Both the position numbers and the translations under genes were made by a program. Shown here piece by piece: positions 1-64,000 of a stretch of 64,000 nucleotides of DNA (positions are counted from its first letter, which is position 1; every line of letters begins with the position of its first letter). The notes beneath the pieces were generated by a model, which was given only the letters and a program-made list of their open reading frames with translations, had not been told where the DNA came from and made no database searches. Source of the stretch: a virus; IMG/VR virus record IMGVR_UViG_3300045988_151163, positions 10,857 to 74,856 of that record, one strand, 5' to 3'.

Positions 1-58
1 TTTCAGCTAATTCTGAAACTGTTGTACTAATTGATGTACTAAATTGAAATAAAGCCAT
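1..58 (-). CDS. tail fibre/receptor-binding protein paralog, N-terminal fragment (gene continues past window start)
   Basis: minus-strand ATG at 56-58, 8 nt after GGAGG SD; N-terminus MALFQFS resembles MALFYF of the 1377..2813 paralog. Confidence 0.45.
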   Translation of the reverse strand, partial: MALFQFSTSISTTVSELAE

Positions 59-70
59 AGTCTAACCTCC

Positions 71-1375
71 TTAATATATTCCAAACTTCTTCATAAGTAA
101 TTGAGAATTTTTAATAATCTCATCAGATGTTTGATCATGTTCTACTATACCTACATATTTAAAATTAGATACCCCTAATGAAGACAAATTTCCACAATGA
201 ACATTATCAAAAGTTCTAATAAATTCTCCGTTAATATATATTGATGCATTAGCAAGATAGAAAACATCTTTACTATATACAAAATCATTAAATTTTACTA
301 CATACATATTATATTTTAAAGGATCTTTATTTATTTCAAAATATTTATTTTTATCGGTACTTTCTCCAGTAGCTTGAATTTTTATTGTATTAGTTCCATA
401 AAAACATATTCCAGTAGATCCATTATCATAGTTACCTAAATCTAAGTAAGGCTGATTAGCACTCGTTTCTCCTCTTGATGCTATTACTATATAATAAATT
501 AAAGAATTAGAAGACTGAAAAATTTCTTCTTTGTTTGTATAAATTGCTCCACCTGTTCTACTAGATGTTATTCTTAATACGCTTTTATAAAAATTCTCTT
601 TATCAGTCTGATAAATACAACCTTGAAATTCAAAATTTCTATTATTATCAGTATCATACCACTTATGGTTATCTGAAACAAAAGTTGTTGCAGGATGCCA
701 TTCATGATCAACAAAACCAGCTGGTAATATCCATTGTTTTTTACTCCAGCTATGATAAATAATTTCTTCACTATAAGGTAAATAAAAAACTCCACCAATA
801 TTTATAAATTGTTTACCATCTTCATCTTTAACAATAGTCTTAAATGAAGTTGATCTCAAATTAGTTGAAACATAAAGATTATCTGCAACAATAGCCTCTC
901 CTGTTTCAGTATTTGGACTATCATTATAAACACATTTGGTTAACATAACTACATCATCTTTACCATCATCTGATTCATACGAATCAAACCTTCCTCTAAG
1001 AACATTAAACTGCGCGGCCAGCGTCTCTGAGATCTTCGGATTTGACACCAGTTGGTTCTTCACATTAAAATATACTCGGTTATATCTGGCTAATCCAAAA
1101 GTGCTTTCTGATTCAGTTCCATAATTATATAAAATAATAATTGTTTCATAACCAACTGTGTCACAAATATACCAATTAAATAAACTATTTGTAGTTGTTC
1201 CAACTAAATCATAATCTATTGTAACATTTTTATCATTTATTGACAAATTCAAATTACCAATATTACTAATATTATGCAGATAAATATTTGCACCATTACT
1301 TCTAGCCTCTTTTATTTTAGACTCAAGGTTGCTAATATCCGCGGCAGCCGCAATACTAAATTTGTATAATCCCAT
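71..1375 (-). CDS. tail fibre/receptor-binding protein paralog A (434 aa)
   Basis: ORF with GGAGGGG SD; shares about 170-aa N-terminal domain and motif NLYVSTNL-x6-FKTIVKD-x2-G-x2-FINIGGVFY with 1377..2813 and 2863..3540; divergent C-terminus. Confidence 0.6.
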   Translation of the reverse strand: MGLYKFSIAAAADISNLESKIKEARSNGANIYLHNISNIGNLNLSINDKNVTIDYDLVGTTTNSLFNWYICDTVGYETIIILYNYGTESESTFGLARYNRVYFNVKNQLVSNPKISETLAAQFNVLRGRFDSYESDDGKDDVVMLTKCVYNDSPNTETGEAIVADNLYVSTNLRSTSFKTIVKDEDGKQFINIGGVFYLPYSEEIIYHSWSKKQWILPAGFVDHEWHPATTFVSDNHKWYDTDNNRNFEFQGCIYQTDKENFYKSVLRITSSRTGGAIYTNKEEIFQSSNSLIYYIVIASRGETSANQPYLDLGNYDNGSTGICFYGTNTIKIQATGESTDKNKYFEINKDPLKYNMYVVKFNDFVYSKDVFYLANASIYINGEFIRTFDNVHCGNLSSLGVSNFKYVGIVEHDQTSDEIIKNSQLLMKKFGIY

Positions 1376-1376
1376 T

Positions 1377-2813
1377 TTACCCCTCCTGATCTAATCTAAA
1401 TTTTTTCATTAAATAATTTATATTATCTAAAATTTCTTCATTAGAAGTATCCCCAGGTTGAATACCTACATATTGTAAAGTTCCCATTTTTAAATTATTT
1501 TTAGAATAATCACTAATATAAAATGAAGATATCGTGACTGGAAATGAGGTATCTCTCGTATCTCTAGTTGCGGCAAGTTGACCTTCCCAACTTAAATTAT
1601 TATTTATAAACAAAGAAAAATCTATATTTTCATCATAATCAATATTTTTATGTTTTTTAAATTTAAAAGTGTATAATAAAACAGGAAAATTTGTAATATC
1701 ATAATTTGGTATCCAATATGTAGTATTTGAAGATGCTATTGGAAACATTTTTGGATTTGCATACGTAGAACTTCTTGGCATTCTGCATTTCAATCCTAAT
1801 AGAGTATCTCCATCAATACTTTTCTCATTTTTAAAAAGACCTGTTGGACTATTGTTTCCAAAAGTTTTATTTATTATTGTATCTCCTCTTTGGTCAAGAA
1901 AATCTATAGCAGGAAAAGAACTACCATAAAACGTATCTCTAGCAGATAAAATGGCATAAAGCGTAAATCCATTATCATCATTTTGAGGAATTGGAAAATT
2001 CCATTTTCCATCAAATAATATTTTATCTTTCTCTTTTTTTAGTTTATTTGGATTATAATAAGCAAAAGTTGCCAATAATCTTTTTCCAGAATCATATAAA
2101 CCACTTGGAACAAATTTAGTATTAGCATTCCATTCATATTTAATTCTGCCATCTGGCACAATAATTAAAATTGGACATGTACTATTAGCAATTACATAAT
2201 CAACATTATTAGTATAGAAAACTCCACCAATATTTATAAATCTATTACCTTCAGAGTCTTTAACAATAGTCTTAAAATTGATATCTTGTAAATTTGTTGA
2301 AACGTATAAATCGTCTGCAACAATAATTTCTCCATTATTTATTTCATTTCCATTATTAAAAGTGCATTTACTTAGCACAATAGAATCGTTACTCTTATTT
2401 TCATCATCAAAAGTATTAAATTTACCTTTTATTAAATTAAATCTATCTGAAAGAGTATCTTCTTTAAAAGGTATCTCAATCATTTTCTCTTTATATCTAA
2501 AGTATGCTCTATTATAAGTAGCGATACCTAAGGTATTATCTTTTCCATTTTCATTTACGTTTGGTGAATCACATAAAATAATTAAACTTTCTTGATTATA
2601 AGCATCACATAAATACCAAAAATATTGTGCTGTTGAAGCTTTAGATAACTCATATTGAATATTTAATTCAATCTCATTTATCTTTAAAATTACATTTGAT
2701 ACAGATACAATAGTATATGAAATATTCGCGCCTTCATTTCTAATTCTATCTAATTTTTCTTTTAGCAAAGACATATCATCTGATATATTTATAGTAAAAT
2801 AAAATAAAGCCAA
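1377..2813 (-). CDS. tail fibre/receptor-binding protein paralog B (478 aa, TTG start)
   Basis: TTG start 8 nt after AAAGGAGG SD; N-terminal domain and central motif shared with 71..1375. Confidence 0.6.
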   Translation of the reverse strand: MALFYFTINISDDMSLLKEKLDRIRNEGANISYTIVSVSNVILKINEIELNIQYELSKASTAQYFWYLCDAYNQESLIILCDSPNVNENGKDNTLGIATYNRAYFRYKEKMIEIPFKEDTLSDRFNLIKGKFNTFDDENKSNDSIVLSKCTFNNGNEINNGEIIVADDLYVSTNLQDINFKTIVKDSEGNRFINIGGVFYTNNVDYVIANSTCPILIIVPDGRIKYEWNANTKFVPSGLYDSGKRLLATFAYYNPNKLKKEKDKILFDGKWNFPIPQNDDNGFTLYAILSARDTFYGSSFPAIDFLDQRGDTIINKTFGNNSPTGLFKNEKSIDGDTLLGLKCRMPRSSTYANPKMFPIASSNTTYWIPNYDITNFPVLLYTFKFKKHKNIDYDENIDFSLFINNNLSWEGQLAATRDTRDTSFPVTISSFYISDYSKNNLKMGTLQYVGIQPGDTSNEEILDNINYLMKKFRLDQEG

Positions 2814-2862
2814 AGTTGTTACCTCCTTTTTCTCAAAATAAAAAGGGGCTTTATTAAAGCCC

Positions 2863-3540
2863 CTATTCAGTTGTTGATGTGCTACTCGGTTCTTTAGAAC
2901 TAATAGTTAAAATACTTGCAGAATAAGGTAAATAAAAAACTCCACCAATATTTATAAATTGTTTGCTAGTATCCTCTTTACTTTTAACTATTGTTTTTAC
3001 ACCAACGTTAATTAAATTTGTAGATAAATATAAATTATCTGAAATATTGATAGCATTAGCTGATGCTAAATTAGAATTAACTAATGCTCTGGTAATATAA
3101 ACATCATTTAAAGAAGTTATATTATATCTACCTTTTGGAATATTAAATAAATCACTTAAACTAAAACCATCAATAGAAACAGAATTTAAACATTTTAAAG
3201 TGTTATTATATTTACAAATAATTAAATTATATCTTTGATCTGCGCTACTTGTATTATTACCATCAATACCACTAAAACTTTCTCTATTTAAAATAGTACA
3301 ACATTCATAGTCTGGAGCATCACAAATAGTAATGCTCCATTGATATGAACCATTATAATTTCCAGTGGTTGGAAAAGAAAAAGTACACACATCTTCATCA
3401 ATAGTTAAAGAACAAGTAGTTCCACTTACCGTACAAGCCATATTACCATTTTTACTTGTTGCCCATTGAGTAACAAGAGTCTCAAACTCTTTTGGTAAAT
3501 TATTTATTGTACAATTTATAGTTTTATTAAAAATAGACAT
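2863..3540 (-). CDS. short tail fibre paralog (225 aa) carrying the shared C-terminal motif
   Basis: C-terminus DNLYLSTNL...KTIVKSKEDTSKQFINIGGVFYLPYS matches paralogs A/B; AAGGAGAAAG SD. Confidence 0.5.
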   Translation of the reverse strand: MSIFNKTINCTINNLPKEFETLVTQWATSKNGNMACTVSGTTCSLTIDEDVCTFSFPTTGNYNGSYQWSITICDAPDYECCTILNRESFSGIDGNNTSSADQRYNLIICKYNNTLKCLNSVSIDGFSLSDLFNIPKGRYNITSLNDVYITRALVNSNLASANAINISDNLYLSTNLINVGVKTIVKSKEDTSKQFINIGGVFYLPYSASILTISSKEPSSTSTTE

Positions 3541-3542
3541 TA

Positions 3543-5189
3543 CTAATTACTTTCTCCTTCCTCGGTCTTTATTGTTGTATTATATAAACTAACCAATGCA
3601 TTATATGCACTATCATCATTATCTGTATTGTAGTAAGATAAATTAGCTTTATAATCAGATTCAGAGACTTCTGTATCATAAAATTGAACATCTAAATCAT
3701 AAGAACTTAATCTATCTTCTACCTTCTTATAAACTCTACCCTTAATTGAAGTACCATAAATTTGTAAATCATATAAATTAAAAGCAGAATCAGAATGTGA
3801 AGTTAATTTAAACTTAGATGTAGGAATGTGGTTTACATATTTAACAATAGTAGTAACTTTAGAGGTATTTACAAAGGCATCTGCGGCATCCACCCAGATC
3901 CCAAGGTCTGGATTCCAAGTTTGTAAGACTGGAATACCATTACCCGTACTAGATACTACAAATTTTACCATATCTATTTGAACTTCCTCATTGAAGTTAA
4001 ATATTAAACTAAAATTAGAATCAGGTAAAGAAATTGAAGTATCTTCTTTTCCATCAAATAATTTATAAATATCTGTTTTAGCTATTCCTACTAAATTGTC
4101 TAAATCAAATCCACCTGCGGTTAAATTCGATAAATCACTATCTGCGGTTAAAGTATCCATAATTGGTTCATGCAATGCATCAAATGTTTCATTATTATGA
4201 TAAGAGATATAAAAATTATTCTGTTTAATATCTTTTAATAAATCTCTTAAATCCATTTGACCAGATTCGCCTTTGCCAACATCTATATAAAGATTACCAT
4301 GAATCTTAACATCGCCATTCTTATAAACTTCAAAGGCATTATTTCTTTGTTCCATAACGCCATTACCAACTTCAAAAACTGTTGTATTTTTATTGTCATT
4401 GTAAAAACCACAAACAGTCTGATAATCATATCCAGCTATAGTTCTGTAACCTTCTGCATGACATCCTAATTGTTGCTTCGCAGCATCGCCCACTTCAACA
4501 ACTCCGCCAGCCTGAGTTTCAACGCCCTCCGCATGGCAGCCTGAACTAAGAACTTTAGTTTGTACACCTTCCGCATGTCCGCCAAGAATTGCAAGATTTA
4601 ATTCATCTTTTTTGATTATTTCTTGGCTACCTGTTGTTTCTCCACTTACTGTACCATTTGCTGCGGTTTCGCCTACTTTAGTATCTATACCCTCAGCATG
4701 TGAGTAGTGACCAGCGGCTACCGCGCCACTGCCCTCTGTATGCGAACTTTGTCCACTTGCTATTGTTGATGAGCCTTCTGCATGTGCATAAAGCCCAGTT
4801 GTATTAGTCAAATATCCTTCACTATGTGAAGCTACTTCTTTAGACTTTGTAATCCATCCTTCTGCATGAGAATAATCTCCGCTAGCTTCACATTTATATC
4901 CCTCTGCATGAGATCCACTACCTGAAGCTATAGTTTGAAAATTCTGAGTAAAAGAATAATCTCCAGATGCGTTAGTCTCAAATCCAGTTGCTGTAGCGCC
5001 TTCACCGGTTGCGCTATTATTAGTATTTAAAGTAACACTATTATTGCCAATCGCGGTTTCTTCTTTTCTATTGACGCTAAGCGAGCCTTCAATAACAGGG
5101 TTTGTTCGACTTATCATTGTTTTTCTAGCTTGCTCGTCTCTAACATTATAAAGAGAGCCTTCTAGTTTTACCTGTGAAACTTCCTCCAT
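3543..5189 (-). CDS. tail fibre protein with about 10 tandem x-S-H-A-E-G repeats (beta-helix-like)
   Basis: repeats GSHAEGY, YSHAEGW, ASHSEGY, YAHAEGS, SSHTEGS, YSHAEGI, GGHAEGV, GCHAEGV, GCHAEGY read directly in the translation; SD AAAGGAG. Confidence 0.55.
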   Translation of the reverse strand: MEEVSQVKLEGSLYNVRDEQARKTMISRTNPVIEGSLSVNRKEETAIGNNSVTLNTNNSATGEGATATGFETNASGDYSFTQNFQTIASGSGSHAEGYKCEASGDYSHAEGWITKSKEVASHSEGYLTNTTGLYAHAEGSSTIASGQSSHTEGSGAVAAGHYSHAEGIDTKVGETAANGTVSGETTGSQEIIKKDELNLAILGGHAEGVQTKVLSSGCHAEGVETQAGGVVEVGDAAKQQLGCHAEGYRTIAGYDYQTVCGFYNDNKNTTVFEVGNGVMEQRNNAFEVYKNGDVKIHGNLYIDVGKGESGQMDLRDLLKDIKQNNFYISYHNNETFDALHEPIMDTLTADSDLSNLTAGGFDLDNLVGIAKTDIYKLFDGKEDTSISLPDSNFSLIFNFNEEVQIDMVKFVVSSTGNGIPVLQTWNPDLGIWVDAADAFVNTSKVTTIVKYVNHIPTSKFKLTSHSDSAFNLYDLQIYGTSIKGRVYKKVEDRLSSYDLDVQFYDTEVSESDYKANLSYYNTDNDDSAYNALVSLYNTTIKTEEGESN

Positions 5190-5257
5190 TATTAAACTCC
5201 TTTTTCTCTTATTTATAATAAATAATAAAACATATTAGCAAATTAAAGTAATATGAC

Positions 5258-7498
5258 CTAAATACGCTCATATGCTCTACTTGCGCTAATACTCATAGTC
5301 TGTTGTCCGTTTAAAGGTAAAGAAATGCTATTAACAATATAATCACCGTTAACGCCACTTATTTTATCATTAACAGTTATTCTTCTATTAACATCTAAAT
5401 AATAAATAGGAATAGAAGAAATAGATATTGCTTCAGCAAAACTTGTATTTTGATATAATAAATCTCTAAAAGTCTCAAGAGCAGTATAACCAGAAGAGTT
5501 CATTTCAATATTGCTATAAATATTTTTATCTACTTGAGATATAGCTTGACCTTCTTTTCCACACTTATTTCTCAAATAATCAGCAAATGTTATAGATACA
5601 CCTTCTTCGTTCTTAAGTTCTTTACCATATTCATCATAGCCAATTTCATCATCATCTTTATTGATAATAACAATATCTGGTATATCAAGATTATATATTT
5701 TATTGATTTTATCTTCTTGATGAGATAATATTCTAGGTCCAATAGAGTCAACTGAATAAGTTCCCATCGCAGTTGAAGGCTCAATAAAATCAATAAAATA
5801 TGGTAAATAATTTGGTTTATTTAATATATCAAATTTATACTTACCATATGATTGTGTCTCTTCATTATAAGCAGTAAAATCATATATTAAATTCAACAAA
5901 TCCATAAGCTCTTGTTCATAAATATCCGGTCTGATTTGACGCATATTTTTATACATTCCTCTAAAACATAATTCAACACGCCAATCTTGTGGTTGATAAA
6001 TATGAATATCACTTTGAGTTATAGACCAAATTGATTTATTCTCAACTTTATCTAAAGATTTTGTATCTATTGTATAAAATTCATTTTCTTCATTTTTAAT
6101 AGCTTCTCTTCTATTCTCTTGAGGAGTATCATCTTTTGCAATAAAACTTAAAATTTCATTATCTATCTTAACATCTTCTAAATTTTTTGCTCCATCAAGA
6201 ACTTGTATTTTACCAGAGTATTTAGTAGAATCTTGATCATCTCGTAAAAACCTAACTGCATAATAATTTAATTCACTTGGCTTTTCTTTAATTACAACAT
6301 GATAATGAATTGCAATATCATTATCAGTCTTTCCCCAAATATGATAATCATTCTTTATATTTTCATAACTTGGAGTATTGCTAATAGAAGTAATTAAACC
6401 ATTATTTGTATTAAATTCATACTCAACTTTACTATTACTACTAAAATCTACTTGATAATTTTTATTATTTATTAAATAAATATTGTTATCTGCACTTGAA
6501 GTGAAACTTCCATCTTCATTTTTTCGTCCATAATTAGCTAACTGGTATGGATTATAAGAAAGCATTCCACTTTCATCAACAGTCAATTCGTCATATGATG
6601 TATTCAAATAATTTTTCTTTTCTTGAAAAATAAAATGTCCATCTACATCATAAAAATATTCATAATTACCCAATGTACTAACAATAGTATCAAGAACAGT
6701 ACAAACATTATCTCCAATATTTGAAACTAATTCACCAGGGTATGTAAATGAAGTATAAGTATATCCTATCTCATCCCCAGCTTCATATGTCTTCCAAACC
6801 GCGGGTGTTTTACTTGAAGTAACTTCATTTGAATCTGTTGTAAAATGACTATCTTCTGTATTAAAATATAATGTTTGAGAACCTTGCCAATGTACAATTT
6901 GTTTTAATTCTCTTGGGATATCTGTAATATAAACATTAGATATTCCTTCTCCACCATAATTTACAACAAGAGTCTGAATAATGTCAAATATTAACTGCGG
7001 CAATGTGGTTACGTTTCCCTCACTATCTAGCTGATCATACTCATGGAACGTGATACTGGTAGGTAATCCGCCGCCCATTGAACCATTAAGCAAACACATT
7101 TTATCTTGTAAACTTAATGAAATAGTTACACTACCTAAATTATGGGAAATACTTGGTTGCTGAATTAAAAATATTCCTTGCTTAAACCAAATAATATCAT
7201 CATATTTTAAATCTATGTTATTTTCAAATCCAACATATAAAGCAATTCTTTTACTTATTGATAACAAATTATCTACATCTGTTAAATCATTATCTACTTC
7301 ATCAGCTACGAAAGTTAAACTAGCAGTTCTTCTTAATGAAGAGGAGCCATTTATATTGATATTGCCAGTAGAAACTCTACCGACAATATCACTAATAGGT
7401 TTTTCTTCTGAATCTAGAACTTCTATTTTAACATAGCATTGCTTTAAATTATCTTCATCTAATTGTTTTAAAAAATCTTTATCTAACATATAATTCAT
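5258..7498 (-). CDS. tail/baseplate structural protein (746 aa)
   Basis: large ORF in tail module, SD GGGGAGG; function inferred from position only. Confidence 0.4.
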   Translation of the reverse strand: MNYMLDKDFLKQLDEDNLKQCYVKIEVLDSEEKPISDIVGRVSTGNININGSSSLRRTASLTFVADEVDNDLTDVDNLLSISKRIALYVGFENNIDLKYDDIIWFKQGIFLIQQPSISHNLGSVTISLSLQDKMCLLNGSMGGGLPTSITFHEYDQLDSEGNVTTLPQLIFDIIQTLVVNYGGEGISNVYITDIPRELKQIVHWQGSQTLYFNTEDSHFTTDSNEVTSSKTPAVWKTYEAGDEIGYTYTSFTYPGELVSNIGDNVCTVLDTIVSTLGNYEYFYDVDGHFIFQEKKNYLNTSYDELTVDESGMLSYNPYQLANYGRKNEDGSFTSSADNNIYLINNKNYQVDFSSNSKVEYEFNTNNGLITSISNTPSYENIKNDYHIWGKTDNDIAIHYHVVIKEKPSELNYYAVRFLRDDQDSTKYSGKIQVLDGAKNLEDVKIDNEILSFIAKDDTPQENRREAIKNEENEFYTIDTKSLDKVENKSIWSITQSDIHIYQPQDWRVELCFRGMYKNMRQIRPDIYEQELMDLLNLIYDFTAYNEETQSYGKYKFDILNKPNYLPYFIDFIEPSTAMGTYSVDSIGPRILSHQEDKINKIYNLDIPDIVIINKDDDEIGYDEYGKELKNEEGVSITFADYLRNKCGKEGQAISQVDKNIYSNIEMNSSGYTALETFRDLLYQNTSFAEAISISSIPIYYLDVNRRITVNDKISGVNGDYIVNSISLPLNGQQTMSISASRAYERI

Positions 7499-7500
7499 GA

Positions 7501-9393
7501 CTATACCTCCCCTGGAGTATCTGCACTTAATATGTGAAGTTGCGGATGCGCGATTGTCACAGTTTTAGTATTACAATATACTAAAGTATCACAAAATCCA
7601 TATTTAGTCAAATTCTCAACAGTATAATCTGCTATTTCTATTATTGTTGCACTGAAATTATAAGTTAATCTACCAAGCTGAGTATTAGGTGATAATGATA
7701 CATTAGTCAATCTAACAATCATATTGCCCTCTTGAGTAGATTTATATACTTTTCTCTTTCCATCCATTAAGAATTCTATAACCAAATTTCTAAATTCTCT
7801 TTCTCTAATATGATCATAATGGTCTATTCTATTTTCAGTATTATAATCATCATATAACCCAGCAATTACAGTAGAACCATACATTTTCTCTCTTGATGTA
7901 AAAGTATTGTTATCATCCATATTAAAACTAATAATACCACCAATAGAGAAAGTCTTGTTTCTAGTTCCACCTGTTCTAGTGATAAAAGGATATTTACCAC
8001 CAATAGTATCGGTAATAGATTCCTGTACATTAACATTAAAATTAGAAACAGTATAATCATAAGGAATTTTTAGTTGTCTGCCATCTGCATCATATAAATA
8101 AGCATATTCATAATTTCTTAAAATAGGCTTTTCTGTTTTGTTTAAACTACTCTTTGTAGAACCATCATCTTCAATTTGTTGAATACCATATTTATACCAA
8201 ACACCACTTTCCGCAGTATTATCAAAGAAATAAAAATCTGTTTTATATTCTTCTTCAATAAAAGGTAAAGTGATAGTTTGAATAGTATCCCACATAGTAA
8301 ACTCATTGCTTTCATCTGTATCTTCATAATGAATACCAGATTTTATTCTACTATCTGCGCGGCGGACGACGTATGTTCCCGCAGTTGCAGCATTAAGGTT
8401 ACCAATATGCAAGCATACTCGCCCCTCATCTTCCTCGAGCCCGCGATCAGTTAAAGTCTTAAATTTAGAATCTGTACTATAATCAATCGTTTCTATTGTT
8501 AAAGGGTTTTCTGCAACGCCAAAAGCGGCTTTAACTTTAAAAGCAATTTCTCCAGATTCATAGTAATTTATAGTTGTATATTGTAATCCAACAGTATAGA
8601 TTGCTCCATTAACTAAAGATGTCTTAAATCTATATTTTATTTGATTTACGTCATAAAATTTACTTGCATAAATAATGTCACTATCTTCAATTTTCATATT
8701 TGAATCAATGACATTTCCTTTATATAAAGAAACCCTATAACTTCTAAGAGTTTCACTTTCGTCTATATTATAATATTTACCTAATACTTCTATTGTTTCA
8801 GAATTTACTGTATAAGTATCAGCAGAATCTCCTGTGTAATATCCAATACTAGGTATTCTAATTGTTGCTTGACCTATTGCTTTAGTAACTACTATTGTAG
8901 ACCATTCAGAAAAATTACTTGCATTTTCTGAAATCCAAGCTTGTTGTCCTTTAGTATAAGTAGTTGGATCATATTCAACCTTACTAAATCTTAATTGAAT
9001 TGAATAAATTCGACCTGGAATAAACCCACTAAAGCCTGGATAAGCAGTATCAGTTCCTTTTATATCTTCATTTAAAATCTTTGTTACGTAAACACCATCT
9101 TGTGATGTTTTCTCCCAACCCATATTAAGAATAATTCCTGTTTTTCTATAATGAATATTAGAATCTTCTTTATTAACTGCGCTTGTCGCATCTGATTGAT
9201 AAGTAACAACAGCATGTAATTTTATTGATGAATCAAATTCTATTACATTAAATTTTGATAACGAAAAATAAATATTACATGCTGGTTTGTTACCCTCAAG
9301 AGGCTGATCTGTTGCAGTATCAATAGTTTGCCAAGTAACAAAAGAAGGAGCATAACTATTGACAATGGGTGGGTATAAATCATAGCTTGCCAA
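7501..9393 (-). CDS. tail/baseplate structural protein (630 aa)
   Basis: large ORF in tail module; position only. Confidence 0.4.
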   Translation of the reverse strand: MASYDLYPPIVNSYAPSFVTWQTIDTATDQPLEGNKPACNIYFSLSKFNVIEFDSSIKLHAVVTYQSDATSAVNKEDSNIHYRKTGIILNMGWEKTSQDGVYVTKILNEDIKGTDTAYPGFSGFIPGRIYSIQLRFSKVEYDPTTYTKGQQAWISENASNFSEWSTIVVTKAIGQATIRIPSIGYYTGDSADTYTVNSETIEVLGKYYNIDESETLRSYRVSLYKGNVIDSNMKIEDSDIIYASKFYDVNQIKYRFKTSLVNGAIYTVGLQYTTINYYESGEIAFKVKAAFGVAENPLTIETIDYSTDSKFKTLTDRGLEEDEGRVCLHIGNLNAATAGTYVVRRADSRIKSGIHYEDTDESNEFTMWDTIQTITLPFIEEEYKTDFYFFDNTAESGVWYKYGIQQIEDDGSTKSSLNKTEKPILRNYEYAYLYDADGRQLKIPYDYTVSNFNVNVQESITDTIGGKYPFITRTGGTRNKTFSIGGIISFNMDDNNTFTSREKMYGSTVIAGLYDDYNTENRIDHYDHIREREFRNLVIEFLMDGKRKVYKSTQEGNMIVRLTNVSLSPNTQLGRLTYNFSATIIEIADYTVENLTKYGFCDTLVYCNTKTVTIAHPQLHILSADTPGEV

Positions 9394-9416
9394 TTTATAA
9401 CCCTCCTTTTTCTCTT

Positions 9417-9905
9417 CTATCGCGGCGGTTGGTTAGGGAGATCTCTAAGCGCACTCACTAGACTCTCTGCATACGAGTTGCCGCCTTCCTCAACATAATC
9501 ACTAAATCTTCTATTAACAGTATCCATTGAAAAGTCATCTACCCAGCCTTGTTTTGTGAAAAAATGATGTTTTTCTACAAGCCAGCTTTTTATATCATTT
9601 CGGTCTGATGTTACTAATCTTTTTATACTATTTTTGTTATCTACTAATTCCTCTTTTATCTCTTGTATGTCACTTTTTATTTCTTGGTGTTCTTTTTTAT
9701 GCTCGTCAAAGTCTTTTTTTAATTCATTTAATTGTTCTAGTATTTTATCCTCGTTCTTTTTTTCTTCCTCTTCTTTTCCAAAATGTTTTTTTAGTATATT
9801 ATAAAAATATTTAAGTAATTCAATTAACTCTTTGAAAGCAATCAACACCATAAAAATAATAATGGCAATAGTTGTAGCTGAATAACTAGATAATAGGTTA
9901 AGCAT
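9417..9905 (-). CDS. membrane-anchored coiled-coil protein (N-terminal TM helix; holin-like or assembly factor)
   Basis: hydrophobic stretch TTIAIIIFMVLIAF followed by K/E-rich coiled coil; SD AAGGAGG. Confidence 0.35.
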   Translation of the reverse strand: MLNLLSSYSATTIAIIIFMVLIAFKELIELLKYFYNILKKHFGKEEEEKKNEDKILEQLNELKKDFDEHKKEHQEIKSDIQEIKEELVDNKNSIKRLVTSDRNDIKSWLVEKHHFFTKQGWVDDFSMDTVNRRFSDYVEEGGNSYAESLVSALRDLPNQPPR

Positions 9906-10027
9906 TTTATCTATTCCTCCTTGGGTTTATTCATTTCTCAAAATATATCAAAGCTGCCCAAAGAGTATAATCTTATAACGACCAAATGCGGTCACAGGCT
10001 ACTATTAACCCATGACCGCACCAATCA

Positions 10028-10204
10028 TTACTCTTCCTCAGTAGCCTCAGCTGTAGGCTCTGATTTAGTAGAAGCATTTTTCAATGCATTCTCATGCATT
10101 TCATAAACATCTCTCCAGATGTCTTTCATTACATAATATATTGCATCTATTGGAAGATTACTATTGTTAACCGCAGTTACTATAGTTTGTCTAAGTTCAT
10201 CCAT
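10028..10204 (-). CDS. small acidic protein (58 aa)
   Basis: not in ORF track; ATG preceded by AAAGGAG SD (rc of 10209-10216); overlaps weaker plus-strand ORF 9921..10106. Confidence 0.4.
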   Translation of the reverse strand: MDELRQTIVTAVNNSNLPIDAIYYVMKDIWRDVYEMHENALKNASTKSEPTAEATEEE

Positions 10205-10263
10205 TAGTTAGTCTCCTTTATCTCTTTATTTAAGTATAACAAAAATTTTTTATTTTGTCAATA

Positions 10264-13200
10264 TTATGATATTGTAGCACTAACAACTTTAGTATATGTA
10301 TGTTTATGTCCTTCTGTTTCTCCTGTATAAACCGTGTTAGTCTTGAAATCAATAGTTTTACTTTTTAGAACAGTATTAACAACACTTTCTATATAGTTTT
10401 TTAAGGACGTACTCGAACCAATCATAATATTTTCTCCAGAAGCATTAAATATAGCCTTAGGAGAAGAAAGATATAATTCTGTTCCACCAGATAATCTTAA
10501 TTTTGAAGAACCACTCAAAGAAGTTTCTGATGCATTTATAGATAAACCAAAACTACCAACTCTTAAAGAACCACTTGTATTAGTTATTTCCATTTTATTA
10601 CTACCACTAGAAGCAGTTACTCTAGTAGTACCTTTCATAGAAATATCTCCACCGGTACCTTTAATACCAGATTCACCATCTGTTAAAATATTAAAATCAC
10701 CACTTGTGTCAAATTTAATATTTCCGCCACCACTTGCAGTATCATAAATACTGCTTGTAGTAATAGTCCATCCGCCTATCTGACCAGATGTCATCTGTCC
10801 ACCTGACCAATTTGCTTCTCCCGAACCAGTTTTAAAATGAACGCCACCGATAATCGCATCATTACAAGTAAGAACTCCGGCTGTACTAAAACTCCATCCA
10901 GAACCAATAATTGATCCATTACTATTAAGTGTAACACTTCCTCCTTTAAGAGTTGAATTACTAATTGTCCATCCACCAATAGTACCTCTTGTAGACCATA
11001 GTTCACCTAAATTATTTACCCTAAAAGGAGATGGATTCGGTCCCAATGAAATACCTGTTGTACCTAAGTAGAAACATCCCGATGTAGAATCTAATAATTT
11101 TGAGCTATTCCAACCAGAAGTATTATATGAGATATATCCTCCACTAGTCATAGGATGAATATCAAAAATTTTAATATCTCCTGATTTAACATAAATTGAA
11201 TCCTTATCAATAGTCCAATTTGCTATATGACCTTTAGTAGCTAAAAGTTCACCAGTTCTATCTACCCAAAAAGAATCTCCAAGAGAAAGTCCTTCATTTC
11301 CTAAATAAAAACCTTTTCCAGTTTTATTAAAATCTTCTTTAATAAAAGCAATATAACCTTTTTTACTATCTAATACTAATCCTGGTTTGGTTACACCATC
11401 TATAACAACTGTATTTGTTGACAATAGTTGATACTCATCAAGAGTCCAATTAGCAATATGTCCTGCAGTAGCCCATAAAATACCATTACTTTCAACTTCA
11501 AAAACTCCACGATTATTCTTTTTAGAACTTTCTTTACCTAATCTAATTCCTTGTGTTCCAACATACAAACTATTGTTTTTAAAATCATGTATACCATCTG
11601 TATTATATCTTAAAGAAGCATTTGAAATATCTTTTTTATCAACCTCTAAAACTAAAAAGTGATCTGAAGTTGTTGCATTCTTTTTAAAACTACCAATCTT
11701 CAAAGAACCTTCTGCGCTAAGCTCCAAATTATGACCAAAAGAAAGACCATCCGTACCAATATAAACACTAGAGCTATTATTTTCAGATTGATCAGTTGAT
11801 TGATTAACAAAAGACTTACTAATTAAATAAGAAGCTCCATGTCCAATAAAACTAGTACCTTTAAGATTTTGCCCTATTATCCAATGCGCACCACTTAAAT
11901 TTCCTACTTCAAGGATACCTGTTCCTTGCGTTCTTAATCCTGTTGAAGGTTGTATGCTTACTTTAAATGTATTACCAATACTAAAACCATCTGAACCAAG
12001 ATAGAATCCAGGTTGCATGCTATCTAAAGTATCATGTGGTTTTCTAGTATTATCACTAGAATAAATTTTGGGACTGCGGTTTTCAGGTCCATTAGCGTCC
12101 GTCAAGCCGACTGAGTTACCGCTATCAAGCACGAGCTGCGCGTTATTTTTTATTACACTAGATAAGGTATTTTCGCCAATTTCCCATCCGCCAATAACTC
12201 CAGATGTAAATGTACTTTTACCTTCAGAGTTAACATTCCAATAACTACTCTTTATAGCACCATCGGTTAAGTTAATAAGCATACCCTGTCCGCTTGAATA
12301 ATTATCTCTTTCTTCTTGAGTTTTTAGATTATTAAAATCTATTTCACTAATAAAGCTACCATCTTTTTTGCTATAATAACCTTTTCTTTTTGAATCATAT
12401 TTATAATAATTTCCAGAATATATTGAAGCAAAAGCCTGATTTGGACTAATTACAATCTGACCTTGTCCTGGCATACCCATAAACGCGGAACCTGTTTTAG
12501 CATCTAAAAAGATAGATTGAATACCTTGTGAATATCCAAATAAACCAATATCTTTATTTCTTAAATTAAGGTCATTTTCAGTTTCAGAAACCATGCTTCT
12601 GTTAACTGAAGTTCTAGCACCCATAAACATTCCTGTAAAAGTATTATTGTTCGTCTTTACACCAGCACCAATCTGAGGACAGAACATATATTCGCCATTA
12701 TTAGATAAATAATATTTTTTACCATCCCAGTTGTTTAGACCAGGAATTTCATATGAATTACATTTCATATTTATTGGTCTAATAATGATAACTGATTCTT
12801 GACTAGATTCAATACCTATATTTAAGTCAGCTATTTCTTTATTTTTATTCTTAATATCTGTATTTAATTCTGATGTTTTTGTACTATATTTTTCTTGTAA
12901 ATATTGTAATGGAACTAAATAACTATTTTCATAAGTTTTTAATAAATCAGTATTATATTTCTCAGTTATACTATTTATACTTTTTATCTTTGTATTTTTA
13001 ACATCATCAGCTAAGGTCTTTAATATATTATCTTTCTCTAAAGTTTTTTCTCTTGTTAATATAGCATAATGTTGTCTTATAACAGCAATTTCTTTACCTT
13101 TTTCTTCATCAGTAAAATCTTTATTTGCTTTAATTTTAGCTATTTCTTTACTACAATTATCATTTTCATTTGCTGTTAACTCCTCATATCTTTTTTGAAC

Positions 13201-16200
13201 AATATCTTTAGCTTCTGAGTATTTTTTACCAGATAAAGTTCTATTCTGATATGATATAATAGGTTCACTAGAAATAATGATATTTTCTTTATTGGCTTCA
13301 ATTTTACCTAAATCTAAAACATATTGTTGATTTAATTGGCCTCTTTGTTCTAGTATTTCATCAGACTCAATTTCTCTGCCGTATGAATAAAGTTTTTGCT
13401 TAAAATTAACAAAGATATTCCAAATATCAACATAATTTTTTTCCACATCATTTCCGCTTACATACTCTGTAATATTCACATAGTATCCACCTAATGTGTC
13501 TAATAACTTTTGATATTCTTCTTCTTGTTTTGCTAATTCAGCCAAATTTTCATTCTCAACTACATTTTTTAATTTAGCAGTAAAATCACTGTAATTAGTT
13601 GTAACTGTTTTATTTTTAATACTTTGATTAAAAGTATTAAAAGCATCAATAGAGCTTTGTAAAACGTTAATGTCTTTTCTAATAATAGTTCTAATGCCAT
13701 TACCATATAAAGTTGAAATTCTAGAGAAAACATCTTCAAATAAAGAAGATATAGATTCAATGTCATTTCCATCATTATATCCAATACCATAAACACTTGT
13801 CTTAGTATTTAAAACAGATATAATAATATTATTTATAATATTTAATTCATTATAAATAAAAGTATCTGCACTCTTAGAGCTGCCTATTTTAATTCCATTA
13901 GAAAGAGTTAACTCACTCATATTAGATTGAGCTGAGACATCTCTATCTAAGTTATTTATTGCGTTAATAATATTTTGTAATGCATCTATACATTCACTTC
14001 TTTTTTGAAGTTCCTCTTTACTCTGTTTAAGTAAGTATTCTATCTGATAAAGGTTACATGCTTTTAAAAATAATTCTAAATTACTATAAATTGAATTGTT
14101 CTTATCTAAAGCTTTTTGTAATTCCTCTTTCTCAGAAGTAATTTTACTTAATTTATCTTTTAATATCTTATTCTCAATATCGACTTTTACTTTAATATAA
14201 TTATAAAAATCTCCAGATTGGAAAAGAGGATTTGGTTTTGCAACAGGACACTCATTATCTTCAGAAACAGATATTTCATGTATAGTCATATTCTTATCTA
14301 AAAAGATATTACTATTTGCACTCCAAGAATAATTACATTCTTTACTATCCACTCCAATCAAATTACTTTCACATCTAAAATTCTCTGTATCATCATATTG
14401 AGGATTATTTCCCGCTGAAGTATATAATACATTATAAAAGCCACCTTCAAGTGATGGAACAAAAGATTTAAAACTTCCATCAGAAGCAAAATCCGTTTGT
14501 GGCTTTTTGATTCTAGTAATTTCAATAGGATAATCATAGTAGATATGTAAATCATTATTATAGATATTATTTAAGTCATCTGTACTTTGATCCGCAGTTG
14601 CTTTTAAATTAGATAATGAAATATTTGCCTGTACGATTATATAAGGGACATTATTTTCATTAGTCCATTGACTTAATTTATTTTTATCACTATTTGTAGG
14701 GATAATATAACAAGAGCTAGCGTCACTATCTGATATAGCGAAAGGACAAAAATATTTGTTTTCTTTCCATCCTAAGCCTTGTTTTTCTCCACTATCAAAG
14801 ATATTCCAAGATACATTAGCTTGACCTGTTTGAGAAGAAGCACTTGTATTTATCTCTTCTCCATCTTTATAGACTTTGACATTTAATCTATATAAATCAC
14901 CTTTAATATGTGAATAGTTATTGTTTGATAAAGAATAACATTTCTTTAAAGTATTACTAACTAAATCATAGATATACCAATCAATAGTACCATCATTATC
15001 TTCTACTGCAACGAAACGCATTTTTACAGGATGCTCATTACCATTATCATCAACATAAATATCTCCATAGCGATATTCCGTATCTCCAATTTTATAGGTA
15101 ACAAAAGCAGTATATTTAGTACCATTAGTTCCATTCTCACCATCTTTTGAGAATCTAATAGGCACATCTTCATATAATACTGTATTACCAAAAATAATGG
15201 TTAAACTTGAAAGACTCTGCGCGGACTTCGCGTTATAGCGGCTAGCAAGCTTGTACTGTAGACTCCTATTAGCGCCATTCCCGCGTATATAATAATAATT
15301 ATCGTCTTTTGTTATAGCAGAAGTATTATCTTGATTTATACTTTCAAAATAAACCAAATTAGGCTTTAATAAACTGTTGATTGGAACTTTCCAAACCCAA
15401 CTAACTCTATCATATTCAGCCTTAGAGATCTCTTCACCGGTGGCCGCGCTTATAATACTAAATTCAACAGGTTTAATCTCCAATTTCTGCAAACTTAAAC
15501 CATCATAATTATCACTATCTGGTGCGTCACCATCTGCATCATAGTTATAATTTACATTAGCATTATCTAAAACGACTAAGAAATCTTGCCCTTCTTTTGT
15601 TCTTATACTGATTTGTTTTGTTTCAATAGGATAAGCAGTAATTGAACCAGACGCTTGCTTCTTATTAGTATAAACGTAGACCTTAAAAATATTCATGTCT
15701 GATGTTAATGAACTTACAGGAAAACTAATTTTAGTAGTATAAATGCCATCAGTAATATTCTTATCGTTTAAAGCTATGATACTATAAAAATCGTCTTGAC
15801 TAATGATTCGACCTTGCTGGTCAATTTGCTCCCATACGTAATTTAACTCTTCATCACGAACTACATTATTATATAAATTAGGATAATTTACTTCACAAGT
15901 TAAAGTTACATTACCTACGTTTTCGAGATAAGTATTATTTTCTTTATCTGCATATAAATTAACTTCTTTAATTAAAGAATATAAATTACTTATGGTTAAC
16001 TCTCCATAGACCCATAATTGACCTTCATTAGTACCAACATAACATCTAATTTTAGATTTGTGTTTAATATCTTGATTTGAGATCGTCACCGAACCCGCTG
16101 TTGTATTAAAAACAAAAGAGCTATCATTCTGTGCTTCACCTAAAACCTCTGTTCTAGAATTTAAACATCTCCAATTCACGCCCGCAGAACGATGATAATA

Positions 16201-17367
16201 CTTACTTGTCTCATTTACTGTTGGATCTTCGATAAACCAATAAACAGGCATTTTAGCATAAGAAGTCTCAAGTCCATTTAGAAATACCTTCAAATTGATT
16301 TTCTTTTCTTCAATAGAGGAAACATCTTGATTAGCAAAAAAAGGTCCATTCTCTGCTGTTAATACAACTTTATATCCGCCTTCAACTGTTTCAATATCTT
16401 CACAAACAGTTAATTGAATATCTTTTAATATAATATCAGCCCAAACATTTTTATCTGTTTTAGCTGGATCTTGCGGGAACCCATCAACAAAAGCAGTAAC
16501 TTTAATGCTTCTCTTTTTATCAAAAACAATTTCGTCTCCAAAATTAAGAACTAAATAATTAGTTTGATTAGACCAATTTGTTAATTCATATGGATTACCA
16601 TTAAAAACCTTAGAATCTAAATAAAATTCTTGAATGTCATCTTTTAAAATTCCATCTGCATTCTTTCTGCGGATTGGGATCTCAACCTTAATTCCATAAG
16701 AACCAGAAATCCTTTGTTCTTTTGCAATAGAGGTTTTAACATTCATATTTAATTTTAAGATATTATATCCACTATCAAAATATCCTTTTAATAAATCAGA
16801 CAAATCATATGGAACAATATCATTTATATCTATAGTTTCATCTTGATAAGATGCAAACTTAATTAAATTATAATTATTAAAAAGATTTTGACTTACTTCA
16901 ATTCTTTTTACTGTTTCTGCTGTTGTTTTATCTTCTCCAACCACTGTAACAGAAGGTGTTACAGAGTTTAAAATAACAAGAGGATTATCAAAATCTCCTC
17001 TTGGAACTAACACTAACACATGGTCACCAACTGAATAACTAGGCGTACTTGCATGCGCTTGCAATTTATCATTTTCTAAATATTTTACTCTATAGGTCGC
17101 GGTTCCTTGGTCCACTATCTCCATGACTTCCATCTCATAAGAAACATCACTTTGAACTGCGGATGCCGCGTTCTCTGACACTGAAGCTACAGCATCATAA
17201 ATTGAATTGGAGATATAGTCTGCTCCCTTATTCAATGAAGTATTGGAAGCTGCTTTAGTAAAATTCTCTTTTACTGTAGAATCAACTTGAAACTTAGTGT
17301 AGTCTGTTGCCAATACTCTTTCCTCCTTTTTCTCTTCTTTATTAGAATATGAAAAATTAAATCTCAT
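10264..17367 (-). CDS. giant tail protein (about 2368 aa): central coiled coil and four C-terminal about 65-aa repeats with G-x-I-(A/G)-(N/G)-W-T-(I/L) motif
   Basis: start placed at ATG 17365-17367 (MRFNFSY), 9 nt downstream of TATAAT of promoter 17377..17405; motifs GHIANWTLD, GHIANWTID, GTIGGWTIS, GQIGGWTIT. Confidence 0.55.
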   Translation of the reverse strand: MRFNFSYSNKEEKKEERVLATDYTKFQVDSTVKENFTKAASNTSLNKGADYISNSIYDAVASVSENAASAVQSDVSYEMEVMEIVDQGTATYRVKYLENDKLQAHASTPSYSVGDHVLVLVPRGDFDNPLVILNSVTPSVTVVGEDKTTAETVKRIEVSQNLFNNYNLIKFASYQDETIDINDIVPYDLSDLLKGYFDSGYNILKLNMNVKTSIAKEQRISGSYGIKVEIPIRRKNADGILKDDIQEFYLDSKVFNGNPYELTNWSNQTNYLVLNFGDEIVFDKKRSIKVTAFVDGFPQDPAKTDKNVWADIILKDIQLTVCEDIETVEGGYKVVLTAENGPFFANQDVSSIEEKKINLKVFLNGLETSYAKMPVYWFIEDPTVNETSKYYHRSAGVNWRCLNSRTEVLGEAQNDSSFVFNTTAGSVTISNQDIKHKSKIRCYVGTNEGQLWVYGELTISNLYSLIKEVNLYADKENNTYLENVGNVTLTCEVNYPNLYNNVVRDEELNYVWEQIDQQGRIISQDDFYSIIALNDKNITDGIYTTKISFPVSSLTSDMNIFKVYVYTNKKQASGSITAYPIETKQISIRTKEGQDFLVVLDNANVNYNYDADGDAPDSDNYDGLSLQKLEIKPVEFSIISAATGEEISKAEYDRVSWVWKVPINSLLKPNLVYFESINQDNTSAITKDDNYYYIRGNGANRSLQYKLASRYNAKSAQSLSSLTIIFGNTVLYEDVPIRFSKDGENGTNGTKYTAFVTYKIGDTEYRYGDIYVDDNGNEHPVKMRFVAVEDNDGTIDWYIYDLVSNTLKKCYSLSNNNYSHIKGDLYRLNVKVYKDGEEINTSASSQTGQANVSWNIFDSGEKQGLGWKENKYFCPFAISDSDASSCYIIPTNSDKNKLSQWTNENNVPYIIVQANISLSNLKATADQSTDDLNNIYNNDLHIYYDYPIEITRIKKPQTDFASDGSFKSFVPSLEGGFYNVLYTSAGNNPQYDDTENFRCESNLIGVDSKECNYSWSANSNIFLDKNMTIHEISVSEDNECPVAKPNPLFQSGDFYNYIKVKVDIENKILKDKLSKITSEKEELQKALDKNNSIYSNLELFLKACNLYQIEYLLKQSKEELQKRSECIDALQNIINAINNLDRDVSAQSNMSELTLSNGIKIGSSKSADTFIYNELNIINNIIISVLNTKTSVYGIGYNDGNDIESISSLFEDVFSRISTLYGNGIRTIIRKDINVLQSSIDAFNTFNQSIKNKTVTTNYSDFTAKLKNVVENENLAELAKQEEEYQKLLDTLGGYYVNITEYVSGNDVEKNYVDIWNIFVNFKQKLYSYGREIESDEILEQRGQLNQQYVLDLGKIEANKENIIISSEPIISYQNRTLSGKKYSEAKDIVQKRYEELTANENDNCSKEIAKIKANKDFTDEEKGKEIAVIRQHYAILTREKTLEKDNILKTLADDVKNTKIKSINSITEKYNTDLLKTYENSYLVPLQYLQEKYSTKTSELNTDIKNKNKEIADLNIGIESSQESVIIIRPINMKCNSYEIPGLNNWDGKKYYLSNNGEYMFCPQIGAGVKTNNNTFTGMFMGARTSVNRSMVSETENDLNLRNKDIGLFGYSQGIQSIFLDAKTGSAFMGMPGQGQIVISPNQAFASIYSGNYYKYDSKRKGYYSKKDGSFISEIDFNNLKTQEERDNYSSGQGMLINLTDGAIKSSYWNVNSEGKSTFTSGVIGGWEIGENTLSSVIKNNAQLVLDSGNSVGLTDANGPENRSPKIYSSDNTRKPHDTLDSMQPGFYLGSDGFSIGNTFKVSIQPSTGLRTQGTGILEVGNLSGAHWIIGQNLKGTSFIGHGASYLISKSFVNQSTDQSENNSSSVYIGTDGLSFGHNLELSAEGSLKIGSFKKNATTSDHFLVLEVDKKDISNASLRYNTDGIHDFKNNSLYVGTQGIRLGKESSKKNNRGVFEVESNGILWATAGHIANWTLDEYQLLSTNTVVIDGVTKPGLVLDSKKGYIAFIKEDFNKTGKGFYLGNEGLSLGDSFWVDRTGELLATKGHIANWTIDKDSIYVKSGDIKIFDIHPMTSGGYISYNTSGWNSSKLLDSTSGCFYLGTTGISLGPNPSPFRVNNLGELWSTRGTIGGWTISNSTLKGGSVTLNSNGSIIGSGWSFSTAGVLTCNDAIIGGVHFKTGSGEANWSGGQMTSGQIGGWTITTSSIYDTASGGGNIKFDTSGDFNILTDGESGIKGTGGDISMKGTTRVTASSGSNKMEITNTSGSLRVGSFGLSINASETSLSGSSKLRLSGGTELYLSSPKAIFNASGENIMIGSSTSLKNYIESVVNTVLKSKTIDFKTNTVYTGETEGHKHTYTKVVSATIS

Positions 17368-17376
17368 TCTTATTCT

Positions 17377-17417
17377 ATTATAACCAAAAATAGCGGAGAG
17401 GTCAAGTCCTCTCCGCA
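17377..17417 (-). promoter_or_regulatory. terminator hairpin after the tape measure protein (GCGGAGAGG/CCTCTCCGC + T-run) whose loop/stem carries the -35 (TTGACC-17-TATAAT) of the giant tail gene promoter
   Basis: read on minus strand. Confidence 0.5.
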
Positions 17418-17426
17418 TAATTTCTG

Positions 17427-20400
17427 TTATTTTCTAATTCCGTTCTTTTGTGCTGCAATATTTTTAAGATTAAGTAAAGCTTGTTCAATTTCTGCCGCAT
17501 TGTTAGCATTAGGGAATTCTGCAACAATGTTATAAACATTATTTTCTTCTTTATTGCTACCTGTTGTTGTTGAAACAGTTTTTCCTTGACCAATTTCATT
17601 AGTCATACTAGAAAGTCTTTCTCCAACTACATCAGAAATAGCATTTTGAATTGAAGAAATAATATTTGGCATACTTCTAACAATTTTTACTGCATCTAAA
17701 ATATTTTCTGTATCAGAAGCATTTAATACAAGTTCTTTTTGATGTAAAATACCAAGTCTACCATTATCACTATCTAAGCCATCTCCTTGAGACATAGGCC
17801 AATTTCCTGTATAACCACCAGTTTTTGCTCTAAAACGATAGCCTTTCTTTTGATCTCTGGTGGAAGCAGCAACTGTATAATTAGTATATTTTCTTTTACC
17901 TTCAAGTGTTTTCGCTCTAGCTATTAGCGTTGCAATTTGCCGACCCGCAGAATCTCTTGATGCATAAGCTGTATCATCTTCAACCATAATATTTCCGTCT
18001 CCACTATTATTAACAATCCAATATTTCATTTTATTATTGGATAAACTAGCAGTGGTTGATGTTGTTCCATCATATCCTCCACCTGAGCTACCGCCGCCTC
18101 CAGAACTACCAGATCCAGAATAACTATAATCTCCATAATTTGTTGCACTACTAAAAGTAGTTTGACTAGCAGTTGCCGCAGCTTGCATCAGAGATAAATA
18201 CTGTTGAATATTGTTAATAGCATCTTTGATAGATTGAACCACACCCTCCCAAGCAGTTTTAACTTGATCAACACTATTTCTTAAATTCTCTAATTGAGAA
18301 CTACTATCTGAAGCAAGTTCAGCAGTCTTATTCTTCAAATTATCTGTCTCATCTTCTGCTCCTCTAATCGCGCCTGATATACCATCTGGTCCAAAATCTT
18401 GTCCAGCTTTATCGGCAGTGTCTGAAACTTGTTCTTCATATTTTTGAGTTGCTTCAATTAACTTATCATTTGCATCTGTAACCATAGCTTTCACGCTAGA
18501 GCCATCATCGCCAGCCCATTTCTCAATCATTTGATCTGCGGCTGCATCCCAGATACCTTTACCTTCAACAAGAGAAGATTCAATACTATCTACAATACCG
18601 TTCATATTATCTCTAACAGCATCATATATGCTATTAAAATCACTGATATTGTTATCTGTAGCTTCTTTAATTAATCTCTGCTGTTCTGATGTCATAGATG
18701 CATAAGCTTCTTCATCTTGCTTGTAGATCTCAAGAGTCAAACCTAATTGAGCTTCTTGCAATCCAGACTTCGCGGTTGCCGCCTCACTGGCATATCCCAT
18801 CGACATTTCTTGGTACCATTTATCCAGATCTGCCATCTCTTGACTGTCCGCGCCGTATTTTTCAAGATACTCTTTTTTCTTAGATAAGTATTCTTGATCT
18901 AATTTTAATAAGTTTTCAATATTAGATTGATATGCTGTTTTAGATAACTCATAAAGTTCTTTATAAGAATCTAATAACGCTTGACGCTTACTAGCAACGT
19001 CGTCTTCATCTGCAACATATTGATAAGTCCAGTTACCTTCTTGATTTCTAGTAACTTTCATTGTATTTTTACTATTTTGAGCATCTTCTAAAGCAATTTC
19101 TTTTTGAAGAATATCAAATCTAGCATTTGCTGCATCAATATCATATTGAGTTAATTGTTTCTTTTCTCTTAAAGCTTTAAGCTCTTTTTCTTGGAACTCT
19201 AACAATTTCTGTTTAGCTTTTACACTCTTGGTGTCTGTAATAGCTTGATCGACATTAGCTTTAAAAATTTCTGTATTATAAGCTTTTTCTGTTGCATCCA
19301 TATACAAGTCTGCGGATTCTTTTAATCTATCCCATTGATCTTGCATATAGTCAAGTGTTGTTCCACCAGTTATTTTTTTCTCAAGAGTATCAATAGTAGA
19401 AGAAATAGTGTTTTGATATTGGTCTTTAATAAGATTTATTCTATCAAGTACTGCGTCATTTAAGTCTTGTTCACAATCACGCATCTTTTCATATGCTTCT
19501 TGATAAGCTTCACTTTCTTCTCCATAAGATTGTTTCGCGGCTTCAGCTTGTTCTGCCCAGAACTCCTTCTGCTGTCTCAAAGATTCGATTTGAGCGCCGC
19601 TATTATTGATTTGAGCAGAATATAATTGGTCCATCATATCATATGCTTCTTCTCCATAGATTAACTCTATAAGTTCAGCTTGATATTCAAGATTGTCATT
19701 TATTCTATCAAATTCATCCATTAAGTCTTCAAACTTATCTGCAGCTTGATCAATACCATCCATATAAGCATCCCAAGCATCTTGGAACAAATCTTTCATA
19801 TCTTTAGCATGATCCATCAAATCGCTTTGAAGTTCTTTAAGTCTGTCTTGAGCCTGAGAAATTGTTTCAAACATACCAGAATAACCCGTAGTATGTAAAT
19901 TCATAATTTCTCTTTCAACTACTCCTATAGCAGCTAGATCCGCGGCAATCGTACCATTATCACCTTGATATGTACTAAATGAAGCTACTATGTTTTTGCT
20001 CTTTTTACCAAGATCTTCATATACCTTAGTGAAATCTTCTTCCATTTCCGCCAAGAAGTCTTGCATATCTCTTTCAGCTTCAGAAAAATCAAGTTTAATT
20101 TTATAATCTTCTTCAAATATAGCTAAAGTATTTTCTCTTTGTTTCTTTTCTTCTTCTGCAATCGCATCAGCGACATCTTTCATTTCATCATATAATAAAG
20201 TATCATATCTTTCAATTTGTTTCTTAAAATCTTCATATTTTTGTTTGGCTATATCCATACCAGCTTCATCTAAAGAGCCTGCATTATATGCACTAACAGC
20301 TGCATTATAAGCATTTATTTGAGCTTGATATGCTGCTTCATAGTTAGTGATCTCACCAGTATCTTTAAATGCAACTCCAAAAGATTTAAGTCTGCCTTGT

Positions 20401-23400
20401 ACTTCTTGTGCTTCTTGAATTTGAAGTTTTTGTTTTTCCTTTTGTTTATCAATCTGTTGGTCTAATAATTTATTCTCTTCTTGTAAACTTTCAATAAGCT
20501 GTTTTCCGGACATTGTGCTTTGCTTATCTTCAAGTTTATCAAGTTCATCATTAATAGCTTCAAGAGCTTTATTAACAGACCAATATCTATCTACTTTGTC
20601 GTCAGTAAATTCTTCTTCTTTTTTAGAAGAAGAGCTTCCTCCGCCTCCACCTTTAGATGCGCCTGCTGACATACTCTTACCAAGATTTGCTCTAACATTG
20701 CCAATAGCAGCAAGTTTAGTAGATAAACTTTGCATAACAACTTTAGCTGCATCTTTATGCTTAAAGATACCATCTAATCCTGGAATTTCAGCTAATTGAT
20801 TAGCTAAATTAGCTGCATCAACTGTAGCACTTTGCATTTGCATAGCTAAATTATATACAGCTGTTTGTGCAGCACTCATTTTTTGCGCGCTGGAAGTAGC
20901 TGCATTTCCAGTTAATTCTTCTGCTAAAGCCAAATCATCATTAGCCAATCTTGCTAATTGAGACATAGCTTCATCAACAGCTTTAACCTCTGCTAAATCT
21001 AATTGCGCATTTGCCAATGTTTCTAATTGGCTTTGATTCATAGACATTTGTCCATTTTGAATCTGTAAAGCAGCTAAATACTGGTCATCCATATTTAGAA
21101 GAGTATTAAGATTATCAATAGTTAAGAATCCATTTTCATTATATGAATCCATTATGCTATTAAGAGAATTATATGCACCTTGAATGCTACTTAATTCTCC
21201 TGTGATATCACTCATTTCTTCTTTAGCTTTTTCATGCACAGCAGTCCAAACTTCTACTTGATCAACATTGTCTTCAGTAGAATTGTTTAAATCATTTTGT
21301 GCTTTATTTAAACCGTTTGAAACATTAGTTAAGTCTTCTCCTTCATCAATAGCATCTTTCCATGCTTTAATTTGATCTTTATTAACACCTATTGTTTCTG
21401 AAACAATATCTATTGCATTTTTTTCTTCATCTGTTAAACTATCAAATCCATCTTCTTTTAATTTTTCTATTGCTGAAGTAGCTTTTTCAATATCATCAAC
21501 ATTTAAAAAAGAATCTAATCCAGGAAAACTTTCTATTTCTTCTTTTATGTTTCCAAGGGCACCTTCTAATGTTTTAAAATTTTCTATTGCAGTTGAATAA
21601 GTTTTGTCAACAGAGCCAGAGTAATCTACAGAAGAACCTTCTCCCCTTTTGATAGTACCTTCTTGGGTTTTTTCATAGCCAGTATAGCTATAACTCGTCA
21701 TTCCTTCAACTTGACTTTGAGTAGTTAATGATTCATTATTAGCTTTAGCTTCTGCATTAACTCTATCTTCAATAGCTTGAGTTAACTCTTTTTCTTTTTC
21801 TATTCTTATATCATAAAAAATTTTTAATTGAGCAATTTGTTCTGATGAATCTAATTTTTCAAAATCTTCTTGAGTGCCAAAATAATCTTGAATACCTTGA
21901 TCGGCGAATAAACTATCAATTTGTTCTTGAGTTAACTCGCCATCTTCTAAATTCTCAAGAACGCCACCCGCAACAGTAGCAGAACTTCTAACCTCGGCTA
22001 GTACAGAAAAATCACCTAAACCATCTATTTGTTTCTGAAGATTTTCTCCTGCATCTTCTGGTAAAACTAAATCAATATTATCAAGAATAGCTTTTGCATC
22101 TGAATCAGATATGCTTGCCATTATATCTTGAACAGTTTTTTCTGCATATCCTTTTTCTATCAATGCTCTAGATGCTTCATATTTAGAAGAATATTGTAAT
22201 AAAGCATCATTTCTAGCTGTCAAATATGTAATGGCATACTGTCTTGCATCTTCTATAGCTTTTTTATTTTCTTCTTTGCTGTAATCTTCTCCTTCGACGC
22301 CTTCTTCTTTTTTCCACCCATAAGTTGATCTTGTTTTTTCTACAATAGCAGAAATACCTTTTTGATAATCTGTATATGAAACATCTTTAGAACCTAAATT
22401 CTTATTATTAAAAACTTCATTTGCAGAATTTTCTCTTTCTGCTGTTTTTCCTTTTGTCTCTGCGTCTTCCCAATTCGTAATAGCAGTTGAAATGGTTTCT
22501 GAATTTAACAATTCTGAAATTTGCTTAGAAGCCATTGAAGGATTTTCATTCAGAATTTTTACTAATTCTGCATTATTTTCTGTTGCAACTTTAGTTAAAC
22601 TTTCTACAGTAATATGATTACTATCAGTAAATCTGATACCTAATTTATCTAATTCTTGAGCCAATTTCTTTTCGCTATCATTTCTACTCATCATACCTTG
22701 TAGATCTAAAGTATCTTGACCTTGACCAACTCTATCAATTCTAGCACCAGCTTCTTTAACTATATTGGCACTAATAGAAGCAGTCTGTTTTTCTTTTTCT
22801 TCAGAAGTAGCTTCTTGTATATCTACATTGCTATCAGTTTGAACTTGCTTTATAATATTATCTAATTCTTCATAATCCGCGGTAAGCGCTTGTACTGCCG
22901 CACTCTGAATACCGTGTTGCTGACAAAGTAAATAAACTTGTTGTCTAAAAGCTTCTAAGTTATTTTTCTTATATTGCTCTTTTAATGATTCGTAACTAGA
23001 AACTAATTCATTAACAGATTCTTTTTGTTCTTCCGTTGCTAATGTAACTTCATGAGCTGCATTTGCTGCATTTTCTGCTGCCTTTGCATCTTCTTCAACT
23101 GCTTTTTTGTGAGCTTTGTAAAGTGCAATACCTCCAATTACTGCTGCGGTTACGAGAGCCATAGCTCCACTAACTATGCCTATAGCAAGTCCTAAAGAAT
23201 GTGTTGCTGCTTGATTTTTAATTTTTTCTATTGTATTTAATTTTGTTACAGCAGTATTAGCTGTTGTAGCTACTGTTGCTTTTGCTTCAATTCTTGCAGA
23301 TAAACTTAAAACCGCATTTTTTACTTTTTCAGCTGCTGTTTCAGCCAAAGTTGCAATTCTATTTGATTCTTTTACAGCAATAAAAGTCTCATAAACGCTA

Positions 23401-26087
23401 ATCAATGAAGGAATTATCATGGCTAATGACATAAAAGATTGTTCCACTTTTTCTGTTAAAGTTAAATCATCATTTGAAAAAATATTTCCTAAATTTCTAA
23501 TTTGATTTATTGCCATTGCTAATTGACCAAGAGAACCTACAACCTGTCCAATTTGTTGCATCGTGGTTTTTTGATTAAAAGCTTTAACCAATTCTTCTCG
23601 AAAAGAAATCAATCCTTTTTCAGTTTTTTGAATTTGCCCTTGCATTTGTTCAAGACCAGCTAAGTTTCCAGCTTGTGTTCTTGCTTCTTTAAAAACATTT
23701 TCTAGTACATCATCAAGAGCTTTTCCTTGTCGTGCTGCTTCTTTAGCTCTTTCTGCTAAATTATTAAAAAAATTATCAACCTCTGCTTGAGGTAAATCTA
23801 ATTCTTGAATATTAGATATAAAATCTTTATCTTGTTTTATTTTAGAAATTTTAGCGTCAATAGCTGATTCTTTAGCTTGAGTATCTAATTCTTTAAAATC
23901 TTCTTTTAAAGCTTTTAAATCAATAGTGGTAATTTTATCATCAACTTCTTTAATTATAGTTGAAATTTGAGACCACTTATCTTTAAAAGCATCTCCTGAT
24001 TTCATAATTTCTTTAATACTTGGTAATACTCGTTCATCAGTTTTTATTAAATTGCTCATTGCATCTTCTATCTGATTATTTCCAAAAGCATCAGTAGTCA
24101 TTGAAGTGCCGAGATTTTCACCCTCTATTGTATTAGCTATTTTTAAAAAGGTGTTTATTTTTTCTAAATCTTTAGATCTTCTTTCAGTAGAAGCTTCTAA
24201 TGATGTATCTATATCTAATAAACCTATTAAATTATTTTTTTGTTTAGTAATAGCTTCAACTTGTTCACTATATTTAACAGTCATTTCAGCTTGAGCAACA
24301 ATTTTTTTATTTAATAAATTTATTTGTTTTTCGTCTTCTGCTGTTAAGTATTTATTATTTTCAATTAAATATTGATTATTAGCTTTTAATTGAGCAGTAG
24401 CATCTGCAACGGCTTTCCCGCCCATGCTTTCTGGATTTTGAATATATGCATTTTGAGCAATTTCATTAAATTGATCTAAAGCAGGCATAGAATTCTTTAA
24501 TGCTTCTAAATTAGTTCTTGTATCTTTAATATTATTTGCAATATTAAGAATACTTTCACTAATTTTCCCACTAAAAGTCTTCAGCATTAAAGGAGCAACA
24601 AAAGACAGTATACCCTTTAAACCACCTGCTGTTTTAACAAAATTATCTACAACTTCTAATAACTTAGTAGCATCTTCAGTTAAGTCTTTAATACCTTCTG
24701 TATCAAATAAATCTTGATAAATTGTTTCAGCAGTTGCTCTTAATATTTCAAGCTTTTTATTTAAAGACTCCAAAGCAATATCTTGCTGTTCTTGCAACGT
24801 ACCAGCAGCATTTTGAGATACAGCTAGAGTATCTTGATACATACTCCAGTTATTAAATAATGCAGTTAAATTATTATACTGTCTTTTACCTGCCATAGCT
24901 ACTGCAATAGCTTGACGCTGAGCTTCCGTCCATCCTTGCCATTTCTCAGCAACCTCTTCCATTACAGTACCCATTTCTCTTAAGTTGCCTGTTTCATCCA
25001 GAACTCTAATACCAACAGACTCAAGAGTACCGGATACTTCACCAAGAGTAGTACCAAATTCATCAACGCCATCAACTTGTAAGTCGCCCATACGAGCATA
25101 AATTGTTTTAAGAGCAGTACCAACAGATTCTGGTGCTTGTCTTGTTACAGAAACAATAGTAGCAACTTGGGCAGATAACTGATCAATATTAACACCCATC
25201 ATAGACGCGGATGACGCTACTTTAGACATAGCTGTAGCCAGCTCTTCCAGATCTGATGCAGTTGCCGCACCTACTGCCGCCAACTTATCTACATATTCTT
25301 CATATATACCGAAGCCCTTTTCTGCGGCTTCGTTTGCTACGTTGTAACCATTCCATACAGCTGTGAGTTGCTCAGACACTTCCGCCATAGATTGACCTGT
25401 TACATTAGCTGTCTTTGCAGTAATATCAGTTAAAGCTTTAACTGTATCATCATCAAGACCCTGTTGGTAATAAATCAAAGCTCCTTCAGTGTAATCTCTT
25501 GTTGAAACAGCAAGCGCTTTTGCGGCTTCATTCGCGTCTTTTGAGAAATCTCTCATTTGATCAGCCGACTGTCCAGTTACAATTCTAATATCATTTAAAG
25601 CAGTATCAAGATTTTTAATATAACCATAAGCTTGTTGAGTGCTACTAAGCATTTGATTCCATAAACCAGAGCTCAATCCCCACTTAACAGTATTTTTCAT
25701 GGTTTGAGCCATTTCGTCAACTAGTTTATTAGTTCTTTTAACTACACTACCCATCTGAGTAAATGTATTGGTTAAATTTAAGAAAGCTTTTTGACCTGAA
25801 GTCCCTGCATTTAATAAATTTTTGCTTATTGTTTGAATATCAGTACCATTTTGTTTTAATACTTTATTAAACTTTTCAAAATTAACTGTATTGATATTTG
25901 GATTATAAGCCTTTTCAAGTGCAAGTTCAATTTGATCTATGGATTTTAATATTTCTGAAGTATCCATATTTAATGGATGTTCAAAAACAGTAAATTCTTT
26001 TCTAACTTCATTTAAACTTTGCTTTAATTCATTAACACCTTTTAAATCTGCTATTGTCCGCAGTTTAAAATCTATTGTGTTAGCCAT
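17427..26087 (-). CDS. tail tape measure protein (2886 aa)
   Basis: very long, mostly helical/coiled-coil ORF with Gly/Ser linkers (GGGGGSSSSKKEEE, GSGSSGGGGSSGGG) directly upstream of tail tip genes; AAGGAGG SD. Confidence 0.8.
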   Translation of the reverse strand: MANTIDFKLRTIADLKGVNELKQSLNEVRKEFTVFEHPLNMDTSEILKSIDQIELALEKAYNPNINTVNFEKFNKVLKQNGTDIQTISKNLLNAGTSGQKAFLNLTNTFTQMGSVVKRTNKLVDEMAQTMKNTVKWGLSSGLWNQMLSSTQQAYGYIKNLDTALNDIRIVTGQSADQMRDFSKDANEAAKALAVSTRDYTEGALIYYQQGLDDDTVKALTDITAKTANVTGQSMAEVSEQLTAVWNGYNVANEAAEKGFGIYEEYVDKLAAVGAATASDLEELATAMSKVASSASMMGVNIDQLSAQVATIVSVTRQAPESVGTALKTIYARMGDLQVDGVDEFGTTLGEVSGTLESVGIRVLDETGNLREMGTVMEEVAEKWQGWTEAQRQAIAVAMAGKRQYNNLTALFNNWSMYQDTLAVSQNAAGTLQEQQDIALESLNKKLEILRATAETIYQDLFDTEGIKDLTEDATKLLEVVDNFVKTAGGLKGILSFVAPLMLKTFSGKISESILNIANNIKDTRTNLEALKNSMPALDQFNEIAQNAYIQNPESMGGKAVADATAQLKANNQYLIENNKYLTAEDEKQINLLNKKIVAQAEMTVKYSEQVEAITKQKNNLIGLLDIDTSLEASTERRSKDLEKINTFLKIANTIEGENLGTSMTTDAFGNNQIEDAMSNLIKTDERVLPSIKEIMKSGDAFKDKWSQISTIIKEVDDKITTIDLKALKEDFKELDTQAKESAIDAKISKIKQDKDFISNIQELDLPQAEVDNFFNNLAERAKEAARQGKALDDVLENVFKEARTQAGNLAGLEQMQGQIQKTEKGLISFREELVKAFNQKTTMQQIGQVVGSLGQLAMAINQIRNLGNIFSNDDLTLTEKVEQSFMSLAMIIPSLISVYETFIAVKESNRIATLAETAAEKVKNAVLSLSARIEAKATVATTANTAVTKLNTIEKIKNQAATHSLGLAIGIVSGAMALVTAAVIGGIALYKAHKKAVEEDAKAAENAANAAHEVTLATEEQKESVNELVSSYESLKEQYKKNNLEAFRQQVYLLCQQHGIQSAAVQALTADYEELDNIIKQVQTDSNVDIQEATSEEKEKQTASISANIVKEAGARIDRVGQGQDTLDLQGMMSRNDSEKKLAQELDKLGIRFTDSNHITVESLTKVATENNAELVKILNENPSMASKQISELLNSETISTAITNWEDAETKGKTAERENSANEVFNNKNLGSKDVSYTDYQKGISAIVEKTRSTYGWKKEEGVEGEDYSKEENKKAIEDARQYAITYLTARNDALLQYSSKYEASRALIEKGYAEKTVQDIMASISDSDAKAILDNIDLVLPEDAGENLQKQIDGLGDFSVLAEVRSSATVAGGVLENLEDGELTQEQIDSLFADQGIQDYFGTQEDFEKLDSSEQIAQLKIFYDIRIEKEKELTQAIEDRVNAEAKANNESLTTQSQVEGMTSYSYTGYEKTQEGTIKRGEGSSVDYSGSVDKTYSTAIENFKTLEGALGNIKEEIESFPGLDSFLNVDDIEKATSAIEKLKEDGFDSLTDEEKNAIDIVSETIGVNKDQIKAWKDAIDEGEDLTNVSNGLNKAQNDLNNSTEDNVDQVEVWTAVHEKAKEEMSDITGELSSIQGAYNSLNSIMDSYNENGFLTIDNLNTLLNMDDQYLAALQIQNGQMSMNQSQLETLANAQLDLAEVKAVDEAMSQLARLANDDLALAEELTGNAATSSAQKMSAAQTAVYNLAMQMQSATVDAANLANQLAEIPGLDGIFKHKDAAKVVMQSLSTKLAAIGNVRANLGKSMSAGASKGGGGGSSSSKKEEEFTDDKVDRYWSVNKALEAINDELDKLEDKQSTMSGKQLIESLQEENKLLDQQIDKQKEKQKLQIQEAQEVQGRLKSFGVAFKDTGEITNYEAAYQAQINAYNAAVSAYNAGSLDEAGMDIAKQKYEDFKKQIERYDTLLYDEMKDVADAIAEEEKKQRENTLAIFEEDYKIKLDFSEAERDMQDFLAEMEEDFTKVYEDLGKKSKNIVASFSTYQGDNGTIAADLAAIGVVEREIMNLHTTGYSGMFETISQAQDRLKELQSDLMDHAKDMKDLFQDAWDAYMDGIDQAADKFEDLMDEFDRINDNLEYQAELIELIYGEEAYDMMDQLYSAQINNSGAQIESLRQQKEFWAEQAEAAKQSYGEESEAYQEAYEKMRDCEQDLNDAVLDRINLIKDQYQNTISSTIDTLEKKITGGTTLDYMQDQWDRLKESADLYMDATEKAYNTEIFKANVDQAITDTKSVKAKQKLLEFQEKELKALREKKQLTQYDIDAANARFDILQKEIALEDAQNSKNTMKVTRNQEGNWTYQYVADEDDVASKRQALLDSYKELYELSKTAYQSNIENLLKLDQEYLSKKKEYLEKYGADSQEMADLDKWYQEMSMGYASEAATAKSGLQEAQLGLTLEIYKQDEEAYASMTSEQQRLIKEATDNNISDFNSIYDAVRDNMNGIVDSIESSLVEGKGIWDAAADQMIEKWAGDDGSSVKAMVTDANDKLIEATQKYEEQVSDTADKAGQDFGPDGISGAIRGAEDETDNLKNKTAELASDSSSQLENLRNSVDQVKTAWEGVVQSIKDAINNIQQYLSLMQAAATASQTTFSSATNYGDYSYSGSGSSGGGGSSGGGYDGTTSTTASLSNNKMKYWIVNNSGDGNIMVEDDTAYASRDSAGRQIATLIARAKTLEGKRKYTNYTVAASTRDQKKGYRFRAKTGGYTGNWPMSQGDGLDSDNGRLGILHQKELVLNASDTENILDAVKIVRSMPNIISSIQNAISDVVGERLSSMTNEIGQGKTVSTTTGSNKEENNVYNIVAEFPNANNAAEIEQALLNLKNIAAQKNGIRK

Positions 26088-26112
26088 TCCGTTTCCTCCT
26101 TTTCTTATTTAA

Positions 26113-26152
26113 TTGCAAAAAATAAGACCTTACTATTAAATTATAATAGTAA
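26113..26152 (-). terminator. hairpin terminator between chaperone-like gene and the tape measure protein
   Basis: AAGACCTTACTAT...ATAGTAAGGTCTT + T-run. Confidence 0.45.
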
Positions 26153-26171
26153 GGTCTTTAAAATTAACTTA

Positions 26172-26708
26172 TTATGACCGTTCAAACTGAATGCCAGTTC
26201 CTTTAGCCATCTCCATTATCTGTGAATACTTATCAACGTCAAAATCTTTTAATTGTTCTACAATATCATTTGCGGACTTTGGCGCGAACTGCAAAATCTG
26301 GTCTGTGAATCCTTTAACCGAATATGTATATTTCTTATATTCTGTTACAACCCACTCATAAGCTTTAAGAATTCGATCCATTTCTTCTGAACCAATAGCA
26401 TCAAGTATTACGTTCATAACGCCATTTGTTTTAAGAATATCAAATAACTTAAGCAAATCTGATTTCTGAGCATCTGTAAAAGAAAGATTTGTGTGCGTCA
26501 TAACAATATAATCTGCTAATATACAATTTCCAAGGAAATCATTATAAATTGTTGATGTGGTAGCTTGTTCCACAACCGCCTGGATCATATCATTTAATTC
26601 TTCTGTAGAAATATAAGTTTTTACTTCTACTTTTTTATCTCCAAAATAAATTTCTTCTATATCTTCTTTAACCTTTAATTTTAAAGAAGAGAAACTAACT
26701 TTTGCCAT
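26172..26708 (-). CDS. tail assembly chaperone or tail tube protein (178 aa)
   Basis: immediately upstream of the tape measure protein; start at MAKVSF with AAAAGGAG SD. Confidence 0.35.
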   Translation of the reverse strand: MAKVSFSSLKLKVKEDIEEIYFGDKKVEVKTYISTEELNDMIQAVVEQATTSTIYNDFLGNCILADYIVMTHTNLSFTDAQKSDLLKLFDILKTNGVMNVILDAIGSEEMDRILKAYEWVVTEYKKYTYSVKGFTDQILQFAPKSANDIVEQLKDFDVDKYSQIMEMAKGTGIQFERS

Positions 26709-26774
26709 TCCTTTTTCTCCTTTTGTTTTTCTTTCTATAATAATTATAGCAAAAAATTTTTGTCTTGTCAAGTT

Positions 26775-28226
26775 TTAGTTCATTAAAAATCGCAGATTTA
26801 CTACTGCTCTTGATGCTAAATAACCTGAAATAACTTTTTTACTTCTTTGATAAGCAAGTTCTATATCGTTACCTTTTCTTCCTATTTTTCTATTTTCTTT
26901 TCCTAAAAATCTCATGCCACTATTGATAAGAATATTTTTACCATTAACGTTGATTATAACTAAATTTTTAAAATTACCATTTTGTTCAACTTTTTGAATC
27001 ACATCTTGCAATAATTCATCAACTAATTTAACTTTTATTTGTCCTGTTGTTTTATCATTAACAATTAAGAAATCTCCTAATTTTTTATTTATATCATAGC
27101 CTTTTATTGCTCTTGCCAACATAATAATTCCAGCATCATTTACTAAAGCTTTTGCATTCTTTGCTTTTGGACCTAATGCAGCGATATTTGTAAAATGCAT
27201 TTGATAATTTTTATCCGTATCCATAAGCAATCTATAAAGAGGTGTTCCCGAAACTAATGTAATCCAAGAACCATATTGTCCAAAGGTTTCAGATTTTTCT
27301 GATAAACCAAGATATTTTGGTTTCCCATTAACCGTAATTGTTAAATAAGAGTCTACTTTTGAACGCATATTATATTCAGTATCAATAGTGATTTTATCAC
27401 TTCCTTGTGCGCTAAAAACCAAATGTTCGTTAATATTTCTTGAAGTACCACCCGCATTTATTGCACCTCTAACTTGAACTCCTGTGCTTTTTAATTCAGT
27501 ATTAAGTTGATCCATAAAATTTTTTACTGTTTCTTCTACAAAGTATTCAAAATGTAAACCTTCAATTAAAGCTTTTGGAACTTGACCATAATATTCTCTA
27601 ATTACATCATTAAATTGGGTTATAAAACCAAAAGTACCATATTTTCTACTAATAGGGACAACGCCACTATTTTTAGTCATATTTGCAATTTTATTATTTA
27701 ATTCTTTTAATTTTACATTTAAAGTATCTATATTTTTATTCTTTTTTTGTAATGAATCAAGAAAATCTTGAGAGTTTTTTGCTAAATCATTCATTTTATT
27801 TAATCTTTCTCTAATCGCGTCTAAGTCTAAATATCCTGGTTTATTTCTATATTGAGAAACGGTTATACTAGAATTACTACCTCCAGAAATCAAGTTACCA
27901 TTATCATCAAATTTTATGTTATTATATTTTTCATTAACTTCTTCACTGATTAAATTATACATTTTTTGTTTTTCATCTTCTGGAAAATTAAAAGTATCAT
28001 TTTTATCCTTTTGACTATCTCTTGCTGCATTTAAAAATTGCTCTAGTGTTTTAGCAAAATCTTTTTCTTGTCCATTAAGTTTTGTTAATTTTAAACTGTT
28101 TAATATTTCAGTGTGGCGACTGTGCCATGCATTATACTCATATGAACTATCTAAAAATACACCATTTTTATTATAACCTTTAATAGAATGGTGTATATAA
28201 TAACCAGATCTTTGAATTTTTGACAT
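26775..28226 (-). CDS. tail structural protein (483 aa)
   Basis: position between major tail gene and tape measure protein; SD AAAAGGAAG. Confidence 0.35.
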   Translation of the reverse strand: MSKIQRSGYYIHHSIKGYNKNGVFLDSSYEYNAWHSRHTEILNSLKLTKLNGQEKDFAKTLEQFLNAARDSQKDKNDTFNFPEDEKQKMYNLISEEVNEKYNNIKFDDNGNLISGGSNSSITVSQYRNKPGYLDLDAIRERLNKMNDLAKNSQDFLDSLQKKNKNIDTLNVKLKELNNKIANMTKNSGVVPISRKYGTFGFITQFNDVIREYYGQVPKALIEGLHFEYFVEETVKNFMDQLNTELKSTGVQVRGAINAGGTSRNINEHLVFSAQGSDKITIDTEYNMRSKVDSYLTITVNGKPKYLGLSEKSETFGQYGSWITLVSGTPLYRLLMDTDKNYQMHFTNIAALGPKAKNAKALVNDAGIIMLARAIKGYDINKKLGDFLIVNDKTTGQIKVKLVDELLQDVIQKVEQNGNFKNLVIINVNGKNILINSGMRFLGKENRKIGRKGNDIELAYQRSKKVISGYLASRAVVNLRFLMN

Positions 28227-28249
28227 ATCTTATTCACTTCCTTTTAGGT

Positions 28250-28280
28250 ATAAAAAAATTGGGAGCGCACCGCGCTCCCG
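28250..28280 (-). terminator. intrinsic terminator after major tail gene (GGGAGCGC..GCGCTCCC + T-run)
   Basis: GC hairpin with flanking A/T runs, works in both directions. Confidence 0.6.
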
Positions 28281-28292
28281 CATCTTTTTATA

Positions 28293-29315
28293 TTATGGTC
28301 CTACCTGTTCTGCTGCTGCTACAGTATAATCAGGAGTGTCCTTTGTTAATGTACCATGCTGTGTAGCATGAACAGACTCAGAATCACTTCCAAGATTATC
28401 TGTACCAATAACCTGCATTACACACATTACTTTCTTTGTAGAATCAAACTGTGTATAACCAGGGAAAGCATCCATAGTAAATGTAAATGTTGAAGGATCA
28501 CCAGATGAAGCCATTGAGAATGTGAATCCAGACTGAACCTTTACACGAGGTAAAATAATTTCAGCTGCCATATCCTGACCATCATCTTCACGTCTAAACA
28601 GAGTCTGAGCTTCAACATAGAAGTAACCACCAAAGTCTTCTGGCTTAATTTCTACTTCTGTTACACCTGTACTCATAATTAAGTAGAAGTCTAACTGTAC
28701 AGTCTTGCTATTAACAGTTTGACCAGTAGCATCTTTAAGAGTAAACGTAGCTACAGTATCTTTGTCTACCTTATAATCTTCATGTCCCTCAGTTGCATCT
28801 TCAACAGCCTTTGTACCAGAAACAGCTACATCGCTAATCCAGTCAATACCTGCACCAGATCCATCAAGAACAGTAGCATAAGCTGGAATAACACCACAAA
28901 CAATAAAAGATGTTGCTGCATTTAATCCAGTCTCTTCTCTTAAATCGTCAAGATCAACTTCTGCTACACCAGCATTACTTGTCATCTTATTTACTGTGAT
29001 GTGAACGTGGCTTACGTTCTTTTTATCTGGGTTAATAAGTCCTGCACCTGAAAGTACTGCTAATCCCATAGGAGAGATAAGTGCATCCTCAACTGTGAAG
29101 GTCATTGTCTTTTCACCTTCCCAAGCGATCAGACGGTTATTACCTTTACCACCTTGAGCATAAACTGTTGTTGTAGCCTGCTCAAGACTAGAAGTCTTAG
29201 CTGTATCAATCATGAAACAAGGCTGACCCTTTTTGAATGTCTTTTGACCAATCTTTTGATTGTTCGCTGTAGCCTTAAATACTACATCGCAAATCTCGCG
29301 GACACCGAACTTCAT
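28293..29315 (-). CDS. major tail protein (or sheath), highly expressed
   Basis: start MKFGVREI with AAGGAGG SD; locally much higher GC and GC-rich hairpin terminator 28250..28280 right after stop, as for abundant structural genes. Confidence 0.45.
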   Translation of the reverse strand: MKFGVREICDVVFKATANNQKIGQKTFKKGQPCFMIDTAKTSSLEQATTTVYAQGGKGNNRLIAWEGEKTMTFTVEDALISPMGLAVLSGAGLINPDKKNVSHVHITVNKMTSNAGVAEVDLDDLREETGLNAATSFIVCGVIPAYATVLDGSGAGIDWISDVAVSGTKAVEDATEGHEDYKVDKDTVATFTLKDATGQTVNSKTVQLDFYLIMSTGVTEVEIKPEDFGGYFYVEAQTLFRREDDGQDMAAEIILPRVKVQSGFTFSMASSGDPSTFTFTMDAFPGYTQFDSTKKVMCVMQVIGTDNLGSDSESVHATQHGTLTKDTPDYTVAAAEQVGP

Positions 29316-29338
29316 GTCTATTTCCTCCTTAATTTTAA

Positions 29339-30088
29339 TTATTTGGAATGGATATCTTCCATCCAATACTCTACTTCATCTAAATCTGTTGCACCAGCCA
29401 TTATAGCTTGCATATGCATATCATAAGCAAGTTTCTTTTGATAACGAGTGAATTCATCAGTAAGCTGATATACAGTATAATTCATTAAACTGTTAATGTC
29501 TTTTTGCTCACCAACAGCAAGAATTGAAATATAAAGATTAAATATCTCTTTTGGAGCATCTTTTTCTTTATGCTGTTTTTTAAGCTTATCATGTCTTGCT
29601 TTTAATTTTTCAGCAATCTTTGCGGCAAAGCCATCAGCTGGATTGTATTCTCCTTCTCCTTTACCGGGCGGTGTTAAACAGAACATATCTATTATAATAC
29701 TTTTAAAAGCATCATAATTGCCTAAATGAATAAAAGATTTTGGATTATTTTCTAAACTTAAATTTGTTAAAATAATCCTATTAGGTTCAAATTTTATTGA
29801 ATGATTTGGAAAAAGCAGAGTTAACAATAGCAAAGTATCTGTTTTAAACTGTGCTTTTTCTTTTGTATTCATCATTGACATAAATATTTCAAAATCACTC
29901 TTATTCTCTAAACCTATTTTGTCCTCTTCAGGTAACAAATCTTTTGAAAAATTTAAGAATGAGCAACCTGAATGAAAACTTTCTTCACTAATAAGTGAAA
30001 TTTCTTTAATAGTGGGTTGATGAATATTGACCTGAGCTTCTAAAAAGGGGATATCTAACCCCGATAAAAGTAATAAATTATTCACCAT
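29339..30088 (-). CDS. head-tail connector/tail completion protein (hypothetical)
   Basis: ORF; start chosen at ATG overlapping stop of upstream gene (ATAATGGTGAATAA). Confidence 0.3.
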   Translation of the reverse strand: MVNNLLLLSGLDIPFLEAQVNIHQPTIKEISLISEESFHSGCSFLNFSKDLLPEEDKIGLENKSDFEIFMSMMNTKEKAQFKTDTLLLLTLLFPNHSIKFEPNRIILTNLSLENNPKSFIHLGNYDAFKSIIIDMFCLTPPGKGEGEYNPADGFAAKIAEKLKARHDKLKKQHKEKDAPKEIFNLYISILAVGEQKDINSLMNYTVYQLTDEFTRYQKKLAYDMHMQAIMAGATDLDEVEYWMEDIHSK

Positions 30089-30686
30089 TATCAGGGTCAC
30101 CCGCCTCTGGAATAAAATCATCAGAACCATGAACTGCGGCATATGTTAAACAATAGCCAGATAATTCTTCTGAAATGACAATTTCATTACATCCCATAAA
30201 GTTTAGTGTTCCCAAACCCGAAAGTCTACATTCATTTAAAATACCATCAATATAACCAGCAATCTTAAGCGGTCGCTGCCTATAGTTTCCCACATCCCAG
30301 TATTGAGTGTGACAGATTATATCTATCATAACAGTACAATCTCTAAAATGAGGATTTCTTTCACAAGGAGCAAAATTATCAAAGGTTATTAAGATATAGC
30401 TTTTTACTTGCTCATTTTCGCCCATAAGGAGATTAGGATTTAATCTAATATACCCTTCATCATACATTTTAGCTACGCTTTTTTCTTTTATTCTCTTATT
30501 ATACTCAGGATTTGTCATATCAAAAAGACAATCTTTAGTATTTATAATAAGCAATCTTTTAAGCATATCACTATAAGGCTTACTATCTACAAATAGCTTT
30601 TTTAATATTGCTTCTGTATCTTTTTCACAAGAGAGAAAAGTGGATTTTATTTCTCCATTGTATCCATTTATTTTTCCAGCTCTCAT
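30078..30686 (-). CDS. head-tail joining protein (hypothetical)
   Basis: ORF with AAAGGAG SD. Confidence 0.35.
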   Translation of the reverse strand: MRAGKINGYNGEIKSTFLSCEKDTEAILKKLFVDSKPYSDMLKRLLIINTKDCLFDMTNPEYNKRIKEKSVAKMYDEGYIRLNPNLLMGENEQVKSYILITFDNFAPCERNPHFRDCTVMIDIICHTQYWDVGNYRQRPLKIAGYIDGILNECRLSGLGTLNFMGCNEIVISEELSGYCLTYAAVHGSDDFIPEAGDPDNGE

Positions 30687-30704
30687 TAAGAATCTCCTTT
30701 AACT

Positions 30705-31607
30705 CTAGAAAGAATCAATATTTACTTTTAGTGTAATATCTTCTTCTCCCTCTCTAATATAAGAAATTATAAAAGAATCAGCTTTTCCTGTTAATATATT
30801 TAACACTAACGTATTTTCGTCTGATTTTACAATTTTAACCTTATTAGAATTAACTACAAATTTACCATTACTAGCATTTTTTATAGAATATTCAATTTCT
30901 TCTCCAAAAACTTCTACAATTTGCGGGCCGTCGATATGAGGATCTCTTCGTTCAAACTCTTGGATCTCAGGAATAATCATATTATTTTCATCAATATTAT
31001 CAAAGTATTCATCTAAATAAACTTCAATAATACCTCTTTGACTGTATCTATCAACCGCTGCAACTCTCCAATTATGATTATCAAATTTTACAATTTGGAA
31101 TCTTTTAAAGAAAGCTTCTGTTTCTTCGTTTTTAGTAATATAAACAATTAAAGTATAATTTAAGTCATTACTTTCGATTGAGTGCTTCTGTCTCCAGATT
31201 AAGGAAGTCTCAACCGGTCCCCGCAAATAAACCCAATACTTGTTTTTATTTATATCTATTGAATAATTACATCTTCTAATTGCTGCTCTAAAATAAGCTT
31301 CTTCTGCATAATCTTGTAAATATGTAATCCAATATGTTTTAGTTCTATCCCAATAAAAAGTATCCCCTTCTTGTAATCCAGCTTCAAACTCAATAGAAAT
31401 TTCTTTTTGATCATAATCTTCTTTCAGCTTATCTGGATTTATTAAACAACGCCATTTTTCATTATTATTTAATGTTATCCATTCAGCTTGATATGAATTT
31501 TGCTGAGAAGAAAGCATAGATTTTAATTTACCTTTGTTTAAGCGACAATCTGCTGATTTGCCACCTAAATAGTTTATTCTTGTGGACATTCTATCGAATC
31601 CAGACAT
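30705..31607 (-). CDS. structural protein (hypothetical, 300 aa)
   Basis: ORF with GAGGTGA SD. Confidence 0.35.
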   Translation of the reverse strand: MSGFDRMSTRINYLGGKSADCRLNKGKLKSMLSSQQNSYQAEWITLNNNEKWRCLINPDKLKEDYDQKEISIEFEAGLQEGDTFYWDRTKTYWITYLQDYAEEAYFRAAIRRCNYSIDINKNKYWVYLRGPVETSLIWRQKHSIESNDLNYTLIVYITKNEETEAFFKRFQIVKFDNHNWRVAAVDRYSQRGIIEVYLDEYFDNIDENNMIIPEIQEFERRDPHIDGPQIVEVFGEEIEYSIKNASNGKFVVNSNKVKIVKSDENTLVLNILTGKADSFIISYIREGEEDITLKVNIDSF

Positions 31608-31915
31608 CGCTTCACCTCATTCATTAAACTCAAGCATTCAAAAATAGTTTTCCTAAAATAAAAAAATTCTTGTTCATCATCCTCATTATCTAAGAACAAT
31701 AGACTCTCTAATTTGCATAAAATTTTAAAAAAACTAAAATAATCAGATAATAAACTATCTAAACCTACTAATTCAAAGATTGTATTATTTAAAGAAGTTT
31801 TCCAATCTTTGTTTTCTTCTTTCAATGGAAGAACTTTATAAATTTGATTTGTTAATCTGGTTATTGTATTTTTAACTGCTTCTTTTGTTACATTGCAATT
31901 ATATTTTATAACCAT
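31574..31915 (-). CDS. hypothetical protein (113 aa)
   Basis: ORF with GGAGG SD, overlaps neighbours. Confidence 0.35.
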   Translation of the reverse strand: MVIKYNCNVTKEAVKNTITRLTNQIYKVLPLKEENKDWKTSLNNTIFELVGLDSLLSDYFSFFKILCKLESLLFLDNEDDEQEFFYFRKTIFECLSLMNEVKRCLDSIECPQE

Positions 31916-32459
31916 AGGATGGTTCCTCCATTATCTGCCCCATAGTAGATAACATAAGACCATTCTTTCCTCTTTTTCTTCTCTTATAAAGTCTTTGTAA
32001 ATGAAAACCTTGTTGTGTATAGCTTTCTTTTAAAACTTTTAATTTAGCCATGTGATTAGCTTGAGAAGTAAATTTAAAATCAGATCCACTATATTTCATT
32101 CGTGTATTATCTACATGAGCTAATTGTTGACCCAACCATTCTACAACCATATACATAGCAATAATCTCCTTTTCTTCTGGAGTTAATTCTGCATTAAAGT
32201 AGCCGCCTATCCATCCGATAGCCGGCACTTTTACATTATCACTTTCAACTCCACAATAGTCGCCCAAGTCATCATAATAACCTTCTACATAGTCATAAAT
32301 ATCAAATCTTGGAAACTCAACAAAAGAAATTGCAGCAATAAGCATTTCTTGAAGCAAAGGTAACGTTTCTACTTCTGAAATTTCCATATACATATCATCA
32401 GTTACCTTTTCAAGAAATCTATCATATATAGCTGAGAATGAGGTTACTTTATTATCCAT
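31899..32459 (-). CDS. hypothetical head-tail connector protein (186 aa)
   Basis: ORF with AAAGGAGG SD. Confidence 0.35.
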   Translation of the reverse strand: MDNKVTSFSAIYDRFLEKVTDDMYMEISEVETLPLLQEMLIAAISFVEFPRFDIYDYVEGYYDDLGDYCGVESDNVKVPAIGWIGGYFNAELTPEEKEIIAMYMVVEWLGQQLAHVDNTRMKYSGSDFKFTSQANHMAKLKVLKESYTQQGFHLQRLYKRRKRGKNGLMLSTMGQIMEEPSYGYKI

Positions 32460-32482
32460 AGAGTATCCTCCTTTTCTCTTTA

Positions 32483-33043
32483 TTATCCCATCTTTGTTAC
32501 ATTATATTTAGGAGTAGTTTTTCTAGCAGGTGCAGCTGCGGTTTCCGCCTTTGGTGCTACCTTTCTAGTTGGCTTAGTTTCCTCTACTGGGGCATCTTCA
32601 TCAGCCATCATTTCGTTAATCTCAATCGCTGTATTTACATTAAAATTAAGCTTTTCGCCCAGCATTTTTCTTTTTCTCATATCTGGAATTTGAAGATCAA
32701 CCGCGAGTTTCTTAGCAGTATCAAGACCGCCTTCTGTTGCAAAATTGATAAAATCTTCAAATTCATCTATTGTGCCATTTAACAGAATATTCTTAATATC
32801 TTCTGTACTATAAAAATATTCTGGTTCTACTTCCATGTTTAAAAATGCAAGTGCATCTTTATCATTTATAGTTAAACAATTCTTTAAAATATAGTCTCCG
32901 CCTGGAACATATTGAACTTTTTGTAATTCATCTAAAGAAATTTGTTTTGTTTCTCCAATATTAAATTGTCTATCAATTCCATCTTCTGGGATCTGATATC
33001 CGACACTATTTGTGCTATTGTTTGTTACAGAAATTCTATCCAT
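32483..33043 (-). CDS. hypothetical capsid-associated protein (186 aa; Ala/Pro/Lys-rich tail)
   Basis: ORF with AAAGGAG SD just downstream of the major capsid gene terminator. Confidence 0.35.
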   Translation of the reverse strand: MDRISVTNNSTNSVGYQIPEDGIDRQFNIGETKQISLDELQKVQYVPGGDYILKNCLTINDKDALAFLNMEVEPEYFYSTEDIKNILLNGTIDEFEDFINFATEGGLDTAKKLAVDLQIPDMRKRKMLGEKLNFNVNTAIEINEMMADEDAPVEETKPTRKVAPKAETAAAPARKTTPKYNVTKMG

Positions 33044-33074
33044 TATTAAATTCTCCTTTATCTCTTAATAGCAG

Positions 33075-33105
33075 AAAATTGGGGAGATAATTCAATCTCC
33101 CCTAT
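33075..33105 (-). terminator. intrinsic terminator after major capsid gene (GGGGAGAT..ATCTCCCC)
   Basis: hairpin + T-rich tail on minus strand. Confidence 0.55.
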
Positions 33106-33122
33106 TCTCTTGTATTATAAAA

Positions 33123-34148
33123 CTACGCTCTTGTTAAAGATGTATTCTGATATACACAGATAGCATTAGAGAAGATTGCTCTTACTCCGACTTTCTTGTA
33201 AACCTGAATTTCTTTTGAATGGTCATAGTTTGTATATTCTTCTGCGATTGCGCCACCCTCAAATGCAATCTTTACAGGCTTTTCTGCACCTGTTGGAATA
33301 ATCCAAGCATATGAAGGATCAATAACCTTAACAGCATTTGTTTCATCCTCGAATGACTGTGGCAGAACTACTACTTGGTGACCCTTGTAATTACCAATAT
33401 AACCATTTGACCACAAAGTGTTCTTCATTGCATCAGACATTCTAGCATCTGAAGGAATCATTGTTGCAGCAAATTCAAATGTACAATAAATCGTTGAACG
33501 ACTACCATAAGAATCTGCAATAGAAAGCAGTTCATCCATTTTCTTCTCTACAAAGCTATTTTGCTGTGTCTTGTTAGCTGCCTGAATTGAAGCTACAGCA
33601 CCAATCAGCTGCTTCTCAATTTCAACATAGATACACTCATCAATGCCTTCCATAAGAATATCAAGCACTTCAGCAAAATCAACTCTACCATCAAGGAACT
33701 CCTCAAATCCGATCTGAGCAGCACCACCAAAAGCATTTGTTGTTACTTCAAAACTTCTACCATCAAGTTTGAATACTTCGTACAGACCAGCCAAACCAAC
33801 TTTACCAATAAATGTCTTAGCTCTTCTTCTAGAAGCAAGAGTCGTTTTCTGTGTAAAGATAGGTTTTTGACCCTGTGCAAACATTCTAACTTCAGCAAAC
33901 TGTGAATATTGTTGCATTACTTTCTCCGGAACAACATCGTTAATTGTCTGCTCCATTAAAGCAAAAATTGTATTTTTATTGATTTGATAATCTCTATATG
34001 TACCTGCAAGACCATTGAACTCTTCTCTAAGAGTGTCATTCAAATCTGCGTAGCTGTATTGCTTTTCGCCAAAGCTATAAGCAACAGGAGCAGAAGGCTT
34101 AGCCTTAGCGACTGTCTTAGCAAGCTGTAAAAGCTGTTCAAATTTCAT
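33123..34148 (-). CDS. major capsid protein (341 aa)
   Basis: size, position after scaffold, high local GC/codon bias, AAGGAGG SD, strong hairpin terminator (33075..33105) after stop. Confidence 0.55.
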   Translation of the reverse strand: MKFEQLLQLAKTVAKAKPSAPVAYSFGEKQYSYADLNDTLREEFNGLAGTYRDYQINKNTIFALMEQTINDVVPEKVMQQYSQFAEVRMFAQGQKPIFTQKTTLASRRRAKTFIGKVGLAGLYEVFKLDGRSFEVTTNAFGGAAQIGFEEFLDGRVDFAEVLDILMEGIDECIYVEIEKQLIGAVASIQAANKTQQNSFVEKKMDELLSIADSYGSRSTIYCTFEFAATMIPSDARMSDAMKNTLWSNGYIGNYKGHQVVVLPQSFEDETNAVKVIDPSYAWIIPTGAEKPVKIAFEGGAIAEEYTNYDHSKEIQVYKKVGVRAIFSNAICVYQNTSLTRA

Positions 34149-34162
34149 CTTCTAAATCCTCC

Positions 34163-34798
34163 TTACGCAATTCTCTGAATCTTAAGTCCAGGCTGTCCAT
34201 CAGGCATCGTATATACCTTAGCTACTACAAACTTAATAGTACCAACTACTGTATCAGCTTCTTTAGTTAATACTAAAGTATTATATGTTGATACACCATC
34301 TGCGCCAGTGTTTTCAACTTTCTTAAGTTGAAGTTCGTCGCCAACTGCATACTCCTTACCTGTTTCAACCATGTTTGTTGTATAAATATCTCCAATATTT
34401 GTCTTAAATAATCTTGGAGCGATTCCATCCATACGATATGGATACTCTGTATGACCCGGAGTAATTGATGCACCTTTTGTAAGTGCGCCGTCGCCATACC
34501 CTGCTGTTGCCAGCTTTGATGTTACATAATTATCGCCTACTCTAATCATAGCGAAATCTTTATATGAAGTTCTCCAGAAATCCTCATATAACTTAATTTC
34601 GTTAAATACGAGCATTGGCTCTCCCTTACCCTCAGCAGTTACTCTTCCTGTAGCGTAATCATAGAACATGAATTCACCATTCTGAAGTACTTCTACTTTA
34701 GGATCAAGAGGTAAACTTGCATAAATTTGACCTGTTTTTTGAGCTGATAACTGATTAGGTTCTACTTGACCATAACCAACTCTAGTAAAATTTGCCAT
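34163..34798 (-). CDS. capsid decoration/accessory protein (hypothetical)
   Basis: start at MANFTRV with AGGAGG SD; high GC like the major capsid gene. Confidence 0.35.
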   Translation of the reverse strand: MANFTRVGYGQVEPNQLSAQKTGQIYASLPLDPKVEVLQNGEFMFYDYATGRVTAEGKGEPMLVFNEIKLYEDFWRTSYKDFAMIRVGDNYVTSKLATAGYGDGALTKGASITPGHTEYPYRMDGIAPRLFKTNIGDIYTTNMVETGKEYAVGDELQLKKVENTGADGVSTYNTLVLTKEADTVVGTIKFVVAKVYTMPDGQPGLKIQRIA

Positions 34799-34820
34799 TA
34801 TTGTATTCCTCCTGTAATAT

Positions 34821-36191
34821 TTATTTACGACTCTTAACTGCATCTACTGCACGTAACCACTCTGGAACATCTGATTCAAGATCAGAATTCAAATTGTATG
34901 TGGTTGGAGCAGGTTGCTGGGAATCTTCTTCTAAATTAAAATTAACTTTCTTTCTTACACAAATAACAGAAAGTTTAGACTCAATATCATCTAATGAATA
35001 CTGAGTTTTGTTAGCAATAACATCTTTCTTATCTTCATCATCAAGCATATAGAAACTAGCAATAAGGTCATCTTTCTCTTTATCTTCAACTTTGTTCTTG
35101 AAATCAGTAAGAGCATCACAAGTTTCTTTTAATGAATTATACTGTGATTGAAGTTCTGTATATTGCTGCTCAAGAAGAGCGTAATCCTTTTCTTTCTTTT
35201 TCTTAGAATCGTCATCATCCTGCTTAGGTTCTTCTTCCTCTTTCTTAGGTTCTTCTGCCTTAGCTGGCTCTTCTTCTTTTTTATCTTTTTCTAAAGCACT
35301 GTCAGTAGCAGGTTTCTTTTTAGGATCCTCAGCTGGCTCTTCTTCTTTCTTTTCGCCCTCTTTCGGCTCATCTTTAGCCGGCTCGCCCTTTTCCTTCTTA
35401 TCTTCTGGCTGCTTAGAAAAATCCTTCATTACATCTTCACTATCAGTGATTAAAGTTTCATCTGTTTTGACCACTGTTTTTTTACCTCCTTCAGATATTT
35501 TTAAAGCACTTTGGACTTCTTCCATCATACTGTATAAGGTAGTCATAAATTCTTCACTATCTTCTTTACTAAAAGAAGCACTAACTTTTGGTGCGGTTAT
35601 GCTAGATCCCTCAAAACAAGGTTCTACATCGTCACCAAGTATGCAAAGCTTATAAAAAATAGCTCCATCAACTAAGAAAAAATCATTACCAGAATTATAA
35701 TCTTTTACCCAATTTCCTGTCATTGTCTTATCATCGACTTCCATTGAATGACCTTTACCTTCATCAATAGCACTTTGACATTCAGGATATTGAGATGTCC
35801 AAAGATAACCTTCTGTCATTAGATATTCTCTAATTATTGAACCATTTATTGCATCATAATCTTCAAACTTTTGAAACCAGACCCTTGCATCCGTAGGAAT
35901 AAAACCATAAGGTCTAGTAGTGCATTCTTTTTTAATACCATCATGGTCAATAATAACTTTTTTGCCATGATCTCCAAAATCTTGCTTTTCTGCTTTATAA
36001 GTTCCAACAATAGGAGTTCCACGAAGTGTGGTAGACATTTCCTGTAAGACTTCTTTTGAAAAATAAGTTTTATTTCTATTTTCTCCTACGTAAAGAACTT
36101 TTATTTCACATTTAGATATTAAAGGGTTAATATCTAATGGTTTCAAATTTATAAATTCTGGAGCATCAATAGTAGCAACAGATTGGTACAT
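34821..36191 (-). CDS. scaffolding protein (possibly fused to prohead-protease-like N-terminus)
   Basis: long K/E/P-rich low-complexity and coiled-coil C-terminal half; between portal and capsid genes. Confidence 0.4.
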   Translation of the reverse strand: MYQSVATIDAPEFINLKPLDINPLISKCEIKVLYVGENRNKTYFSKEVLQEMSTTLRGTPIVGTYKAEKQDFGDHGKKVIIDHDGIKKECTTRPYGFIPTDARVWFQKFEDYDAINGSIIREYLMTEGYLWTSQYPECQSAIDEGKGHSMEVDDKTMTGNWVKDYNSGNDFFLVDGAIFYKLCILGDDVEPCFEGSSITAPKVSASFSKEDSEEFMTTLYSMMEEVQSALKISEGGKKTVVKTDETLITDSEDVMKDFSKQPEDKKEKGEPAKDEPKEGEKKEEEPAEDPKKKPATDSALEKDKKEEEPAKAEEPKKEEEEPKQDDDDSKKKKEKDYALLEQQYTELQSQYNSLKETCDALTDFKNKVEDKEKDDLIASFYMLDDEDKKDVIANKTQYSLDDIESKLSVICVRKKVNFNLEEDSQQPAPTTYNLNSDLESDVPEWLRAVDAVKSRK

Positions 36192-36284
36192 ATTACTATA
36201 TTTCTCCTTTCTATAAATCTTCTATATTATATTAAAAGAACAGTTATGCATTTTGAAAAATCTGACCAAGAGATAGAGAAAGTA

Positions 36285-37886
36285 TTAAGACATACTTTCT
36301 CTATTCTGTAAAGTCTTATCAGATTTTTTATCATCATCTAATTCTTTTCTACCTACTTGCTTTTCTTCTATTTTAGGTGCTGCACTTTTAGAATTATTAA
36401 CCTGACTTAATGCATCTGCATTCATTGTAGAAGACATCATAGGTGGGATAAACAAGTTAACCAAATCTAATACTTCTGTTTCAAAATGCGCGGTTGCGAG
36501 TATGCTACTCTGACTCTGGCCCAATGCAATTTGCGGAAGCATCTTAGAATAACCAAGCTGAGTTTGTTCTTTATAAAGCTTAGACAACTCTTTATAATTA
36601 TAAATTGTTGTAGTTAATAACTGTACTTTATAGACAACTTTTTTAGGCGTTGTATTAAAAGGATCAAGTAAGCTATTTAAGAAATCTTCAAATTGAAGCA
36701 ATAAATTGTACATTGTAGCTTCATCATTCATAATAGATTTTTCCAAAGCTGTATTACCTGTTGTATTAAACAAGTTTAATGACATACCAGCTTCATTATA
36801 TACCTGTCTTTCAATACGCTCTAAGTCATCAGTCTTAGTCGCACTATCCTCAGCCATGTCCGCCACTTCGACATCCGCGAATGTAGTTAATACTTTAATA
36901 CCAACTGCATCAGCTAACATTTTTACTGCATTATTATGAAGCTGTTGTGCTTCATCCATATCAAATATTAAATCTCCATTTTTATCAAATGGCATTTTTT
37001 GAATAACAATTTTTAATAACTTTTGTAAAGTTCTTTGCTTATCAATAGCTTGTGCTTCATCTAAATCTATAAGCAACGGAATTACTGCAATAAAAGGTGG
37101 ATAATCTTCTCCATTTACAGTAAATTTAACTGTCATTTTGGGATCTAACAAATACCAACCACTAGTATCTCCAGAGAACTGCGGAGGAAGCTTTCCTTTT
37201 TTATAAAGAACATATCCTTTTTGAAATTCTTTTGGAAATAATTTTAAAATAGCCATTCTTTGCGCAACAGTTCCAAATTTATCATCAAAATATCTCATAT
37301 TAAACTCAACCGCAGGTTGATCTCCATAGTTGAATCTTGAACGACAATAATCTTGAGGTAACTCTTGTAAAACTATTTTTTTAGCTGTTGGAACTTTATA
37401 CCCATAATAGCAACCATTTAATAAAGTTTTTAATGCAATTTCGCCTAAAGTTTTTTTAACTCCAAAATCGTCTAACATAGATAAAGCATTATCAAAATTA
37501 GTAATTAACTTTTCATTCTTATATTTTTTATCTTTAACATATGGAGTTACATACCAATCATATCTATACAAGAATGCCATATATCTGACTATTCTTGCAT
37601 AGATACCACTTGTACGATAAAAGAAATTAGAAATTTCTCTCATAGTTCTTAGGTCATAATTATCAATAGCTCTAAGTACTGAACACTTATCTGCTAATCT
37701 TGGGTTAGTTTTTCTTAAATCTCCTAATTTAAAAACTGCATCATCCAATGTCTTAACTCCAACTCTAATAGAATTAAAATCTACTACTGGAGTTTCTTTA
37801 ATAACTGGTCTATTAGAATAACTAATTTTTTGGTCGGTATCCATATCAAATCTTTTATTTGAATCATTTGGTATCGCAAAAACCAT
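36285..37886 (-). CDS. portal protein (533 aa)
   Basis: size and position immediately after terminase region; AAAGGAGG SD; own promoter 37911..37939. Confidence 0.55.
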   Translation of the reverse strand: MVFAIPNDSNKRFDMDTDQKISYSNRPVIKETPVVDFNSIRVGVKTLDDAVFKLGDLRKTNPRLADKCSVLRAIDNYDLRTMREISNFFYRTSGIYARIVRYMAFLYRYDWYVTPYVKDKKYKNEKLITNFDNALSMLDDFGVKKTLGEIALKTLLNGCYYGYKVPTAKKIVLQELPQDYCRSRFNYGDQPAVEFNMRYFDDKFGTVAQRMAILKLFPKEFQKGYVLYKKGKLPPQFSGDTSGWYLLDPKMTVKFTVNGEDYPPFIAVIPLLIDLDEAQAIDKQRTLQKLLKIVIQKMPFDKNGDLIFDMDEAQQLHNNAVKMLADAVGIKVLTTFADVEVADMAEDSATKTDDLERIERQVYNEAGMSLNLFNTTGNTALEKSIMNDEATMYNLLLQFEDFLNSLLDPFNTTPKKVVYKVQLLTTTIYNYKELSKLYKEQTQLGYSKMLPQIALGQSQSSILATAHFETEVLDLVNLFIPPMMSSTMNADALSQVNNSKSAAPKIEEKQVGRKELDDDKKSDKTLQNRESMS

Positions 37887-37910
37887 AAGATACCTCCTTT
37901 ATCTAAAATA

Positions 37911-37939
37911 ATTATACTAAAAATTTCGGCTTTTGTCAA
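37911..37939 (-). promoter_or_regulatory. promoter TTGACAAA-15-TATAAT upstream of portal gene, downstream of the endonuclease insert
   Basis: rc reads TTGACAAAAGCCGAAATTTTTAGTATAAT. Confidence 0.5.
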
Positions 37940-37956
37940 ATTTATCTAAAATAAAT

Positions 37957-38325
37957 CTACCATCCATTGGCTGCTTTCATTATATAATCATAATTCATAA
38001 TATATTCATCCCAATATGGTATTGCAATTAAAGTAATATTATGTAATTTACAATATTTCCTTTTTTGTGCATCATTATACTTTTGTTTATTTAAACCTGA
38101 CACTCCACCAAATTTACTTTTTGGTTCATAATGTTGGATTCCTTGAAATTCAATTAAAAAGTCAAGGTCTCCATTGTCATCAAAAACTGCAAAATCAAAA
38201 CGAAGCGGCCTCCCGCTTGAACTTACCAAATCAGGGAAAGTATATTCCTCCTGATAGTCCAATCCCGCAGCATCTAAAATTTCACAAATTTTAATTTCTC
38301 CTCTTGAACTCTTCATAAATTTCAC
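37957..38325 (-). CDS. Vsr/DUF559-like PD-(D/E)xK endonuclease (homing-endonuclease-like insertion between terminase and portal)
   Basis: motifs RFDFAVFD...DFLIEFQGIQHY and DAQKRKYCKLHNITLIAIPYW match the DUF559/Vsr fold signature. Confidence 0.5.
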   Translation of the reverse strand: MKFMKSSRGEIKICEILDAAGLDYQEEYTFPDLVSSSGRPLRFDFAVFDDNGDLDFLIEFQGIQHYEPKSKFGGVSGLNKQKYNDAQKRKYCKLHNITLIAIPYWDEYIMNYDYIMKAANGW

Positions 38326-38378
38326 ATCCTTTACTTATATATTTTAAATCCAATCTTTTCATTTTAATAATTCTTGAC

Positions 38379-40118
38379 CTAACTATAAAACATCATATTA
38401 GCAAAATTTCTAGAACCACGTTTTTTTCTTTTCGCTTCTTCTTTTTTAATATATAGTAAACCATATTCAAAAGCAGAGAATTTATCTTTTTTAATTGTTT
38501 TTGTGCTTTGTTTAAGAATTGTATTAACGCCTTCATTTTCCTCAACCAAATTCATCATTTGGTCTCTTAAAACAGAAGTTAAAACAAAAGGTTTTAGCTT
38601 TTCATTTCTTTGATCTATTGACATATTTTGACCCATTTTAGTTTCCATTAACTTCATTTTAGCTTCACGTTCATCAATTAAAAGTTTTACTCTACCACTA
38701 CTTAATTGAGTTTGAGCATAAGTATGAGCTTCTGTATTAACAGGAGCATTAGCCTTAATAAGATACATGGCATCACGTTCCATATCATCAGTTCTAAACT
38801 TCTTATATTCTTGTCCAGCTTCTTCATATGTTCCACCTTCAACACCAAAAGGAGGTAATGTTTCACCAGTTTCTGGATCTATTTGACTCTTAACCATATA
38901 ATCAATAAGACCAACACCAAGACCATTCGCATCAATAGCACAACATCTAGCTTTATATCTATAAAACAATCGTTTAATATAAATCGCTTGTGTTTCAAAA
39001 TGTTCTGCTTCATAAGTATAAATATTTACCAAACTCTTAATTGCTGAACCTTGAACTTGCGGCGTGACCTTAAATATCATAACCTCAGTTGTACATCCTA
39101 TACGACCAACGTCTATACCTAATACATAATAAGCTGATTTAGAGCTACGTCCGCTCCATTCATATTCTGGTTGATTAAGTTCTCTGTGTTTATCAAATAT
39201 CTGCGCACTAAAGTAAGCATTTTCTGCATCACCGCTCCAAACAGAACAATATTCTCTTTCAAATGACGCTTCGTTAAATGTACCTGACATTTTTAATTCT
39301 TCTACAAAGTCTTCATTTAAGAGTCCTTCTGTAACAGGAGTCTCATAAGTTCCGCCCATAATCATTGTCTTATCAGGTTCAATAATTGATTCTACTAAAA
39401 GCTCACATAATTTATCATAAGCAAATGAGTTTTTATATCCAGCAGTTGTAATATAAATCTGGCTCTTGTTAACAACCTCTCCAGGTACACGAGAACCATC
39501 CGGAAGCCGCCTATCTACATTTGTAGTAGGAATAATAATTTCATTAAGTGCAGTCTGATCAATAAGAACGCACTCCTCCATAAGTCCACCTGTTCGACGC
39601 TGTCCTCTGGAACTTTCTCTTGCTGCAAGTATATCTATCTTAGATCCATTTTTAAAAATATATTTTACGTTATCTTTGGTTTTAGTAGACACACCTCTAT
39701 CCCAGTTAATTTCATTGTTAAGCGCGGGAATTAGCCTACATATTTCTTCTATTTTAGCTACTGTAATACTAGCAGCTTGCTCTTTACCGCCTGTAGTAAC
39801 AAACAGCTCTGAACCAGGATATAATATACATCTAAGCATGAGAACCATCATCGAAAGAAATGATTTCGAGTAAGCTCTGGGGAATGTAGCATACACCTTG
39901 CGATGCCGCATTACAACTCTAATAAAAACTCTCTGATAAAAATAGAAATGGAAAGTACTGTCCGGCCCCTTTATAAAATCTACAAAGAGGTCAGGGTACT
40001 TTCTATAAAAAGATATAGTATATCTAATTTCATCAATGTGTTCATTGATTCGTTCTTCTGACATTCCTATTTTTTTATTTTTTGAACCAGAGAGGTCTAA
40101 TAAGCTTTGTAAACTCAT
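38379..40118 (-). CDS. terL: terminase large subunit (579 aa)
   Basis: N-terminal ATPase-like motifs (ATFPRAYSKS, ECVLIDQ) and C-terminal RNaseH-like nuclease motifs (YYVLGIDVGRIG, CCAIDANGLGVG). Confidence 0.75.
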   Translation of the reverse strand: MSLQSLLDLSGSKNKKIGMSEERINEHIDEIRYTISFYRKYPDLFVDFIKGPDSTFHFYFYQRVFIRVVMRHRKVYATFPRAYSKSFLSMMVLMLRCILYPGSELFVTTGGKEQAASITVAKIEEICRLIPALNNEINWDRGVSTKTKDNVKYIFKNGSKIDILAARESSRGQRRTGGLMEECVLIDQTALNEIIIPTTNVDRRLPDGSRVPGEVVNKSQIYITTAGYKNSFAYDKLCELLVESIIEPDKTMIMGGTYETPVTEGLLNEDFVEELKMSGTFNEASFEREYCSVWSGDAENAYFSAQIFDKHRELNQPEYEWSGRSSKSAYYVLGIDVGRIGCTTEVMIFKVTPQVQGSAIKSLVNIYTYEAEHFETQAIYIKRLFYRYKARCCAIDANGLGVGLIDYMVKSQIDPETGETLPPFGVEGGTYEEAGQEYKKFRTDDMERDAMYLIKANAPVNTEAHTYAQTQLSSGRVKLLIDEREAKMKLMETKMGQNMSIDQRNEKLKPFVLTSVLRDQMMNLVEENEGVNTILKQSTKTIKKDKFSAFEYGLLYIKKEEAKRKKRGSRNFANMMFYS

Positions 40119-41320
40119 TACTCATCCTCCTCTCCTAGGTCAGAATCTAAAAGAACTCTATCTTCTTCAATTTGCTGTGCAATACTTTCTTTATATTCAA
40201 CAGTAGCATCATCATCAAGCTCAATATGATCAAGCCCTTTGGCTTTAGCGGCCTCTTTAGCAGCACGCTGTTCGTCCGCACGCTCTCTTTTCTTAATATA
40301 CTCTTCAATCTGTTGAGCAAGACCAGAGTCTGAAGTGATAAGATTTCTTGTATAAGCCTGTAAATCATCAATTACCTTATCTACAATATCTAGAGGCGTA
40401 TCAATAACATACTCTGGAATTGCGCCTTTTGTTTTTTCACAATAAGCTACTAATTCACCAATAGCATCAAACTGTTTAGTCTTTTCATCTTTATTCTGAG
40501 CAGCAGTAAATTTACTAGACTTCATTTGCGCATCATAAACTTTACTTAATTTCTGATAAGTATCAAAATCTCCAATATCAAGAGCCTGATCCATTTTAAG
40601 CGAAGTCTTACAAATAAACATTAAAGTCTTATCAGTTGCCGCATCTTGAATATCAAATGAATTTTGAAAATCATTATACATCTTTTCAAGTGCGACCCAA
40701 TCCGCAGCAGAGTACATTTTACCCCACTTCATAGCAAGATAAACTTTATCCTCTGCTGTTAAATCAGCACCTACATCTATTAACTCTACATCTTGCGGGA
40801 AGCCGCCTCCGACTTCTTTAATCTGGCCACTGATTTGCTCAAACCTAGGTTCTGGCGCAGTAGTTTGAATATATGTTTTATATTGAGCTTCTGAAATCTC
40901 TCCATTTTCATAAGCTTCTTTGATATGCTCTTGTTCCTCTTCAGTTCCAGCTGAACCGCCCATCATCTGAAGCCGCACGTTAGCTTCTTGATTCAACCTA
41001 TCTGAATCCGCCCAGGTGTAATTCTTAAACTGTTTCAATTTCATTTTAGAAATATATTTACCAATTACACTCAAACCAGTCATCTTATGAGGATCTTTAG
41101 CATAAGCTCTATCTCTTAAAATATTCCATTCAGATTCAATATAAGGAAGATCAAATTTTTCAAGAATCCATAAGAATGTTTCTGGATCCCAGTTATCAAT
41201 GTGCATTGTTAAGCAATTTTTACAAAGTTCGCATTTCGCACCATCTTTATAAGTATAAAATTTTGTATCAGCAAGTGTTCTTTTGCATTTTATACATGTA
41301 CATTTTTCCGATACCGCCAT
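40118..41320 (-). CDS. Zn-ribbon protein upstream of terL (possible small terminase/DNA-binding; uncertain)
   Basis: N-terminal CxxC...CxxC (CTCIKCK...CELCKNC), acidic C-terminus; stop overlaps terL start. Confidence 0.3.
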   Translation of the reverse strand: MAVSEKCTCIKCKRTLADTKFYTYKDGAKCELCKNCLTMHIDNWDPETFLWILEKFDLPYIESEWNILRDRAYAKDPHKMTGLSVIGKYISKMKLKQFKNYTWADSDRLNQEANVRLQMMGGSAGTEEEQEHIKEAYENGEISEAQYKTYIQTTAPEPRFEQISGQIKEVGGGFPQDVELIDVGADLTAEDKVYLAMKWGKMYSAADWVALEKMYNDFQNSFDIQDAATDKTLMFICKTSLKMDQALDIGDFDTYQKLSKVYDAQMKSSKFTAAQNKDEKTKQFDAIGELVAYCEKTKGAIPEYVIDTPLDIVDKVIDDLQAYTRNLITSDSGLAQQIEEYIKKRERADEQRAAKEAAKAKGLDHIELDDDATVEYKESIAQQIEEDRVLLDSDLGEEDE

Positions 41321-41338
41321 TTATATTCACCTTCTTTT

Positions 41339-42424
41339 TTACTTTTTGTTTCTACAAGATTTACAAATAGAATACCATCCATCTCTACTTGTCTTATTCT
41401 TTGCAAAAAAGTAGCTGTGACCTAATTTAATTTGACCGCATCTTGAACATCTTTTCCAATATCCTTTTTCTTCTTCGGTATAGTGCCAAATGAGCCAATC
41501 CATTTTAGCTTGTTCAGATAACATTTTAGGGATTTTATTTCGCCAAAGGGAAGAAATATATTCAACAGAATGTTTAATTTCAAATTCTTCGTATAATAGA
41601 TCTTGAATTTCTGCGTTTTGTTTACCATCTATTTTATATATTACTAATTTATAATATAAAGGGAATTTTTCTTTAAAAGTTCTTTCTACTAAATCATCTA
41701 AATCAACCATCATCCATCTTAAATCACTTCCAAAATTTTCATATGTTTCCTCTTTTATTTTTGAGTAATTGCATAACAAGAGAGAAACATGAAAAGGATT
41801 GATTAAAGTAATTAGACCATCGCTATAAATCTCACCTGTATCTGGGTCAATCTGGATTTTTTCCTGTAAATTTACCCGGGATATTGATTTAACTAAATTT
41901 GTGCTATACATTGGTCTGCGATAGACCTCTTTTAAAACATATTGGTCTTTTCTCATTTCAATGAGTTGTTTTTTTAAGAGATACGCGCGCTTGCCAGTAG
42001 CTGTACTAGCCTGCTTCTCTATTCGCTCTATACTCTCGCGAAGTTCTCTCAAACCGGGCACTTCCGCAATATCTTGCTCAGTAATTTCATATTTAGGTCT
42101 ATAAATAATATTCTTATCATTAGCAATCATATTATAGATGCCATCTTCGCCATTTTCAAGTTTTCCAATAAGTCCTTCAAAAGATGTCTCTCTATCATTA
42201 ACTGTTTTCATTCTGTTATCTGTTAATAATGAACTTTTTTCACCTTGTTTATTTTGCTTTCTATCTTCTTTATTTGCTGCTAATATTATATAATCTGCTA
42301 ATTTTTCTAGATATGTTGAGTTCAATCTTTCAGGAGGAGTATTGGCTATTATTTTTTTGACATGCTCTGTTCGCTCTTGTGATGATTCAAGCGAAAAGTC
42401 CATTTTTATGTAATTTTGTTCCAT
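41339..42424 (-). CDS. hypothetical protein with C-terminal Zn ribbon (first gene of leftward operon)
   Basis: CSRCGQ...CKSCRNKK; AGAAAGGAG SD; driven by promoter 42453..42481. Confidence 0.3.
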   Translation of the reverse strand: MEQNYIKMDFSLESSQERTEHVKKIIANTPPERLNSTYLEKLADYIILAANKEDRKQNKQGEKSSLLTDNRMKTVNDRETSFEGLIGKLENGEDGIYNMIANDKNIIYRPKYEITEQDIAEVPGLRELRESIERIEKQASTATGKRAYLLKKQLIEMRKDQYVLKEVYRRPMYSTNLVKSISRVNLQEKIQIDPDTGEIYSDGLITLINPFHVSLLLCNYSKIKEETYENFGSDLRWMMVDLDDLVERTFKEKFPLYYKLVIYKIDGKQNAEIQDLLYEEFEIKHSVEYISSLWRNKIPKMLSEQAKMDWLIWHYTEEEKGYWKRCSRCGQIKLGHSYFFAKNKTSRDGWYSICKSCRNKK

Positions 42425-42452
42425 GTCACTTCTCCTTTCTGTTCTTAATCAC

Positions 42453-42481
42453 ATTATACCAAAATTTTTCAGCCTTGTCAA
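42453..42481 (-). promoter_or_regulatory. sigma-A-type promoter of the leftward packaging/structural operon (TTGACA-17-TGGTATAAT), back-to-back with the plus-strand early promoter
   Basis: rc reads TTGACAAGGCTGAAAAATTTTGGTATAAT. Confidence 0.55.
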
Positions 42482-42551
42482 TATTTAATTGGAATTATTA
42501 AAAATTTTATGTTATAATAATTATAATAAATAGAATAAGGAGAGTAAAAAT

Positions 42552-42842
42552 ATGATTGATATTGATAAAATAGCGCGTATACAAAAACGCACTAAAAAAA
42601 GATTTCTTAGGCAACAAAAGAAGTATATTAAAATTATAAACAAAGCAATAAAGTACAATACCAAACATGGTAAAAGTTACATAGAAGTATCTTTATCAGA
42701 ACCTTTTATTATTGTTAATCCAAATTTTATAAATAAAATTATAAAATTATATGAAGGGCTAGGTTTTAAGGTTGAAAAATATAATAAGGGTTATTCTGGA
42801 GAATACCTTTTAATAAAATGGAAAAAAATGGAGGACTTTTAA
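42552..42842 (+). CDS. hypothetical basic protein (96 aa)
   Basis: ORF with AAGGAGAG SD. Confidence 0.5.
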   Translation: MIDIDKIARIQKRTKKRFLRQQKKYIKIINKAIKYNTKHGKSYIEVSLSEPFIIVNPNFINKIIKLYEGLGFKVEKYNKGYSGEYLLIKWKKMEDF

Positions 42843-42993
42843 TGAGATTAAGGAAAAATTTCATGCCTAAACCTAGTACAATAATTAAGAAAGGTATCCA
42901 TCAAGCCATATGGGAGGACATGATTTAGATAGATGTGGAGAAAAATATTTTGGTTATAAAAAGGATAAGAAAGGAGTGCGCTAAGCTGTCTTA

Positions 42994-43248
42994 GTGGCAG
43001 CCATCAAGCGCGATTGCCGCATGAAAAAGTTTAAGATTGATGCTCCTGTTGACTATGTAATGGGACATTTAAAATATGGACATTATGAAGGAGAAGTTGA
43101 AATTCCAGAGGAAGATGAAGAAAATTTTTTAAAGTCTCCTTTAGATTATTTAAACAATAATGATTTGGTAGAGTCATTAGATTTTAAAGTTGATGTTGAA
43201 ATCGAAGATTGTGGAGATATATATGAAGTAAATTATGAGGAGGTATAG
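42994..43248 (+). CDS. hypothetical acidic protein (84 aa; alternative start 43021)
   Basis: ORF; AAAGGAG 14 nt upstream. Confidence 0.45.
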   Translation: MAAIKRDCRMKKFKIDAPVDYVMGHLKYGHYEGEVEIPEEDEENFLKSPLDYLNNNDLVESLDFKVDVEIEDCGDIYEVNYEEV

Positions 43249-43250
43249 CA

Positions 43251-44129
43251 ATGCCAGCACATGATGATTTAGGAACTAGAATGAAAACTTTCTATGAAAA
43301 CGCATCTAAAACTTACCTTATGCACAGATGTCCTGTTGCCATTAGGCTAGATGGCCGCGCTTTCCATACTTTTACAAAAGGATTTCAGAAACCTTTTGAT
43401 GAAATATTGATGAAGTCAATGCAAAAAACTATGCAGTATCTTTGTAAGAATATCCAAGGATGCGTTTTTGGATATACTCAGTCAGATGAGATTACTCTTA
43501 TATTAGTAGATTATAAAAATTTAACCAGCACTGCGTGGTTTGATTATGACGTACAGAAAGTATGTAGTATTGCTGCAAGTATGGCTACGATGATATTTAA
43601 CAAGTATTTTTATGATAATGTATTTATGTACAATGCGACTGCTGCTGTTGATTTATCCAATAAAAAATATCCATTTAAAGAAGTATATTCTAAAGCAGTA
43701 AATAAAGGTGCAATGTTTGACGCAAGATGCTTTAATATACCAAAAGAAGAAGTAGCTAATTTAATTTATTGGCGGCAGTTGGATGCTATACGGAATTCAG
43801 TCCAGGCAACCGGACAAGCAAACTTTAGCCATAAAGAGCTACAAGGCAAATCTTGCGCAGACATAAAAGAAATGCTTAAAGAAAAAGGCGTTGATTGGAA
43901 TAGTCTTCCTTTAGAGTTTCAAAGAGGCTCTTGTTGTGTAAGAAATGCTGTTGCCATAAAAAAAGAACAAGTTATTTTCCCTAGTGGGAAAAAGATGATT
44001 AGATCTATTATAGAACTTAGAGATACATCCAAGCCAGAAAAAGCTTGGATTATAGATAAAGAAATCCCTATATTTAAAGGAAAAGATAGAAAGTATATTG
44101 AAGATTTAATTTTTATTGAGGAGGAATAA
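43251..44129 (+). CDS. Thg1-like protein (tRNA-His guanylyltransferase family 3'-5' nucleotidyltransferase)
   Basis: VAIRLDGRAFHTFTKGFQKPFDE and GYTQSDEITLIL match Thg1 catalytic palm motifs (compare human VVVRLDGRNFHRF...AKPND and AYGQSDEYSFVF); WRQLD matches the Thg1 WRQ.D. Confidence 0.8.
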   Translation: MPAHDDLGTRMKTFYENASKTYLMHRCPVAIRLDGRAFHTFTKGFQKPFDEILMKSMQKTMQYLCKNIQGCVFGYTQSDEITLILVDYKNLTSTAWFDYDVQKVCSIAASMATMIFNKYFYDNVFMYNATAAVDLSNKKYPFKEVYSKAVNKGAMFDARCFNIPKEEVANLIYWRQLDAIRNSVQATGQANFSHKELQGKSCADIKEMLKEKGVDWNSLPLEFQRGSCCVRNAVAIKKEQVIFPSGKKMIRSIIELRDTSKPEKAWIIDKEIPIFKGKDRKYIEDLIFIEEE

Positions 44130-44130
44130 T

Positions 44131-44382
44131 ATGAAAATTTACAATATGCCTAGAGGATCTGGAAAGACGAGATATTTAGCAAGCCTAAATATGCCCATTA
44201 TTGTATCTACTAAAGCAATGAAAAATGAAACTGAGTTACAGGGTGCTAAAGAAGTATATACAGTAAAAGAATTTTTAAAATTAAAGAAAAAGCCTAGTAT
44301 TGTATGTGTCGATGAGTTGGAATTAGTATTGGGAAGATTGCTAGATTGTTGTATTGATTCAGCAACTATTACAGAAAGGTAA
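44131..44382 (+). CDS. mini P-loop NTPase-like protein (83 aa)
   Basis: Walker A MPRGSGKTRYL and Walker B-like IVCVDELE; start overlaps Thg1-like stop (GAGGAGGAATAATATG). Confidence 0.45.
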   Translation: MKIYNMPRGSGKTRYLASLNMPIIVSTKAMKNETELQGAKEVYTVKEFLKLKKKPSIVCVDELELVLGRLLDCCIDSATITER

Positions 44383-44671
44383 TAATTTTGGATCAGTTAA
44401 AAACAAATACCGAAAAAGCCTATAAAAACTGACTCATATAGAGGAATAATAAACAAGATTTATGCTTATGCTTGTCCTACATGTGGAAAAATGGATGAAT
44501 GAACGTCAGGAAACAATGTATTGTTGGAATTGCGGTCAAAGATTACAATGGTGAGATTCCGTCTTTTGAAATCAAAATAACTTTTGGAGAGGGAATTGTC
44601 GAGGAAAGTTAGGCTAGACTAACTCGCCAAATTTGACCCCGAAATATGCCCGCCCATGATACCTCAGATTC

Positions 44672-44700
44672 ATTATACCATACTATGTGTAGTTTGTCAA
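44672..44700 (-). promoter_or_regulatory. isolated minus-strand consensus promoter (antisense to upstream region)
   Basis: rc TTGACA-17-TGGTATAAT; no minus ORF downstream. Confidence 0.45.
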
Positions 44701-44825
44701 GCACTAATTTTTACATAATCATTGGTTAGGCGGGGCAAACACTTTAGTGCGTTAAAGCATTGAAGCGCGCAAGAAAATGATAAAAAGAAGTAAAGAAAAT
44801 GATAAAAATTTTTTTACAAAAACAC

Positions 44826-44854
44826 TTGACAAATGAATCAAAAAGGCTTATAAT
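44826..44854 (+). promoter_or_regulatory. early promoter TTGACA-17-TATAAT (gene 44905)
   Basis: exact consensus hexamers, 17-nt spacer. Confidence 0.6.
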
Positions 44855-44904
44855 GTGTACATAAGGTAAAGGAAAGGAAGCCAAAAGGCTAAAGGTAAAA
44901 AGTT

Positions 44905-45141
44905 ATGGAGTTCAGAATGTATCAGAATATTGAGGGCGTTGAATTTGAGGTTATGGGTGACAAGGTTCTCTTTCACACAGAGGACGAGGCACAGGTCACA
45001 GGACTTGAGTATTTCGCAGAAAAGCACAATGTGTCGATCGAAGTCCGTGAGGATGGCTGGACAGAGGTTTTTGGTGATACAACTTCACTTTTCTACTTCG
45101 TTTGCGGTTTGGGTAGAATGACAATCAATAACAACTTGTAG
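44905..45141 (+). CDS. hypothetical protein (78 aa), higher-GC early gene
   Basis: own promoter 44826..44854; conserved leader shared with 45700 gene. Confidence 0.55.
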   Translation: MEFRMYQNIEGVEFEVMGDKVLFHTEDEAQVTGLEYFAEKHNVSIEVREDGWTEVFGDTTSLFYFVCGLGRMTINNNL

Positions 45142-45264
45142 AAGTAAAAACAAGGCAAGGGCGCAAGCTCTTGCCTTTAATAGTGCTTAACGCTTTAGTG
45201 CGTTAAAGTGTTAAAGCACTAAAGTATTGTATTTAAAAGAGTACAATTTATTTATAAAAAAAGC

Positions 45265-45293
45265 TTGACAATCAATAACAAAAGGCTTATAAT
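45265..45293 (+). promoter_or_regulatory. early promoter (gene 45327)
   Basis: TTGACA-17-TATAAT. Confidence 0.6.
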
Positions 45294-45326
45294 AAAGATA
45301 AAGATAAAGGAAAGAGGTAAACAACT

Positions 45327-45611
45327 ATGAATAATAAGAGAAAGTCAGCATTGAGAATAAACGTAGAAACGGCATTGATTACATTGTCTATTTTTGTTGG
45401 TGTGCTGCTTGTTAGCTTTGTAATGTGCATTGTAGGCTTTAAGGTGTTCAGAGCGCATGACGACATTGATTTGGAGTTGACACCAACAGCACAGCTCGAA
45501 AATACTATTGATGTAGAAGCATTAGGCAAAAGACCAACAGAAGCAAGCGAACTTGTAAGACCTGTTGATGATAGCACAATGGAGTACATTAACAAAAGTT
45601 TAGAAAAATAG
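45327..45611 (+). CDS. small membrane protein (94 aa, one TM)
   Basis: promoter 45265..45293, SD GGAAAGAGGT. Confidence 0.55.
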   Translation: MNNKRKSALRINVETALITLSIFVGVLLVSFVMCIVGFKVFRAHDDIDLELTPTAQLENTIDVEALGKRPTEASELVRPVDDSTMEYINKSLEK

Positions 45612-45621
45612 AAAAAAGTGC

Positions 45622-45650
45622 TTGACAAACAAAGCACAATCTGTTATACT
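45622..45650 (+). promoter_or_regulatory. early promoter (gene 45700), -35 inside hairpin GTGCTT/AAGCAC
   Basis: TTGACA-17-TATACT. Confidence 0.55.
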
Positions 45651-45699
45651 TAGTATAAAGATAAGGAAAGGAAAGCCAAAGGCTTAAAGGTAAATAACT

Positions 45700-45891
45700 A
45701 TGAATAAGACAACACTTGCATACTTCACAATCGAGGATAACTATTTTGTATTCACAAGAACAAACTATTTTGATGATAACACAAAGTCGATCGAGAGAGC
45801 AAAGGCTGAAAAGGAACTTGCAAGACTTCAGGCAATCAACAAGGACAGACATCTGAAGATTGTTACACGTTACGATTGCATCACAATGTAG
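45700..45891 (+). CDS. hypothetical protein (63 aa)
   Basis: promoter 45622..45650; terminator 45893..45918. Confidence 0.55.
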   Translation: MNKTTLAYFTIEDNYFVFTRTNYFDDNTKSIERAKAEKELARLQAINKDRHLKIVTRYDCITM

Positions 45892-45956
45892 GAAGAAGGC
45901 AAAAGCCTTCTTTTTTTGTTCGTTCTGAATCGAACAAATGGTCTGGTGTCCGAACT

Positions 45957-45986
45957 ATTATAGCACACTACTAGCCAACTTGTCAA
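45957..45986 (-). promoter_or_regulatory. isolated minus-strand consensus promoter (faces terminator of gene 45700)
   Basis: rc TTGACA-18-TGCTATAAT. Confidence 0.45.
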
Positions 45987-46084
45987 GAGGAAAAATGTAA
46001 AAAAATAAAAAAATATCTTTCCTAAAACAGGTAAAGGATTTAATAAAAAACGCAAGCAAATTGTATCAATCTATTGAATAAAGT

Positions 46085-46098
46085 AGTATTATAATACT
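46085..46098. repeat. perfect palindromic 14-mer AGTATTATAATACT with conserved about 80-bp flanks; copy A (others at 46727..46740 and 50836..50849)
   Basis: three copies sharing AAAAACGCAAG..TTGTATCAATC..AAAGTAGTATTATAATACTTGTAAGGAA. Confidence 0.6.
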
Positions 46099-46131
46099 TG
46101 TAAGGAACACAAGGAAAGGAAACAAGAGAAC

Positions 46132-46233
46132 ATGAGTTTGATTGAAAGAATTGAGGAAGCTATCGAGAACAAAGACACAAACGCACTTGAATTACTGCTT
46201 GTAGATTGGGATAACAATAGATTGACAAATTAG
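46132..46233 (+). CDS. hypothetical 33-aa peptide
   Basis: ATG after AAGGAAAGGAAACAAGAG; downstream of palindromic 14-mer element. Confidence 0.3.
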   Translation: MSLIERIEEAIENKDTNALELLLVDWDNNRLTN

Positions 46234-46246
46234 AAAGAGGTTAAAA

Positions 46247-46486
46247 ATGAAAGAATTTTTCAGTATCACAGAAAAGAAGTATGTTTTTGAGGTTGCGGAC
46301 TTGACTACAATTATAACAATTTTAAATGTCTTGTTTGTGGTGTGCGGTTTCGCGTGGGCACCTTGGCTTGGCATTGTGAATTGCAGTGTTTGGCTTGTGT
46401 TGAATGTAAAAGCAAAAGCGCATGTGAATAGTTATGTGACACAGATTGCACTCATTATATTAAATGCGTATTTCTTGACATTGTAG
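46247..46486 (+). CDS. small membrane protein (79 aa)
   Basis: SD GAAAGAGGT; terminator 46485..46514. Confidence 0.5.
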   Translation: MKEFFSITEKKYVFEVADLTTIITILNVLFVVCGFAWAPWLGIVNCSVWLVLNVKAKAHVNSYVTQIALIILNAYFLTL

Positions 46487-46607
46487 AGAAGATATAAAAA
46501 TCTTCTCTTTTTTAATGGGCATAATACTTTAGCGCGTTAAAGCGTTACAGTTCACTGCACTAAAGCGACTTCCGCAACCATCGAACACCTGGTCTGCTGC
46601 CCGAAAA

Positions 46608-46637
46608 ATTATACCACAGGTGACCGCACTTTGTCAA
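46608..46637 (-). promoter_or_regulatory. isolated minus-strand consensus promoter; followed on plus side by TTGCACAA..TTGTGCAA terminator 46646..46693
   Basis: rc TTGACA-18-TGGTATAAT. Confidence 0.45.
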
Positions 46638-46794
46638 GAGAAAATTTGCACAAATTTACAAGTTTTTTCAATCCCGAAATTGTGCAATTTTTTTATAAAA
46701 AACTATTGACTTTTGTTACCTAAAGTAGTATTATAATACTTGTAAGGAACAGAAACAACACGATAGCTGAAAACAGAAACTTACAAAAAAGGTG

Positions 46795-46823
46795 TTGACA
46801 AACTCAATAAGATGTGCTATAAT
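46795..46823 (+). promoter_or_regulatory. early promoter (gene 46857)
   Basis: TTGACA-17-TATAAT. Confidence 0.6.
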
Positions 46824-46856
46824 AAGTACAGAAATTAAGGAAAGAGGTAGTTGAGT

Positions 46857-46985
46857 ATGAAAGTTGTTAAAATTGAGAAGCATGGTTGCAATTATATTGT
46901 TGGTTTCGAGGGTGGCGCGGTTCGTCACTTCTGCGGCAGTGAGATTGAGTTCCAGGCTTGGCTTGAGAAGAAAACAAAAAAGTAG
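46857..46985 (+). CDS. hypothetical 42-aa protein (paralog of 47062 gene)
   Basis: promoter 46795..46823, SD GGAAAGAGGT; MKVVKIEKHGC... resembles MKMVVVKLGG... Confidence 0.45.
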   Translation: MKVVKIEKHGCNYIVGFEGGAVRHFCGSEIEFQAWLEKKTKK

Positions 46986-46995
46986 TAAAAAGGGG

Positions 46996-47024
46996 TTGAC
47001 AAACCCCACAAGGTATGGTATAAT
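46996..47024 (+). promoter_or_regulatory. early promoter (gene 47062), -35 inside GGGGTT/AACCCC hairpin
   Basis: TTGACA-17-TGGTATAAT. Confidence 0.6.
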
Positions 47025-47061
47025 AAATACATAATAAAGAAAAGGAAAGAGGTAAAAAATT

Positions 47062-47175
47062 ATGAAGATGGTTGTTGTTAAACTTGGCGGAGTTGTTGTT
47101 GACAAGGATTGCTACTCACTTGCGAAGATTCGTGAGATTGAGAAAGCTGGATTCACGGTTGAGAGTGTCAAGTAG
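47062..47175 (+). CDS. hypothetical 37-aa protein
   Basis: promoter 46996..47024, SD GGAAAGAGGT. Confidence 0.45.
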   Translation: MKMVVVKLGGVVVDKDCYSLAKIREIEKAGFTVESVK

Positions 47176-47230
47176 GCACTCTCCATAGGGTTTGAAGATT
47201 TGGTTGTTTGAAAGGAAAGAGGTAAAAATT

Positions 47231-47641
47231 ATGTTTATGGTTTTGGAAAATGGTTGTAAGACGATTGTAGTAACAAGTATTGAGGGCTTTAATATTTATA
47301 GCTATATTGACTTTATCGAGGGACTTTGGGAGAGCGATGAGTCAGACTTCTGGGATAGTAATGGCAATGAGATTGACTTCTGGGGAACAATGGAGATGAT
47401 CGCTGGCTATCTCGATATGGGCGAAACTGTGAAAACTTCAAGCAATCCGCATGAGTTCTCATATGGCGATGATTTCTTCCTTGTTGGAGATAGTGTTCAG
47501 GCTAATATCAAGCATATCGTTGATTTTATTGCTGAAGTTATTGGAACGCATGATGAGTTTACTTGCTGGGGTTTGCTTCGTATGATTGCAATGTCTGATG
47601 TTACAGAATATACAAACAATATTCATATCAAAAGAATTTAG
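47231..47641 (+). CDS. hypothetical acidic protein (136 aa)
   Basis: SD GGAAAGAGGT 8 nt before ATG 47231. Confidence 0.55.
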   Translation: MFMVLENGCKTIVVTSIEGFNIYSYIDFIEGLWESDESDFWDSNGNEIDFWGTMEMIAGYLDMGETVKTSSNPHEFSYGDDFFLVGDSVQANIKHIVDFIAEVIGTHDEFTCWGLLRMIAMSDVTEYTNNIHIKRI

Positions 47642-47648
47642 AAAGGGG

Positions 47649-47677
47649 TTGACAAAAGTAAGAGCATATGATACAAT
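47649..47677 (+). promoter_or_regulatory. promoter driving non-coding segment 47684..47790
   Basis: TTGACA-17-TACAAT; no ORF/RBS downstream. Confidence 0.5.
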
Positions 47678-47795
47678 ATAGGTACAAACAAAAGATAGGA
47701 AGAGATAGAGGCTCACCACTCAGTTGACAGGTTATCTAATAGGTGGTCGGTTGACTGAGGAGCCGAAGCCTTCCATATGGATTTAAAAAATAGTT

Positions 47796-47824
47796 GTTGA
47801 CAAATAATAATAAATATGATATAA
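47796..47824 (+). promoter_or_regulatory. promoter driving non-coding tRNA-like segment, then gene 47980
   Basis: TTGACA-17-TATAAT. Confidence 0.5.
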
Positions 47825-47838
47825 TAAATATAGAAATA

Positions 47839-47907
47839 AGGGATAGTAGGCTAAATGGCAAACCGCTAATGCGCATAGAAACAAGAGTTCGATTCTCTTC
47901 TATCTCA
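47839..47907 (+). ncRNA. tRNA-like fragment (acceptor GGGATAG/CTATCTC + T arm AAGAG-TTCGATT-CTCTT, degenerate D/anticodon arms)
   Basis: canonical T-loop and 7-bp acceptor pairing but no foldable anticodon arm. Confidence 0.3.
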
Positions 47908-47979
47908 AGCAAGGCGAACCTAGGAATGACCTTTTGCAAATAGAATAGCTAGGATAAATAAAGGAAAGAGGTAAAAAAT

Positions 47980-48229
47980 ATGAAGAAAATCTATGTAGTT
48001 AAAGAAAAAGAACTGCTATGGGGTAAAAGAAAAAGCATATTTTACAAGCAAAGATAAATGTATCGGCTTTATTCTTGGAAAAATAGAGGATTGTAAAAAA
48101 GCTTGTGATATAAAATCTGATAAATGGGATTATGAAAACAAACACTTAAATAAAAAAGATTTGTTTAATTGGATGTTTTTTGATACGCACAATAATTATT
48201 TTATAGTATCAACTATTACAGTTTATTAA
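47980..48229 (+). pseudogene. frameshifted small Cys-containing gene (MKKIYVVKEKEL...; reading frame broken in an A-tract, continues +1 to 48229)
   Basis: SD GGAAAGAGGT; 25-aa ORF stops at 48057 while a +1 frame stays open about 75 codons from about 47999 with no start of its own. Confidence 0.35.
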
Positions 48230-48237
48230 AATAAGTA

Positions 48238-48266
48238 TTGACAAACAATAGAAAGTATGTTATAAT
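48238..48266 (+). promoter_or_regulatory. early promoter (gene 48298)
   Basis: TTGACA-17-TATAAT. Confidence 0.6.
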
Positions 48267-48297
48267 AAAAAAAAGTTAAGGAAAAGAGGTAAAGAAT

Positions 48298-48462
48298 ATG
48301 ACAATAGGAATTTTTAAAAATGGGCATGTTGATTGGTTTTATAAGTGTACTGACATTGAGGTAACAGAGGGTTTTATCAGATTTAAGAAGAATAATAACA
48401 AAGATATGCTTTGTTTCTTTTTTCGTAATATTGAAGGATATGCTATTAGGGAAGAGGTGTAG
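48298..48462 (+). CDS. hypothetical 54-aa protein
   Basis: promoter 48238..48266; SD AAAAGAGGT. Confidence 0.5.
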   Translation: MTIGIFKNGHVDWFYKCTDIEVTEGFIRFKKNNNKDMLCFFFRNIEGYAIREEV

Positions 48463-48465
48463 CAG

Positions 48466-48600
48466 ATGGAAATTATAATTGCTTTTGGTTGCGGATGCGT
48501 GTTTATTATACCGCCATTGATCGCGGCAAGTGTCAGCGATGCAGTTCAGCGCAAGAAAAAACGCAACGAAATTTTGAAAAATTTTGGAATTAAGCCTTGA
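48466..48600 (+). CDS. 44-aa membrane peptide
   Basis: SD GGAAGAGGT; hydrophobic core. Confidence 0.4.
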   Translation: MEIIIAFGCGCVFIIPPLIAASVSDAVQRKKKRNEILKNFGIKP

Positions 48601-48625
48601 CAAATTAGTCAAGGCATGGTATAAT
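48597..48625 (+). promoter_or_regulatory. early promoter (gene 48658); -35 embedded in perfect palindrome GCCTTGAC-N6-GTCAAGGC
   Basis: TTGACA-17-TGGTATAAT. Confidence 0.6.
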
Positions 48626-48657
48626 AAATACATAATAAAGGAAAGGGAGTAAAGAGT

Positions 48658-48843
48658 ATGAAAGTTGCAAGAAAGATTACTGTTCCAAAAAAAGAATATG
48701 AGGTTCTCGATAAATTTCTTGATATGTGTAATGAAATAGGATTAGAAACTGATGAGCTTGTTGATTTGCTTAATGCAATTTCTAATAAAGATTCAGAATT
48801 TGACTGGGCAGGGATTACATATGATATTGAGTACTTAGCTTAG
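48658..48843 (+). CDS. hypothetical 61-aa protein
   Basis: promoter 48597..48625; terminator 48842..48867. Confidence 0.55.
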   Translation: MKVARKITVPKKEYEVLDKFLDMCNEIGLETDELVDLLNAISNKDSEFDWAGITYDIEYLA

Positions 48844-48879
48844 GGGCTATATAGCCCCTAATTTTTTTACAACAAAAGC

Positions 48880-48957
48880 TTGACATATCGCGGCAGTTGT
48901 GATATAATGGAATTTTGAGATGAAAATACCCTAGAAAAAATTTTTCATTTTTCTCTT
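48880..48957 (+). ncRNA. promoter (TTGACA-17-TATAAT) followed after about 10 nt by hairpin+T-run terminator: predicted about 45-nt non-coding transcript
   Basis: no ORF; TGAAAAT/ATTTTCA stem + TTTTTCTC. Confidence 0.4.
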
Positions 48958-49048
48958 GACAAATTAAATGAAATATGATATACTGGGCGGCCCGCGCACC
49001 ATCGCAGCGGGCCGAAATATTATACCACACATGACTCAGGTTTGTCAA
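48956..49048. repeat. convergent-promoter unit U2: plus promoter 48956..48984, GC hairpin 48985..49014, minus-strand promoter 49019..49048
   Basis: TTGACA-17-TATACT; GGGCGGCCCGCG..CGCAGCGGGCCG; rc TTGACA-18-TGGTATAAT. Confidence 0.6.
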
Positions 49049-49066
49049 GACTAATTTTCAAAAAAG

Positions 49067-49113
49067 TTATCCACAATTTACTATCCCGAAATTGTGGATA
49101 ACTTTGTGGATAA
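49067..49113. promoter_or_regulatory. three consensus DnaA boxes (TTATCCACA at 49067..49075; TGTGGATAA at 49094..49102 and 49105..49113), two forming a hairpin with TCCCGAA loop
   Basis: exact match to TTATNCACA consensus, 3 copies in 47 bp. Confidence 0.5.
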
Positions 49114-49119
49114 CTCCTA

Positions 49120-49148
49120 TTGACAAATAGGATTCTATGCGGTATAAT
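49120..49148 (+). promoter_or_regulatory. early promoter (gene 49183)
   Basis: TTGACA-17-TATAAT. Confidence 0.55.
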
Positions 49149-49182
49149 ACATACATAAGGTAAAGGAAGGGCGGTTGATAAT

Positions 49183-49326
49183 ATGATGGTATTTGAAGTT
49201 ATGGGGTACACGATAGTTGGATATGGGTATCGCTGGACAGTCACCCGCAATGGTGTACACGTTGGTACATATTCTGATACATGGGTAAATATCAGAAATG
49301 CAATTATTTTGAAAAAAATCAAATAA
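49183..49326 (+). CDS. hypothetical 47-aa protein
   Basis: promoter 49120..49148. Confidence 0.4.
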   Translation: MMVFEVMGYTIVGYGYRWTVTRNGVHVGTYSDTWVNIRNAIILKKIK

Positions 49327-49330
49327 GGGG

Positions 49331-49359
49331 TTGACAAATACCCCTAAACATGGTATAAT
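49331..49359 (+). promoter_or_regulatory. early promoter (gene 49394)
   Basis: TTGACA-17-TGGTATAAT. Confidence 0.6.
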
Positions 49360-49393
49360 CATTATAGAAAATAAAGAAAGGAAGTTGTTAGAT

Positions 49394-49624
49394 ATGACAT
49401 TTTTAGGTTTTTGTGGAATTGGTGGAGCATGTGTTATTGCTTTCTCTTGTGGATGGTTCTTTTTGATGGTAGCATATGCTATTTTTGCTGAGTGTGCAGG
49501 ACTTCCGATGCCTTTTGATGAAGATTATTTGATTTGTAAAATCAATCTGTATTTTTGGCTGGGTACTATGTGTTTAGGTATCATTCTTTGGCTTATTGTT
49601 GCTATTGCTAGTCTTTTTAATTAA
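49394..49624 (+). CDS. small membrane protein (76 aa)
   Basis: promoter 49331..49359; SD AAAGGAAG. Confidence 0.55.
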   Translation: MTFLGFCGIGGACVIAFSCGWFFLMVAYAIFAECAGLPMPFDEDYLICKINLYFWLGTMCLGIILWLIVAIASLFN

Positions 49625-49628
49625 AGTA

Positions 49629-49657
49629 TTGACAAATATCTTTAAATATGATATAAT
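49629..49657 (+). promoter_or_regulatory. early promoter (gene 49690)
   Basis: TTGACA-17-TATAAT. Confidence 0.6.
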
Positions 49658-49689
49658 AAATATAGAAAATGAAAGAGAGGTAAGAGATT

Positions 49690-49854
49690 ATGGAAAAAGG
49701 TGGAATTAGTTTTAGTGGTTTATTGTTTATTACTCTTTTGGTTTTGAAGTTGGTAAAAGTAATTTCAATATCATGGGTTTGGGTTTTTGCTCCTTTGTGG
49801 ATTCCATTGGGCATCACACTCATTTGTATTATTATTGGAATATTTATTCATTAG
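49690..49854 (+). CDS. 54-aa membrane peptide
   Basis: promoter 49629..49657; SD AAGAGAGGT. Confidence 0.5.
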   Translation: MEKGGISFSGLLFITLLVLKLVKVISISWVWVFAPLWIPLGITLICIIIGIFIH

Positions 49855-49871
49855 AAAGAGGGGTAATAGTT

Positions 49872-50105
49872 ATGAGAGAAGTTATTTATAAGGTAACAAA
49901 GCCAGGACGTGTAGGTTTTGCAAAACGCAAAACCCTCGAACATGCACAGAGAACTGCACAGAATATCCACGGAGAATACAAGGCGATTCTTGTAGACCCC
50001 GAAATTGCAACAAAGACTTTGATTGCAAGTTCGCCTATGCGTCAGCGTATGATTGCACAGTTTGGAAGAGTGCACCCTAGTTTGAAAAATAGGGTTGACA
50101 AGTAG
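49872..50105 (+). CDS. hypothetical basic protein (77 aa)
   Basis: SD AGAGGGGT 8 nt upstream. Confidence 0.5.
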   Translation: MREVIYKVTKPGRVGFAKRKTLEHAQRTAQNIHGEYKAILVDPEIATKTLIASSPMRQRMIAQFGRVHPSLKNRVDK

Positions 50106-50123
50106 TCAACCCTATGGTATAAT
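50095..50123 (+). promoter_or_regulatory. early promoter (gene 50149); -35 in palindrome GGGTTGAC-N5-GTCAACCC
   Basis: TTGACA-17-TGGTATAAT. Confidence 0.6.
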
Positions 50124-50148
50124 AGATATAGAAAGTGAGGTAAACAAA

Positions 50149-50457
50149 ATGAAAATTTATATTATTCATGAAGATAATGATGGTGTTATTGGAGTAGCAG
50201 ATAGTTATGAAAGTGCAGTTCAATTTCTTATTGATAAAGAGTGGATAACAGAAGATTTTGAAATTTGGAATAGAGAAAACAATTACAGCCGTCCTCTTTA
50301 TACTTTTGAAATCAAGCCAGAAGACATTAAAGCATGGAATATTAGCAAGTTTAATGATTTCTTTGATGGAGATTTTGAGATTGAAGAGGCTAATCTCATA
50401 ACAGATGCACGTAATAAAATTGAGGAGGTGCTTGCCAACGATGGGTTGGAGTCATGA
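50149..50457 (+). CDS. hypothetical acidic protein (102 aa)
   Basis: promoter 50095..50123. Confidence 0.55.
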   Translation: MKIYIIHEDNDGVIGVADSYESAVQFLIDKEWITEDFEIWNRENNYSRPLYTFEIKPEDIKAWNISKFNDFFDGDFEIEEANLITDARNKIEEVLANDGLES

Positions 50458-50608
50458 TTATACTTTTGATTATCTTAAAGAGCAGGCTAACCAAAAATCA
50501 AAAGATGCAACATGTGACAAGATTCTTAGCCACATCAATAGAAATCCTTGCATAACAGTAGCCGAGTTGAGAAAATTTATCATTGACTTAAAAAATAATG
50601 GTTTTTAA
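50441..50608 (+). CDS. hypothetical 55-aa protein
   Basis: GAGGAGG SD 10 nt upstream; bidirectional terminator 50591..50622. Confidence 0.5.
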   Translation: MGWSHDYTFDYLKEQANQKSKDATCDKILSHINRNPCITVAELRKFIIDLKNNGF

Positions 50609-50622
50609 CCATTATTTTTTTT
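50591..50622. terminator. bidirectional intrinsic terminator (AATAATGGTT/AACCATTATT with A-run and T-run)
   Basis: perfect 10-bp stem flanked by A6 and T8. Confidence 0.6.
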
Positions 50623-50632
50623 GAAATTAAAC

Positions 50633-50724
50633 TTGACAAAGTTCCTTTGATATGATATAATGGCGGCGCGCTTGCGGTTGGGGCGCGCCGCAATATTATA
50701 CCACATGTACCCGCAGTTTGTCAA
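50633..50724. repeat. convergent-promoter unit U3: plus promoter 50633..50661, GC hairpin 50662..50691, minus promoter 50695..50724; terminator 50743..50779
   Basis: TTGACA-17-TATAAT; GGCGGCGCGC..GCGCGCCGC; rc TTGACA-18-TGGTATAAT. Confidence 0.6.
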
Positions 50725-50911
50725 GACTAATTTTTGAAAAAATTGCACAAAAATTTTTCTCCCGAATTGTGCAATTTTTACGAAAAGAATCTGATAAAAA
50801 ACGCAAGAATTTTGTATCAATCCATGCTTAAAAGTAGTATTATAATACTTGTAAGGAAGAGATAACAACATGATAGTTGAAAACAAACTTCCTAAAGAAA
50901 ATAAAAAAATG

Positions 50912-50940
50912 CTTGACAAAGCAAACTAAATGTGCTATAA
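50912..50940 (+). promoter_or_regulatory. promoter followed by about 95 nt non-coding leader, then promoter 51041..51069 for the exonuclease gene
   Basis: TTGACA-17-TATAAT twice in tandem. Confidence 0.5.
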
Positions 50941-51101
50941 TAAATACATACAAGGGAGCTGATAAAGCTTGAAACAAAACCCTGTCGAGTGCGTAAGGAA
51001 GTCAAGGTACAGTAAAGGTTGAAAAAATTTGAAAAAGGTCTTGACAAACTCCCTTGAATATGTTATACTTAGTACATAAGGTAAAGGAAAGAGGTAAAAA
51101 A

Positions 51102-51800
51102 ATGGAAAAAAAGATTGATAGAAGAATTAAGTACAGAGCAGTTGTTGATACAGAAACTTGCCCTGTTGACAAAGACTTGAAAGATGTAATTCCTAGTAAT
51201 ATGTGGACGTATGATTTTGGTTTCGCAATCGTAGATAAGAATGGCAACGTATATGAAGCATATAGCTTTGTCAATGCGGATATCTTTATCGGAGAGCGTG
51301 AGTTGATGAAGTCTGCCTATTATGCCAACAAGATTCCGCAGTATTGGGAAGATATCAAAGCAGGCAAGCGCACACTTGCAACATTTTACAATATTAGAAA
51401 GAAATTCTTTGAAGTGTGCGAAGAATACGGAGTAGAAGAAGTTTACGCCCACAATATGCGATTCGATCATGGAACATTGAATACAACAGAAAGATGGTTG
51501 ACAAAATCAAAATACCGCTATTTTTTCCCATCACAATATATTATTTGTGATACTTTGAAGATGGCAAGGGATGTTATTCTAAAAATGTCAACATACAAAA
51601 GATTTTGTGCTGAAAATGGCTATGTTACAAAGAATGGGCAGCCAAGAGCAACCGCTGAAATTCTTTACAGATTCATCAAAAAAGATAATGATTTTATAGA
51701 AAGCCACACCGCACTTGAAGATGTGCTAATCGAGAAAGAGATTCTTGCCTATTGTTTCAAGCAACATAAAAAAATGCGTCGGCTCTTGTGGGAAAATTAA
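51102..51800 (+). CDS. DEDDh-family 3'-5' exonuclease (DnaQ/RNase T-like)
   Basis: Exo I VVDTETCP, Exo II YAHNMRFDHG, Exo III HTALEDV; promoter 51041..51069. Confidence 0.7.
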   Translation: MEKKIDRRIKYRAVVDTETCPVDKDLKDVIPSNMWTYDFGFAIVDKNGNVYEAYSFVNADIFIGERELMKSAYYANKIPQYWEDIKAGKRTLATFYNIRKKFFEVCEEYGVEEVYAHNMRFDHGTLNTTERWLTKSKYRYFFPSQYIICDTLKMARDVILKMSTYKRFCAENGYVTKNGQPRATAEILYRFIKKDNDFIESHTALEDVLIEKEILAYCFKQHKKMRRLLWEN

Positions 51801-51809
51801 AATTCCCAC

Positions 51810-51838
51810 TTGACAAACCGCCTAAAGTGTGGTAATAT
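51810..51838 (+). promoter_or_regulatory. early promoter (gene 51870)
   Basis: TTGACA-17-TAATAT. Confidence 0.5.
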
Positions 51839-51869
51839 ATAATAGAAGAAAGAAAGGAGAAGAAAAGGT

Positions 51870-52193
51870 ATGAAAACAAGAGCGCAGTTGATAGAAGAAA
51901 TCATGGCTGAGTTTGAAAAAGACGGCGAACCAGTAAGCGAAGAAGAAGCTGGTAAAATTGCTGATTTAGAAATCAAAGCCAAGGAAAACAATGTTAAACA
52001 CTATGAGCGTAGCATAAAGCCACGAGACAAGCCAACAAAAGAGAGAAAAATAGACGTAGAAAAATTAAAAATTTTAGAACAAATCCAAGCTACCCTTGAG
52101 GAATACGGATTTACAGTGAAAAGGGAGCGAGAGGTTGCGCTACATTTTGGAAACTATGAGTTGAAACTCATTAGACATAAAAAAAGTAGTTGA
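51870..52193 (+). CDS. hypothetical K/E-rich protein (107 aa)
   Basis: promoter 51810..51838; SD AAAGGAG. Confidence 0.55.
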   Translation: MKTRAQLIEEIMAEFEKDGEPVSEEEAGKIADLEIKAKENNVKHYERSIKPRDKPTKERKIDVEKLKILEQIQATLEEYGFTVKREREVALHFGNYELKLIRHKKSS

Positions 52194-52218
52194 CAAACAA
52201 TAAAAAATGTGATATAAT
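52190..52218 (+). promoter_or_regulatory. promoter with only an 8-codon ORF downstream; tandem with 52281..52309
   Basis: TTGACA-17-TATAAT. Confidence 0.45.
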
Positions 52219-52280
52219 AATTATAGAAAGTGAGGGAAGGAAAAATGAGAAGTCCGCCGAAAAGAAAATAAAAAAAATAG

Positions 52281-52309
52281 TTGACAAAATAAAAAAAGTA
52301 TGATATAAT
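52281..52309 (+). promoter_or_regulatory. early promoter (gene 52345)
   Basis: TTGACA-17-TATAAT. Confidence 0.6.
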
Positions 52310-52344
52310 AAATATATAATAAAGAAAGAAAGAGGTAGATAGTT

Positions 52345-52716
52345 ATGGAAAAGAAGATTACACAGAAGGAAATGTTCAATGAGGTTATCGCACTTGCTAC
52401 TGCAAACGGTAGAGAGGACATTGTGAAGTTTGCCGAGGAAAGAATCGCGGCACTCGATAAGAAGTCCGCAAACCGTAAGCCATCGAAGAATCAGACTGCA
52501 AACGAGGAAATCAAGGCTAAAATCCTGGAGTTCCTTGAGGGTTCGGACGGAAATACTTGTACCGAAATCAAAGATGGTCTTTCCGGTGACTACTCACTCA
52601 ATAAGATTGTAGCACTGATGACGCAGTTGTCAGGCGGTGCAAAGCCAAAGGATGGTGTTGAGTATCCAGTGGTTAGATTTGCTGAGGGTAAGGTGGTTAA
52701 GTTCCGCCTTGCCTAA
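52345..52716 (+). CDS. hypothetical protein (123 aa), paralog of the 55380 gene; winged-helix-like
   Basis: shares ANRKPSKNQTANEEIKAKIL...CTEI...YSLNKIVALMTQL with 55380..55778; high GC; promoter 52281..52309. Confidence 0.55.
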   Translation: MEKKITQKEMFNEVIALATANGREDIVKFAEERIAALDKKSANRKPSKNQTANEEIKAKILEFLEGSDGNTCTEIKDGLSGDYSLNKIVALMTQLSGGAKPKDGVEYPVVRFAEGKVVKFRLA

Positions 52717-52741
52717 GCAGTAAAAAATTTCATAAAGGGGC

Positions 52742-52770
52742 TTGACAAACAAGCCCCTATATGATAAAAT
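52742..52770 (+). promoter_or_regulatory. promoter of the two-tRNA unit; -35 in hairpin GGGGCTTG/CAAGCCCC
   Basis: TTGACA-17-TAAAAT, tRNA 5' end 13 nt downstream. Confidence 0.55.
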
Positions 52771-52783
52771 ATAATTAAGACAT

Positions 52784-52921
52784 GGGGATGTAGCTCAGTG
52801 GTAGAGCGGTGGCTCGTTAAGCCACGTCACATTGATGATACCCCTCTAAAAGCACTTTTGACTTAATCAACCAAGGGTGGGCGTTAGAGACGGGGCGAGA
52901 GTTCGATTCTCTCCATTCCCA
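52784..52921 (+). tRNA. aberrant tRNA-like gene: canonical acceptor, D, anticodon (loop UCGUUAA, GUU=Asn, C at position 33) and T arms, but a 71-nt insertion at the variable-loop position (52826..52896)
   Basis: GGGGATG/CATTCCC acceptor pairing, D arm GCTCAGTGGTAGAGC, anticodon stem GTGGC/GCCAC, T arm GAGAG-TTCGATT-CTCTC; driven by promoter 52742..52770. Confidence 0.45.
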
Positions 52922-52930
52922 ATTAAAAAT

Positions 52931-53002
52931 AGGCGTGTGGCTCAATGGAAAAGCAACGGTCTCCAAAACCGCGATTTACAGGTTCAAATCCTGTCGCGCC
53001 TG
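52931..53002 (+). tRNA. tRNA-Trp (CCA)
   Basis: acceptor AGGCGTG/CGCGCCT, anticodon arm CGGT-CTCCAAA-ACCG, T arm ACAGG-TTCAAAT-CCTGT; GGTCTCCAAAACC is typical of tRNA-Trp. Confidence 0.75.
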
Positions 53003-53036
53003 CTAATACAGTAAAAGATTGTTACCTCCTTTCCTT

Positions 53037-53066
53037 GGGTGCGAGAAATCGCACCCTATTTTTTTG
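53037..53066 (+). terminator. intrinsic terminator after tRNA-Trp (GGGTGCGA/TCGCACCC + T7)
   Basis: hairpin + T-run. Confidence 0.65.
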
Positions 53067-53075
53067 AAAAAGTGC

Positions 53076-53170
53076 TTGACAAAAATTGATTTTTGTGTTA
53101 TAATGGGCGGCGCGCCATAGGTCGCGGCGCGCCGAACTTCCAGTATACCATAATCCCGGCTTTTTGTCAA
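53076..53170. repeat. convergent-promoter unit U4: plus promoter 53076..53104, GC hairpin 53105..53134, minus promoter 53142..53170
   Basis: TTGACA-17-TATAAT; GGGCGGCGCGCC..GCGGCGCGCCG; rc TTGACA-17-TATACT. Confidence 0.6.
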
Positions 53171-53215
53171 GGGTTTTTTGAAAAATTTTTTTTATTTTTT
53201 TTATCCCAAAATGCT

Positions 53216-53244
53216 TGACAAATTAAAATCTATCCTGTATAATA
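53216..53244 (+). promoter_or_regulatory. early promoter (gene 53277)
   Basis: TTGACA-17-TATAAT. Confidence 0.6.
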
Positions 53245-53276
53245 AGTATGTAAGGTAAAGGAAAGGGGTAATAAGT

Positions 53277-53690
53277 ATGAAGCATGTATTTGATAGAAGA
53301 ACTTATATTAAGTTTAATGGTTGGGAATGTTTTAAAGATACATCTATTTTTAAAGATTTGCAGTTTTTACCAGAAGAAAAAGCAACTGAAAAGTTATTCT
53401 ATATTAGAGATTTTAAAGAGTTGGTAACAAAAGTACAGAATGGGGTAATCTGTAATGCAGAAATGGACGAAACATTTTTTAAACATCGTCCAAAGGTGGT
53501 ACTTCATACTGCGGATTTGTTTAATAATTATTTTTCTATCACAGAAAAAAATTTTGCACCATTAGAAATCAAAATTGAGTATATAGAAGATAAAAACACT
53601 TCATTAAAAACTCTTTCAGGAATGCTTCCTGCTGATGATTTTGTGGAGTATCTAAAAGATAGAGAAATTTCTTTAGAAAAATTTTTATAA
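53277..53690 (+). CDS. hypothetical protein (137 aa)
   Basis: promoter 53216..53244. Confidence 0.55.
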   Translation: MKHVFDRRTYIKFNGWECFKDTSIFKDLQFLPEEKATEKLFYIRDFKELVTKVQNGVICNAEMDETFFKHRPKVVLHTADLFNNYFSITEKNFAPLEIKIEYIEDKNTSLKTLSGMLPADDFVEYLKDREISLEKFL

Positions 53691-53695
53691 AACTA

Positions 53696-53757
53696 TTGAC
53701 AAATAATATTAAACATGATATAATAAAGAAAAGATAAGGAAAGAGGTAAAAAATATG
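53696..53757 (+). repeat. about 60-bp promoter+leader+RBS block, near-identical direct repeat of 53912..53975
   Basis: TTGACAAATAATATTAAACATGATATAATAAAGAAAAGATAAGGAAAGAGGTAAAAAA in both. Confidence 0.6.
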
Positions 53758-53895
53758 ACAGTTAAAGATTTAATTAGAATATTAGAACAGTATCCATCAG
53801 ATACAGAAGTTTCTGTCTATTATGACGGCGGTGTCGCGGATAACGCCCATGAACCTGAGATAGATTATGATAATTCTAATATTATAATATGGTAA
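53755..53895 (+). CDS. hypothetical 46-aa protein
   Basis: promoter 53696..53724 (duplicate of 53912 block). Confidence 0.4.
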   Translation: MTVKDLIRILEQYPSDTEVSVYYDGGVADNAHEPEIDYDNSNIIIW

Positions 53896-53911
53896 TAAAA
53901 TAAAAAAATAC

Positions 53912-53975
53912 TTGACAAATAATATTAAACATGATATAATAAAGAAAAGATAAGGAAAGAGGTAAAAAAGATATG
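53912..53975 (+). repeat. second copy of the promoter+leader block (drives the HAD phosphatase gene)
   Basis: see 53696..53757. Confidence 0.6.
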
Positions 53976-54431
53976 AAAACATTAGTATTTGACATGGATG
54001 GAACAATCGCAAATTTCTACGGAGTAGAGGGCTGGCTTAAGGATTTACACAACGAGAATCCGCGCCCTTACATTATGGCTGAACCACTTTGGGATATGGC
54101 TTTGCTTGGTTCTCTTCTCTGTTGTTTGAAGAGCGTTGGTTACAGAATCGTTGTCACATCTTGGTTGTCTAAGGATTCTACAAAAGACTTTGACGAAGTT
54201 GTGAGAACTGCAAAAAGAGATTGGCTTACTAGATATAACTTCCCTTTTGATGAAATCCACCTTGTGAAGTATGGCACAACAAAAGCAAACTGTACACGCA
54301 AGCATGGTGGCAATCAGATTCTTTTTGATGATAACGCAAAGGTTCGCAAGGGTTGGAGCTTGGGAGAAACAATCGACCCGACCGCAGAAAATATTATTGA
54401 CTTTTTAGCTGATTTACTCTTGACAGAGTAG
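53973..54431 (+). CDS. HAD-superfamily phosphatase, 5'(3')-deoxyribonucleotidase-like (152 aa)
   Basis: motif I FDMDGT, motif II VVTSW, motif III KRDW, motif IV LFDDN. Confidence 0.65.
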   Translation: MKTLVFDMDGTIANFYGVEGWLKDLHNENPRPYIMAEPLWDMALLGSLLCCLKSVGYRIVVTSWLSKDSTKDFDEVVRTAKRDWLTRYNFPFDEIHLVKYGTTKANCTRKHGGNQILFDDNAKVRKGWSLGETIDPTAENIIDFLADLLLTE

Positions 54432-54448
54432 GTCAGCGGTGGTATAAT
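54420..54448 (+). promoter_or_regulatory. early promoter (gene 54475)
   Basis: TTGACA-17-TGGTATAAT. Confidence 0.55.
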
Positions 54449-54474
54449 AGGTATAGAAAGTGAGGTAGATAAGA

Positions 54475-54666
54475 ATGGTAATAGGAATGAAGAAATCTTT
54501 TTTCCCAACCTATAAGCAAGCTATTGAGTATGTATCAGTAATTTGTTCTCAAAGAATGGGTAATATAAAAGTTGGGTGTAAAAGAGATAAAACACTAAAA
54601 AAACCTTGGTTTGTTGAGTATACCGCTTGGTCAGAAGATTTTATTAAAAGAGAGGGATTGAAATAA
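54475..54666 (+). CDS. hypothetical 63-aa protein
   Basis: promoter 54420..54448. Confidence 0.5.
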   Translation: MVIGMKKSFFPTYKQAIEYVSVICSQRMGNIKVGCKRDKTLKKPWFVEYTAWSEDFIKREGLK

Positions 54667-54677
54667 TGAAAAAACAC

Positions 54678-54706
54678 TTGACAAATATTTATGGTTATGC
54701 TATAAT
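54678..54706 (+). promoter_or_regulatory. early promoter (gene 54739)
   Basis: TTGACA-17-TATAAT. Confidence 0.6.
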
Positions 54707-54738
54707 TATTATAGAAAATGAAAGAGAGGTAAAATAAA

Positions 54739-54915
54739 ATGGCAAAAATTAAAGAAGTAATTGAGATAACAAAAGAAGAAAAAGAAATTCTTGAAAAAGC
54801 AGATGATATTTTAACTTCAATAACATTGGCATTAGGAGAAAAGCATCTTAATGATTTTAATTATCCAAGCATACTTGATCGAATGTCAATTACTTTTAAT
54901 GCATTAACAAAATAG
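54739..54915 (+). CDS. hypothetical 58-aa acidic protein
   Basis: promoter 54678..54706; terminator 54913..54935. Confidence 0.45.
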   Translation: MAKIKEVIEITKEEKEILEKADDILTSITLALGEKHLNDFNYPSILDRMSITFNALTK

Positions 54916-54946
54916 GCAAAATGCCTATTTTTTTTACTTAAAACTC

Positions 54947-55038
54947 TTGACAAACAATAGAAAGTATGCTATAATGGCGCGGCGTGCACGCTCCTCGCAC
55001 GCCGAGATATTATACCACATAGCTCTGGCATTTGTCAA
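54947..55038. repeat. convergent-promoter unit U5: plus promoter 54947..54975, GC hairpin 54976..55006, minus promoter 55009..55038; terminator 55047..55093
   Basis: TTGACA-17-TATAAT; GGCGCGGCGTGC..GCACGCCGAG; rc TTGACA-18-TGGTATAAT. Confidence 0.6.
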
Positions 55039-55099
55039 TAGGAAAATTGCACAAATTTTTTAACCTTGTGCATCCCGAATTTTGTGCATTTTTCCGATA

Positions 55100-55330
55100 T
55101 TGATTTTCTATAAATATTTTGTTATAATGTATTTACAAGGTAAGGAAAGAAAACAAAATAGCAACCTCGGTCGTGAGGAAAACAAATTTTGAAACTTTCA
55201 AAAACCTATTGACAAACATTAAAAAATATGTTATAATAAGCATGTAAGGTCAAGGAAGATTAAAGGTTCTAAACCGAAAAGAAAATAATAAAAAAAAATG
55301 CTTGACAAACCTTACAAAATATGTTATAAT
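55100..55330 (+). promoter_or_regulatory. three tandem promoters (55100..55128 TTGATT-17-TATAAT; 55209..55237; 55302..55330) separated by about 70-100 nt non-coding spacers, upstream of gene 55380
   Basis: each with 17-nt spacing and TRTG extended -10. Confidence 0.5.
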
Positions 55331-55379
55331 ATATATGTAACAAAGAGTTAAGAATTTATTAAGAAAAGGGGTATGTTTT

Positions 55380-55778
55380 ATGACAACAACAAACAAGACA
55401 ACAAAGAAGCAGTACTTTGAAATGATTATGGCTATTGAGGGCGTGTCCGAGGATATTAAGGACTTCTGTGCAAGAGAGATTGCAACCCTTGAGAAGAAGA
55501 ACGCCAACCGTAAGCCGTCTAAGAATCAGACCGCAAACGAGGAAATCAAGGCGAAGATTCTTGATGTACTTGAGGACTCTAAGCCTATGACCTGTACAGA
55601 GATTATGACCGCCTTTAATGGCGAGTATTCACTCAATAAGATTGTAGCACTGATGACTCAGCTTGCTGGTCCAGCAAAGGATGAAAACAGAGATGCTACT
55701 AAGGTATATCTTGTTCGCCGTATTCCAGATGGTAAGAAGATGACTTTCGCCCTTAATACCGAGGGTATCGAGGGTTAG
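55380..55778 (+). CDS. hypothetical protein (132 aa), paralog of 52345..52716
   Basis: shared core motif; three tandem promoters upstream (55100, 55209, 55302). Confidence 0.55.
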   Translation: MTTTNKTTKKQYFEMIMAIEGVSEDIKDFCAREIATLEKKNANRKPSKNQTANEEIKAKILDVLEDSKPMTCTEIMTAFNGEYSLNKIVALMTQLAGPAKDENRDATKVYLVRRIPDGKKMTFALNTEGIEG

Positions 55779-55831
55779 TAAAAACAATGTGCGGTCGGTG
55801 GGGTTCTCCCACCGAAAACCGCAATTAAAGG

Positions 55832-55860
55832 TTGACATTCTCAACCTCTTGTGATATAAT
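55832..55860 (+). promoter_or_regulatory. early promoter (gene 55892); -35 in palindrome AGGTTGA-N5-TCAACCT; preceded by nested GC hairpin 55789..55823
   Basis: TTGACA-17-TGATATAAT. Confidence 0.55.
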
Positions 55861-55891
55861 ATAAGTACAGTAAAGGAAAGGGGTTGTGAAT

Positions 55892-56278
55892 ATGAATATC
55901 AAGTTGTGTGAAGATTGCGAAAACCTTATCTGTAAGAATGGCAAAATGCTTTGCCATGAGATGTGGGATAAACCTTGTGAAGAGTTGGAAGAATGTCCCG
56001 AAGGATTCACAATGGAAGAGGTTGTCGAGTTGGAAGAGAAAACCAAAGGACAGAGAGTTGACCACGGGATTGCCCAGGAAAAGCGCAAGGATTCAAAGCC
56101 TAGGACAGTGAAGATTTCTGATGAAAAAAAAGCAGTTTTCCATGATATTTTAACCAATTTGCAAAGTATTTATGGCGAAAAGGTTGAGATTCTTAAGGAA
56201 AACAAGCTGATTTCTTTAGAAATCAATGGTCGCAAGTTCAAAATCGACTTAATTGAGCAGAGAAAACCTAAGAAATAA
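55892..56278 (+). CDS. Cys-rich (zinc-finger-like) acidic protein (128 aa)
   Basis: CEDCENLICKNGKMLCHEMWDKPCEELEEC; promoter 55832..55860; terminator 56287..56340. Confidence 0.5.
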   Translation: MNIKLCEDCENLICKNGKMLCHEMWDKPCEELEECPEGFTMEEVVELEEKTKGQRVDHGIAQEKRKDSKPRTVKISDEKKAVFHDILTNLQSIYGEKVEILKENKLISLEINGRKFKIDLIEQRKPKK

Positions 56279-56341
56279 AGGTTTTTAGAGGAAAATTCCT
56301 TAAAAAATGAGGAATTTTCCTCTATTTTTTTATTTTTTTAC

Positions 56342-56401
56342 TTGACAAAGCACATAAAATGTGGTATAATGTCGCGGCGTTGACCACCGGGCAACGCCGA
56401 G
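56342..56401 (+). repeat. half unit U6: plus promoter 56342..56370 + GC hairpin 56371..56401, no partner minus promoter
   Basis: TTGACA-17-TGGTATAAT; GTCGCGGCGTTG..CAACGCCGAG. Confidence 0.5.
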
Positions 56402-56611
56402 TTCCCACGACCAGACCCTATATGGCTTTTTTTCCTGGTTGTTTGAAATCTGAAAACCGCCATACGGTTCCCGAAATTAGATGTTTGACTTACTTTTGTT
56501 GTGAATTTGCTCGTTTTCTATCTGAAACGTAAAAATATCCGTCAGAATAAAAAATGGCTTACTGTATCGAATTACAGTGATTCTATTGATAAATGCCTCA
56601 GCGCATCTCTC

Positions 56612-56672
56612 TTGACATTTTTTCGTATTTTTGATATAATTATATAGGGGAAGTAAATTAGCTTCGTTTTTT
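56612..56672 (+). ncRNA. promoter (56612..56640) immediately followed by a hairpin+T-run terminator (56650..56672): predicted about 25-nt transcript
   Basis: TTGACA-17-TATAAT then GAAG-TAAATTAG-CTTC-GTTTTTT. Confidence 0.4.
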
Positions 56673-56769
56673 CTTATTCTCATATAAAAACGAACAAATA
56701 CTCGCAACAATAGAAAAAACATAGTTACAGCTAATTACAGTTTTACTACTGGTATATGCTTTCGTGCCT

Positions 56770-56798
56770 TTGACACTTCTGAAAAATTATTATATAAT
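56770..56798 (+). promoter_or_regulatory. early promoter (gene 56839)
   Basis: TTGACA-17-TATAAT. Confidence 0.55.
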
Positions 56799-56838
56799 AT
56801 ATATAGAAAATGAAATAGAAAGAAGAGGTTATAAGACT

Positions 56839-57207
56839 ATGGGTAAAACAATAGCAGAGCTTATTGCAGAAGGCAAGTCAGTTGAAGAGATTAGCAAGAT
56901 GGCGCAGGCGGAAGCCGATGCAGTTGCCGCAGCCAAGGATAAGAGAAAGATTGATACTGAAGAAGTGAATGCCGTAAGAGAATATCTGATTGCTGATGTG
57001 TTGGATTATATGGAAGCTATTACTGGAATTGATATTTCAGATGAAGACGCAGCTGAGATTACGAAGGACCTGACTGATAAGATGAAGGTTATCGAGCTTT
57101 TCATTCAGGCAATGGATTTGACTGAGAGCAAGCCTAAGCCTAAGGTAAAGAAGGAGCCGGAGTCAGATTCTATGGCGGATTTGTTTAATCTTTTCAGACT
57201 CTTTTAG
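56839..57207 (+). CDS. hypothetical acidic protein (122 aa)
   Basis: promoter 56770..56798; strong terminator 57220..57256. Confidence 0.5.
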   Translation: MGKTIAELIAEGKSVEEISKMAQAEADAVAAAKDKRKIDTEEVNAVREYLIADVLDYMEAITGIDISDEDAAEITKDLTDKMKVIELFIQAMDLTESKPKPKVKKEPESDSMADLFNLFRLF

Positions 57208-57219
57208 TCTAAAGTAATT

Positions 57220-57256
57220 AGTCCCTGTACACATTACATGTACAGGGACTTTTTGC
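57220..57256 (+). terminator. strong intrinsic terminator ending the plus-strand early region (12-bp stem AGTCCCTGTACA + T5)
   Basis: perfect stem + T-run. Confidence 0.65.
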
Positions 57257-57349
57257 GCGGGTTCTCGTCTAGGGATCTCTTTAATGAAGAATAAAAAGAC
57301 TAAAACGATAACGGTGACGGGAACATGGTCCAGGGTATGCGCGGCCAGA

Positions 57350-57480
57350 CAAAAACATTATCCAGAGACAAAAACACTATCTAGCACTATCTAGCACTAT
57401 TCAAAAATAAAAACTCTATTTAACACTATTCAAAATATTATCCAGAGACAAAATGCTATCCAACACTATTCAAAGATAAA
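57350..57480. repeat. iteron-like direct-repeat cluster (2x ATTATCCAGAGACAAAA, 2x CACTATCTAG, 3x AACACTATTCAAA)
   Basis: read directly; sits in convergent intergenic gap between plus early region and minus module. Confidence 0.6.
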
Positions 57481-57495
57481 ACACTGTCTAATGCT

Positions 57496-57813
57496 CTATT
57501 TATTACCAGACTTAGCATATTCATTCCAACTCCAATTCCTTACCTGCTCTCTAAACACCCTATCAGCTTCATTACTAACACCTTCATATTTCGCTGTAAC
57601 AATAGCCCTATCAACACTTGCACCATACTTTATACAAAAACTATATAAATCCTCATCCCTAACAATCTCACCATTCCTATCTCTAATCCCTATACCATTA
57701 TTCTTTAACCAATAAAAAACAGCTAAACCCGCCGGCACATCGCCATCATATGCCTTCCTCAACTGCATCTTTATACCATCAATATCCTTAGCAACAATCT
57801 CTGTATTAAACAT
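57496..57813 (-). CDS. hypothetical protein (105 aa)
   Basis: ORF with GAGGAGAAATAG SD; higher GC than surroundings. Confidence 0.45.
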   Translation of the reverse strand: MFNTEIVAKDIDGIKMQLRKAYDGDVPAGLAVFYWLKNNGIGIRDRNGEIVRDEDLYSFCIKYGASVDRAIVTAKYEGVSNEADRVFREQVRNWSWNEYAKSGNK

Positions 57814-57972
57814 AACTATTTCTCCTCTCTAATATAAAACAATAGTAAAAGGGAGCTCGAGGCAGAGCCTCGAATTTTCAGATCATTTTTCAAAACTAAT
57901 GTCTGTATACGCGGCATTGCCCCAGACCCCTTTTAACCCAGCCCTAAAATCTTCCACCGAACCGCCGCGGTC

Positions 57973-58638
57973 TCATAATGCTACCCGCACATCATCAATA
58001 TCTAATATATAAATATTATATGGATTATATATTAACTTAGGTCTCACACAAGCAATTATAAAATCCATATTATTGTACCCCTCTTCAATATATACTTCTC
58101 CAAACCTATACCCTCTAATATTCTCATTACCTAATTGAAAAATTTTTATAAAAGATCCATCTGTTGTTACAATAACATCTTCTGAATAATATTCTACATC
58201 TAAGTTACTAACTAACTCTTCTCTCACTATATCCATATTTTCTTTACTAATACATCCTATACCAATATTCCTGCTTAATAAACTATCTCTAAAATAATAT
58301 TCAGGCATCAATATACTTTTCTTTAACTTATCATCATTACTATAATCTAACTTATAAACAGCTTTTTGTGCAACAGGATATTTTTTATTACTACGCTTAA
58401 TCATTCTAAGCTGTTTTCTATTCTCACACCCAACTTCAACAAAACTAGCATCAAAGAGTCCATCCATACAATTAAACCCAACATCTAAAAAGAACCAACA
58501 ATCATTATTCTTAAATACTATCATAGTATTGCTTTTTGCATCAACGACATCTTTATCTAACAAATCATATACCCTATTACACACATCTTTTACATCATCT
58601 TTGTTACACCAAAAGGCATAATTCTTTCCAATATCCAT
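57973..58638 (-). CDS. hypothetical protein (221 aa), paralog of 58642..58989
   Basis: N-terminal about 100 aa shared (NYAFWC...DVC.RVYD.L...V.A.KSNTMIVF...DCW.FLD...DASFVE.G). Confidence 0.45.
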   Translation of the reverse strand: MDIGKNYAFWCNKDDVKDVCNRVYDLLDKDVVDAKSNTMIVFKNNDCWFFLDVGFNCMDGLFDASFVEVGCENRKQLRMIKRSNKKYPVAQKAVYKLDYSNDDKLKKSILMPEYYFRDSLLSRNIGIGCISKENMDIVREELVSNLDVEYYSEDVIVTTDGSFIKIFQLGNENIRGYRFGEVYIEEGYNNMDFIIACVRPKLIYNPYNIYILDIDDVRVAL

Positions 58639-58641
58639 CTA

Positions 58642-58989
58642 TTATTCATTCTCCTCCATAACATACTTTTGTGGATTATAAATAGTGCTTCTTTCAATAT
58701 TATCCAAATCTAATATATAAATATCTTCAGGGTCTTTATTAGTATTCTTAATCATTTCAATCTTCTCTTTATCTTTATACCCTGCTTCAACAAAACTAGC
58801 ATCAAAAAAGTTTTTTATACGCAGTAGACTATCCATGTTTAAATCTAAAAAAGACCAACAATCACCATAAGTAAAAACTATCATAGTATTAGTTTTTAAA
58901 GCAATAACATTTTTTCTCAGTGCATCATATACTTTATTGCACATATCTTCTGCACTAATTCCATCACACCAAAAACCATAATTATCCAT
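58642..58989 (-). CDS. hypothetical protein (115 aa), short paralog
   Basis: as above; AAAGGAGAGAAAAG SD. Confidence 0.45.
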   Translation of the reverse strand: MDNYGFWCDGISAEDMCNKVYDALRKNVIALKTNTMIVFTYGDCWSFLDLNMDSLLRIKNFFDASFVEAGYKDKEKIEMIKNTNKDPEDIYILDLDNIERSTIYNPQKYVMEENE

Positions 58990-59185
58990 TCTTTTCTCTC
59001 CTTTTAATTATAAATATAGGGACAAGGTTTTAATCTCTTTACACCGGCCCCTCTTTCAACATTACATCACTACGCCGCGCCTAAAGGTATAAATAATCTT
59101 GGAGTAGTGAGCGAAGCGAACTACGTAAAGATTATTTATACCGTCTATTTATTTATTTAGTATTTATTCTCTATTTATATATTAG

Positions 59186-59341
59186 AGTGCCGATTAAGCA
59201 CTTTTCCTTAGAAAAAAGTGCCAATTAAGCACTTTCTGCTCATTAAAAAGTGCTTATTAAGCACTTTTTCTTGTATATAAAAGTGCCGATTAAGCACTTT
59301 TTAATAGACTCCTTGTATCTAAAAAGTGCCATTTTAGCACT
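59186..59341. promoter_or_regulatory. array of five evenly spaced (31-43 bp) palindromes AAAAGTGCC-N7-GCACTTTT (59186, 59217, 59249, 59282, 59325): operator/centromere-like
   Basis: five near-identical inverted repeats between minus-strand operons. Confidence 0.6.
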
Positions 59342-59346
59342 TTTAT

Positions 59347-59634
59347 TTAACCGTCCGCGTAGAACACATCATCCCTAATAAAATTTGCTGCAACTAATTC
59401 TTGGTATCCAATAGTTGAAACCTTCTTAGCTTTATCTAAAGTTATCCCCAGTTCATTACTGATAGCCTGCGGGCTTATCTTCCACTTAGTACCATTCTTA
59501 AATTTACACAAATATAACCACAATAATAATCCATTATTATTAAGACTAGCTGCTGCCTTCAAACCTTTATTTGAAATTTGAAAAAATTCTCCCGGCTCAT
59601 ACTTAACTGGTCTATCTGTGGTTACAGCTTTCAT
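59347..59634 (-). CDS. HTH/winged-helix DNA-binding protein (95 aa)
   Basis: ISPQAISNELGITLDKAKKV helix-turn-helix-like; flanks operator array 59186..59341. Confidence 0.4.
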   Translation of the reverse strand: MKAVTTDRPVKYEPGEFFQISNKGLKAAASLNNNGLLLWLYLCKFKNGTKWKISPQAISNELGITLDKAKKVSTIGYQELVAANFIRDDVFYADG

Positions 59635-59635
59635 T

Positions 59636-59818
59636 TTAATTACCCCCTAATATTTTATCAAGAGCTTTATTAAAATTATCTGTAACTTCATATATCCAGC
59701 ACTTCAATCCAGATCTATATATATTATCTTTCTCTAATAGAGGCTCAAAACCCATATCCCTTAAAAGCATCCTTACTCTTAAAGAATAAATAGTTTTATA
59801 TTTGGTTCTTATTGGCAC
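59636..59818 (-). CDS. hypothetical 60-aa basic protein
   Basis: ORF, overlaps neighbour start/stop. Confidence 0.35.
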   Translation of the reverse strand: MPIRTKYKTIYSLRVRMLLRDMGFEPLLEKDNIYRSGLKCWIYEVTDNFNKALDKILGGN

Positions 59819-59823
59819 TTAAA

Positions 59824-59988
59824 TCACTCCTTGTTTACATATTCAATAGTATAATCTGCATTTTGCCCTCTGCCAACCTTAGTCAATTTAATACCTTGCT
59901 TTTCTAAAGTTCTAACAGTGCGCGGAAACGCCTCTCGTAGAGTCGACTCACTCAGCCTTAATCGCTGACATGTTTCTTGAAGATTCAA
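59824..59988 (-). CDS. small HTH regulator (54 aa, Xre/excisionase-like), TTG start
   Basis: not in ORF track; GAAAGGAGG SD 8 nt before TTG; LRLSESTLREAFPRTVRTLEKQGI is a classic HTH. Confidence 0.4.
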   Translation of the reverse strand: MNLQETCQRLRLSESTLREAFPRTVRTLEKQGIKLTKVGRGQNADYTIEYVNKE

Positions 59989-60105
59989 TTCCGTAATCCT
60001 CCTTTCTCTTTTATTATACTATATTTGTAAACAATTACAAACAAATTATCGGCTTTTGCCCAACACATAGTTTAGAATTTTGTCCAAATTCTATAAATAA
60101 TGAAA

Positions 60106-60309
60106 TCATGTATTCTTATTATCGCGCGAGCCACGCTTTGTGGTATCTTCATGTTCAACTCTCCTTACTACTCTTATTCCCATTGCTGTCAACATTTTAT
60201 TTGGATTCTTGCGGATCGCCGTGACAATCAATTCAACTCCCGCGCGGAATCCAAAATACAAACTAACAATAGCTATCGCTATATAAATCAAAATAATAAC
60301 CCAACTCAT
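60106..60309 (-). CDS. small membrane protein (67 aa)
   Basis: hydrophobic N-terminus VIILIYIAIAIVSLYFGF. Confidence 0.4.
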   Translation of the reverse strand: MSWVIILIYIAIAIVSLYFGFRAGVELIVTAIRKNPNKMLTAMGIRVVRRVEHEDTTKRGSRDNKNT

Positions 60310-60635
60310 CGTGTCTCAAACTCTCTCCCTGTAGCAGCCTCTAAGTCAAACTCCCGCCACTCACTTAATCTACTACTGCTTTTCTCTTGTTTAAATAGGT
60401 TTTTTATTTTTTCTGTTAAAATATAATAATCACCAGATACCTTTTTTAACCGTTCAGACAAGTCACTTATTGCTGTATCATATTTGTCTATTGTTATATT
60501 GCCTCTATCCAGTGCTAAATCGCCAAACTTAATATTCGATATTCGATTAGTAGTAATACCGGTTGAGGTCAAATCACAGCTACAATAGCTGATCCCACCC
60601 ATCTCTTCATCATTACATCTATTAAAATAATCCAT
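60306..60635 (-). CDS. hypothetical protein (109 aa)
   Basis: ORF with GCGGAGGGAG SD; driven by minus promoter 60736..60764. Confidence 0.45.
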   Translation of the reverse strand: MDYFNRCNDEEMGGISYCSCDLTSTGITTNRISNIKFGDLALDRGNITIDKYDTAISDLSERLKKVSGDYYILTEKIKNLFKQEKSSSRLSEWREFDLEAATGREFETR

Positions 60636-60735
60636 TTAATCTCCCTCCGCAATCCGAAAAGATTCGATCCGTCATGTCCTTCTTCAAACCTTTTATTAAC
60701 TGCTTTTGTTTTATTTTTATTTATTTTCTAATAAT

Positions 60736-60764
60736 ATTATAACAAACTTATTTTTGTTTGTCAA
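60736..60764 (-). promoter_or_regulatory. minus-strand promoter for 60635..59347 operon, divergent from plus promoter 60791..60819
   Basis: rc TTGACA-17-TATAAT; plus: TTGAAA-17-TGATATAAT. Confidence 0.5.
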
Positions 60765-60851
60765 GTTACGGCCGCCCAAGCAATATCAATTTGAAAAACT
60801 TTAATATTTTTGATATAATAAATATAGAAAATAAAGAAAGAGGGTATAAAT

Positions 60852-61076
60852 ATGGTAATTGAAAAACTTATTTTTCCAAAATGTGTTAGTTTTTCAGAAC
60901 TTGAAACCGGAAGATGTTTTATGCTAAGTTGCAATGCAGATGCTTCTGTTTTTTTAAAAGTTAATAGTAACAATAGTCGTAAAAATGCTGTAAATTTAAC
61001 TACTAATATGCTAATCGAAATTAGCTCTAATGCGGCAGTATTTCCAATAAAAGCAACATTGTCAATTTCAGTATAA
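60852..61076 (+). CDS. hypothetical 74-aa protein (member of tandem paralog set)
   Basis: promoter 60791..60819; SD AAGAGGGT. Confidence 0.45.
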   Translation: MVIEKLIFPKCVSFSELETGRCFMLSCNADASVFLKVNSNNSRKNAVNLTTNMLIEISSNAAVFPIKATLSISV

Positions 61077-61095
61077 AAATTAGAGGAGAAATAAA

Positions 61096-61389
61096 ATGCA
61101 AATCGTAAATAAAAAAGAAAAGGAAAAAATTCCTTTTTCAAAAATTAAAATAGGAGAATGTTTTGAATATTGTGATCCAATTACTAAATGGAAAGATTTT
61201 TATATGCGTATAAATCCTCATGAAGTTATAGTAGATGACATGATAGCTGACAATGTAAAATATTATATAAACAACAAATCTTGCATAGAGGGTAATGCAG
61301 TATCATTCTATGATAAAAATATTCAACATTTTTCAGATAATACTATGGTAATGCCACTTAAAACACAATTAGTTATAATGGAGGGATAA
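61096..61389 (+). CDS. hypothetical 97-aa protein (paralog set)
   Basis: shared pattern PFSKIKIGECF / PFKSVNIGDIF. Confidence 0.45.
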   Translation: MQIVNKKEKEKIPFSKIKIGECFEYCDPITKWKDFYMRINPHEVIVDDMIADNVKYYINNKSCIEGNAVSFYDKNIQHFSDNTMVMPLKTQLVIMEG

Positions 61390-61391
61390 TA

Positions 61392-61655
61392 ATGTTAAAA
61401 ATAAAAATGCCAACTAATAAAGCATACCCTTTTAAATCTGTTAATATAGGAGATATATTTTCATATAACAATGATTGTTATATGAAAATTGAAACTGCAA
61501 CTGCAGATTACGCGAGAGGTAGTTACTCTATTCAAGTTAATGCAGTTAATCTTAAAAATGGACAATTAGCCCGTTTTTTATCAGATAATCAAATTTACTT
61601 CTTGGATGCAGAAATGACTGTAACCAGAAGAGATATGTCGCCCTATGAAAAATAA
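61392..61655 (+). CDS. hypothetical 87-aa protein (paralog set)
   Basis: as above. Confidence 0.45.
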   Translation: MLKIKMPTNKAYPFKSVNIGDIFSYNNDCYMKIETATADYARGSYSIQVNAVNLKNGQLARFLSDNQIYFLDAEMTVTRRDMSPYEK

Positions 61656-61670
61656 GAAAGGAGATAATCT

Positions 61671-61850
61671 ATGGTTTTTCGTGATTTGCGGCTTGCAGAT
61701 TTTTTTATTTGTGGCGGCGTCCCCTTTATAAAGATACCTATGTACTGGGATGACGCGACACCATATAATTGCATAAATATAGAAACAAGAGAACCAGATT
61801 ATGTACATCCATTGTCACAGATAATTAGAAAGGAAGGGTCTTATGAATAG
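61671..61850 (+). CDS. hypothetical 59-aa protein
   Basis: SD AAGGAG. Confidence 0.4.
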   Translation: MVFRDLRLADFFICGGVPFIKIPMYWDDATPYNCINIETREPDYVHPLSQIIRKEGSYE

Positions 61851-62004
61851 ACAAGCTATTAGAAAAGAAGCTTATGCGAGGGGAGCAAAAGATTTAGTAT
61901 ACATACTTTGGGACGAATATTTAAACTTAAAAGATATGACTATTAACATACCATTAGAAAAATTAGAAAGAATTATTGATGAAAGGTTTGATGTAGATGA
62001 ATGA
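61843..62004 (+). CDS. hypothetical 53-aa protein
   Basis: SD AGGAAGGG; overlaps neighbours. Confidence 0.35.
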   Translation: MNRQAIRKEAYARGAKDLVYILWDEYLNLKDMTINIPLEKLERIIDERFDVDE

Positions 62005-62146
62005 TCTAGCTGTAAAGTTCACAAAGCAAAACCGCGGCAAGGGTAAAGTAGTCAAAATTACTTCCTATTGTTTTTGGTGGGAAACTTTGCCAGATAAGAA
62101 TGGTAATACAAAAACAACTGTATATATGAAAAGTTATTTTATGTAA
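61997..62146 (+). CDS. hypothetical 49-aa protein
   Basis: ATGAATGA overlap coupling. Confidence 0.3.
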   Translation: MNDLAVKFTKQNRGKGKVVKITSYCFWWETLPDKNGNTKTTVYMKSYFM

Positions 62147-62162
62147 GAAAGAGGTGAGTTAT

Positions 62163-62885
62163 ATGACAATATATGCTTTACATGGAATTTATTCTATCAT
62201 TATGTTTTTTGCTTCATCGTTTATAGTAATATCTTTATTAGGAGAAAATAAACTTAGCCTTTTAAAAAAAATATATAAAAAAGATAAATCAGCGGACACT
62301 ATTGAATCAACCCTTTTAATTATTTGTTTTTTGACTCTCTGTGCTTGGCTTCTTTCTGCATTTCCTTATATGAATAGAAGCGATTTTAGTGAAGAATATG
62401 GGTATGGTGGGTACTCCTCTAAAGAAACATATGAAAAAGAAGTTAAAAAATACAATAAAAATTATAATGCTAATATTGAAACACATGATGATTTTGTTAA
62501 TTTTGTTGAATTACAATGGAAATTTGGTAATTACGTGAGAAATATCGGCTATTTAATAATTATTGTATTCTATTTAATTATGGTTTTGATAGAGTTTGAT
62601 ATGAATAAACTAGAGAGAAAATTGGAAAAGATTAGAGAAAGTATCTGGGAATTGTCAGATATACCTAATCCAGATGATCAAACAAAGCAGTTACTCGATT
62701 TACTATCTAAGACCAAGAAGAAACTTGAAAAACAGATTCAATTAAAGTCAGTGTCTAAAAGTATCAAAATGTTAAAACAGATTCAAGCAGATGAATCTAC
62801 AGTCGATATAACAAGAGAGATAGATGAGTTAACTGCTTTATATCAACTTAATGAAACAGATTTATTAAAGGAGAAATATCAATAA
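62163..62885 (+). CDS. multi-pass membrane protein with C-terminal coiled coil (240 aa)
   Basis: SD AAGAAAGAGGTGAG; hydrophobic segments. Confidence 0.5.
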   Translation: MTIYALHGIYSIIMFFASSFIVISLLGENKLSLLKKIYKKDKSADTIESTLLIICFLTLCAWLLSAFPYMNRSDFSEEYGYGGYSSKETYEKEVKKYNKNYNANIETHDDFVNFVELQWKFGNYVRNIGYLIIIVFYLIMVLIEFDMNKLERKLEKIRESIWELSDIPNPDDQTKQLLDLLSKTKKKLEKQIQLKSVSKSIKMLKQIQADESTVDITREIDELTALYQLNETDLLKEKYQ

Positions 62886-63235
62886 TGGAAGTTTTATACA
62901 CTACACAAATAACCTATGTACATGCATCTATGTTTTTATTTATTGTACTTGCCTTTTGTTTTATAGTTACTTTTATTTTTAGTTTAATTGAATATTGTTC
63001 TTTTAGCGCTGTTCAGTTAATTACAGGTATACTCGCGGCAGCCTCAATTGCTGGCATCATTATAATTGGCTGCAATAGTATCAAAGTGACGGCAACCGCG
63101 GTTAATGCAAACACAATAGAAGCAAATTATCTACAAAATAATCATATATTATCACAAGAAGGAAATGTTTTAAAAACAATTTCAGAAGAAGATTATCAAA
63201 AAACAAAGAACTATATAAGCTCAACAGGTGAATAA
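62885..63235 (+). CDS. membrane protein (116 aa)
   Basis: two hydrophobic helices. Confidence 0.45.
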   Translation: MEVLYTTQITYVHASMFLFIVLAFCFIVTFIFSLIEYCSFSAVQLITGILAAASIAGIIIIGCNSIKVTATAVNANTIEANYLQNNHILSQEGNVLKTISEEDYQKTKNYISSTGE

Positions 63236-63307
63236 ATATCACCTGTTGTTTTTTTATAATTTTTTTGATATAATAATTATAGAAAACATGAAAGGAAGTG
63301 CAATATT

Positions 63308-63559
63308 ATGAATATTATGGATAAGAAGTTTAATATTACAGATAAAAAAAATCAAAATGATGAGTTACTGCAACCCGCAATAGATTTTGCTACTATTCTT
63401 CAATCAGAGGCTTTTAGACAGATTCGGAATAAAATTCATCGTTGGGATGCTTCAGAAAATAACGATGAAATCGCTGGTTATGTTAAAGGAATTTGTGATA
63501 TGGAGGCTGAAGCCTATAAGATTTTATTGAAAGGAGAACATCAAAATGGGAATATTTAA
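63308..63559 (+). CDS. hypothetical 83-aa protein
   Basis: SD AAAGGAAG. Confidence 0.45.
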   Translation: MNIMDKKFNITDKKNQNDELLQPAIDFATILQSEAFRQIRNKIHRWDASENNDEIAGYVKGICDMEAEAYKILLKGEHQNGNI

Positions 63560-63707
63560 GTGCAAACATAAAGAATACCGTGTTATTGCATGTGATCCAA
63601 AGGATAAGCACTATACAGTAAAGTGCGTTAAGTGCGGCGCTCAGTGGCAGGAGCCTAAAGCAGTTGGAGAAGAGTATGACATGATGCGAATTTATAAGAG
63701 AGAATAG
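63546..63707 (+). CDS. small Zn-ribbon protein (53 aa)
   Basis: CKHKEYRVIAC...CVKCG. Confidence 0.35.
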   Translation: MGIFKCKHKEYRVIACDPKDKHYTVKCVKCGAQWQEPKAVGEEYDMMRIYKRE

Positions 63708-63710
63708 CCT

Positions 63711-63908
63711 ATGAAGCTTGGAAAATTTATTAAGAATTTTTACTTTGATGAAAAAGTTGTTATAAAAGAAGATGAAGAAATTCTTTTTGAAGGTAGAGTA
63801 TGGGATACTCCATATTGGCTTTCTAATTTTAAACTTGATAATGATGATGATTGTGAAGCCTGTATGCTTGAAAATGGTAAAATCACTATCTATGTAAAGG
63901 AGGAGTAA
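63711..63908 (+). CDS. hypothetical 65-aa protein
   Basis: ORF. Confidence 0.4.
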   Translation: MKLGKFIKNFYFDEKVVIKEDEEILFEGRVWDTPYWLSNFKLDNDDDCEACMLENGKITIYVKEE

Positions 63909-63912
63909 AAAA

Positions 63913-64000
63913 ATGGCAAAGGATAGGGAAAGAGTATGTTCATATTATGTATGCGAAGGACAGTGTCTTAAAGGCAGAGAAGGTACGTTTAATAAAGCCT
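63913..64000 (+). CDS. Cys-rich protein, N-terminal fragment (continues past window end)
   Basis: SD AAGGAGGAG; MAKDRERVCSYYVCEGQCLKG. Confidence 0.35.
   Translation, partial: MAKDRERVCSYYVCEGQCLKGREGTFNKA

Follow-up and report, generated by a model that had tools for sequence, protein, structure and literature searches.

The product of the gene analyzed here belongs to the Thg1 superfamily, in which the residues for metal binding, 5′-end activation, and nucleotidyl transfer have been assigned (PMC3701042). Eukaryotic Thg1 carries a HINNLYN motif that is specific to eukaryotes and whose H154 stacks on anticodon base G36. The physiological role of the bacterial Thg1-like proteins (TLPs) is unsettled; a TLP with a demonstrated in vivo role is Dictyostelium TLP3, which rebuilds 5′-truncated tRNAs of many identities (PMC6471195). 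For phages, papers of 2013, 2018, and 2021 already put forward the modification or repair of tRNAs as a function (PMC3601020, PMC6292376, PMC7824862), with speculation that the tRNAs modified are those of the phage or the host. Iyer and colleagues placed three phage enzymes, Thg1, RlaP, and the CCA-adding enzyme, in one group that restores nucleotides (PMC7824862). RlaP adds 1 to 2 nucleotides to damaged tRNA 3′ ends ahead of ligation (PMC12776372). The literature searched, which comprised papers available without subscription, yielded no experimental work, biochemical or genetic, on a phage TLP. Many host defenses are now being found to cut tRNAs.

The gene (43251..44129, + strand) is an ATG-to-stop open reading frame of 292 amino acids in the window, by which we mean the whole 64,000-nucleotide stretch of viral DNA that was analyzed. 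Its product is a member of the Thg1/TLP family: the Pfam Thg1 profile (PF04446) matched with E=2.9e-29 over profile positions 3 to 130 of 130, scoring 102 bits where the gathering score is 29.2; PHROG 4717 matched with E=4.5e-82; and the TLP of Bacillus thuringiensis (BtTLP, PDB 4kgk) matched residues 5 to 232 with E=1e-52. These matches go far beyond chance, and BtTLP was by far the best solved relative. Weaker matches were those to an archaeal TLP (5axk, 2.8e-13), human THG1 (3OTB, 3.7e-10), Candida Thg1 (3WBZ, 3e-06), and other Thg1 proteins in the range between these last two, and by the E-values of these PDB matches the protein is closer to characterized TLPs than to eukaryotic Thg1. The C-terminal Thg1C domain fell below threshold (18.9 bits, with 26.3 needed), and a search of the protein against NCBIfam returned no matching model. 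The earlier note had recognized a Thg1/TLP palm-domain signature from a handful of motifs, a reading that these matches bear out; all of the motifs were present, with VAIRLDGRAFHTF at residues 29 to 41, FQKPFDE at 45 to 51, GYTQSDEITLIL at 74 to 85, and WRQLD at 174 to 178. The match to the solved 4kgk structure suggests a polymerase-like palm fold. When 35 close homologues were aligned for AlphaFold2, the alignment was shallow and the resulting model unusable (mean pLDDT of 48.5, pTM of 0.28).

All eleven catalytic or nucleotide-binding residues (E16, R32, D34, K47, S78, D79, E80, K103, R159, R175, and N182) were present. The three carboxylates D34, D79, and E80 align with D30, D75, and E76 of BtTLP and with D29, D76, and E77 of human THG1, and the acidic pair that had been proposed as catalytic, D79/E80, was thereby confirmed in its alignment. 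Likewise, the activation residues K47, S78, and N182 correspond to K43, S74, and N154 of BtTLP (human K43, S74, and N158), and the nucleotidyl-transfer residues R32, K103, and R159 correspond to R28, K99, and R131 (human R27, K95, and R130); the correspondence of BtTLP N154 and K99 to human THG1 is our own reading of the alignments. Across 35 homologues of 67 to 93% identity the eleven residues were invariant or nearly so. The carboxylates were invariant in this 35-sequence alignment, and 104 of the 106 members of the clade had them, D79N being carried by two relatives (L048 and L097), and the full 11-residue signature, with K or R allowed at position 47, was intact in 100 of the 106 sequences. 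Two regions varied in length between lineages: a segment at approximately residues 117 to 156, ranging from 12 to 65 amino acids, and a second insertion at approximately residues 230 to 265. The segment aligned to the eukaryotic HINNLYN motif reads WRQLDAIRNSVQ in the window protein, WRQQDASKNSIS in BtTLP, and WRQADCHINNLYN in human THG1. The motif is thus absent, which marks the protein as a bacterial-type TLP and not a true tRNA-His guanylyltransferase. From these alignments, we infer that the product of the gene is a bacterial-type TLP of the Thg1 superfamily and is catalytically intact.

Expression signals were read off the sequence. A Shine-Dalgarno motif, GAGGAGG (43237..43243, + strand), lies 7 nt before the ATG. 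Further upstream, a candidate sigma-70-like promoter (TTGGAA-18-TATAAT with an upstream TG; 42489..42518, + strand), recognized by consensus match only, may be the early promoter of an operon comprising ORF96, ORF84, the TLP gene, and ORF83. ORF96 (42552..42842, + strand) would be the first gene of this putative operon. ORF84 (42994..43248, + strand) encodes a small acidic protein and has its stop codon 2 nt before the TLP start, and ORF83 (44131..44382, + strand), starting 1 nt past the TLP stop, encodes a mini P-loop-like protein that contains the motifs GSGKT and VCVDE and matches phrog_1828 and, weakly, Viral_helicase1. Each of the three was considered as a conserved partner of the TLP and rejected, since ORF96 occurs only in the nearest relatives, the adjacent position of ORF84 is common to the closest relative (L033) only, and the homologues of ORF83 elsewhere are proteins of 156 to 196 amino acids encoded 5 to 9 kb from the TLP. 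A weak similarity of ORF96 to ribosomal protein uS19, scoring 21 bits where the cut-off is 139, was put down to chance.

Phage hallmarks were identified in the window, namely, a terminase-like protein, a portal, a sigma-factor-like protein, and SPbeta-type structural proteins (YonB, YonD, and YonG). The phage is SPbeta-like and approximately 140 kb in size, and its host is probably a member of the gut Clostridia. The rarity of the gene that the earlier note implied did not hold up: homologues were found in 164 GenBank phage records, most of those listed being annotated as tRNA-His guanylyltransferase, and relatives were present on at least 492 IMG/VR contigs, while the functional guess had already appeared in the three phage papers cited above. 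All GenBank phage homologues were <60% identical to the window TLP, and a DNA-level search of GenBank phages with positions 42500 to 45000 gave no match, so that the phage has no close sequenced relative there. The window TLP belongs to a clade of gut or rumen Clostridia phages that has longer insertions and is abundant in metagenomes. The gene is thus real but ordinary, another example of a family already catalogued in phages, and its value is that of a test case for what bacterial-type Thg1-like enzymes do in nature.

The gene neighborhoods of relatives are where an association with RNA repair was observed. We surveyed 10 kb around the TLP in 105 related loci, corresponding to 72 clusters at 95% identity, and at least one RNA-repair-type gene was found within that distance in 26 of the 72 clusters, with none in the other 46. 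By gene, Pol-beta-type nucleotidyltransferases (NTases), including RlaP, occurred in 19 clusters, metallophosphoesterases in 15, RNA ligases (PF09414 plus the PHA02142 OB domain) in 9, and PARG/macro proteins in 5. These neighboring repair genes were all on the TLP strand and were 3.6 times denser within 3 kb of the TLP than at 3 to 10 kb (42 versus 24; binomial p=5e-7, a value that was computed within the loci themselves and ignores their kinship). A bona fide RlaP (PF10127, 53 to 80 bits) directly abuts the TLP in three loci (L006, L011, and L098), and in a fourth (L064) it is found 1.2 kb downstream; no description of the TLP-RlaP adjacency was found in the literature searched.

In the window itself, the TLP adjoins no repair gene. 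A Pol-beta NTase of 260 amino acids is encoded on the same phage approximately 4.5 kb past the right end of the window, or approximately 23 kb downstream of the TLP, seen at L031:13457-14239 and L030:14511-15293. It matched phrog_388 (E=2.8e-14) and, by tblastn, the NTases that neighbor TLPs in relatives (E=2.6e-29), and scored below the Pfam threshold for RlaP. Neither an RNA ligase, nor a kinase/phosphatase, nor PARG was seen in the approximately 95 kb of this phage inspected (window plus flanks). A search of the window and of L030, L031, and L032 with seed proteins for RNA ligase, metallophosphoesterase, and PARG taken from relatives retrieved only the Pol-beta NTase, and Pfam assignments, the sole means covering ligases of the T4 Rnl1/Rnl2 and RtcB types, gave none of these.

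On balance, we lean toward a role in which the TLP restores host or phage tRNAs that have been stripped of 5′-terminal nucleotides during infection, as part of an RNA-repair and counter-defense kit. The protein would be enzymatically active, would have tRNA as its in vivo substrate, and would serve in counter-defense. Judging from homology, the repair of 5′-truncated tRNAs would be Watson-Crick template dependent and anticodon independent: the 5′-monophosphate end of the RNA would be activated by ATP or GTP, or a 5′-triphosphate would be used directly, whereupon nucleotides would be added in the 3′-to-5′ direction as a Watson-Crick copy of the opposite strand. On a tRNA, the 3′ strand would be the template for rebuilding 5′ nucleotides lost from the acceptor stem. 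The TLP would be expressed from a sigma-70-type, probably early, operon and could be one tool beside the Pol-beta-type NTase encoded approximately 23 kb downstream. The earlier note had likewise suggested tRNA 5′-end repair, possibly against a host nuclease, and this part gains indirect support from the relatives in which the TLP lies beside RlaP, ligase, metallophosphoesterase, and PARG genes; the service to the tRNA at 52784 that it also envisaged fared worse, as described below. No host immune nuclease is known to make 5′-truncated tRNAs specifically; the nucleases that turned up in the literature as acting on the acceptor end cleave either the 3′ strand or the CCA tail (PMC12916289, PMC12851939).

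A bolder proposal, which we regard as unlikely, would make the phage TLP the 5′-side partner of RlaP in a two-sided fill-in repair of tRNA. Once a host ribotoxin had excised nucleotides from a base-paired region of the tRNA, one fragment would be lengthened at its 3′ end by RlaP and the other, in a templated manner, at its 5′ end by the TLP, leaving a nick for an Rnl-type ligase to close. If this were true, bacterial-type TLPs would gain a defined function as phage counter-defense enzymes, and one would predict that hosts have immune nucleases of an undiscovered class, which trim the 5′ ends of tRNAs.

Other substrates have to be weighed against tRNA 5′-end repair. The enzyme might instead extend or activate phage transcripts or small RNAs at their 5′ ends, repair other structured RNAs, or make a cap-like adenylylated or guanylylated end. 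TLPs are broader than Thg1 in the RNAs that they recognize, the role of Dictyostelium TLP4 is possibly a non-tRNA one (PMC6471195), the first chemical step yields an App-RNA or Gpp-RNA intermediate, and the length-variable segment at approximately residues 117 to 156 could retune substrate binding. Our analysis produced no positive evidence for a non-tRNA substrate, however, and the neighbors in relatives (RlaP, Rnl-type ligase, and phosphoesterase) are the classic tRNA-repair set; we consider such a substrate quite unlikely.

Both PHROG 4717 and JGI label the protein a tRNA(His) guanylyltransferase, the activity that gave the Thg1 family its name; it would then place G-1 on the tRNA-His of host or phage, making this recognizable to histidyl-tRNA synthetase. 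Such a function appears quite unlikely. In most bacterial tRNA-His genes, G-1 is genome encoded. The HINNLYN motif that reads the GUG anticodon is missing from the protein, no tRNA-His was found in the window or in the adjoining loci, and His accounted for only 1 of the 47 tRNAs within 10 kb of the relatives. BtTLP, the closest solved relative, is able to replace yeast Thg1, but the tRNA-His of yeast complemented in this way had U-1, in keeping with Watson-Crick pairing, and not G-1 (PMC6471195).

The tRNAs of the window bear on a further alternative, that the TLP matures phage tRNAs by completing or editing their 5′ ends in the manner of Dictyostelium TLP3. The sole canonical tRNA in the window is a tRNA-Trp(CCA) (52931..53003, + strand). 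Just upstream lies a 138-nt tRNA-like RNA (52784..52921, + strand), detected by Rfam only, whose cloverleaf bears a structured insert of approximately 67 nt in its variable region; the anticodon is GUU, preceded by C33, and the G1-C72 end is normal. A second tRNA-like element, 68 nt long and with its anticodon arm shortened (47840..47907, + strand), scored 40.2 bits with the Rfam tRNA model and was missed by ARAGORN. That a phage with tRNA genes carries the TLP, as the earlier note had it, was therefore correct, whereas its placing of the TLP next to them was loose, given that 3.7 to 8.8 kb separate the TLP gene from the tRNA and two tRNA-like elements downstream of it. Their presence in the same rightward region, the TLP3 precedent (PMC6471195), and the two relatives (L008 and L012) whose TLP gene has tRNA genes as direct neighbors speak for maturation, as does a tRNA within 10 kb of the TLP in 21 of the 105 related loci; in the other 84, however, none was found within this distance. 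In all three of the window's tRNA or tRNA-like RNAs, the 1:72 pair is intact and the acceptor stem fully paired, which leaves nothing to edit. The specific idea that the TLP serves the aberrant tRNA at 52784 is not supported: the oddity of this RNA is its variable-region insert and not its 5′ end, and the RNA occurs in the closest relatives only, whereas the TLP is found in hundreds of phages without it. Beyond shared context, no link of the TLP to the tRNA-Trp, the RNA at 52784, or the element at 47840 was found, and we regard maturation of phage tRNAs as very doubtful. Most improbable of all is that the TLP is a decaying or nonfunctional passenger gene, since, against its distance from other repair genes in the window phage and the D79N change in L048 and L097, it has a full-length reading frame, a strong ribosome-binding site, intact catalytic residues that are invariant or nearly so across homologues of 67 to 93% identity, and a GC content (33.1%) that fits that of the window (32.0%).

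Returning to the restoration of tRNA 5′ ends, the occurrence of TLPs beside RlaP, RNA ligase, and phosphoesterase genes points to tRNA repair in the arms race between phages and their hosts. If a phage TLP restores tRNA 5′ ends in vivo, templated 3′-to-5′ fill-in would be a new step in counter-defense repair, and host nucleases that attack tRNA 5′ ends would be implied. Thg1/TLP enzymes are also of interest as a tool for the labeling or extension of RNA 5′ ends.

Compared with known systems, the window protein is closest to BtTLP (4KGK/4KGM), with which it shares the carboxylates, the activation and transfer residues, the counterparts of BtTLP E12 and R147, and a WRQxDAxxNS motif in place of HINNLYN; it differs in being phage encoded and approximately 47 amino acids longer, through an expansion of 24 amino acids (approximately residues 118 to 155) and another of approximately 30 (approximately residues 233 to 263). 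Eukaryotic Thg1 (human 3OTB and Candida 3WBZ) has the palm-domain family and the catalytic carboxylates in common with it, but the match is much weaker, and both HINNLYN and a tRNA-His partner are missing on the phage side. Among phage TLPs of PHROG 4717, those of Bc431v3 (gp143; Bacillus), FNU2 (gp71; Fusobacterium), and PMBT8 (Staphylococcus) are 37 to 44% identical to the window TLP and, like it, are encoded among small early or middle genes of large phages; no conserved TLP neighborhood was found in FNU2, PMBT8, or BMBsp2. With respect to RNA-repair cassettes (T4 Pnkp/Rnl1, RtcB/RtcA, and RlaP), TLPs of relatives sit with RlaP, Rnl-type ligase, metallophosphoesterase, and PARG/macro genes, whereas the window TLP stands alone, with a divergent Pol-beta NTase 23 kb off, outside the window, and no ligase seen. 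Dictyostelium TLP3 provides the mechanistic model for our proposal, although it works in a eukaryotic organelle on programmed truncations of mismatched tRNA genes, whereas the window tRNAs are without 5′ mismatches. Finally, within the group of nucleotide-restoring enzymes, a TLP acts at 5′ ends and needs a template, and in this it differs from both RlaP and the CCA-adding enzyme.

The open reading frame singled out in the earlier note was present at exactly 43251..44129 (+), running from ATG to stop and encoding 292 amino acids, with a ribosome-binding site read from the sequence (GAGGAGG, +) 7 nt 5' of the ATG and a GC content (33.1%) matching that of the window (32.0%). All four Thg1 signature motifs quoted in that note were located in the protein, at residues 29-41, 45-51, 74-85, and 174-178, and its call of a Thg1-like protein (TLP) was borne out by profile search: the Pfam Thg1 catalytic domain (PF04446) was spanned in its entirety (E=2.9e-29; 102 bits vs a gathering score of 29.2), and PHROGs family 4717, “tRNA-His guanylyltransferase,” was matched at E=4.5e-82. 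An NCBIfam profile search with the protein returned no matching model. Among solved structures, the TLP of Bacillus thuringiensis (BtTLP; 4KGK) was the best match by far (E=1e-52, residues 5-232), followed by an archaeal TLP (2.8e-13) and eukaryotic Thg1 enzymes (3.7e-10 to 3e-06). By these sequence comparisons, the gene is a Thg1-family member.

The rarity implied in the earlier note did not hold, as a TLP in a phage is not unusual. A translated search found homologues in 164 of 50,697 GenBank phage records, including phages of Bacillus, Caulobacter, Mycobacterium, Erwinia, Fusobacterium, Staphylococcus, and others, as well as the Prevotella Lak megaphages; all were <60% identical to the window TLP, and most among the matches listed were already annotated as tRNA-His guanylyltransferase. 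A large protein database contained at least 8,000 homologues at E<=1e-10, and two short peptide patterns alone retrieved at least 492 IMG/VR viral contigs with relatives, mostly of 90-200 kb. A 2018 paper on a Bacillus megaterium phage (PMC6292376) repeats a guess published in 2013 (PMC3601020) that TLP acts in tRNA modification or repair, and a 2021 jumbo-phage survey groups Thg1, RlaP (a Pol-beta-type nucleotidyltransferase of tRNA repair), and CCA-adding enzyme as phage enzymes restoring nucleotides to damaged tRNAs (PMC7824862); a 2019 review of the Thg1 family does not mention phages (PMC6471195). No experimental test of any phage TLP was found in the literature searched.

An identical TLP is encoded by a 140,206-bp metagenomic contig (ENA ERZ27260846), of which the window forms positions 43971-107970. 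Products of the left half of the window include a terminase-like protein, a portal, and a sigma-factor-like protein, along with proteins whose Pfam domains take their names from Bacillus SPbeta genes (YonB, YonD, YonG); farther left on the contig lie DNA polymerase III alpha subunit, NrdD, guanylate kinase, and dUTPase. Two neighboring giant open reading frames, 10264-17418 (-) and 17427-26087 (-), encode 2384 and 2886 amino acids within the structural module. A hint at the phage host, which probably belongs to the Clostridia of the gut, comes from TLP relatives of 45-61% identity; these occur in gut and rumen Clostridia, in metagenome bins as well as genomes, among them the isolates Robinsoniella peoriensis, Lacrimispora sp. 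HJ-01, and Clostridium sp. AM22-11AC.

The TLP gene is the third of four closely spaced rightward genes (ORF96, ORF84, TLP, ORF83), a run that diverges from the structural genes. A sigma-70-like promoter match lies ahead of the run at 42489-42518, with several perfect consensus promoters within the next kilobase, and from these consensus matches we reasonably infer an early operon that would be transcribed by host polymerase. Four perfect 12/12 sigma-70 consensus promoters (TTGACA-17-TATAAT) fall inside 3 kb, at 42453-42481 (-), 44672-44700 (-), 44826-44854 (+), and 45265-45293 (+); the second is directed back toward the TLP operon from its 3' side, has no open reading frame of >=40 aa behind it, and could be the source of an antisense or small RNA. 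Divergent from the operon and equipped with a perfect consensus promoter, the gene at 41339-42424 (-) encodes a 361-aa member of the phage “sigma factor” family phrog_5767 (E=2.7e-46), whose last ~45 residues are similar to segments of zinc-ribbon or HNH/endonuclease VII type. ORF83 (44131-44382, +; 83 aa) begins 1 nt past the TLP stop, carries a GSGKT motif resembling Walker A and a VCVDE motif resembling Walker B (phrog_1828; Viral_helicase1, E=7.8e-4), and may be truncated, because homologues in other phages have 156-196 aa.

The immediate neighbors of the TLP in the window were rejected as conserved partners, being shared with the nearest relatives only or lying kilobases from the TLP in others. 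Clustering of all open reading frames near the TLP in related loci, with identification by Pfam, yielded four recurrent RNA-repair-type neighbors: an RNA ligase (PF09414 with a PHA02142 OB domain), Pol-beta nucleotidyltransferases that are RlaP or resemble it (PF10127; the ~345-aa form scores 53-80 bits), a calcineurin-like phosphoesterase, and a microbial PARG/macro protein. At least one lay within 10 kb of the TLP in 34 of 105 loci, or 26 of the 72 clusters left after dereplication at 95% TLP identity (nucleotidyltransferase in 19, phosphoesterase in 15, ligase in 9, PARG in 5). All 66 such genes were on the TLP's own strand, and their density within 3 kb of it was 3.6-fold that at 3-10 kb (42 vs 24; binomial p=5e-7, uncorrected for relatedness). 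TLP, nucleotidyltransferase, phosphoesterase, and ligase formed a single run in loci L017 and L103, the latter with PARG as well, and RlaP directly abutted TLP in L006, L011, and L098. Compact co-oriented cassettes of relatives (L017:3412-9928, L103:9500-17322, L011:6800-12670, L028:191-2891) contained TLP, Pol-beta nucleotidyltransferase/RlaP, metallophosphoesterase, Rnl-type RNA ligase with the PHA02142 OB domain, and sometimes PARG/macro, which hints at ADP-ribose removal from RNA in the same toolkit. The TLP is thus associated with RNA-repair genes in relatives; its adjacency to RlaP, a description of which was not found in the searched literature, is a modest lead that makes the in vivo role of bacterial-type TLPs a more approachable question.

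In the window's own phage, the sole such companion found in the ~95 kb inspected was a divergent 260-aa Pol-beta nucleotidyltransferase ~4.5 kb past the right window end and ~23 kb from the TLP (L030:14511-15293 and L031:13457-14239 in the same lineage; phrog_388, E=2.8e-14), homologous to TLP-linked nucleotidyltransferases of other phages (E=2.6e-29); no ligase and no end-healing enzyme appeared in that span. Upstream of this nucleotidyltransferase gene, at a distance of 1.1 kb, is a gene for a SprT-like protease.

By analogy with characterized enzymes, the TLP would use ATP or GTP to activate an RNA end bearing a 5'-monophosphate, or start from a 5'-triphosphate, and would then add nucleotides 3'-to-5' with the opposite strand as template, so that a tRNA acceptor stem short of 5' nucleotides could be rebuilt whatever the anticodon (PMC3701042, PMC4820378, PMC6471195). 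RlaP has recently been shown to extend damaged tRNA by 1-2 nucleotides at the 3' end, after which ligation restores function (PMC12776372); the TLP would be its counterpart at a 5' end. From gene context, it would keep host or phage tRNAs functional during infection, and templated 5'-end repair of tRNAs within a phage RNA-repair and counter-defense kit is the role we favor, with modest confidence. The weak point of this explanation is that we know of no host nuclease that makes 5'-truncated tRNAs. Among the immune nucleases acting at the acceptor end that a literature search turned up, retron Eco2 nicks the 3' strand, and Cas12a3 and HEPN-MNT take the CCA tail (PMC12916289, PMC12851939). A non-tRNA substrate is unlikely, as RlaP, Rnl-type ligase, and phosphoesterase, the neighbors of related TLPs, make up a classic set for tRNA repair.

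Addition of G-1 to tRNA-His, the activity in the PHROGs family name, is unlikely. The histidine of the HINNLYN motif of eukaryotic Thg1 stacks on the tRNA-His anticodon (PMC6471195); the window TLP has WRQLDAIRNSVQ at this position, a segment like that of BtTLP, and is therefore classed as a bacterial-type TLP rather than a true tRNA-His guanylyltransferase. ARAGORN and Rfam found no tRNA-His in the window, and tRNA-His accounted for 1 of 47 tRNAs within 10 kb of related TLPs.

Maturation of phage tRNAs is quite unlikely. The phage does carry tRNA genes, as the earlier note observed: a tRNA-Trp (52931-53003), the only ARAGORN tRNA in the window, and two Rfam tRNA-like elements that ARAGORN misses, of 138 nt (52784-52921, +) and 68 nt (47840-47907, +). 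All three have an intact 1:72 pair and a fully paired acceptor stem, so none needs 5' completion. Related TLPs had a tRNA within 10 kb in 21 of 105 loci, with direct flanking by tRNAs in two (L008, L012), and the 138-nt RNA recurred only in the two closest relatives (L033:19760-19895, L030:1-95); the link between TLP and tRNA genes is therefore loose. The repair idea of the earlier note remains reasonable given the RNA-repair genes beside relatives, and its proposed service to the aberrant tRNA at 52784, whose acceptor end is normal, found no support. With the Rfam tRNA model, that RNA reaches 55 bits; its fold is a cloverleaf whose variable region contains a structured insert of ~67 nt (MFE -50 kcal/mol, z=-3.1), and its anticodon loop is UCGUUAA (GUU; C33 replaces U33). 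The L033 copy has a nearly invariant insert and a different anticodon loop, one base shorter (AAGGUC), which suggests a tRNA-shaped non-coding RNA rather than a decoding tRNA. In the 68-nt element (Rfam tRNA, 40.2 bits), the acceptor arm and the T arm are good and the anticodon stem has only 3 bp; its match to L033 is confined to 26 nt of the 3' part.

A dead gene is highly improbable, as the active-site residues are all intact. Residue-by-residue alignment to BtTLP, with roles from its structure paper (PMC3701042), placed the metal-binding and third carboxylates (BtTLP D30, D75, E76) at D34, D79, and E80, confirming the catalytic acidic pair of the earlier note; residues for 5'-end activation (K43, S74, N154) at K47, S78, and N182; those for nucleotidyl transfer (R28, K99, R131) at R32, K103, and R159; and the structurally important E12 and R147 at E16 and R175. 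These 11 residues were invariant or nearly so among 35 homologues of 67-93% identity, and the signature was complete in 100 of 106 clade members (K or R accepted at position 47). Homologues in L048 and L097 (genes at ~10001-10890) carry D79N, L097 also D34N, at metal-binding carboxylates and may be inactive variants or have changed function. Structure prediction from a shallow alignment gave an unreliable model (pLDDT 48.5). Compared with BtTLP, the window TLP is longer at ~118-155 and ~233-263, segments that range across the clade from 12 to 65 and from 3 to 38 residues, respectively, and are therefore lineage-variable loops; it otherwise resembles BtTLP in having the same mapped catalytic residues and the same type of motif at the HINNLYN position.

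What the first reader, a model, noticed from the sequence alone, without database searches (positions are those of the whole stretch)
44672..46693. Degenerate copies of the unit: isolated minus-strand consensus promoters pointing against the early genes
At 44672..44700, 45957..45986 and 46608..46637 there are reverse-complement consensus promoters (TTGACA-17/18-TGGTATAAT) with no plus-strand partner and no minus ORF behind them. Each is followed on the plus side by TTGTCAAGAG and, in two of three cases, the TTGCACAA/TTGTGCAA terminator and the AGTATTATAATACT palindrome. The segments 45893..46130 and 46485..46860 are clearly homologous to each other and to 50690..50900. This suggests a composite element that has been duplicated and partly decayed. 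These promoters would make antisense RNA across the 3' ends and terminators of the upstream plus genes.
Basis: seen in the sequence. Interest (0 to 1): 0.55.

Follow-up and report, generated by a model that had tools for sequence, protein, structure and literature searches.

The report
Backward-facing promoter cassettes in phage early genes
Three perfect host-type promoters point backwards inside a gut phage's early-gene array; they belong to a previously undescribed, widely conserved family of non-coding promoter cassettes in large phages of gut Clostridia, most likely used to stop or oppose transcription coming from the gene upstream.

Summary
The core observation is real. Three 12/12 consensus extended -10 promoters lie on the minus strand at 44672-44700, 45957-45986 and 46608-46637. 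Chance predicts 0.12 in the whole window; 39 are found. The three segments named are homologous (z = 19-42 over shuffles). Two details are wrong: the TTGCACAA/TTGTGCAA repeat follows only one of the three sites, and TTGTCAAGAG only two.

These are not decaying leftovers. All three promoters stay consensus in two related phages, and the non-coding cassettes are at least as conserved as the genes. The same cassette occurs in more than 100 unrelated large phage contigs and 69 MAG contigs, mostly gut or rumen Clostridia. It consists of inverted TTGCACAAA / TTTGTGCAA boxes around TTTCGGGAT, a consensus promoter, and usually a perfect GC hairpin at the transcript start. It nearly always points against the surrounding genes and abuts the upstream gene's terminator. 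Facing-promoter units are a common variant of it.

Sites 2 and 3 are a lineage-specific derivative that lost the GC hairpin and the plus-strand partner.

My best reading (inferred, about 0.4): RNA polymerase held or fired head-on at the upstream terminator insulates transcription units and makes 3'-end antisense RNA. No Rfam family, cultured-phage match or paper describes it. Expression is untested.

The parts
44672..44700 (-). Backward promoter M1: TTGACA-17-TGGTATAAT. Predicted start near 44665. It points at the 3' end of the Thg1-like gene block, and no terminator lies directly upstream.
   Evidence: 100% identical in phage A, one spacer change in phage B.
45957..45986 (-). Backward promoter M2: TTGACA-18-TGCTATAAT. 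Predicted start near 45950.
   Evidence: 100% identical in phage A, two spacer changes in phage B.
46608..46637 (-). Backward promoter M3: TTGACA-18-TGGTATAAT. Predicted start near 46601.
   Evidence: One spacer change in phage A, none in phage B.
45890..45915 (+). Intrinsic terminator of plus gene 45700-45891. Its T-run (45911-45917) lies 33-39 nt from the M2 start.
   Evidence: The geometry matches the family, where the convergent terminator follows directly.
45916..45937 (.). 7-bp AT-rich hairpin TTGTTCG/CGAACAA. It occupies the place of the GC hairpin between the terminator and M2.
   Evidence: Sequence; fold.
45930..45956 (-). M2 leader ATCGAACA..TGGTCTG.TG.CCGAA, paralogous to 46581-46607. 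Found only in this phage lineage.
46485..46508 (+). Intrinsic terminator of plus gene 46247-46486, faced by M3 from about 90 nt away.
46524..46607 (-). M3 leader. It contains the motif CTTTAGCGCGTTAAAG (46527-46542) and the M2-like segment 46581-46607.
   Evidence: Conserved in phages A and B; the predicted closing stem is not kept in B.
46646..46694 (.). Upstream element E of M3: TTGCACAA (46646), TCCCGAA (46672), TTGTGCAA (46680), then a T-run. This is the box / TTTCGGGAT / box arrangement seen in the family.
46045..46098 (+). Right half of the M2 cassette: AAAAAACGCAAG..TTGTATCAATC plus the palindrome AGTATTATAATACT (46085-46098), a -10-like element leading into gene 46132.
   Evidence: 65 of 76 positions identical, about 86%, to 50783-50858.
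46727..46740 (+). The palindrome AGTATTATAATACT in the M3 cassette. TTGACT lies 17 nt upstream of its TATTAT.
48956..49048 (.). Full unit M4: plus promoter, GC hairpin (48985-49018), backward promoter.
50633..50724 (.). Full unit M5: plus promoter, GC hairpin (50662-50694), backward promoter. Followed by E and the palindrome.
53076..53170 (.). Full unit M6. In the backward orientation its hairpin loop reads GCGACCTAT, one mismatch from the recurrent family loop GCGACCCAT.
54947..55038 (.). Full unit M7. Its hairpin stem shows a compensatory T-A to A-T change in phage A.
56342..56399 (+). Unit M8: the same promoter-plus-GC-hairpin type on the plus strand, followed by AGTTCCCACGACCAGACC, which resembles the M2/M3 leaders.

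Best explanation
The three sites are intact, selected sigma-A-type promoters. They are members of a conserved family of non-coding cassettes embedded backwards in the early-gene arrays of large phages of gut Clostridia.

Each cassette sits between two co-directional early genes. The promoter is built for very tight polymerase binding: consensus -35, TG-extended consensus -10 and, in most family members, a GG discriminator. It points back at the upstream gene, usually right after that gene's terminator.

Proposed mechanism (inferred):
- Polymerase bound at, or leaving, the backward promoter meets polymerases coming from the upstream gene head-on at the terminator.
- This enforces termination and insulates the next transcription unit.
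- The polymerases that escape make an RNA antisense to the upstream terminator and 3' end. In the canonical form this RNA carries a perfect GC hairpin at its 5' end, likely a stabiliser.
- The inverted boxes TTGCACAAA..TTTCGGGAT..TTTGTGCAA just upstream of the -35 probably bind a regulator that tunes the promoter.

Sites 2 and 3 are a duplication specific to this phage lineage. They lost the plus-strand partner and the GC hairpin but kept the promoter and its upstream elements. Site 1 is the leftmost copy, at the border of the early region.

Shown: the presence, significance, homology, conservation, orientation bias and geometry of the cassettes. Inferred: promoter activity, interference or insulation, the antisense RNA, and regulator binding.
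For: - Promoters are far beyond chance: 39 found, 0.12 expected.
- Paralogy: z = 19-42.
- Conservation: promoters are 97-100% identical to phage A; intergenic 95.2% against CDS 93.4% (p = 0.04). The M3 cassette is kept in phage B next to a different upstream gene. M1 and M2 are kept in phage B.
- Family: the box-plus-promoter pattern (20 specified bases) hits more than 118 viral stretches and 69 MAG contigs, mostly Clostridia.
- Hairpin: 74 of 124 box-promoters are followed within 14 nt by a perfect GC hairpin of at least 7 bp, against 1.5 in shuffles. The hairpin ends 33-35 nt after the -10.
- Orientation: by purine skew, 28 of 48 solo and 14 of 19 facing-pair hairpin promoters run against the genes on both flanks. 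Only 3 and 2 run with them.
- Terminator context: of 103 hairpin units without a facing promoter, 53 have as their next hairpin (median 17 nt on) a terminator of the convergent gene. 45 of these have an A-run before and no T-run after; 8 have both. Only 11 have a T-run in the promoter's own direction.
- In M2 the terminator T-run is 33-39 nt from the predicted start. The established polymerase footprint reaches about +20 and a polymerase's leading edge lies about 18-20 nt ahead of its active site. A head-on encounter would therefore stall the incoming polymerase on the U-tract.
- In the full units the two -10 elements are only 33-37 bp apart, so the two polymerases cannot both occupy them.
Against: - No expression data of any kind were available.
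- The orientation and terminator statistics come from loci chosen by sequence patterns and scored with crude proxies (purine skew, simple hairpin rules).
- The roadblock idea does not explain several features of the canonical hairpin: it is a perfect Watson-Crick palindrome (95 of 104 have no mismatch and G.U is almost absent); its loops are mostly 9 or 11 nt; and some loop sequences (GCGACCCAT) recur on unrelated stems. These point to a specific recognised hairpin.
- M3 lies about 90 nt from its terminator and M1 has none, so the tight geometry holds for only one of the three sites.
- The inverted boxes could instead form a hairpin; in M4 they are replaced by DnaA boxes.
Confidence: 0.4

Rival explanations
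1. The cassettes are genes for small trans-acting hairpin RNAs, such as decoys or regulators recognised through the loop. The backward orientation only ensures that the hairpin sits at the exact 5' end of its own transcript. Sites 1-3 would then be defective or diverged copies.
For: - The hairpin starts at the predicted transcript start and ends 33-35 nt after the -10.
- Stems are hypervariable but paired, and loops are mostly 9 or 11 nt.
- The loop GCGACCCAT recurs, within one mismatch, on 8 unrelated stems in 6 distinct phage contigs. Pairs with near-identical loops share 0.60 stem identity, against 0.49 in pairs with dissimilar loops.
- A compensatory change occurs between close relatives in M7.
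- There are at least 8 copies per genome.
Against: - Only 11 of 103 units have a terminator in their own direction, so no defined 3' end is evident.
- G.U pairs are almost absent, which is unusual for a purely RNA-level constraint.
- No Rfam family matches.
- The stems differ between copies, so this is not a CRISPR-repeat mimic.
- Sites 2 and 3 have no GC hairpin yet are conserved. The M1 leader shows no significant structure (z = -0.5).
Confidence: 0.2
2. The repeats matter mainly at the DNA level, as recombination cassettes like the PeSL promoter/stem-loop cassettes of T4-type phages. They provide homology for shuffling small early genes, and the backward promoters are by-products of inverted insertions.
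For: - Gene 45327-45611 is absent from phage B, and the endpoints lie inside the repeated promoter cassettes.
- The other breaks in similarity with phages A and B that I checked lie at or near promoter cassettes.
- Phage B has the M3 cassette next to a different upstream gene.
- M3 is closer to a cassette in an unrelated contig (L221: 75.6% over 205 nt) than to its paralogue M5 (70% over 201 nt).
- PeSLs are described in PMC2839356 and PMC4122927.
Against: - Recombination homology needs neither a 12/12 consensus promoter nor a consistent backward orientation.
- It also needs no fixed spacing to the hairpin and no conserved upstream boxes.
- PeSL promoters are co-directional with the genes they flank.
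Confidence: 0.15
3. Sites 1-3 are non-functional remnants of facing-promoter units, conserved only because the relatives diverged recently.
For: - Sites 2 and 3 have lost the plus partner and the GC hairpin, and the box next to M2 and M1 is degenerate.
- The available relatives are only 7-18% diverged.
- The M2/M3 leader occurs only in this lineage.
Against: - All 36 hexamer positions and all three TG motifs are intact in the window, and the hexamers are unchanged in both relatives; only spacer positions change.
- Adjacent coding sequence has diverged by up to 15%.
- Intergenic identity exceeds CDS identity.
- Lone backward promoters are common in unrelated phages.
Confidence: 0.1
4. The cassettes are replication or priming elements: transcription-activated origins that use DnaA-like boxes. 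Alternatively they are promoters that work only with an antiterminator, sending polymerase leftwards into the minus-strand late genes.
For: - Three perfect DnaA boxes take the place of the inverted boxes in M4 and are conserved in phages A and B.
- TGTGCAA(A/T) resembles the relaxed DnaA-box consensus (my own comparison).
- All backward promoters point towards the late-gene block at 1-42.4 kb.
Against: - At least 8 copies within 12 kb is implausible for origins.
- DnaA boxes occur in only one unit and only in this lineage.
- No AT-rich unwinding element or initiator gene was tied to the cassettes.
- To reach the late genes, transcripts would have to cross 2-14 kb of opposing strong transcription.
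Confidence: 0.07

Closest known systems
PeSL (promoter-early stem-loop) cassettes of T4-type phages (PMC2839356, PMC4122927)
   Same: - Short composite cassettes: a strong host-type early promoter plus a stem-loop.
- Repeated many times among small early ORFs of unknown function.
- Differences between close relatives are bounded by the cassettes.
   Different: - PeSL promoters run with the genes. Here the conserved promoter runs against them.
- It has its own upstream inverted boxes and a perfect GC hairpin at the transcript start rather than a terminator upstream of the promoter.
- The phage group (gut Clostridia phages) and the sequences are different.
Face-to-face promoters with transcriptional interference, such as pR/pL of coliphage 186 (my own knowledge; PMC6593788 for the mechanisms)
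   Same: - Convergent promoters whose polymerases must meet.
- Strong promoters facing transcription from the other side.
   Different: - In 186 there is one pair, tens of bp apart, at a lysis-lysogeny switch with a repressor.
- Here there are many copies in a lytic-type early array.
- The -10 elements of the full units are only 33-37 bp apart, which implies mutually exclusive occupancy.
- The lone copies face a terminator, not a promoter.
Small non-coding and antisense RNAs of the terminal-repeat early region of Staphylococcus Kayvirus phage K (PMC9241854)
   Same: Short minus-strand or antisense RNAs, of unknown function, detected among densely promoted small early genes of a large Firmicutes phage.
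   Different: - No sequence relation was shown. The only BLAST matches, to Staphylococcus epidermidis phages, are 71-73% over about 180 nt of AT-rich promoter sequence.
- No consensus-promoter-plus-GC-hairpin architecture is reported there.
5'-terminal stem-loop RNA stabilisers in Firmicutes, such as the ermC and aprE leaders (my own knowledge)
   Same: A stable hairpin within a few nucleotides of the 5' end, which would protect an RNA from 5'-dependent decay.
   Different: - Those are leaders of mRNAs. Here the transcript has no ORF.
- The hairpin is a perfect palindrome with partly conserved loops.
- It is absent from sites 2 and 3.

Membership tests
Sigma-A / sigma-70 housekeeping promoter | -35 TTGACA and -10 TATAAT separated by 17 +/- 1 nt | tested here: met
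   12/12 at all three sites, with spacers of 17, 18 and 18 nt.
Sigma-A / sigma-70 housekeeping promoter | Extended -10 TGn, typical of Firmicutes | tested here: met
   TGG, TGC and TGG before the TATAAT.
Sigma-A / sigma-70 housekeeping promoter | Mapped transcription start or polymerase binding | not testable with these tools
   No transcript data were available.
PeSL-type mobile regulatory cassette | Composite of a strong early promoter and a stem-loop, repeated among small ORFs | tested here: met
PeSL-type mobile regulatory cassette | Insertions, deletions and replacements between close relatives bounded by cassettes | tested here: met
   45315-45612 is missing in phage B between repeated cassettes. 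Other breakpoints I checked lie at or near promoter cassettes.
PeSL-type mobile regulatory cassette | Promoter co-directional with the flanked genes, terminator stem-loop upstream of it | tested here: not met
   The three promoters, and most family members, run against the flanking genes.
PeSL-type mobile regulatory cassette | Excised mini-circles formed by recombination between cassettes | not testable with these tools
   This needs inverse PCR on infected cells.
Cis-antisense RNA to an mRNA 3' end | Promoter on the opposite strand downstream of the target gene, with no terminator before the overlap | tested here: met
   M2 and M3 face terminators that have no T-run in the minus direction. 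In the family, 45 of 103 are the same and only 11 have their own terminator.
Cis-antisense RNA to an mRNA 3' end | Antisense transcript detected, and an effect on the target | not testable with these tools
   No expression data.
Intrinsic terminator (as the role of the GC hairpin) | GC-rich hairpin followed by a U-run | tested here: not met
   The hairpin is followed by CGCC/AAAA in one direction and AAATTTCC in the other.
DnaA-box cluster / DnaA-dependent origin | Several TTATCCACA boxes close together | tested here: not met
   Present only at 49067-49113 (unit M4). None lies near sites 1-3.
Any described RNA family (Rfam 15) | Covariance-model match at or near the gathering score | tested here: not met
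   Only three tRNAs reach threshold. Nothing overlaps the sites even at E up to 5.
Phage-encoded CRISPR-repeat mimic (solitary repeat unit) | Copies share one repeat sequence matching a CRISPR repeat | tested here: not met
   Hairpin stems differ in every copy. There is no CRISPR-DR match at the hairpins.

The most novel reading that the evidence does not exclude
The cassette is a new class of phage regulatory element, used by many large phages of gut Clostridia. Its parts are inverted boxes, a maximally strong promoter and a perfect GC hairpin with a recognised loop, pointing against the early genes. On one reading, the promoter-bound polymerase is a programmable roadblock or insulator, and the facing pairs act as mutually exclusive switches. 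On another, it produces abundant 5'-hairpin RNAs read by a so far unknown phage or host protein, for example as a decoy against a defence system.
Probability: 0.3. Interest if true: 0.8.

Novelty: new variant of a known kind. Interest (0 to 1): 0.6.

Why it matters
Early "host-takeover" regions of large phages are mostly small unknown genes, and how they are regulated is poorly understood, especially in uncultivated gut phages. This finding leads to a conserved non-coding architecture shared by more than a hundred phage contigs, with a clear and testable logic: a strong promoter aimed backwards at the upstream terminator.

If the insulator or roadblock reading holds, it shows a way for phages to build strictly monocistronic, individually tunable early genes, and it offers compact parts for synthetic biology in Firmicutes. 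If the hairpin RNA is the product, it is a new abundant phage RNA family with an unknown partner.

In either case the cassette is a sequence signature for finding early regions, and probably Clostridia hosts, in metagenomic phage contigs.

Tried and rejected
- **Known RNA families.** Rfam at gathering score and at E up to 5 over 44.3-57.3 kb found nothing at the sites. ARAGORN found no tRNA or tmRNA there.
- **Cultured phages.** BLAST of 44400-47100 gave only weak AT-rich matches in Staphylococcus epidermidis phages. The M7 core gave no match.
- **A too-general scan.** ATTATACCACA-N-TTTGTCAA returned mostly ordinary gene promoters. It was still useful as a background set.
- **Thg1-like gene neighbourhoods.** In 80 phages, only the two closest relatives share the early region there.
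- **ORF-based orientation.** This was inconclusive because the genes are tiny. I replaced it with purine skew.
- **Mismatch types in stems.** Meant to separate RNA-level from DNA-level selection, but too few mismatches exist.
- **A structured RNA from M3.** The predicted fold has z = -4.2, but its closing stem (GGGCA/UGCCC) is not kept in phage B. The M1 leader is unstructured (z = -0.5).
- **Element E as a universal plus-direction terminator.** Only 34 of 105 have the required T-run.
- **Other readings rejected.** CRISPR-repeat mimic, because the stems differ between copies. Invertible promoter, because no flanking inverted repeats enclose the promoter. Minus-strand protein genes, because none has a ribosome-binding site.
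- **Literature.** Searches for convergent or face-to-face promoters in phage early regions found only the 186-type switch, PeSLs and Kayvirus non-coding RNAs.
Full report
**Context**

The window has 32% G+C. Its left 42 kb carries minus-strand structural genes: large terminase, portal, a capsid-like protein, and two ORFs of 2384 and 2886 aa. The capsid-like protein is 47% identical to that of gut phage phAss-1 and 38% to Enterococcus EF1/H1-type phages. phAss-1 is predicted to infect Clostridia (PMC10607447).

From 44.8 to 56.8 kb the plus strand carries an array of very small genes, most preceded by their own consensus promoter and many followed by an intrinsic terminator. There are about 33 plus-strand sites of the form TTGACA-17-TATAAT, allowing one mismatch. 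This is a typical host-polymerase early region.

**The observation**

Perfect TTGACA-N17/18-TATAAT sites with a TGn extension lie on the minus strand at 44700-44672, 45986-45957 and 46637-46608. The window has 39 perfect matches against 0.12 expected from dinucleotide shuffles.

- No plus-strand partner better than 9/12 lies to the left of any of the three. The full units have partners of 11-12/12.
- No minus ORF with a ribosome-binding site follows them.
- Two details are wrong. The TTGCACAA/TTGTGCAA repeat follows only the third site, and TTGTCAAGAG follows only the second and third.

**The unit in this window**

Four more minus-strand consensus promoters (49048, 50724, 53170, 55038) each face a plus-strand consensus promoter across a GC-rich perfect hairpin of about 30 nt.

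- The two -10 elements are only 33-37 bp apart. Given the established polymerase footprint (to about +20), the two promoters cannot be occupied at the same time.
- A fifth hairpin unit of the same type lies on the plus strand at 56342.
- To the right of the backward promoter come inverted boxes TTGCACAA ... TCCCGAA(A) TTGTGCAA. In three of the eight cassettes (M2, M3 and M5) a segment ending in the palindrome AGTATTATAATACT leads into the next gene.
- In the 49.0-kb unit the inverted boxes are replaced by three perfect DnaA boxes, conserved in both relatives.

**Close relatives**

Two IMG/VR contigs are close relatives: phage A (about 93% identity) and phage B (82-92%).

- All three backward promoters are kept in both.
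- Against phage A, the promoters are 97-100% identical and intergenic DNA is 95.2% identical, compared with 93.4% for CDS (p = 0.04). One flanking gene is only 85% identical.
- Phage B has a different gene and terminator upstream of the third site, yet keeps the whole 330-nt cassette at roughly 97%.
- Hairpin stems change by compensation. In the 55.0-kb unit the stem CGGCGTGC/GCACGCCG becomes CGGCGAGC/GCTCGCCG in phage A.
- Gene 45327-45611 is absent from phage B, and the endpoints lie inside repeated promoter cassettes. The other breaks in similarity that I checked also lie at or near promoter cassettes. This is the behaviour described for PeSL cassettes of T4-type phages (PMC2839356, PMC4122927).

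**A wide family**

The backward promoter with its upstream box is not peculiar to this phage. The pattern TTTGTGCA-NN-TT-NN-CT-N-TTGACAAA has 20 specified bases. It also hits 69 contigs of MAGs, mostly Oscillospiraceae, Acutalibacteraceae, Ruminococcus, Lachnospiraceae and other Clostridia from gut or rumen. A cultured-phage search with the 55.0-kb core found nothing.

Read in the promoter's direction, the consensus is:

- a divergent gene promoter;
- TTGCACAAA, then TTTCGGGAT, then TTTGTGCAA, with box starts a median of 33 nt apart;
- 8 nt, then TTGACAAA, then N, then TGnTATAAT;
- a 7-8-nt AT-rich leader, often GGAAATTT;
- a perfect GC hairpin, followed by (C)GCC and A-rich sequence.

Measured properties of the family:

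- Of 124 box-promoters, 74 carry a perfect GC-rich hairpin of at least 7 bp starting within 14 nt of the -10. Shuffles give 1.5.
- Among units that abut a convergent terminator, the hairpin ends 33-35 nt after the -10.
- Stems are 7-10 bp and loops mostly 9 or 11 nt.
- 95 of 104 stems have no mismatch, and G.U is almost absent. That suggests pairing matters on both strands or in the DNA.
- Stems differ in nearly every copy, while some loops recur. GCGACCCAT occurs, within one mismatch, on 8 unrelated stems in 6 distinct phage contigs. The window's 53.1-kb unit has GCGACCTAT.

**Orientation and neighbours**

By purine skew, hairpin-type promoters run against the genes on both flanks in 28 of 48 lone units and 14 of 19 facing pairs. 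They run with the genes in only 3 and 2.

Of 103 hairpin units without a facing promoter, 53 have as their next hairpin (median 17 nt further on) a terminator of the convergent gene. In 45 it has an A-run before and no T-run after; in 8 it has both. Only 11 have a T-run in the promoter's own direction.

Distances from the -10 to that terminator are bimodal. One mode is 40-55 nt, where the terminator is directly adjacent. The other is 65-90 nt, where an intact or decayed facing promoter lies between. So a lone backward promoter abutting the upstream terminator is a normal state of the family, probably the commoner one. The facing pair is a frequent variant.

**Where the three sites fit**

- **Site 2** has the standard lone geometry. 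The terminator of gene 45700-45891 comes first, with its T-run 33-39 nt from the predicted start. An AT-rich 7-bp hairpin (45916-45937) stands in place of the GC hairpin, and the proximal box is degenerate.
- **Site 3** has the standard promoter, boxes and TCCCGAA motif. It matches cassettes of unrelated contigs at 75-80% over 100-200 nt, better than it matches its own paralogue at 50.7 kb. Its leader is about 90 nt long and has no GC hairpin.
- **Sites 2 and 3 together** share the leader ATCGAACA..TGGTCTG.TG.CCGAA, which occurs only in this phage and phages A and B. It aligns with the loop and 3' arm of the 49.0-kb hairpin. They are therefore a lineage-specific duplication of a derivative that lost the plus partner and the 5' arm.
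- **Site 1** is the leftmost copy, at the border with the Thg1-like gene block. It has only a degenerate box and no adjacent terminator.
- The leaders give no evidence of a conserved structured RNA. Site 1 has z = -0.5, and the predicted closing stem of site 3 is not kept in phage B.

**Mechanism**

*Shown.* These are intact consensus promoters, paralogous, conserved, and members of a broad family with a strong backward orientation and a fixed relation to the upstream terminator.

*Inferred.* The promoter design suggests very stable polymerase binding: consensus -35, TG and -10, a GG discriminator in most members, and GC-rich initially transcribed DNA. Its position means that a polymerase reading through from the upstream gene would meet the promoter-bound polymerase while its own active site sits on the terminator U-tract.

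I therefore favour a head-on insulator or interference role. Escaped transcripts would be antisense to the upstream terminator and 3' end. In the canonical form they would be stabilised by the 5' hairpin. The inverted boxes would be the site of a regulator.

Its weakness is that it does not explain the perfect palindromy and the partly conserved loops of the canonical hairpin. Those fit better with a specifically recognised hairpin (RNA or DNA), so I keep that as the main rival. A purely recombinational (PeSL-like) role, neutral remnants, and origin or antitermination ideas are less likely, for the reasons given under the rival explanations.

**Novelty**

Antisense and convergent promoters, promoter/stem-loop cassettes, and early-region small RNAs are all known kinds. 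This particular conserved architecture matched no Rfam family and no cultured-phage sequence. Five literature searches (and the papers read) turned up no description of it.

I rate it a new variant of a known kind, with a fair chance (about 0.3) that it is a functionally distinct new element. All functional statements await transcript mapping and reporter tests.

Noticed in passing
window 49067-49113: Three perfect DnaA boxes (TTATCCACA at 49067 on the plus strand, and at 49093 and 49105 on the minus strand). They occupy the positions where other units have the TTGCACAA/TTGTGCAA boxes. All three are conserved in phages A and B.
   Followed up: partly
window 44742-44757, 45193-45208, 46527-46542: The motif CTTTAG[CT]GCGTTAAAG occurs three times in the left part of the early region, with nearby inverted partners (GCACTAAAG). 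Similar motifs lie next to hairpin units in unrelated contigs (L220, L297, L295).
   Followed up: no
window 45315-45612; also breakpoints near 47990/48225, 53270/53700, 54470/54930: Gene 45327-45611 is missing in phage B, and the deletion endpoints lie inside repeated promoter cassettes. The other similarity breaks I checked against phages A and B lie at or near promoter cassettes, which looks like PeSL-type modular shuffling.
   Followed up: partly
window 46992-47007, 49326-49345, 45618-45637: Terminator hairpins of plus genes carry the -35 hexamer of the next promoter in their loop or stem. The array is thus made of very compact overlapping terminator-promoter cassettes.
   Followed up: no
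window 52784-52921 and 47840-47907: Rfam finds a tRNA (anticodon loop UCGUUAA, i.e. GUU) with a 67-nt insertion in the variable region, and another tRNA at 47840-47907. ARAGORN reports only tRNA-Trp at 52931-53003.
   Followed up: partly
window 44462-44612: A zinc-ribbon gene appears split by a frameshift: CPTCG is in one frame and CWNCG in the overlapping ORF 44462-44554. The segment 44136-44555 is absent from phage B.
   Followed up: no
window 53696-53724 and 53912-53940: Two promoters with identical 40-nt sequence lie 216 bp apart, which indicates a recent tandem duplication of a promoter cassette.
   Followed up: no
window 50725-51083; 46741-46785 and 50850-50890: A 360-nt stretch has three promoters but no ORF longer than about 19 aa. 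A conserved leader of about 45 nt (GTAAGGAAnAGAnAACAACAyGATAGyTGAAAAC) follows the palindrome AGTATTATAATACT in two cassettes, and the ATG present in one copy is ACG in the other.
   Followed up: no
window 43251-44129: A Thg1-like (tRNA-His guanylyltransferase family) gene lies directly left of the early region. 256 relatives were confirmed in IMG/VR phage contigs.
   Followed up: partly
window 41339-42424: A sigma-factor-like protein (phrog_5767) has a C-terminal segment matching zinc-finger/HNH-type families. It is driven by its own consensus minus-strand promoter at 42481-42453.
   Followed up: no

Follow-up and report, generated by a model that had tools for sequence, protein, structure and literature searches.

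The segment from 47649 to 47979 of the 64,000-nt stretch of phage DNA analyzed here (the window) is best read, with a little better than even confidence, as one conserved non-coding leader cassette in which tandem promoters are combined with an RNA hairpin, the relic of a tRNA gene, and putative RNA processing sites. The two promoters, P1 and P2, would serve as tandem early promoters for whichever small early gene follows the cassette. Transcripts from P1 would start with a 77-nt hairpin (Element 1), which may function in cis as a leader element, either as a stabilizer or as a site for double-strand-specific processing. P2 would be the promoter of a former tRNA gene, and the RNA of the relic left by that gene (Element 2) is probably still recognized by RNase P (47839/47840) and RNase Z (47907/47908). 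Cleavage at these putative sites would split the P1 transcript into a hairpin RNA of approximately 155 nt, a 68-nt tRNA-like RNA, and an mRNA beginning at 47908. The coordinates of the features are collected in Table 1.

Table 1. Features of the leader cassette, in window coordinates.
Feature	Position	Strand	Characteristics or basis
P1, sigma-A-type early promoter	47649..47677	+	TTGACA-17-TACAAT, TG extension, 11/12 consensus match
Element 1, 77-nt imperfect RNA hairpin, 29 pairs (8 G.U)	47698..47774	+	Folding and relatives
Spacer from hairpin to P2, unstructured, A/U-rich	47775..47796	+	No U-tract terminator; 7/22 columns vary
P2, perfect consensus promoter	47797..47825	+	TTGACA-17-TATAAT, TG extension, 12/12
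Element 2, 68-nt tRNA relic, long allele	47840..47907	+	Rfam RF00005
Leader between tRNA relic and RBS, conserved, 54 nt	47908..47961	+	Alignment of relatives
RBS (AAAGGAAAGAGGT) and ATG of downstream early gene	47962..47982	+	End of cassette; following gene differs among relatives

The Phage and Its Early Region

The window comes from an uncultured human-gut phage of approximately 140 kb and has a G+C content of about 30%. An ENA contig of 140,206 bp (ERZ27260846 k119_208837) carries a cassette and an adjoining gene identical to those of the window. Samples in which the phage is present include ERZ27260846 and ERR1136812. The closest named phage is phAss-1, with a portal identity of 40%, for which a host among the Clostridia was suggested by its authors (PMC10607447). 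The minus strand between 1 and 42.4 kb is occupied by structural genes, among them those for the terminase and the portal and two ORFs encoding 2384 and 2886 aa, and an early region of very small plus-strand genes extends from 43 to 57 kb. Each of these early genes has a ribosome-binding site (RBS) of the form AAAGGAAAGAGGT and a promoter some 32–45 nt upstream, and about 34 plus-strand promoters in the region match TTGACA-17-TATAAT with at most one mismatch. The host uses promoters and ribosome-binding sites of the Bacillota type. Consensus promoters in tandem, with non-coding spacers of 70–120 nt between them, also occur near 50913/51041, 52190/52281, 55100/55209/55302, and 56612/56770, so that a promoter without an ORF behind it is a habit of the region and not special to 47649–47979.

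A Thg1-like protein is encoded at 43251–44129 and in at least 256 relatives. A tRNA-family gene, a 138-nt anticodon-defective tRNA-like sequence, is located at 52784–52921, followed by the tRNA-Trp of the window (52931–53003), in which an A27.C43 mismatch leaves a 4-bp anticodon stem and which has no encoded CCA. Anticodon-defective tRNA-like sequences are also found in relatives, at 14970–15034 of contig L070 and as "tRNA-???" calls in L055 and L059.

Tandem Promoters and Predicted Read-Through

The promoters that a preliminary description of this DNA had placed at 47649 and 47796 are real, with near-perfect and perfect agreement to the consensus, respectively (Table 1). Transcription from P1 is expected to start near 47684. 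In an alignment of nine sequences the P1 hexamers are invariant and 7 of the 17 P1 spacer positions vary, as against none of the 17 positions in the P2 spacer; the −10 element of P2 is weakened to TATATT in one relative (L099). G1 of the tRNA-like element lies 14 nt past the end of the P2 −10. The tRNA-family gene at 52784 is preceded by a promoter (52742–52770) that ends 13 nt before it, and because of this shared geometry P2 looks like a tRNA-gene promoter.

No terminator-like site was found on the plus strand between 47007 and 48840, so both P1 and P2 would read into the gene at 47980 and onward to a terminator at 48840–48861, with P2 itself lying inside the P1 transcript. The proposal that the two promoters drive separate small-RNA genes is therefore unsupported, a terminator following neither of them, and the hairpin and the relic are better regarded as leader elements of an early operon than as stand-alone sRNA genes. 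Read-through into the 47980 gene as a simple long 5′ untranslated region had been named as the outcome that would overturn the small-RNA proposal. Read-through is what the missing terminators predict, but the tRNA-shaped segment could still be excised from such a transcript by RNase P and RNase Z.

Both segments had been described as non-coding, and this holds: no RBS-preceded ORF is present between 47641 and 47980, and the ORFs on both strands that cross the tRNA-like element are broken in relatives. A minus-strand ORF of 67 aa (47736–47939) contains a hydrophobic stretch and was considered as a possible type I toxin. It was rejected; as had been noted, it lacks an RBS, and it is the reverse complement of the AT-rich P2 and is frameshifted in relatives by a 19-nt indel. 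A plus-strand ORF of 49 aa across the tRNA-like element is likewise broken in relatives by the 19-nt indel, and a 20-aa TTG ORF within the hairpin shows non-synonymous changes and has lost its stop codon in relative L083.

A Conserved Hairpin in the Leader

The imperfect inverted repeat with two TTGAC motifs that was recognized earlier downstream of P1 forms the core of a 29-pair hairpin. GUUGAC is self-complementary when G.U pairs are allowed, which explains how two direct copies of GTTGAC can form a stem. The outer part of the hairpin consists of the stem GGAAG.G/C.CUUCC, followed by the stem GGCUC/GAGCC and a 4-nt bulge (ACCA); the inner part consists of a 10-bp stem (CUCAGUUGAC/GUUGACUGAG), a 1x1 mismatch, and an 8-bp apical stem closed by the loop AAU. 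The 5′ arm is a purine-rich tract resembling a Shine-Dalgarno sequence (AGGAAGAG, AGAGG) with no start codon. Since no U tract follows the hairpin, it is not a terminator. The two TTGAC motifs were also considered as additional −35 boxes and rejected, no usable −10 being found 16–18 nt downstream.

Folding supports a structured plus-strand RNA. The minimum free energy of the plus strand is −31.8 kcal/mol (z = −3.9), and none of 200 shuffled sequences folds as well, compared with −21.4 (z = −1.3) for the minus strand. The same asymmetry is seen in relative L087, where the hairpin reaches −36.9 (z = −5.1) vs. −22.4 (z = −1.5) for the complementary strand. The eight G.U pairs explain this asymmetry and favor a structure at the level of RNA over one at the level of DNA.

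Comparison of close relatives points in the same direction. In eight distinct hairpin sequences, pairing is retained in every one of the 232 pair cells. Variation affects 7 of the 29 pairs, none of which becomes unpaired; two of these are compensated and five switch between Watson-Crick and wobble pairing. The compensated pairs are 47722/47756, which occurs as A-U, G.U, and G-C, and 47700/47772, where A-U is replaced by G-C in two relatives. Only 7 of 500 column shuffles matched the observed values, and when the partners were slid by one to three columns, 28–51% of cells were paired, with no compensation. Among the unpaired positions of the hairpin, changes are seen only in relative L105. Variable columns number 7 of 77 in the hairpin vs. 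25 of 127 in the cassette background (p = 0.05, nine-version alignment). These data are supportive of, though not conclusive for, a plus-strand RNA that is conserved as a structure, the compensated pairs being only two and the sequences closely related. No Rfam match was obtained for Element 1, and when the window and 1.55 Mb of DNA from relatives were searched with a covariance model (R1), no second copy emerged. Element 1 thus appears to be a small RNA hairpin motif not cataloged previously, which is restricted to this clade and shows compensatory substitutions.

A tRNA Homolog with a Defective Anticodon Arm

The second segment was originally described as containing a tRNA-like acceptor/T-arm module without proper D or anticodon arms. 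Element 2 is a true homolog of tRNA, scoring 40.2 bits against Rfam RF00005 (gathering threshold 29) with an E-value of 5e-5 over the whole 64-kb window, and the match GGGATAG...AAGAG-TTCGATT-CTCTT-CTATCTC is thus not due to chance. The acceptor and T arm stand as described; the statement on the D arm does not, since three of its four pairs (GGCU/AACC) are formed and U8, A14, G18 G19, and A21 are all present in the Rfam alignment. The acceptor stem has 7 bp, with a discriminator A and no encoded CCA, and further conserved features include G26, a 4-nt variable loop, and the T arm AAGAG-UUCGAUU-CUCUU with its G53-C61 pair. The anticodon arm is indeed defective, with a stem of 3 bp (CUA/UAG) in place of five and the loop AUGCGCA, which places C at position 37. 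Reduced to 3 bp, this arm would leave the relic unable to decode.

ARAGORN calls the window copy only under relaxed settings, as tRNA-Arg(gcg), and misses it at default settings. Against annotated phage tRNAs, the similarity of Element 2 is limited to generic T-arm matches, and no RNA family other than tRNA was matched in Rfam at E-values up to 10 within 47400–48300. A working decoder would combine a 5-bp anticodon stem, a 7-nt loop with U33, a purine at position 37, a conserved anticodon, and a complete cloverleaf in its orthologs; Element 2 does not present this combination, and 6 of the 12 known versions lack a D arm. What is present is a minihelix, in which the 7-bp acceptor stem is stacked on the 5-bp T stem with its UUCGAUU loop, 54 nt upstream of the RBS. 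A 12-bp acceptor/T-arm stack is the known minimal substrate of both RNase P and RNase Z, and the retention of this half in 11 of the 12 versions suggests that recognition by the two enzymes may persist.

Two Alleles and Decay of the tRNA Gene

Element 2 occurs in two forms. The long allele, found in 6 of the 12 versions, has the loop AUGCGCA in the window, L092, and L106, AAUGCGCA in L087 and L105, and AAUACGCA in L102. The loop accordingly measures 7 nt in the first three and 8 nt in the others, and the anticodon is GCG in some versions and ACG in another. The long-allele ortholog from L087 scores 43.9 bits as a tRNA in Rfam. In L106, G1 is replaced by A, which breaks pair 1-72. The short allele (49 nt, the other 6 of the 12 versions) consists of GGGAUAUGCUGGUGCAUAUGAAAC followed by the T arm and acceptor strand as in the long allele; a net 19-nt deletion has removed the D arm. 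It retains a 5-bp stem (AUAUG/CAUAU) around the 6-nt loop CUGG(U/C/A)G, with a former anticodon of GGU, GGC, or GGA that varies in its third position. The short allele of L083 scores only 15.1 bits as a tRNA, and a stable minihelix fold was not obtained for this allele. Indels of 1 nt are present in both long and short alleles.

Each allele thus keeps what the other has lost. An in silico chimera that joins positions 1–26 of the long allele to the anticodon arm of the short allele and the shared 3′ part is called as a tRNA by ARAGORN at default settings, and becomes tRNA-Thr(GGT) when one nucleotide is added to the loop. Because the chimera restores a cloverleaf, the simplest account is a single ancestral tRNA gene that suffered two independent deletions. 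No relative with an intact tRNA at the locus was found among the 20 contigs. On this simplest reading of the sequences, the tRNA gene was inactivated at least twice and has since drifted, and Element 2 is a relic and not a decoder. The locus would then illustrate how a phage tRNA gene dies, its decoding half decaying along two independent routes and its promoter and acceptor/T-arm half persisting in the leader of downstream genes.

The two halves of the relic differ in their variation. The 17-nt T arm is invariant across all 12 versions, and in 11 of the 12 the only acceptor changes are between C and U opposite G, the G1-to-A change of L106 being the exception; the acceptor/T-arm half as a whole survives in 11 of the 12. 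In the alignable part of the D/anticodon region, 7 of 14 columns vary, vs. 20 of 128 in the remaining cassette (p = 0.006). For the T arm and acceptor the corresponding figure is 3 of 35 columns vs. a background of 25 of 127, which is not significantly lower (p = 0.20, nine-version alignment). The pattern of substitution thus suggests that selection continues to act on the acceptor/T-arm half, although statistically this is not separable from the cassette background.

The Cassette in Relatives

Conservation in relatives, which had been put forward as a check on the locus, is extensive. A cassette of approximately 330 nt, starting about 12 nt before P1 and ending at the RBS, is present in 20 other gut-metagenome contigs and occurs in 12 distinct versions. 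These were recovered from IMG/VR, from JGI and ENA metagenomes, and from ENA/Logan assemblies by way of the 136-aa protein encoded upstream and its homologs. Identity to the window ranges from 94.3 to 98.3% with the D/anticodon part excluded (nine aligned versions), compared with 82–88% for the surrounding DNA of the same contigs and as little as 50–53% for the upstream protein. Variability statistics were taken from the nine-version alignment rather than from all 12 versions. Downstream of the RBS the contigs carry at least five unrelated genes, and upstream of P1 there are two different contexts. The near constancy of the cassette beside differing neighbors marks it as a conserved unit in a mosaic neighborhood, and its high conservation could stem in part from recent exchange between phages rather than from selection.

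The cassette appears to be confined to close relatives. It is absent within 10 kb of the Thg1-like gene in 80 more distant relatives, and only close copies were returned when IMG/VR, JGI metagenomes, and GTDB genomes were scanned for exact patterns. Four further candidates (L082, L084, L086, and L093) were rejected as chance matches in unrelated DNA.

Comparison with Known RNA Elements

Element 2 shares many properties with phage tRNA genes and pseudogenes (RF00005), including an above-threshold score, a canonical acceptor stem, the D-loop GG, the T loop, its own promoter 14 nt upstream, the lack of an encoded CCA, and a position among small early genes. It differs from phage tRNA genes in its 3-bp stem, its unconserved loop, and the missing D arm in half of its orthologs, and for these reasons it is not classifiable as a working tRNA. 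Phage tRNAs that resist the P2 OLD nuclease likewise belong to the tRNA family and have fewer than five anticodon-stem pairs, as does the tRNA-Trp of the window with its 4 bp, but they keep 4 bp, a normal loop, and decoding, whereas Element 2 has 3 bp and a drifting loop (PMC12445682).

The use of tRNA-shaped segments as processing signals has precedents outside of phages. The mascRNA of MALAT1 is a eukaryotic tRNA-like processing signal for which cleavage has been shown experimentally. The t-elements of plant mitochondria are likewise tRNA-shaped segments with a degenerate anticodon region that adjoin an mRNA, as Element 2 does, and RNase P and RNase Z could set the ends in the same way; these elements are organellar, and their cleavage was demonstrated experimentally (PMC1920247). 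At Element 2, by comparison with t-elements and mascRNA, cleavage is only inferred and selection for the minihelix is not statistically demonstrable. A further relative in shape is YrlA, a bacterial Y RNA, which is a non-coding RNA mimicking the acceptor, T arm, and D arm of tRNA with no anticodon function and has been reported in some phages as well (PMC4201824). Element 2 differs from YrlA in that no Rfam Y-RNA or YrlA match is found (E up to 10, 47400–48300) and no long Ro-binding stem encloses the tRNA-like part.

For Element 1 the closest parallels lie in Bacillota and their phages. RNase III sites are known from the early regions of the Bacillus phages SP82 and SPO1, the early transcripts of SP82 carrying double-strand-specific processing sites, and Bacillota mRNAs may carry 5′ stabilizers, or STAB-SD leaders. 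In Bacillus the 5′ stabilizers of mRNAs are purine-rich Shine-Dalgarno-like tracts without a start codon. The window appears to share with these systems a high density of sigma-A consensus promoters and an early leader in which an irregular hairpin exceeding 20 bp adjoins a purine-rich Shine-Dalgarno-like tract without a start codon. This likeness is one of features alone, there being no sequence similarity to compare.

Alternative Explanations

The tRNA-like RNA could instead be a functional mimic that lacks an anticodon and is made early in infection, a possibility that we regard as unlikely. Such a mimic might act as a decoy or sponge for a host defense nuclease that targets tRNA or for another tRNA-binding factor, or might be a substrate of the phage Thg1-like protein, and its D/anticodon part would change quickly in the course of an arms race. 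The excess of variation in that part over the remaining cassette (p = 0.006) is compatible with such a race, but neutral drift fits fast change equally well. The perfect P2 with its invariant spacer in the nine-sequence alignment, the T arm unchanged in 12 versions, and an acceptor limited to GC/GU changes in 11 all fit a functional product; on the other side, L106 breaks pair 1-72, L099 weakens P2, and folding of the short allele is poor. Alleles of two different structures, one without a D arm and one without most of the anticodon arm, are also hard to fit to a single partner. The other anticodon-defective tRNA-like sequences of the phage and its relatives (52784–52921, L070, L055/L059) and the Thg1-like protein encoded at 43251–44129 and in at least 256 relatives would give a mimic both company and a potential enzyme. 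Resistance to the P2 OLD nuclease has been documented for phage tRNAs whose anticodon stems are shortened (PMC12445682). The Thg1-like gene is nevertheless present in hundreds of relatives without the cassette. The original suggestion of a "decoy or primer" is disfavored in particular by the manner of change, the D/anticodon part decaying in two ways and the loop sequence being unconserved, as in a dying tRNA gene. Extended to the clade as a whole, the proposal would be that a set of strongly expressed anticodon-defective tRNA look-alikes (47840–47907, 52784–52921, L070, L055, and L059) is kept as early anti-defense decoys against host tRNA-cleaving immunity or as substrates of the Thg1-like 3′–5′ polymerase universal in the clade, with the hairpin as a co-processed partner RNA; we think this improbable. 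The recurrence of such sequences in a clade that always encodes a Thg1-like enzyme is a lead, without a demonstrated link.

It is also improbable that the cassette comprises two independent genes for trans-acting small RNAs, each with its own promoter and a defined 3′ end. The two strong promoters and a structured, conserved hairpin whose unpaired bases change in only one relative would suit such genes, but an intrinsic terminator follows neither element, P2 is internal to the P1 transcript, closely spaced tandem promoters are common in the region, and the covariance model found no second hairpin copy in 1.55 Mb of related phage DNA. A DNA-level role, as an operator, a replication or recombination site, or the tRNA-matching part of an attachment site, is very unlikely. 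The GTTGAC direct repeats and the inverted repeat could bind a protein, and the cassette is found at mosaic junctions between different genes, but the hairpin includes 8 G.U pairs among its 29, and these would be mismatched in DNA and on the opposite strand; the fold is also specific to the plus strand. No exact match to the T-arm/acceptor 25-mer (AAGAGTTCGATTCTCTTCTATYYCA) or to a 24-mer of the hairpin was found in 185,579 bacterial and archaeal genomes, so that no host tRNA is available to pair with an attachment site, and Element 2 moreover has its own 5′ acceptor strand. No functional tRNA of the bacterial type is known to us to have an anticodon stem of 3 bp, and it is highly improbable that Element 2 is a working tRNA, for example a tRNA-Arg(GCG) whose short stem protects it from a host anticodon-arm nuclease. 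The window copy does have a 7-nt loop with U33, the relaxed ARAGORN call of tRNA-Arg(gcg), and intact tertiary-core nucleotides, and some functional phage tRNAs have stems shortened to 4 bp (PMC12445682). The stem of Element 2 has 3 bp rather than 4, position 37 is C, the loop extends to 8 nt in L087, L102, and L105, the sequence changes from GCG to ACG, and the D arm is missing in half of the orthologs, all of which argues against decoding. For annotation, the locus is best labeled as a tRNA pseudogene or tRNA-like element with a structured 5′ leader, and neither as protein-coding nor as two sRNA genes.

Minor Structures Around the RBS

A predicted long-range helix between 47791–47798 and 47944–47951 was dropped, as a G-to-T change in L102 and L105 breaks the pairing. 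Pairing of 47929–47935 with the RBS as an anti-Shine-Dalgarno sequence was rejected, its energy being no better than that of shuffled sequences. RNAalifold indicates a possible weak hairpin at 47914–47937 (GCGAA..AGG-AAUGA-CCU..UUUGC), whose thermodynamic support is not significant. Within it, replacement of C by U at 47915 leaves a G.U pair, and a change at 47927 falls in the loop.

A second unusual tRNA-family gene and its neighbor

The early region carries a further unusual member of the tRNA family, a 138-nt gene matching the Rfam tRNA model but not called by ARAGORN (see table). Its acceptor, D and T arms are all normal, and its variable region contains an insertion of ~66 nt. This insertion is near-identical between the window and the close relative L001, unlike the anticodon loop, which reads UCGUUAA in the window and AAGGUC, only 6 nt, in L001. 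In another related phage, L087, the entire gene is absent and the promoter -10 element directly adjoins tRNA-Trp. The tRNA-Trp(CCA) of the window shares with that of L001 an A27.C43 mismatch that leaves a 4-bp anticodon stem, the same pair being A27-U43 in L087. A 4-bp anticodon stem has been linked in tRNA-Trp(CCA) to UGA reading (PMC13092985) and in phage tRNAs to nuclease resistance (PMC12445682).

Features of the window and of related phages (L numbers denote loci or contigs of the latter)
Feature	Location	Strand	Details
Sigma-factor-like protein	window 41339-42424	-	phrog_5767, E = 2.7e-46
Thg1-like tRNA-His guanylyltransferase / 3'-5' polymerase	window 43251-44129	+	phrog_4717, E = 4.5e-82
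Frameshifted gene after leader cassette	window 47980-48229	+	
Non-coding cassette copies	window ~48956-49110, 50633-50790, 53076-53170, 54947-55095, 56342-56470		
tRNA-family gene	window 52784-52921	+	138 nt; Rfam 55.3 bits
tRNA-Trp(CCA)	window 52931-53003	+	A27.C43 mismatch
65-nt tRNA-like element	L070/L071 14970-15034		4-bp/3-nt mini arm UUCA-AUA-UGAA
tRNA-like gene	L055 5164-5234		ARAGORN 'tRNA-???', two-base anticodon
tRNA-like gene	L059 3809-3879		ARAGORN 'tRNA-???', two-base anticodon
GOLLD RNA	L053 18714-19166		188.6 bits; more distant relative
c-di-GMP-I riboswitch	L043 7806-7879		62.3 bits; more distant relative

Defective tRNA-like genes and structured RNAs in relatives

Genes of tRNA-like form with defective anticodon arms also occur in relatives. 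The element of L070/L071 lies just upstream of tRNA-Met, and the two-base anticodons called in L055 and L059 imply 6-nt loops. The GOLLD RNA lies within a tRNA cluster, directly upstream of tRNA-Asn; together with the c-di-GMP-I riboswitch, it indicates that this phage group is rich in structured RNAs near tRNA genes.

Protein-coding genes

The gene following the leader cassette opens with a 25-aa ORF ending in a stop at 48055-48057; past this stop, the +1 frame still looks clearly protein-like as far as 48229. The frame breaks near an A-rich run, GGGGTAAAAGAAAAAGC, and the sequence as far as the end of this run is the same in two independent assemblies (L090 and L091), so an isolated sequencing error does not explain the frameshift. 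None of the loci retrieved contained a homologue. At least 256 IMG/VR phage contigs, each 90-200 kb long, carry a conserved Thg1-like gene. The sigma-factor-like gene sits where the late genes of the minus strand give way to the early region of the plus strand. This position suggests that a phage sigma factor serves late transcription, whereas early genes are read from host sigma-A promoters.

A repeated promoter-hairpin cassette

The window also contains five copies of a non-coding cassette, in each of which a consensus plus-strand promoter is followed immediately by a GC-rich hairpin and then by a minus-strand consensus promoter directed back toward the hairpin. Stem sequences vary from copy to copy with complementarity kept. 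Some copies continue with an inverted repeat around CCCGAA, either TTGCACAA...TTGTGCAA or, at 49068-49110, the DnaA-box-like TTATCCACA...TGTGGATAA.
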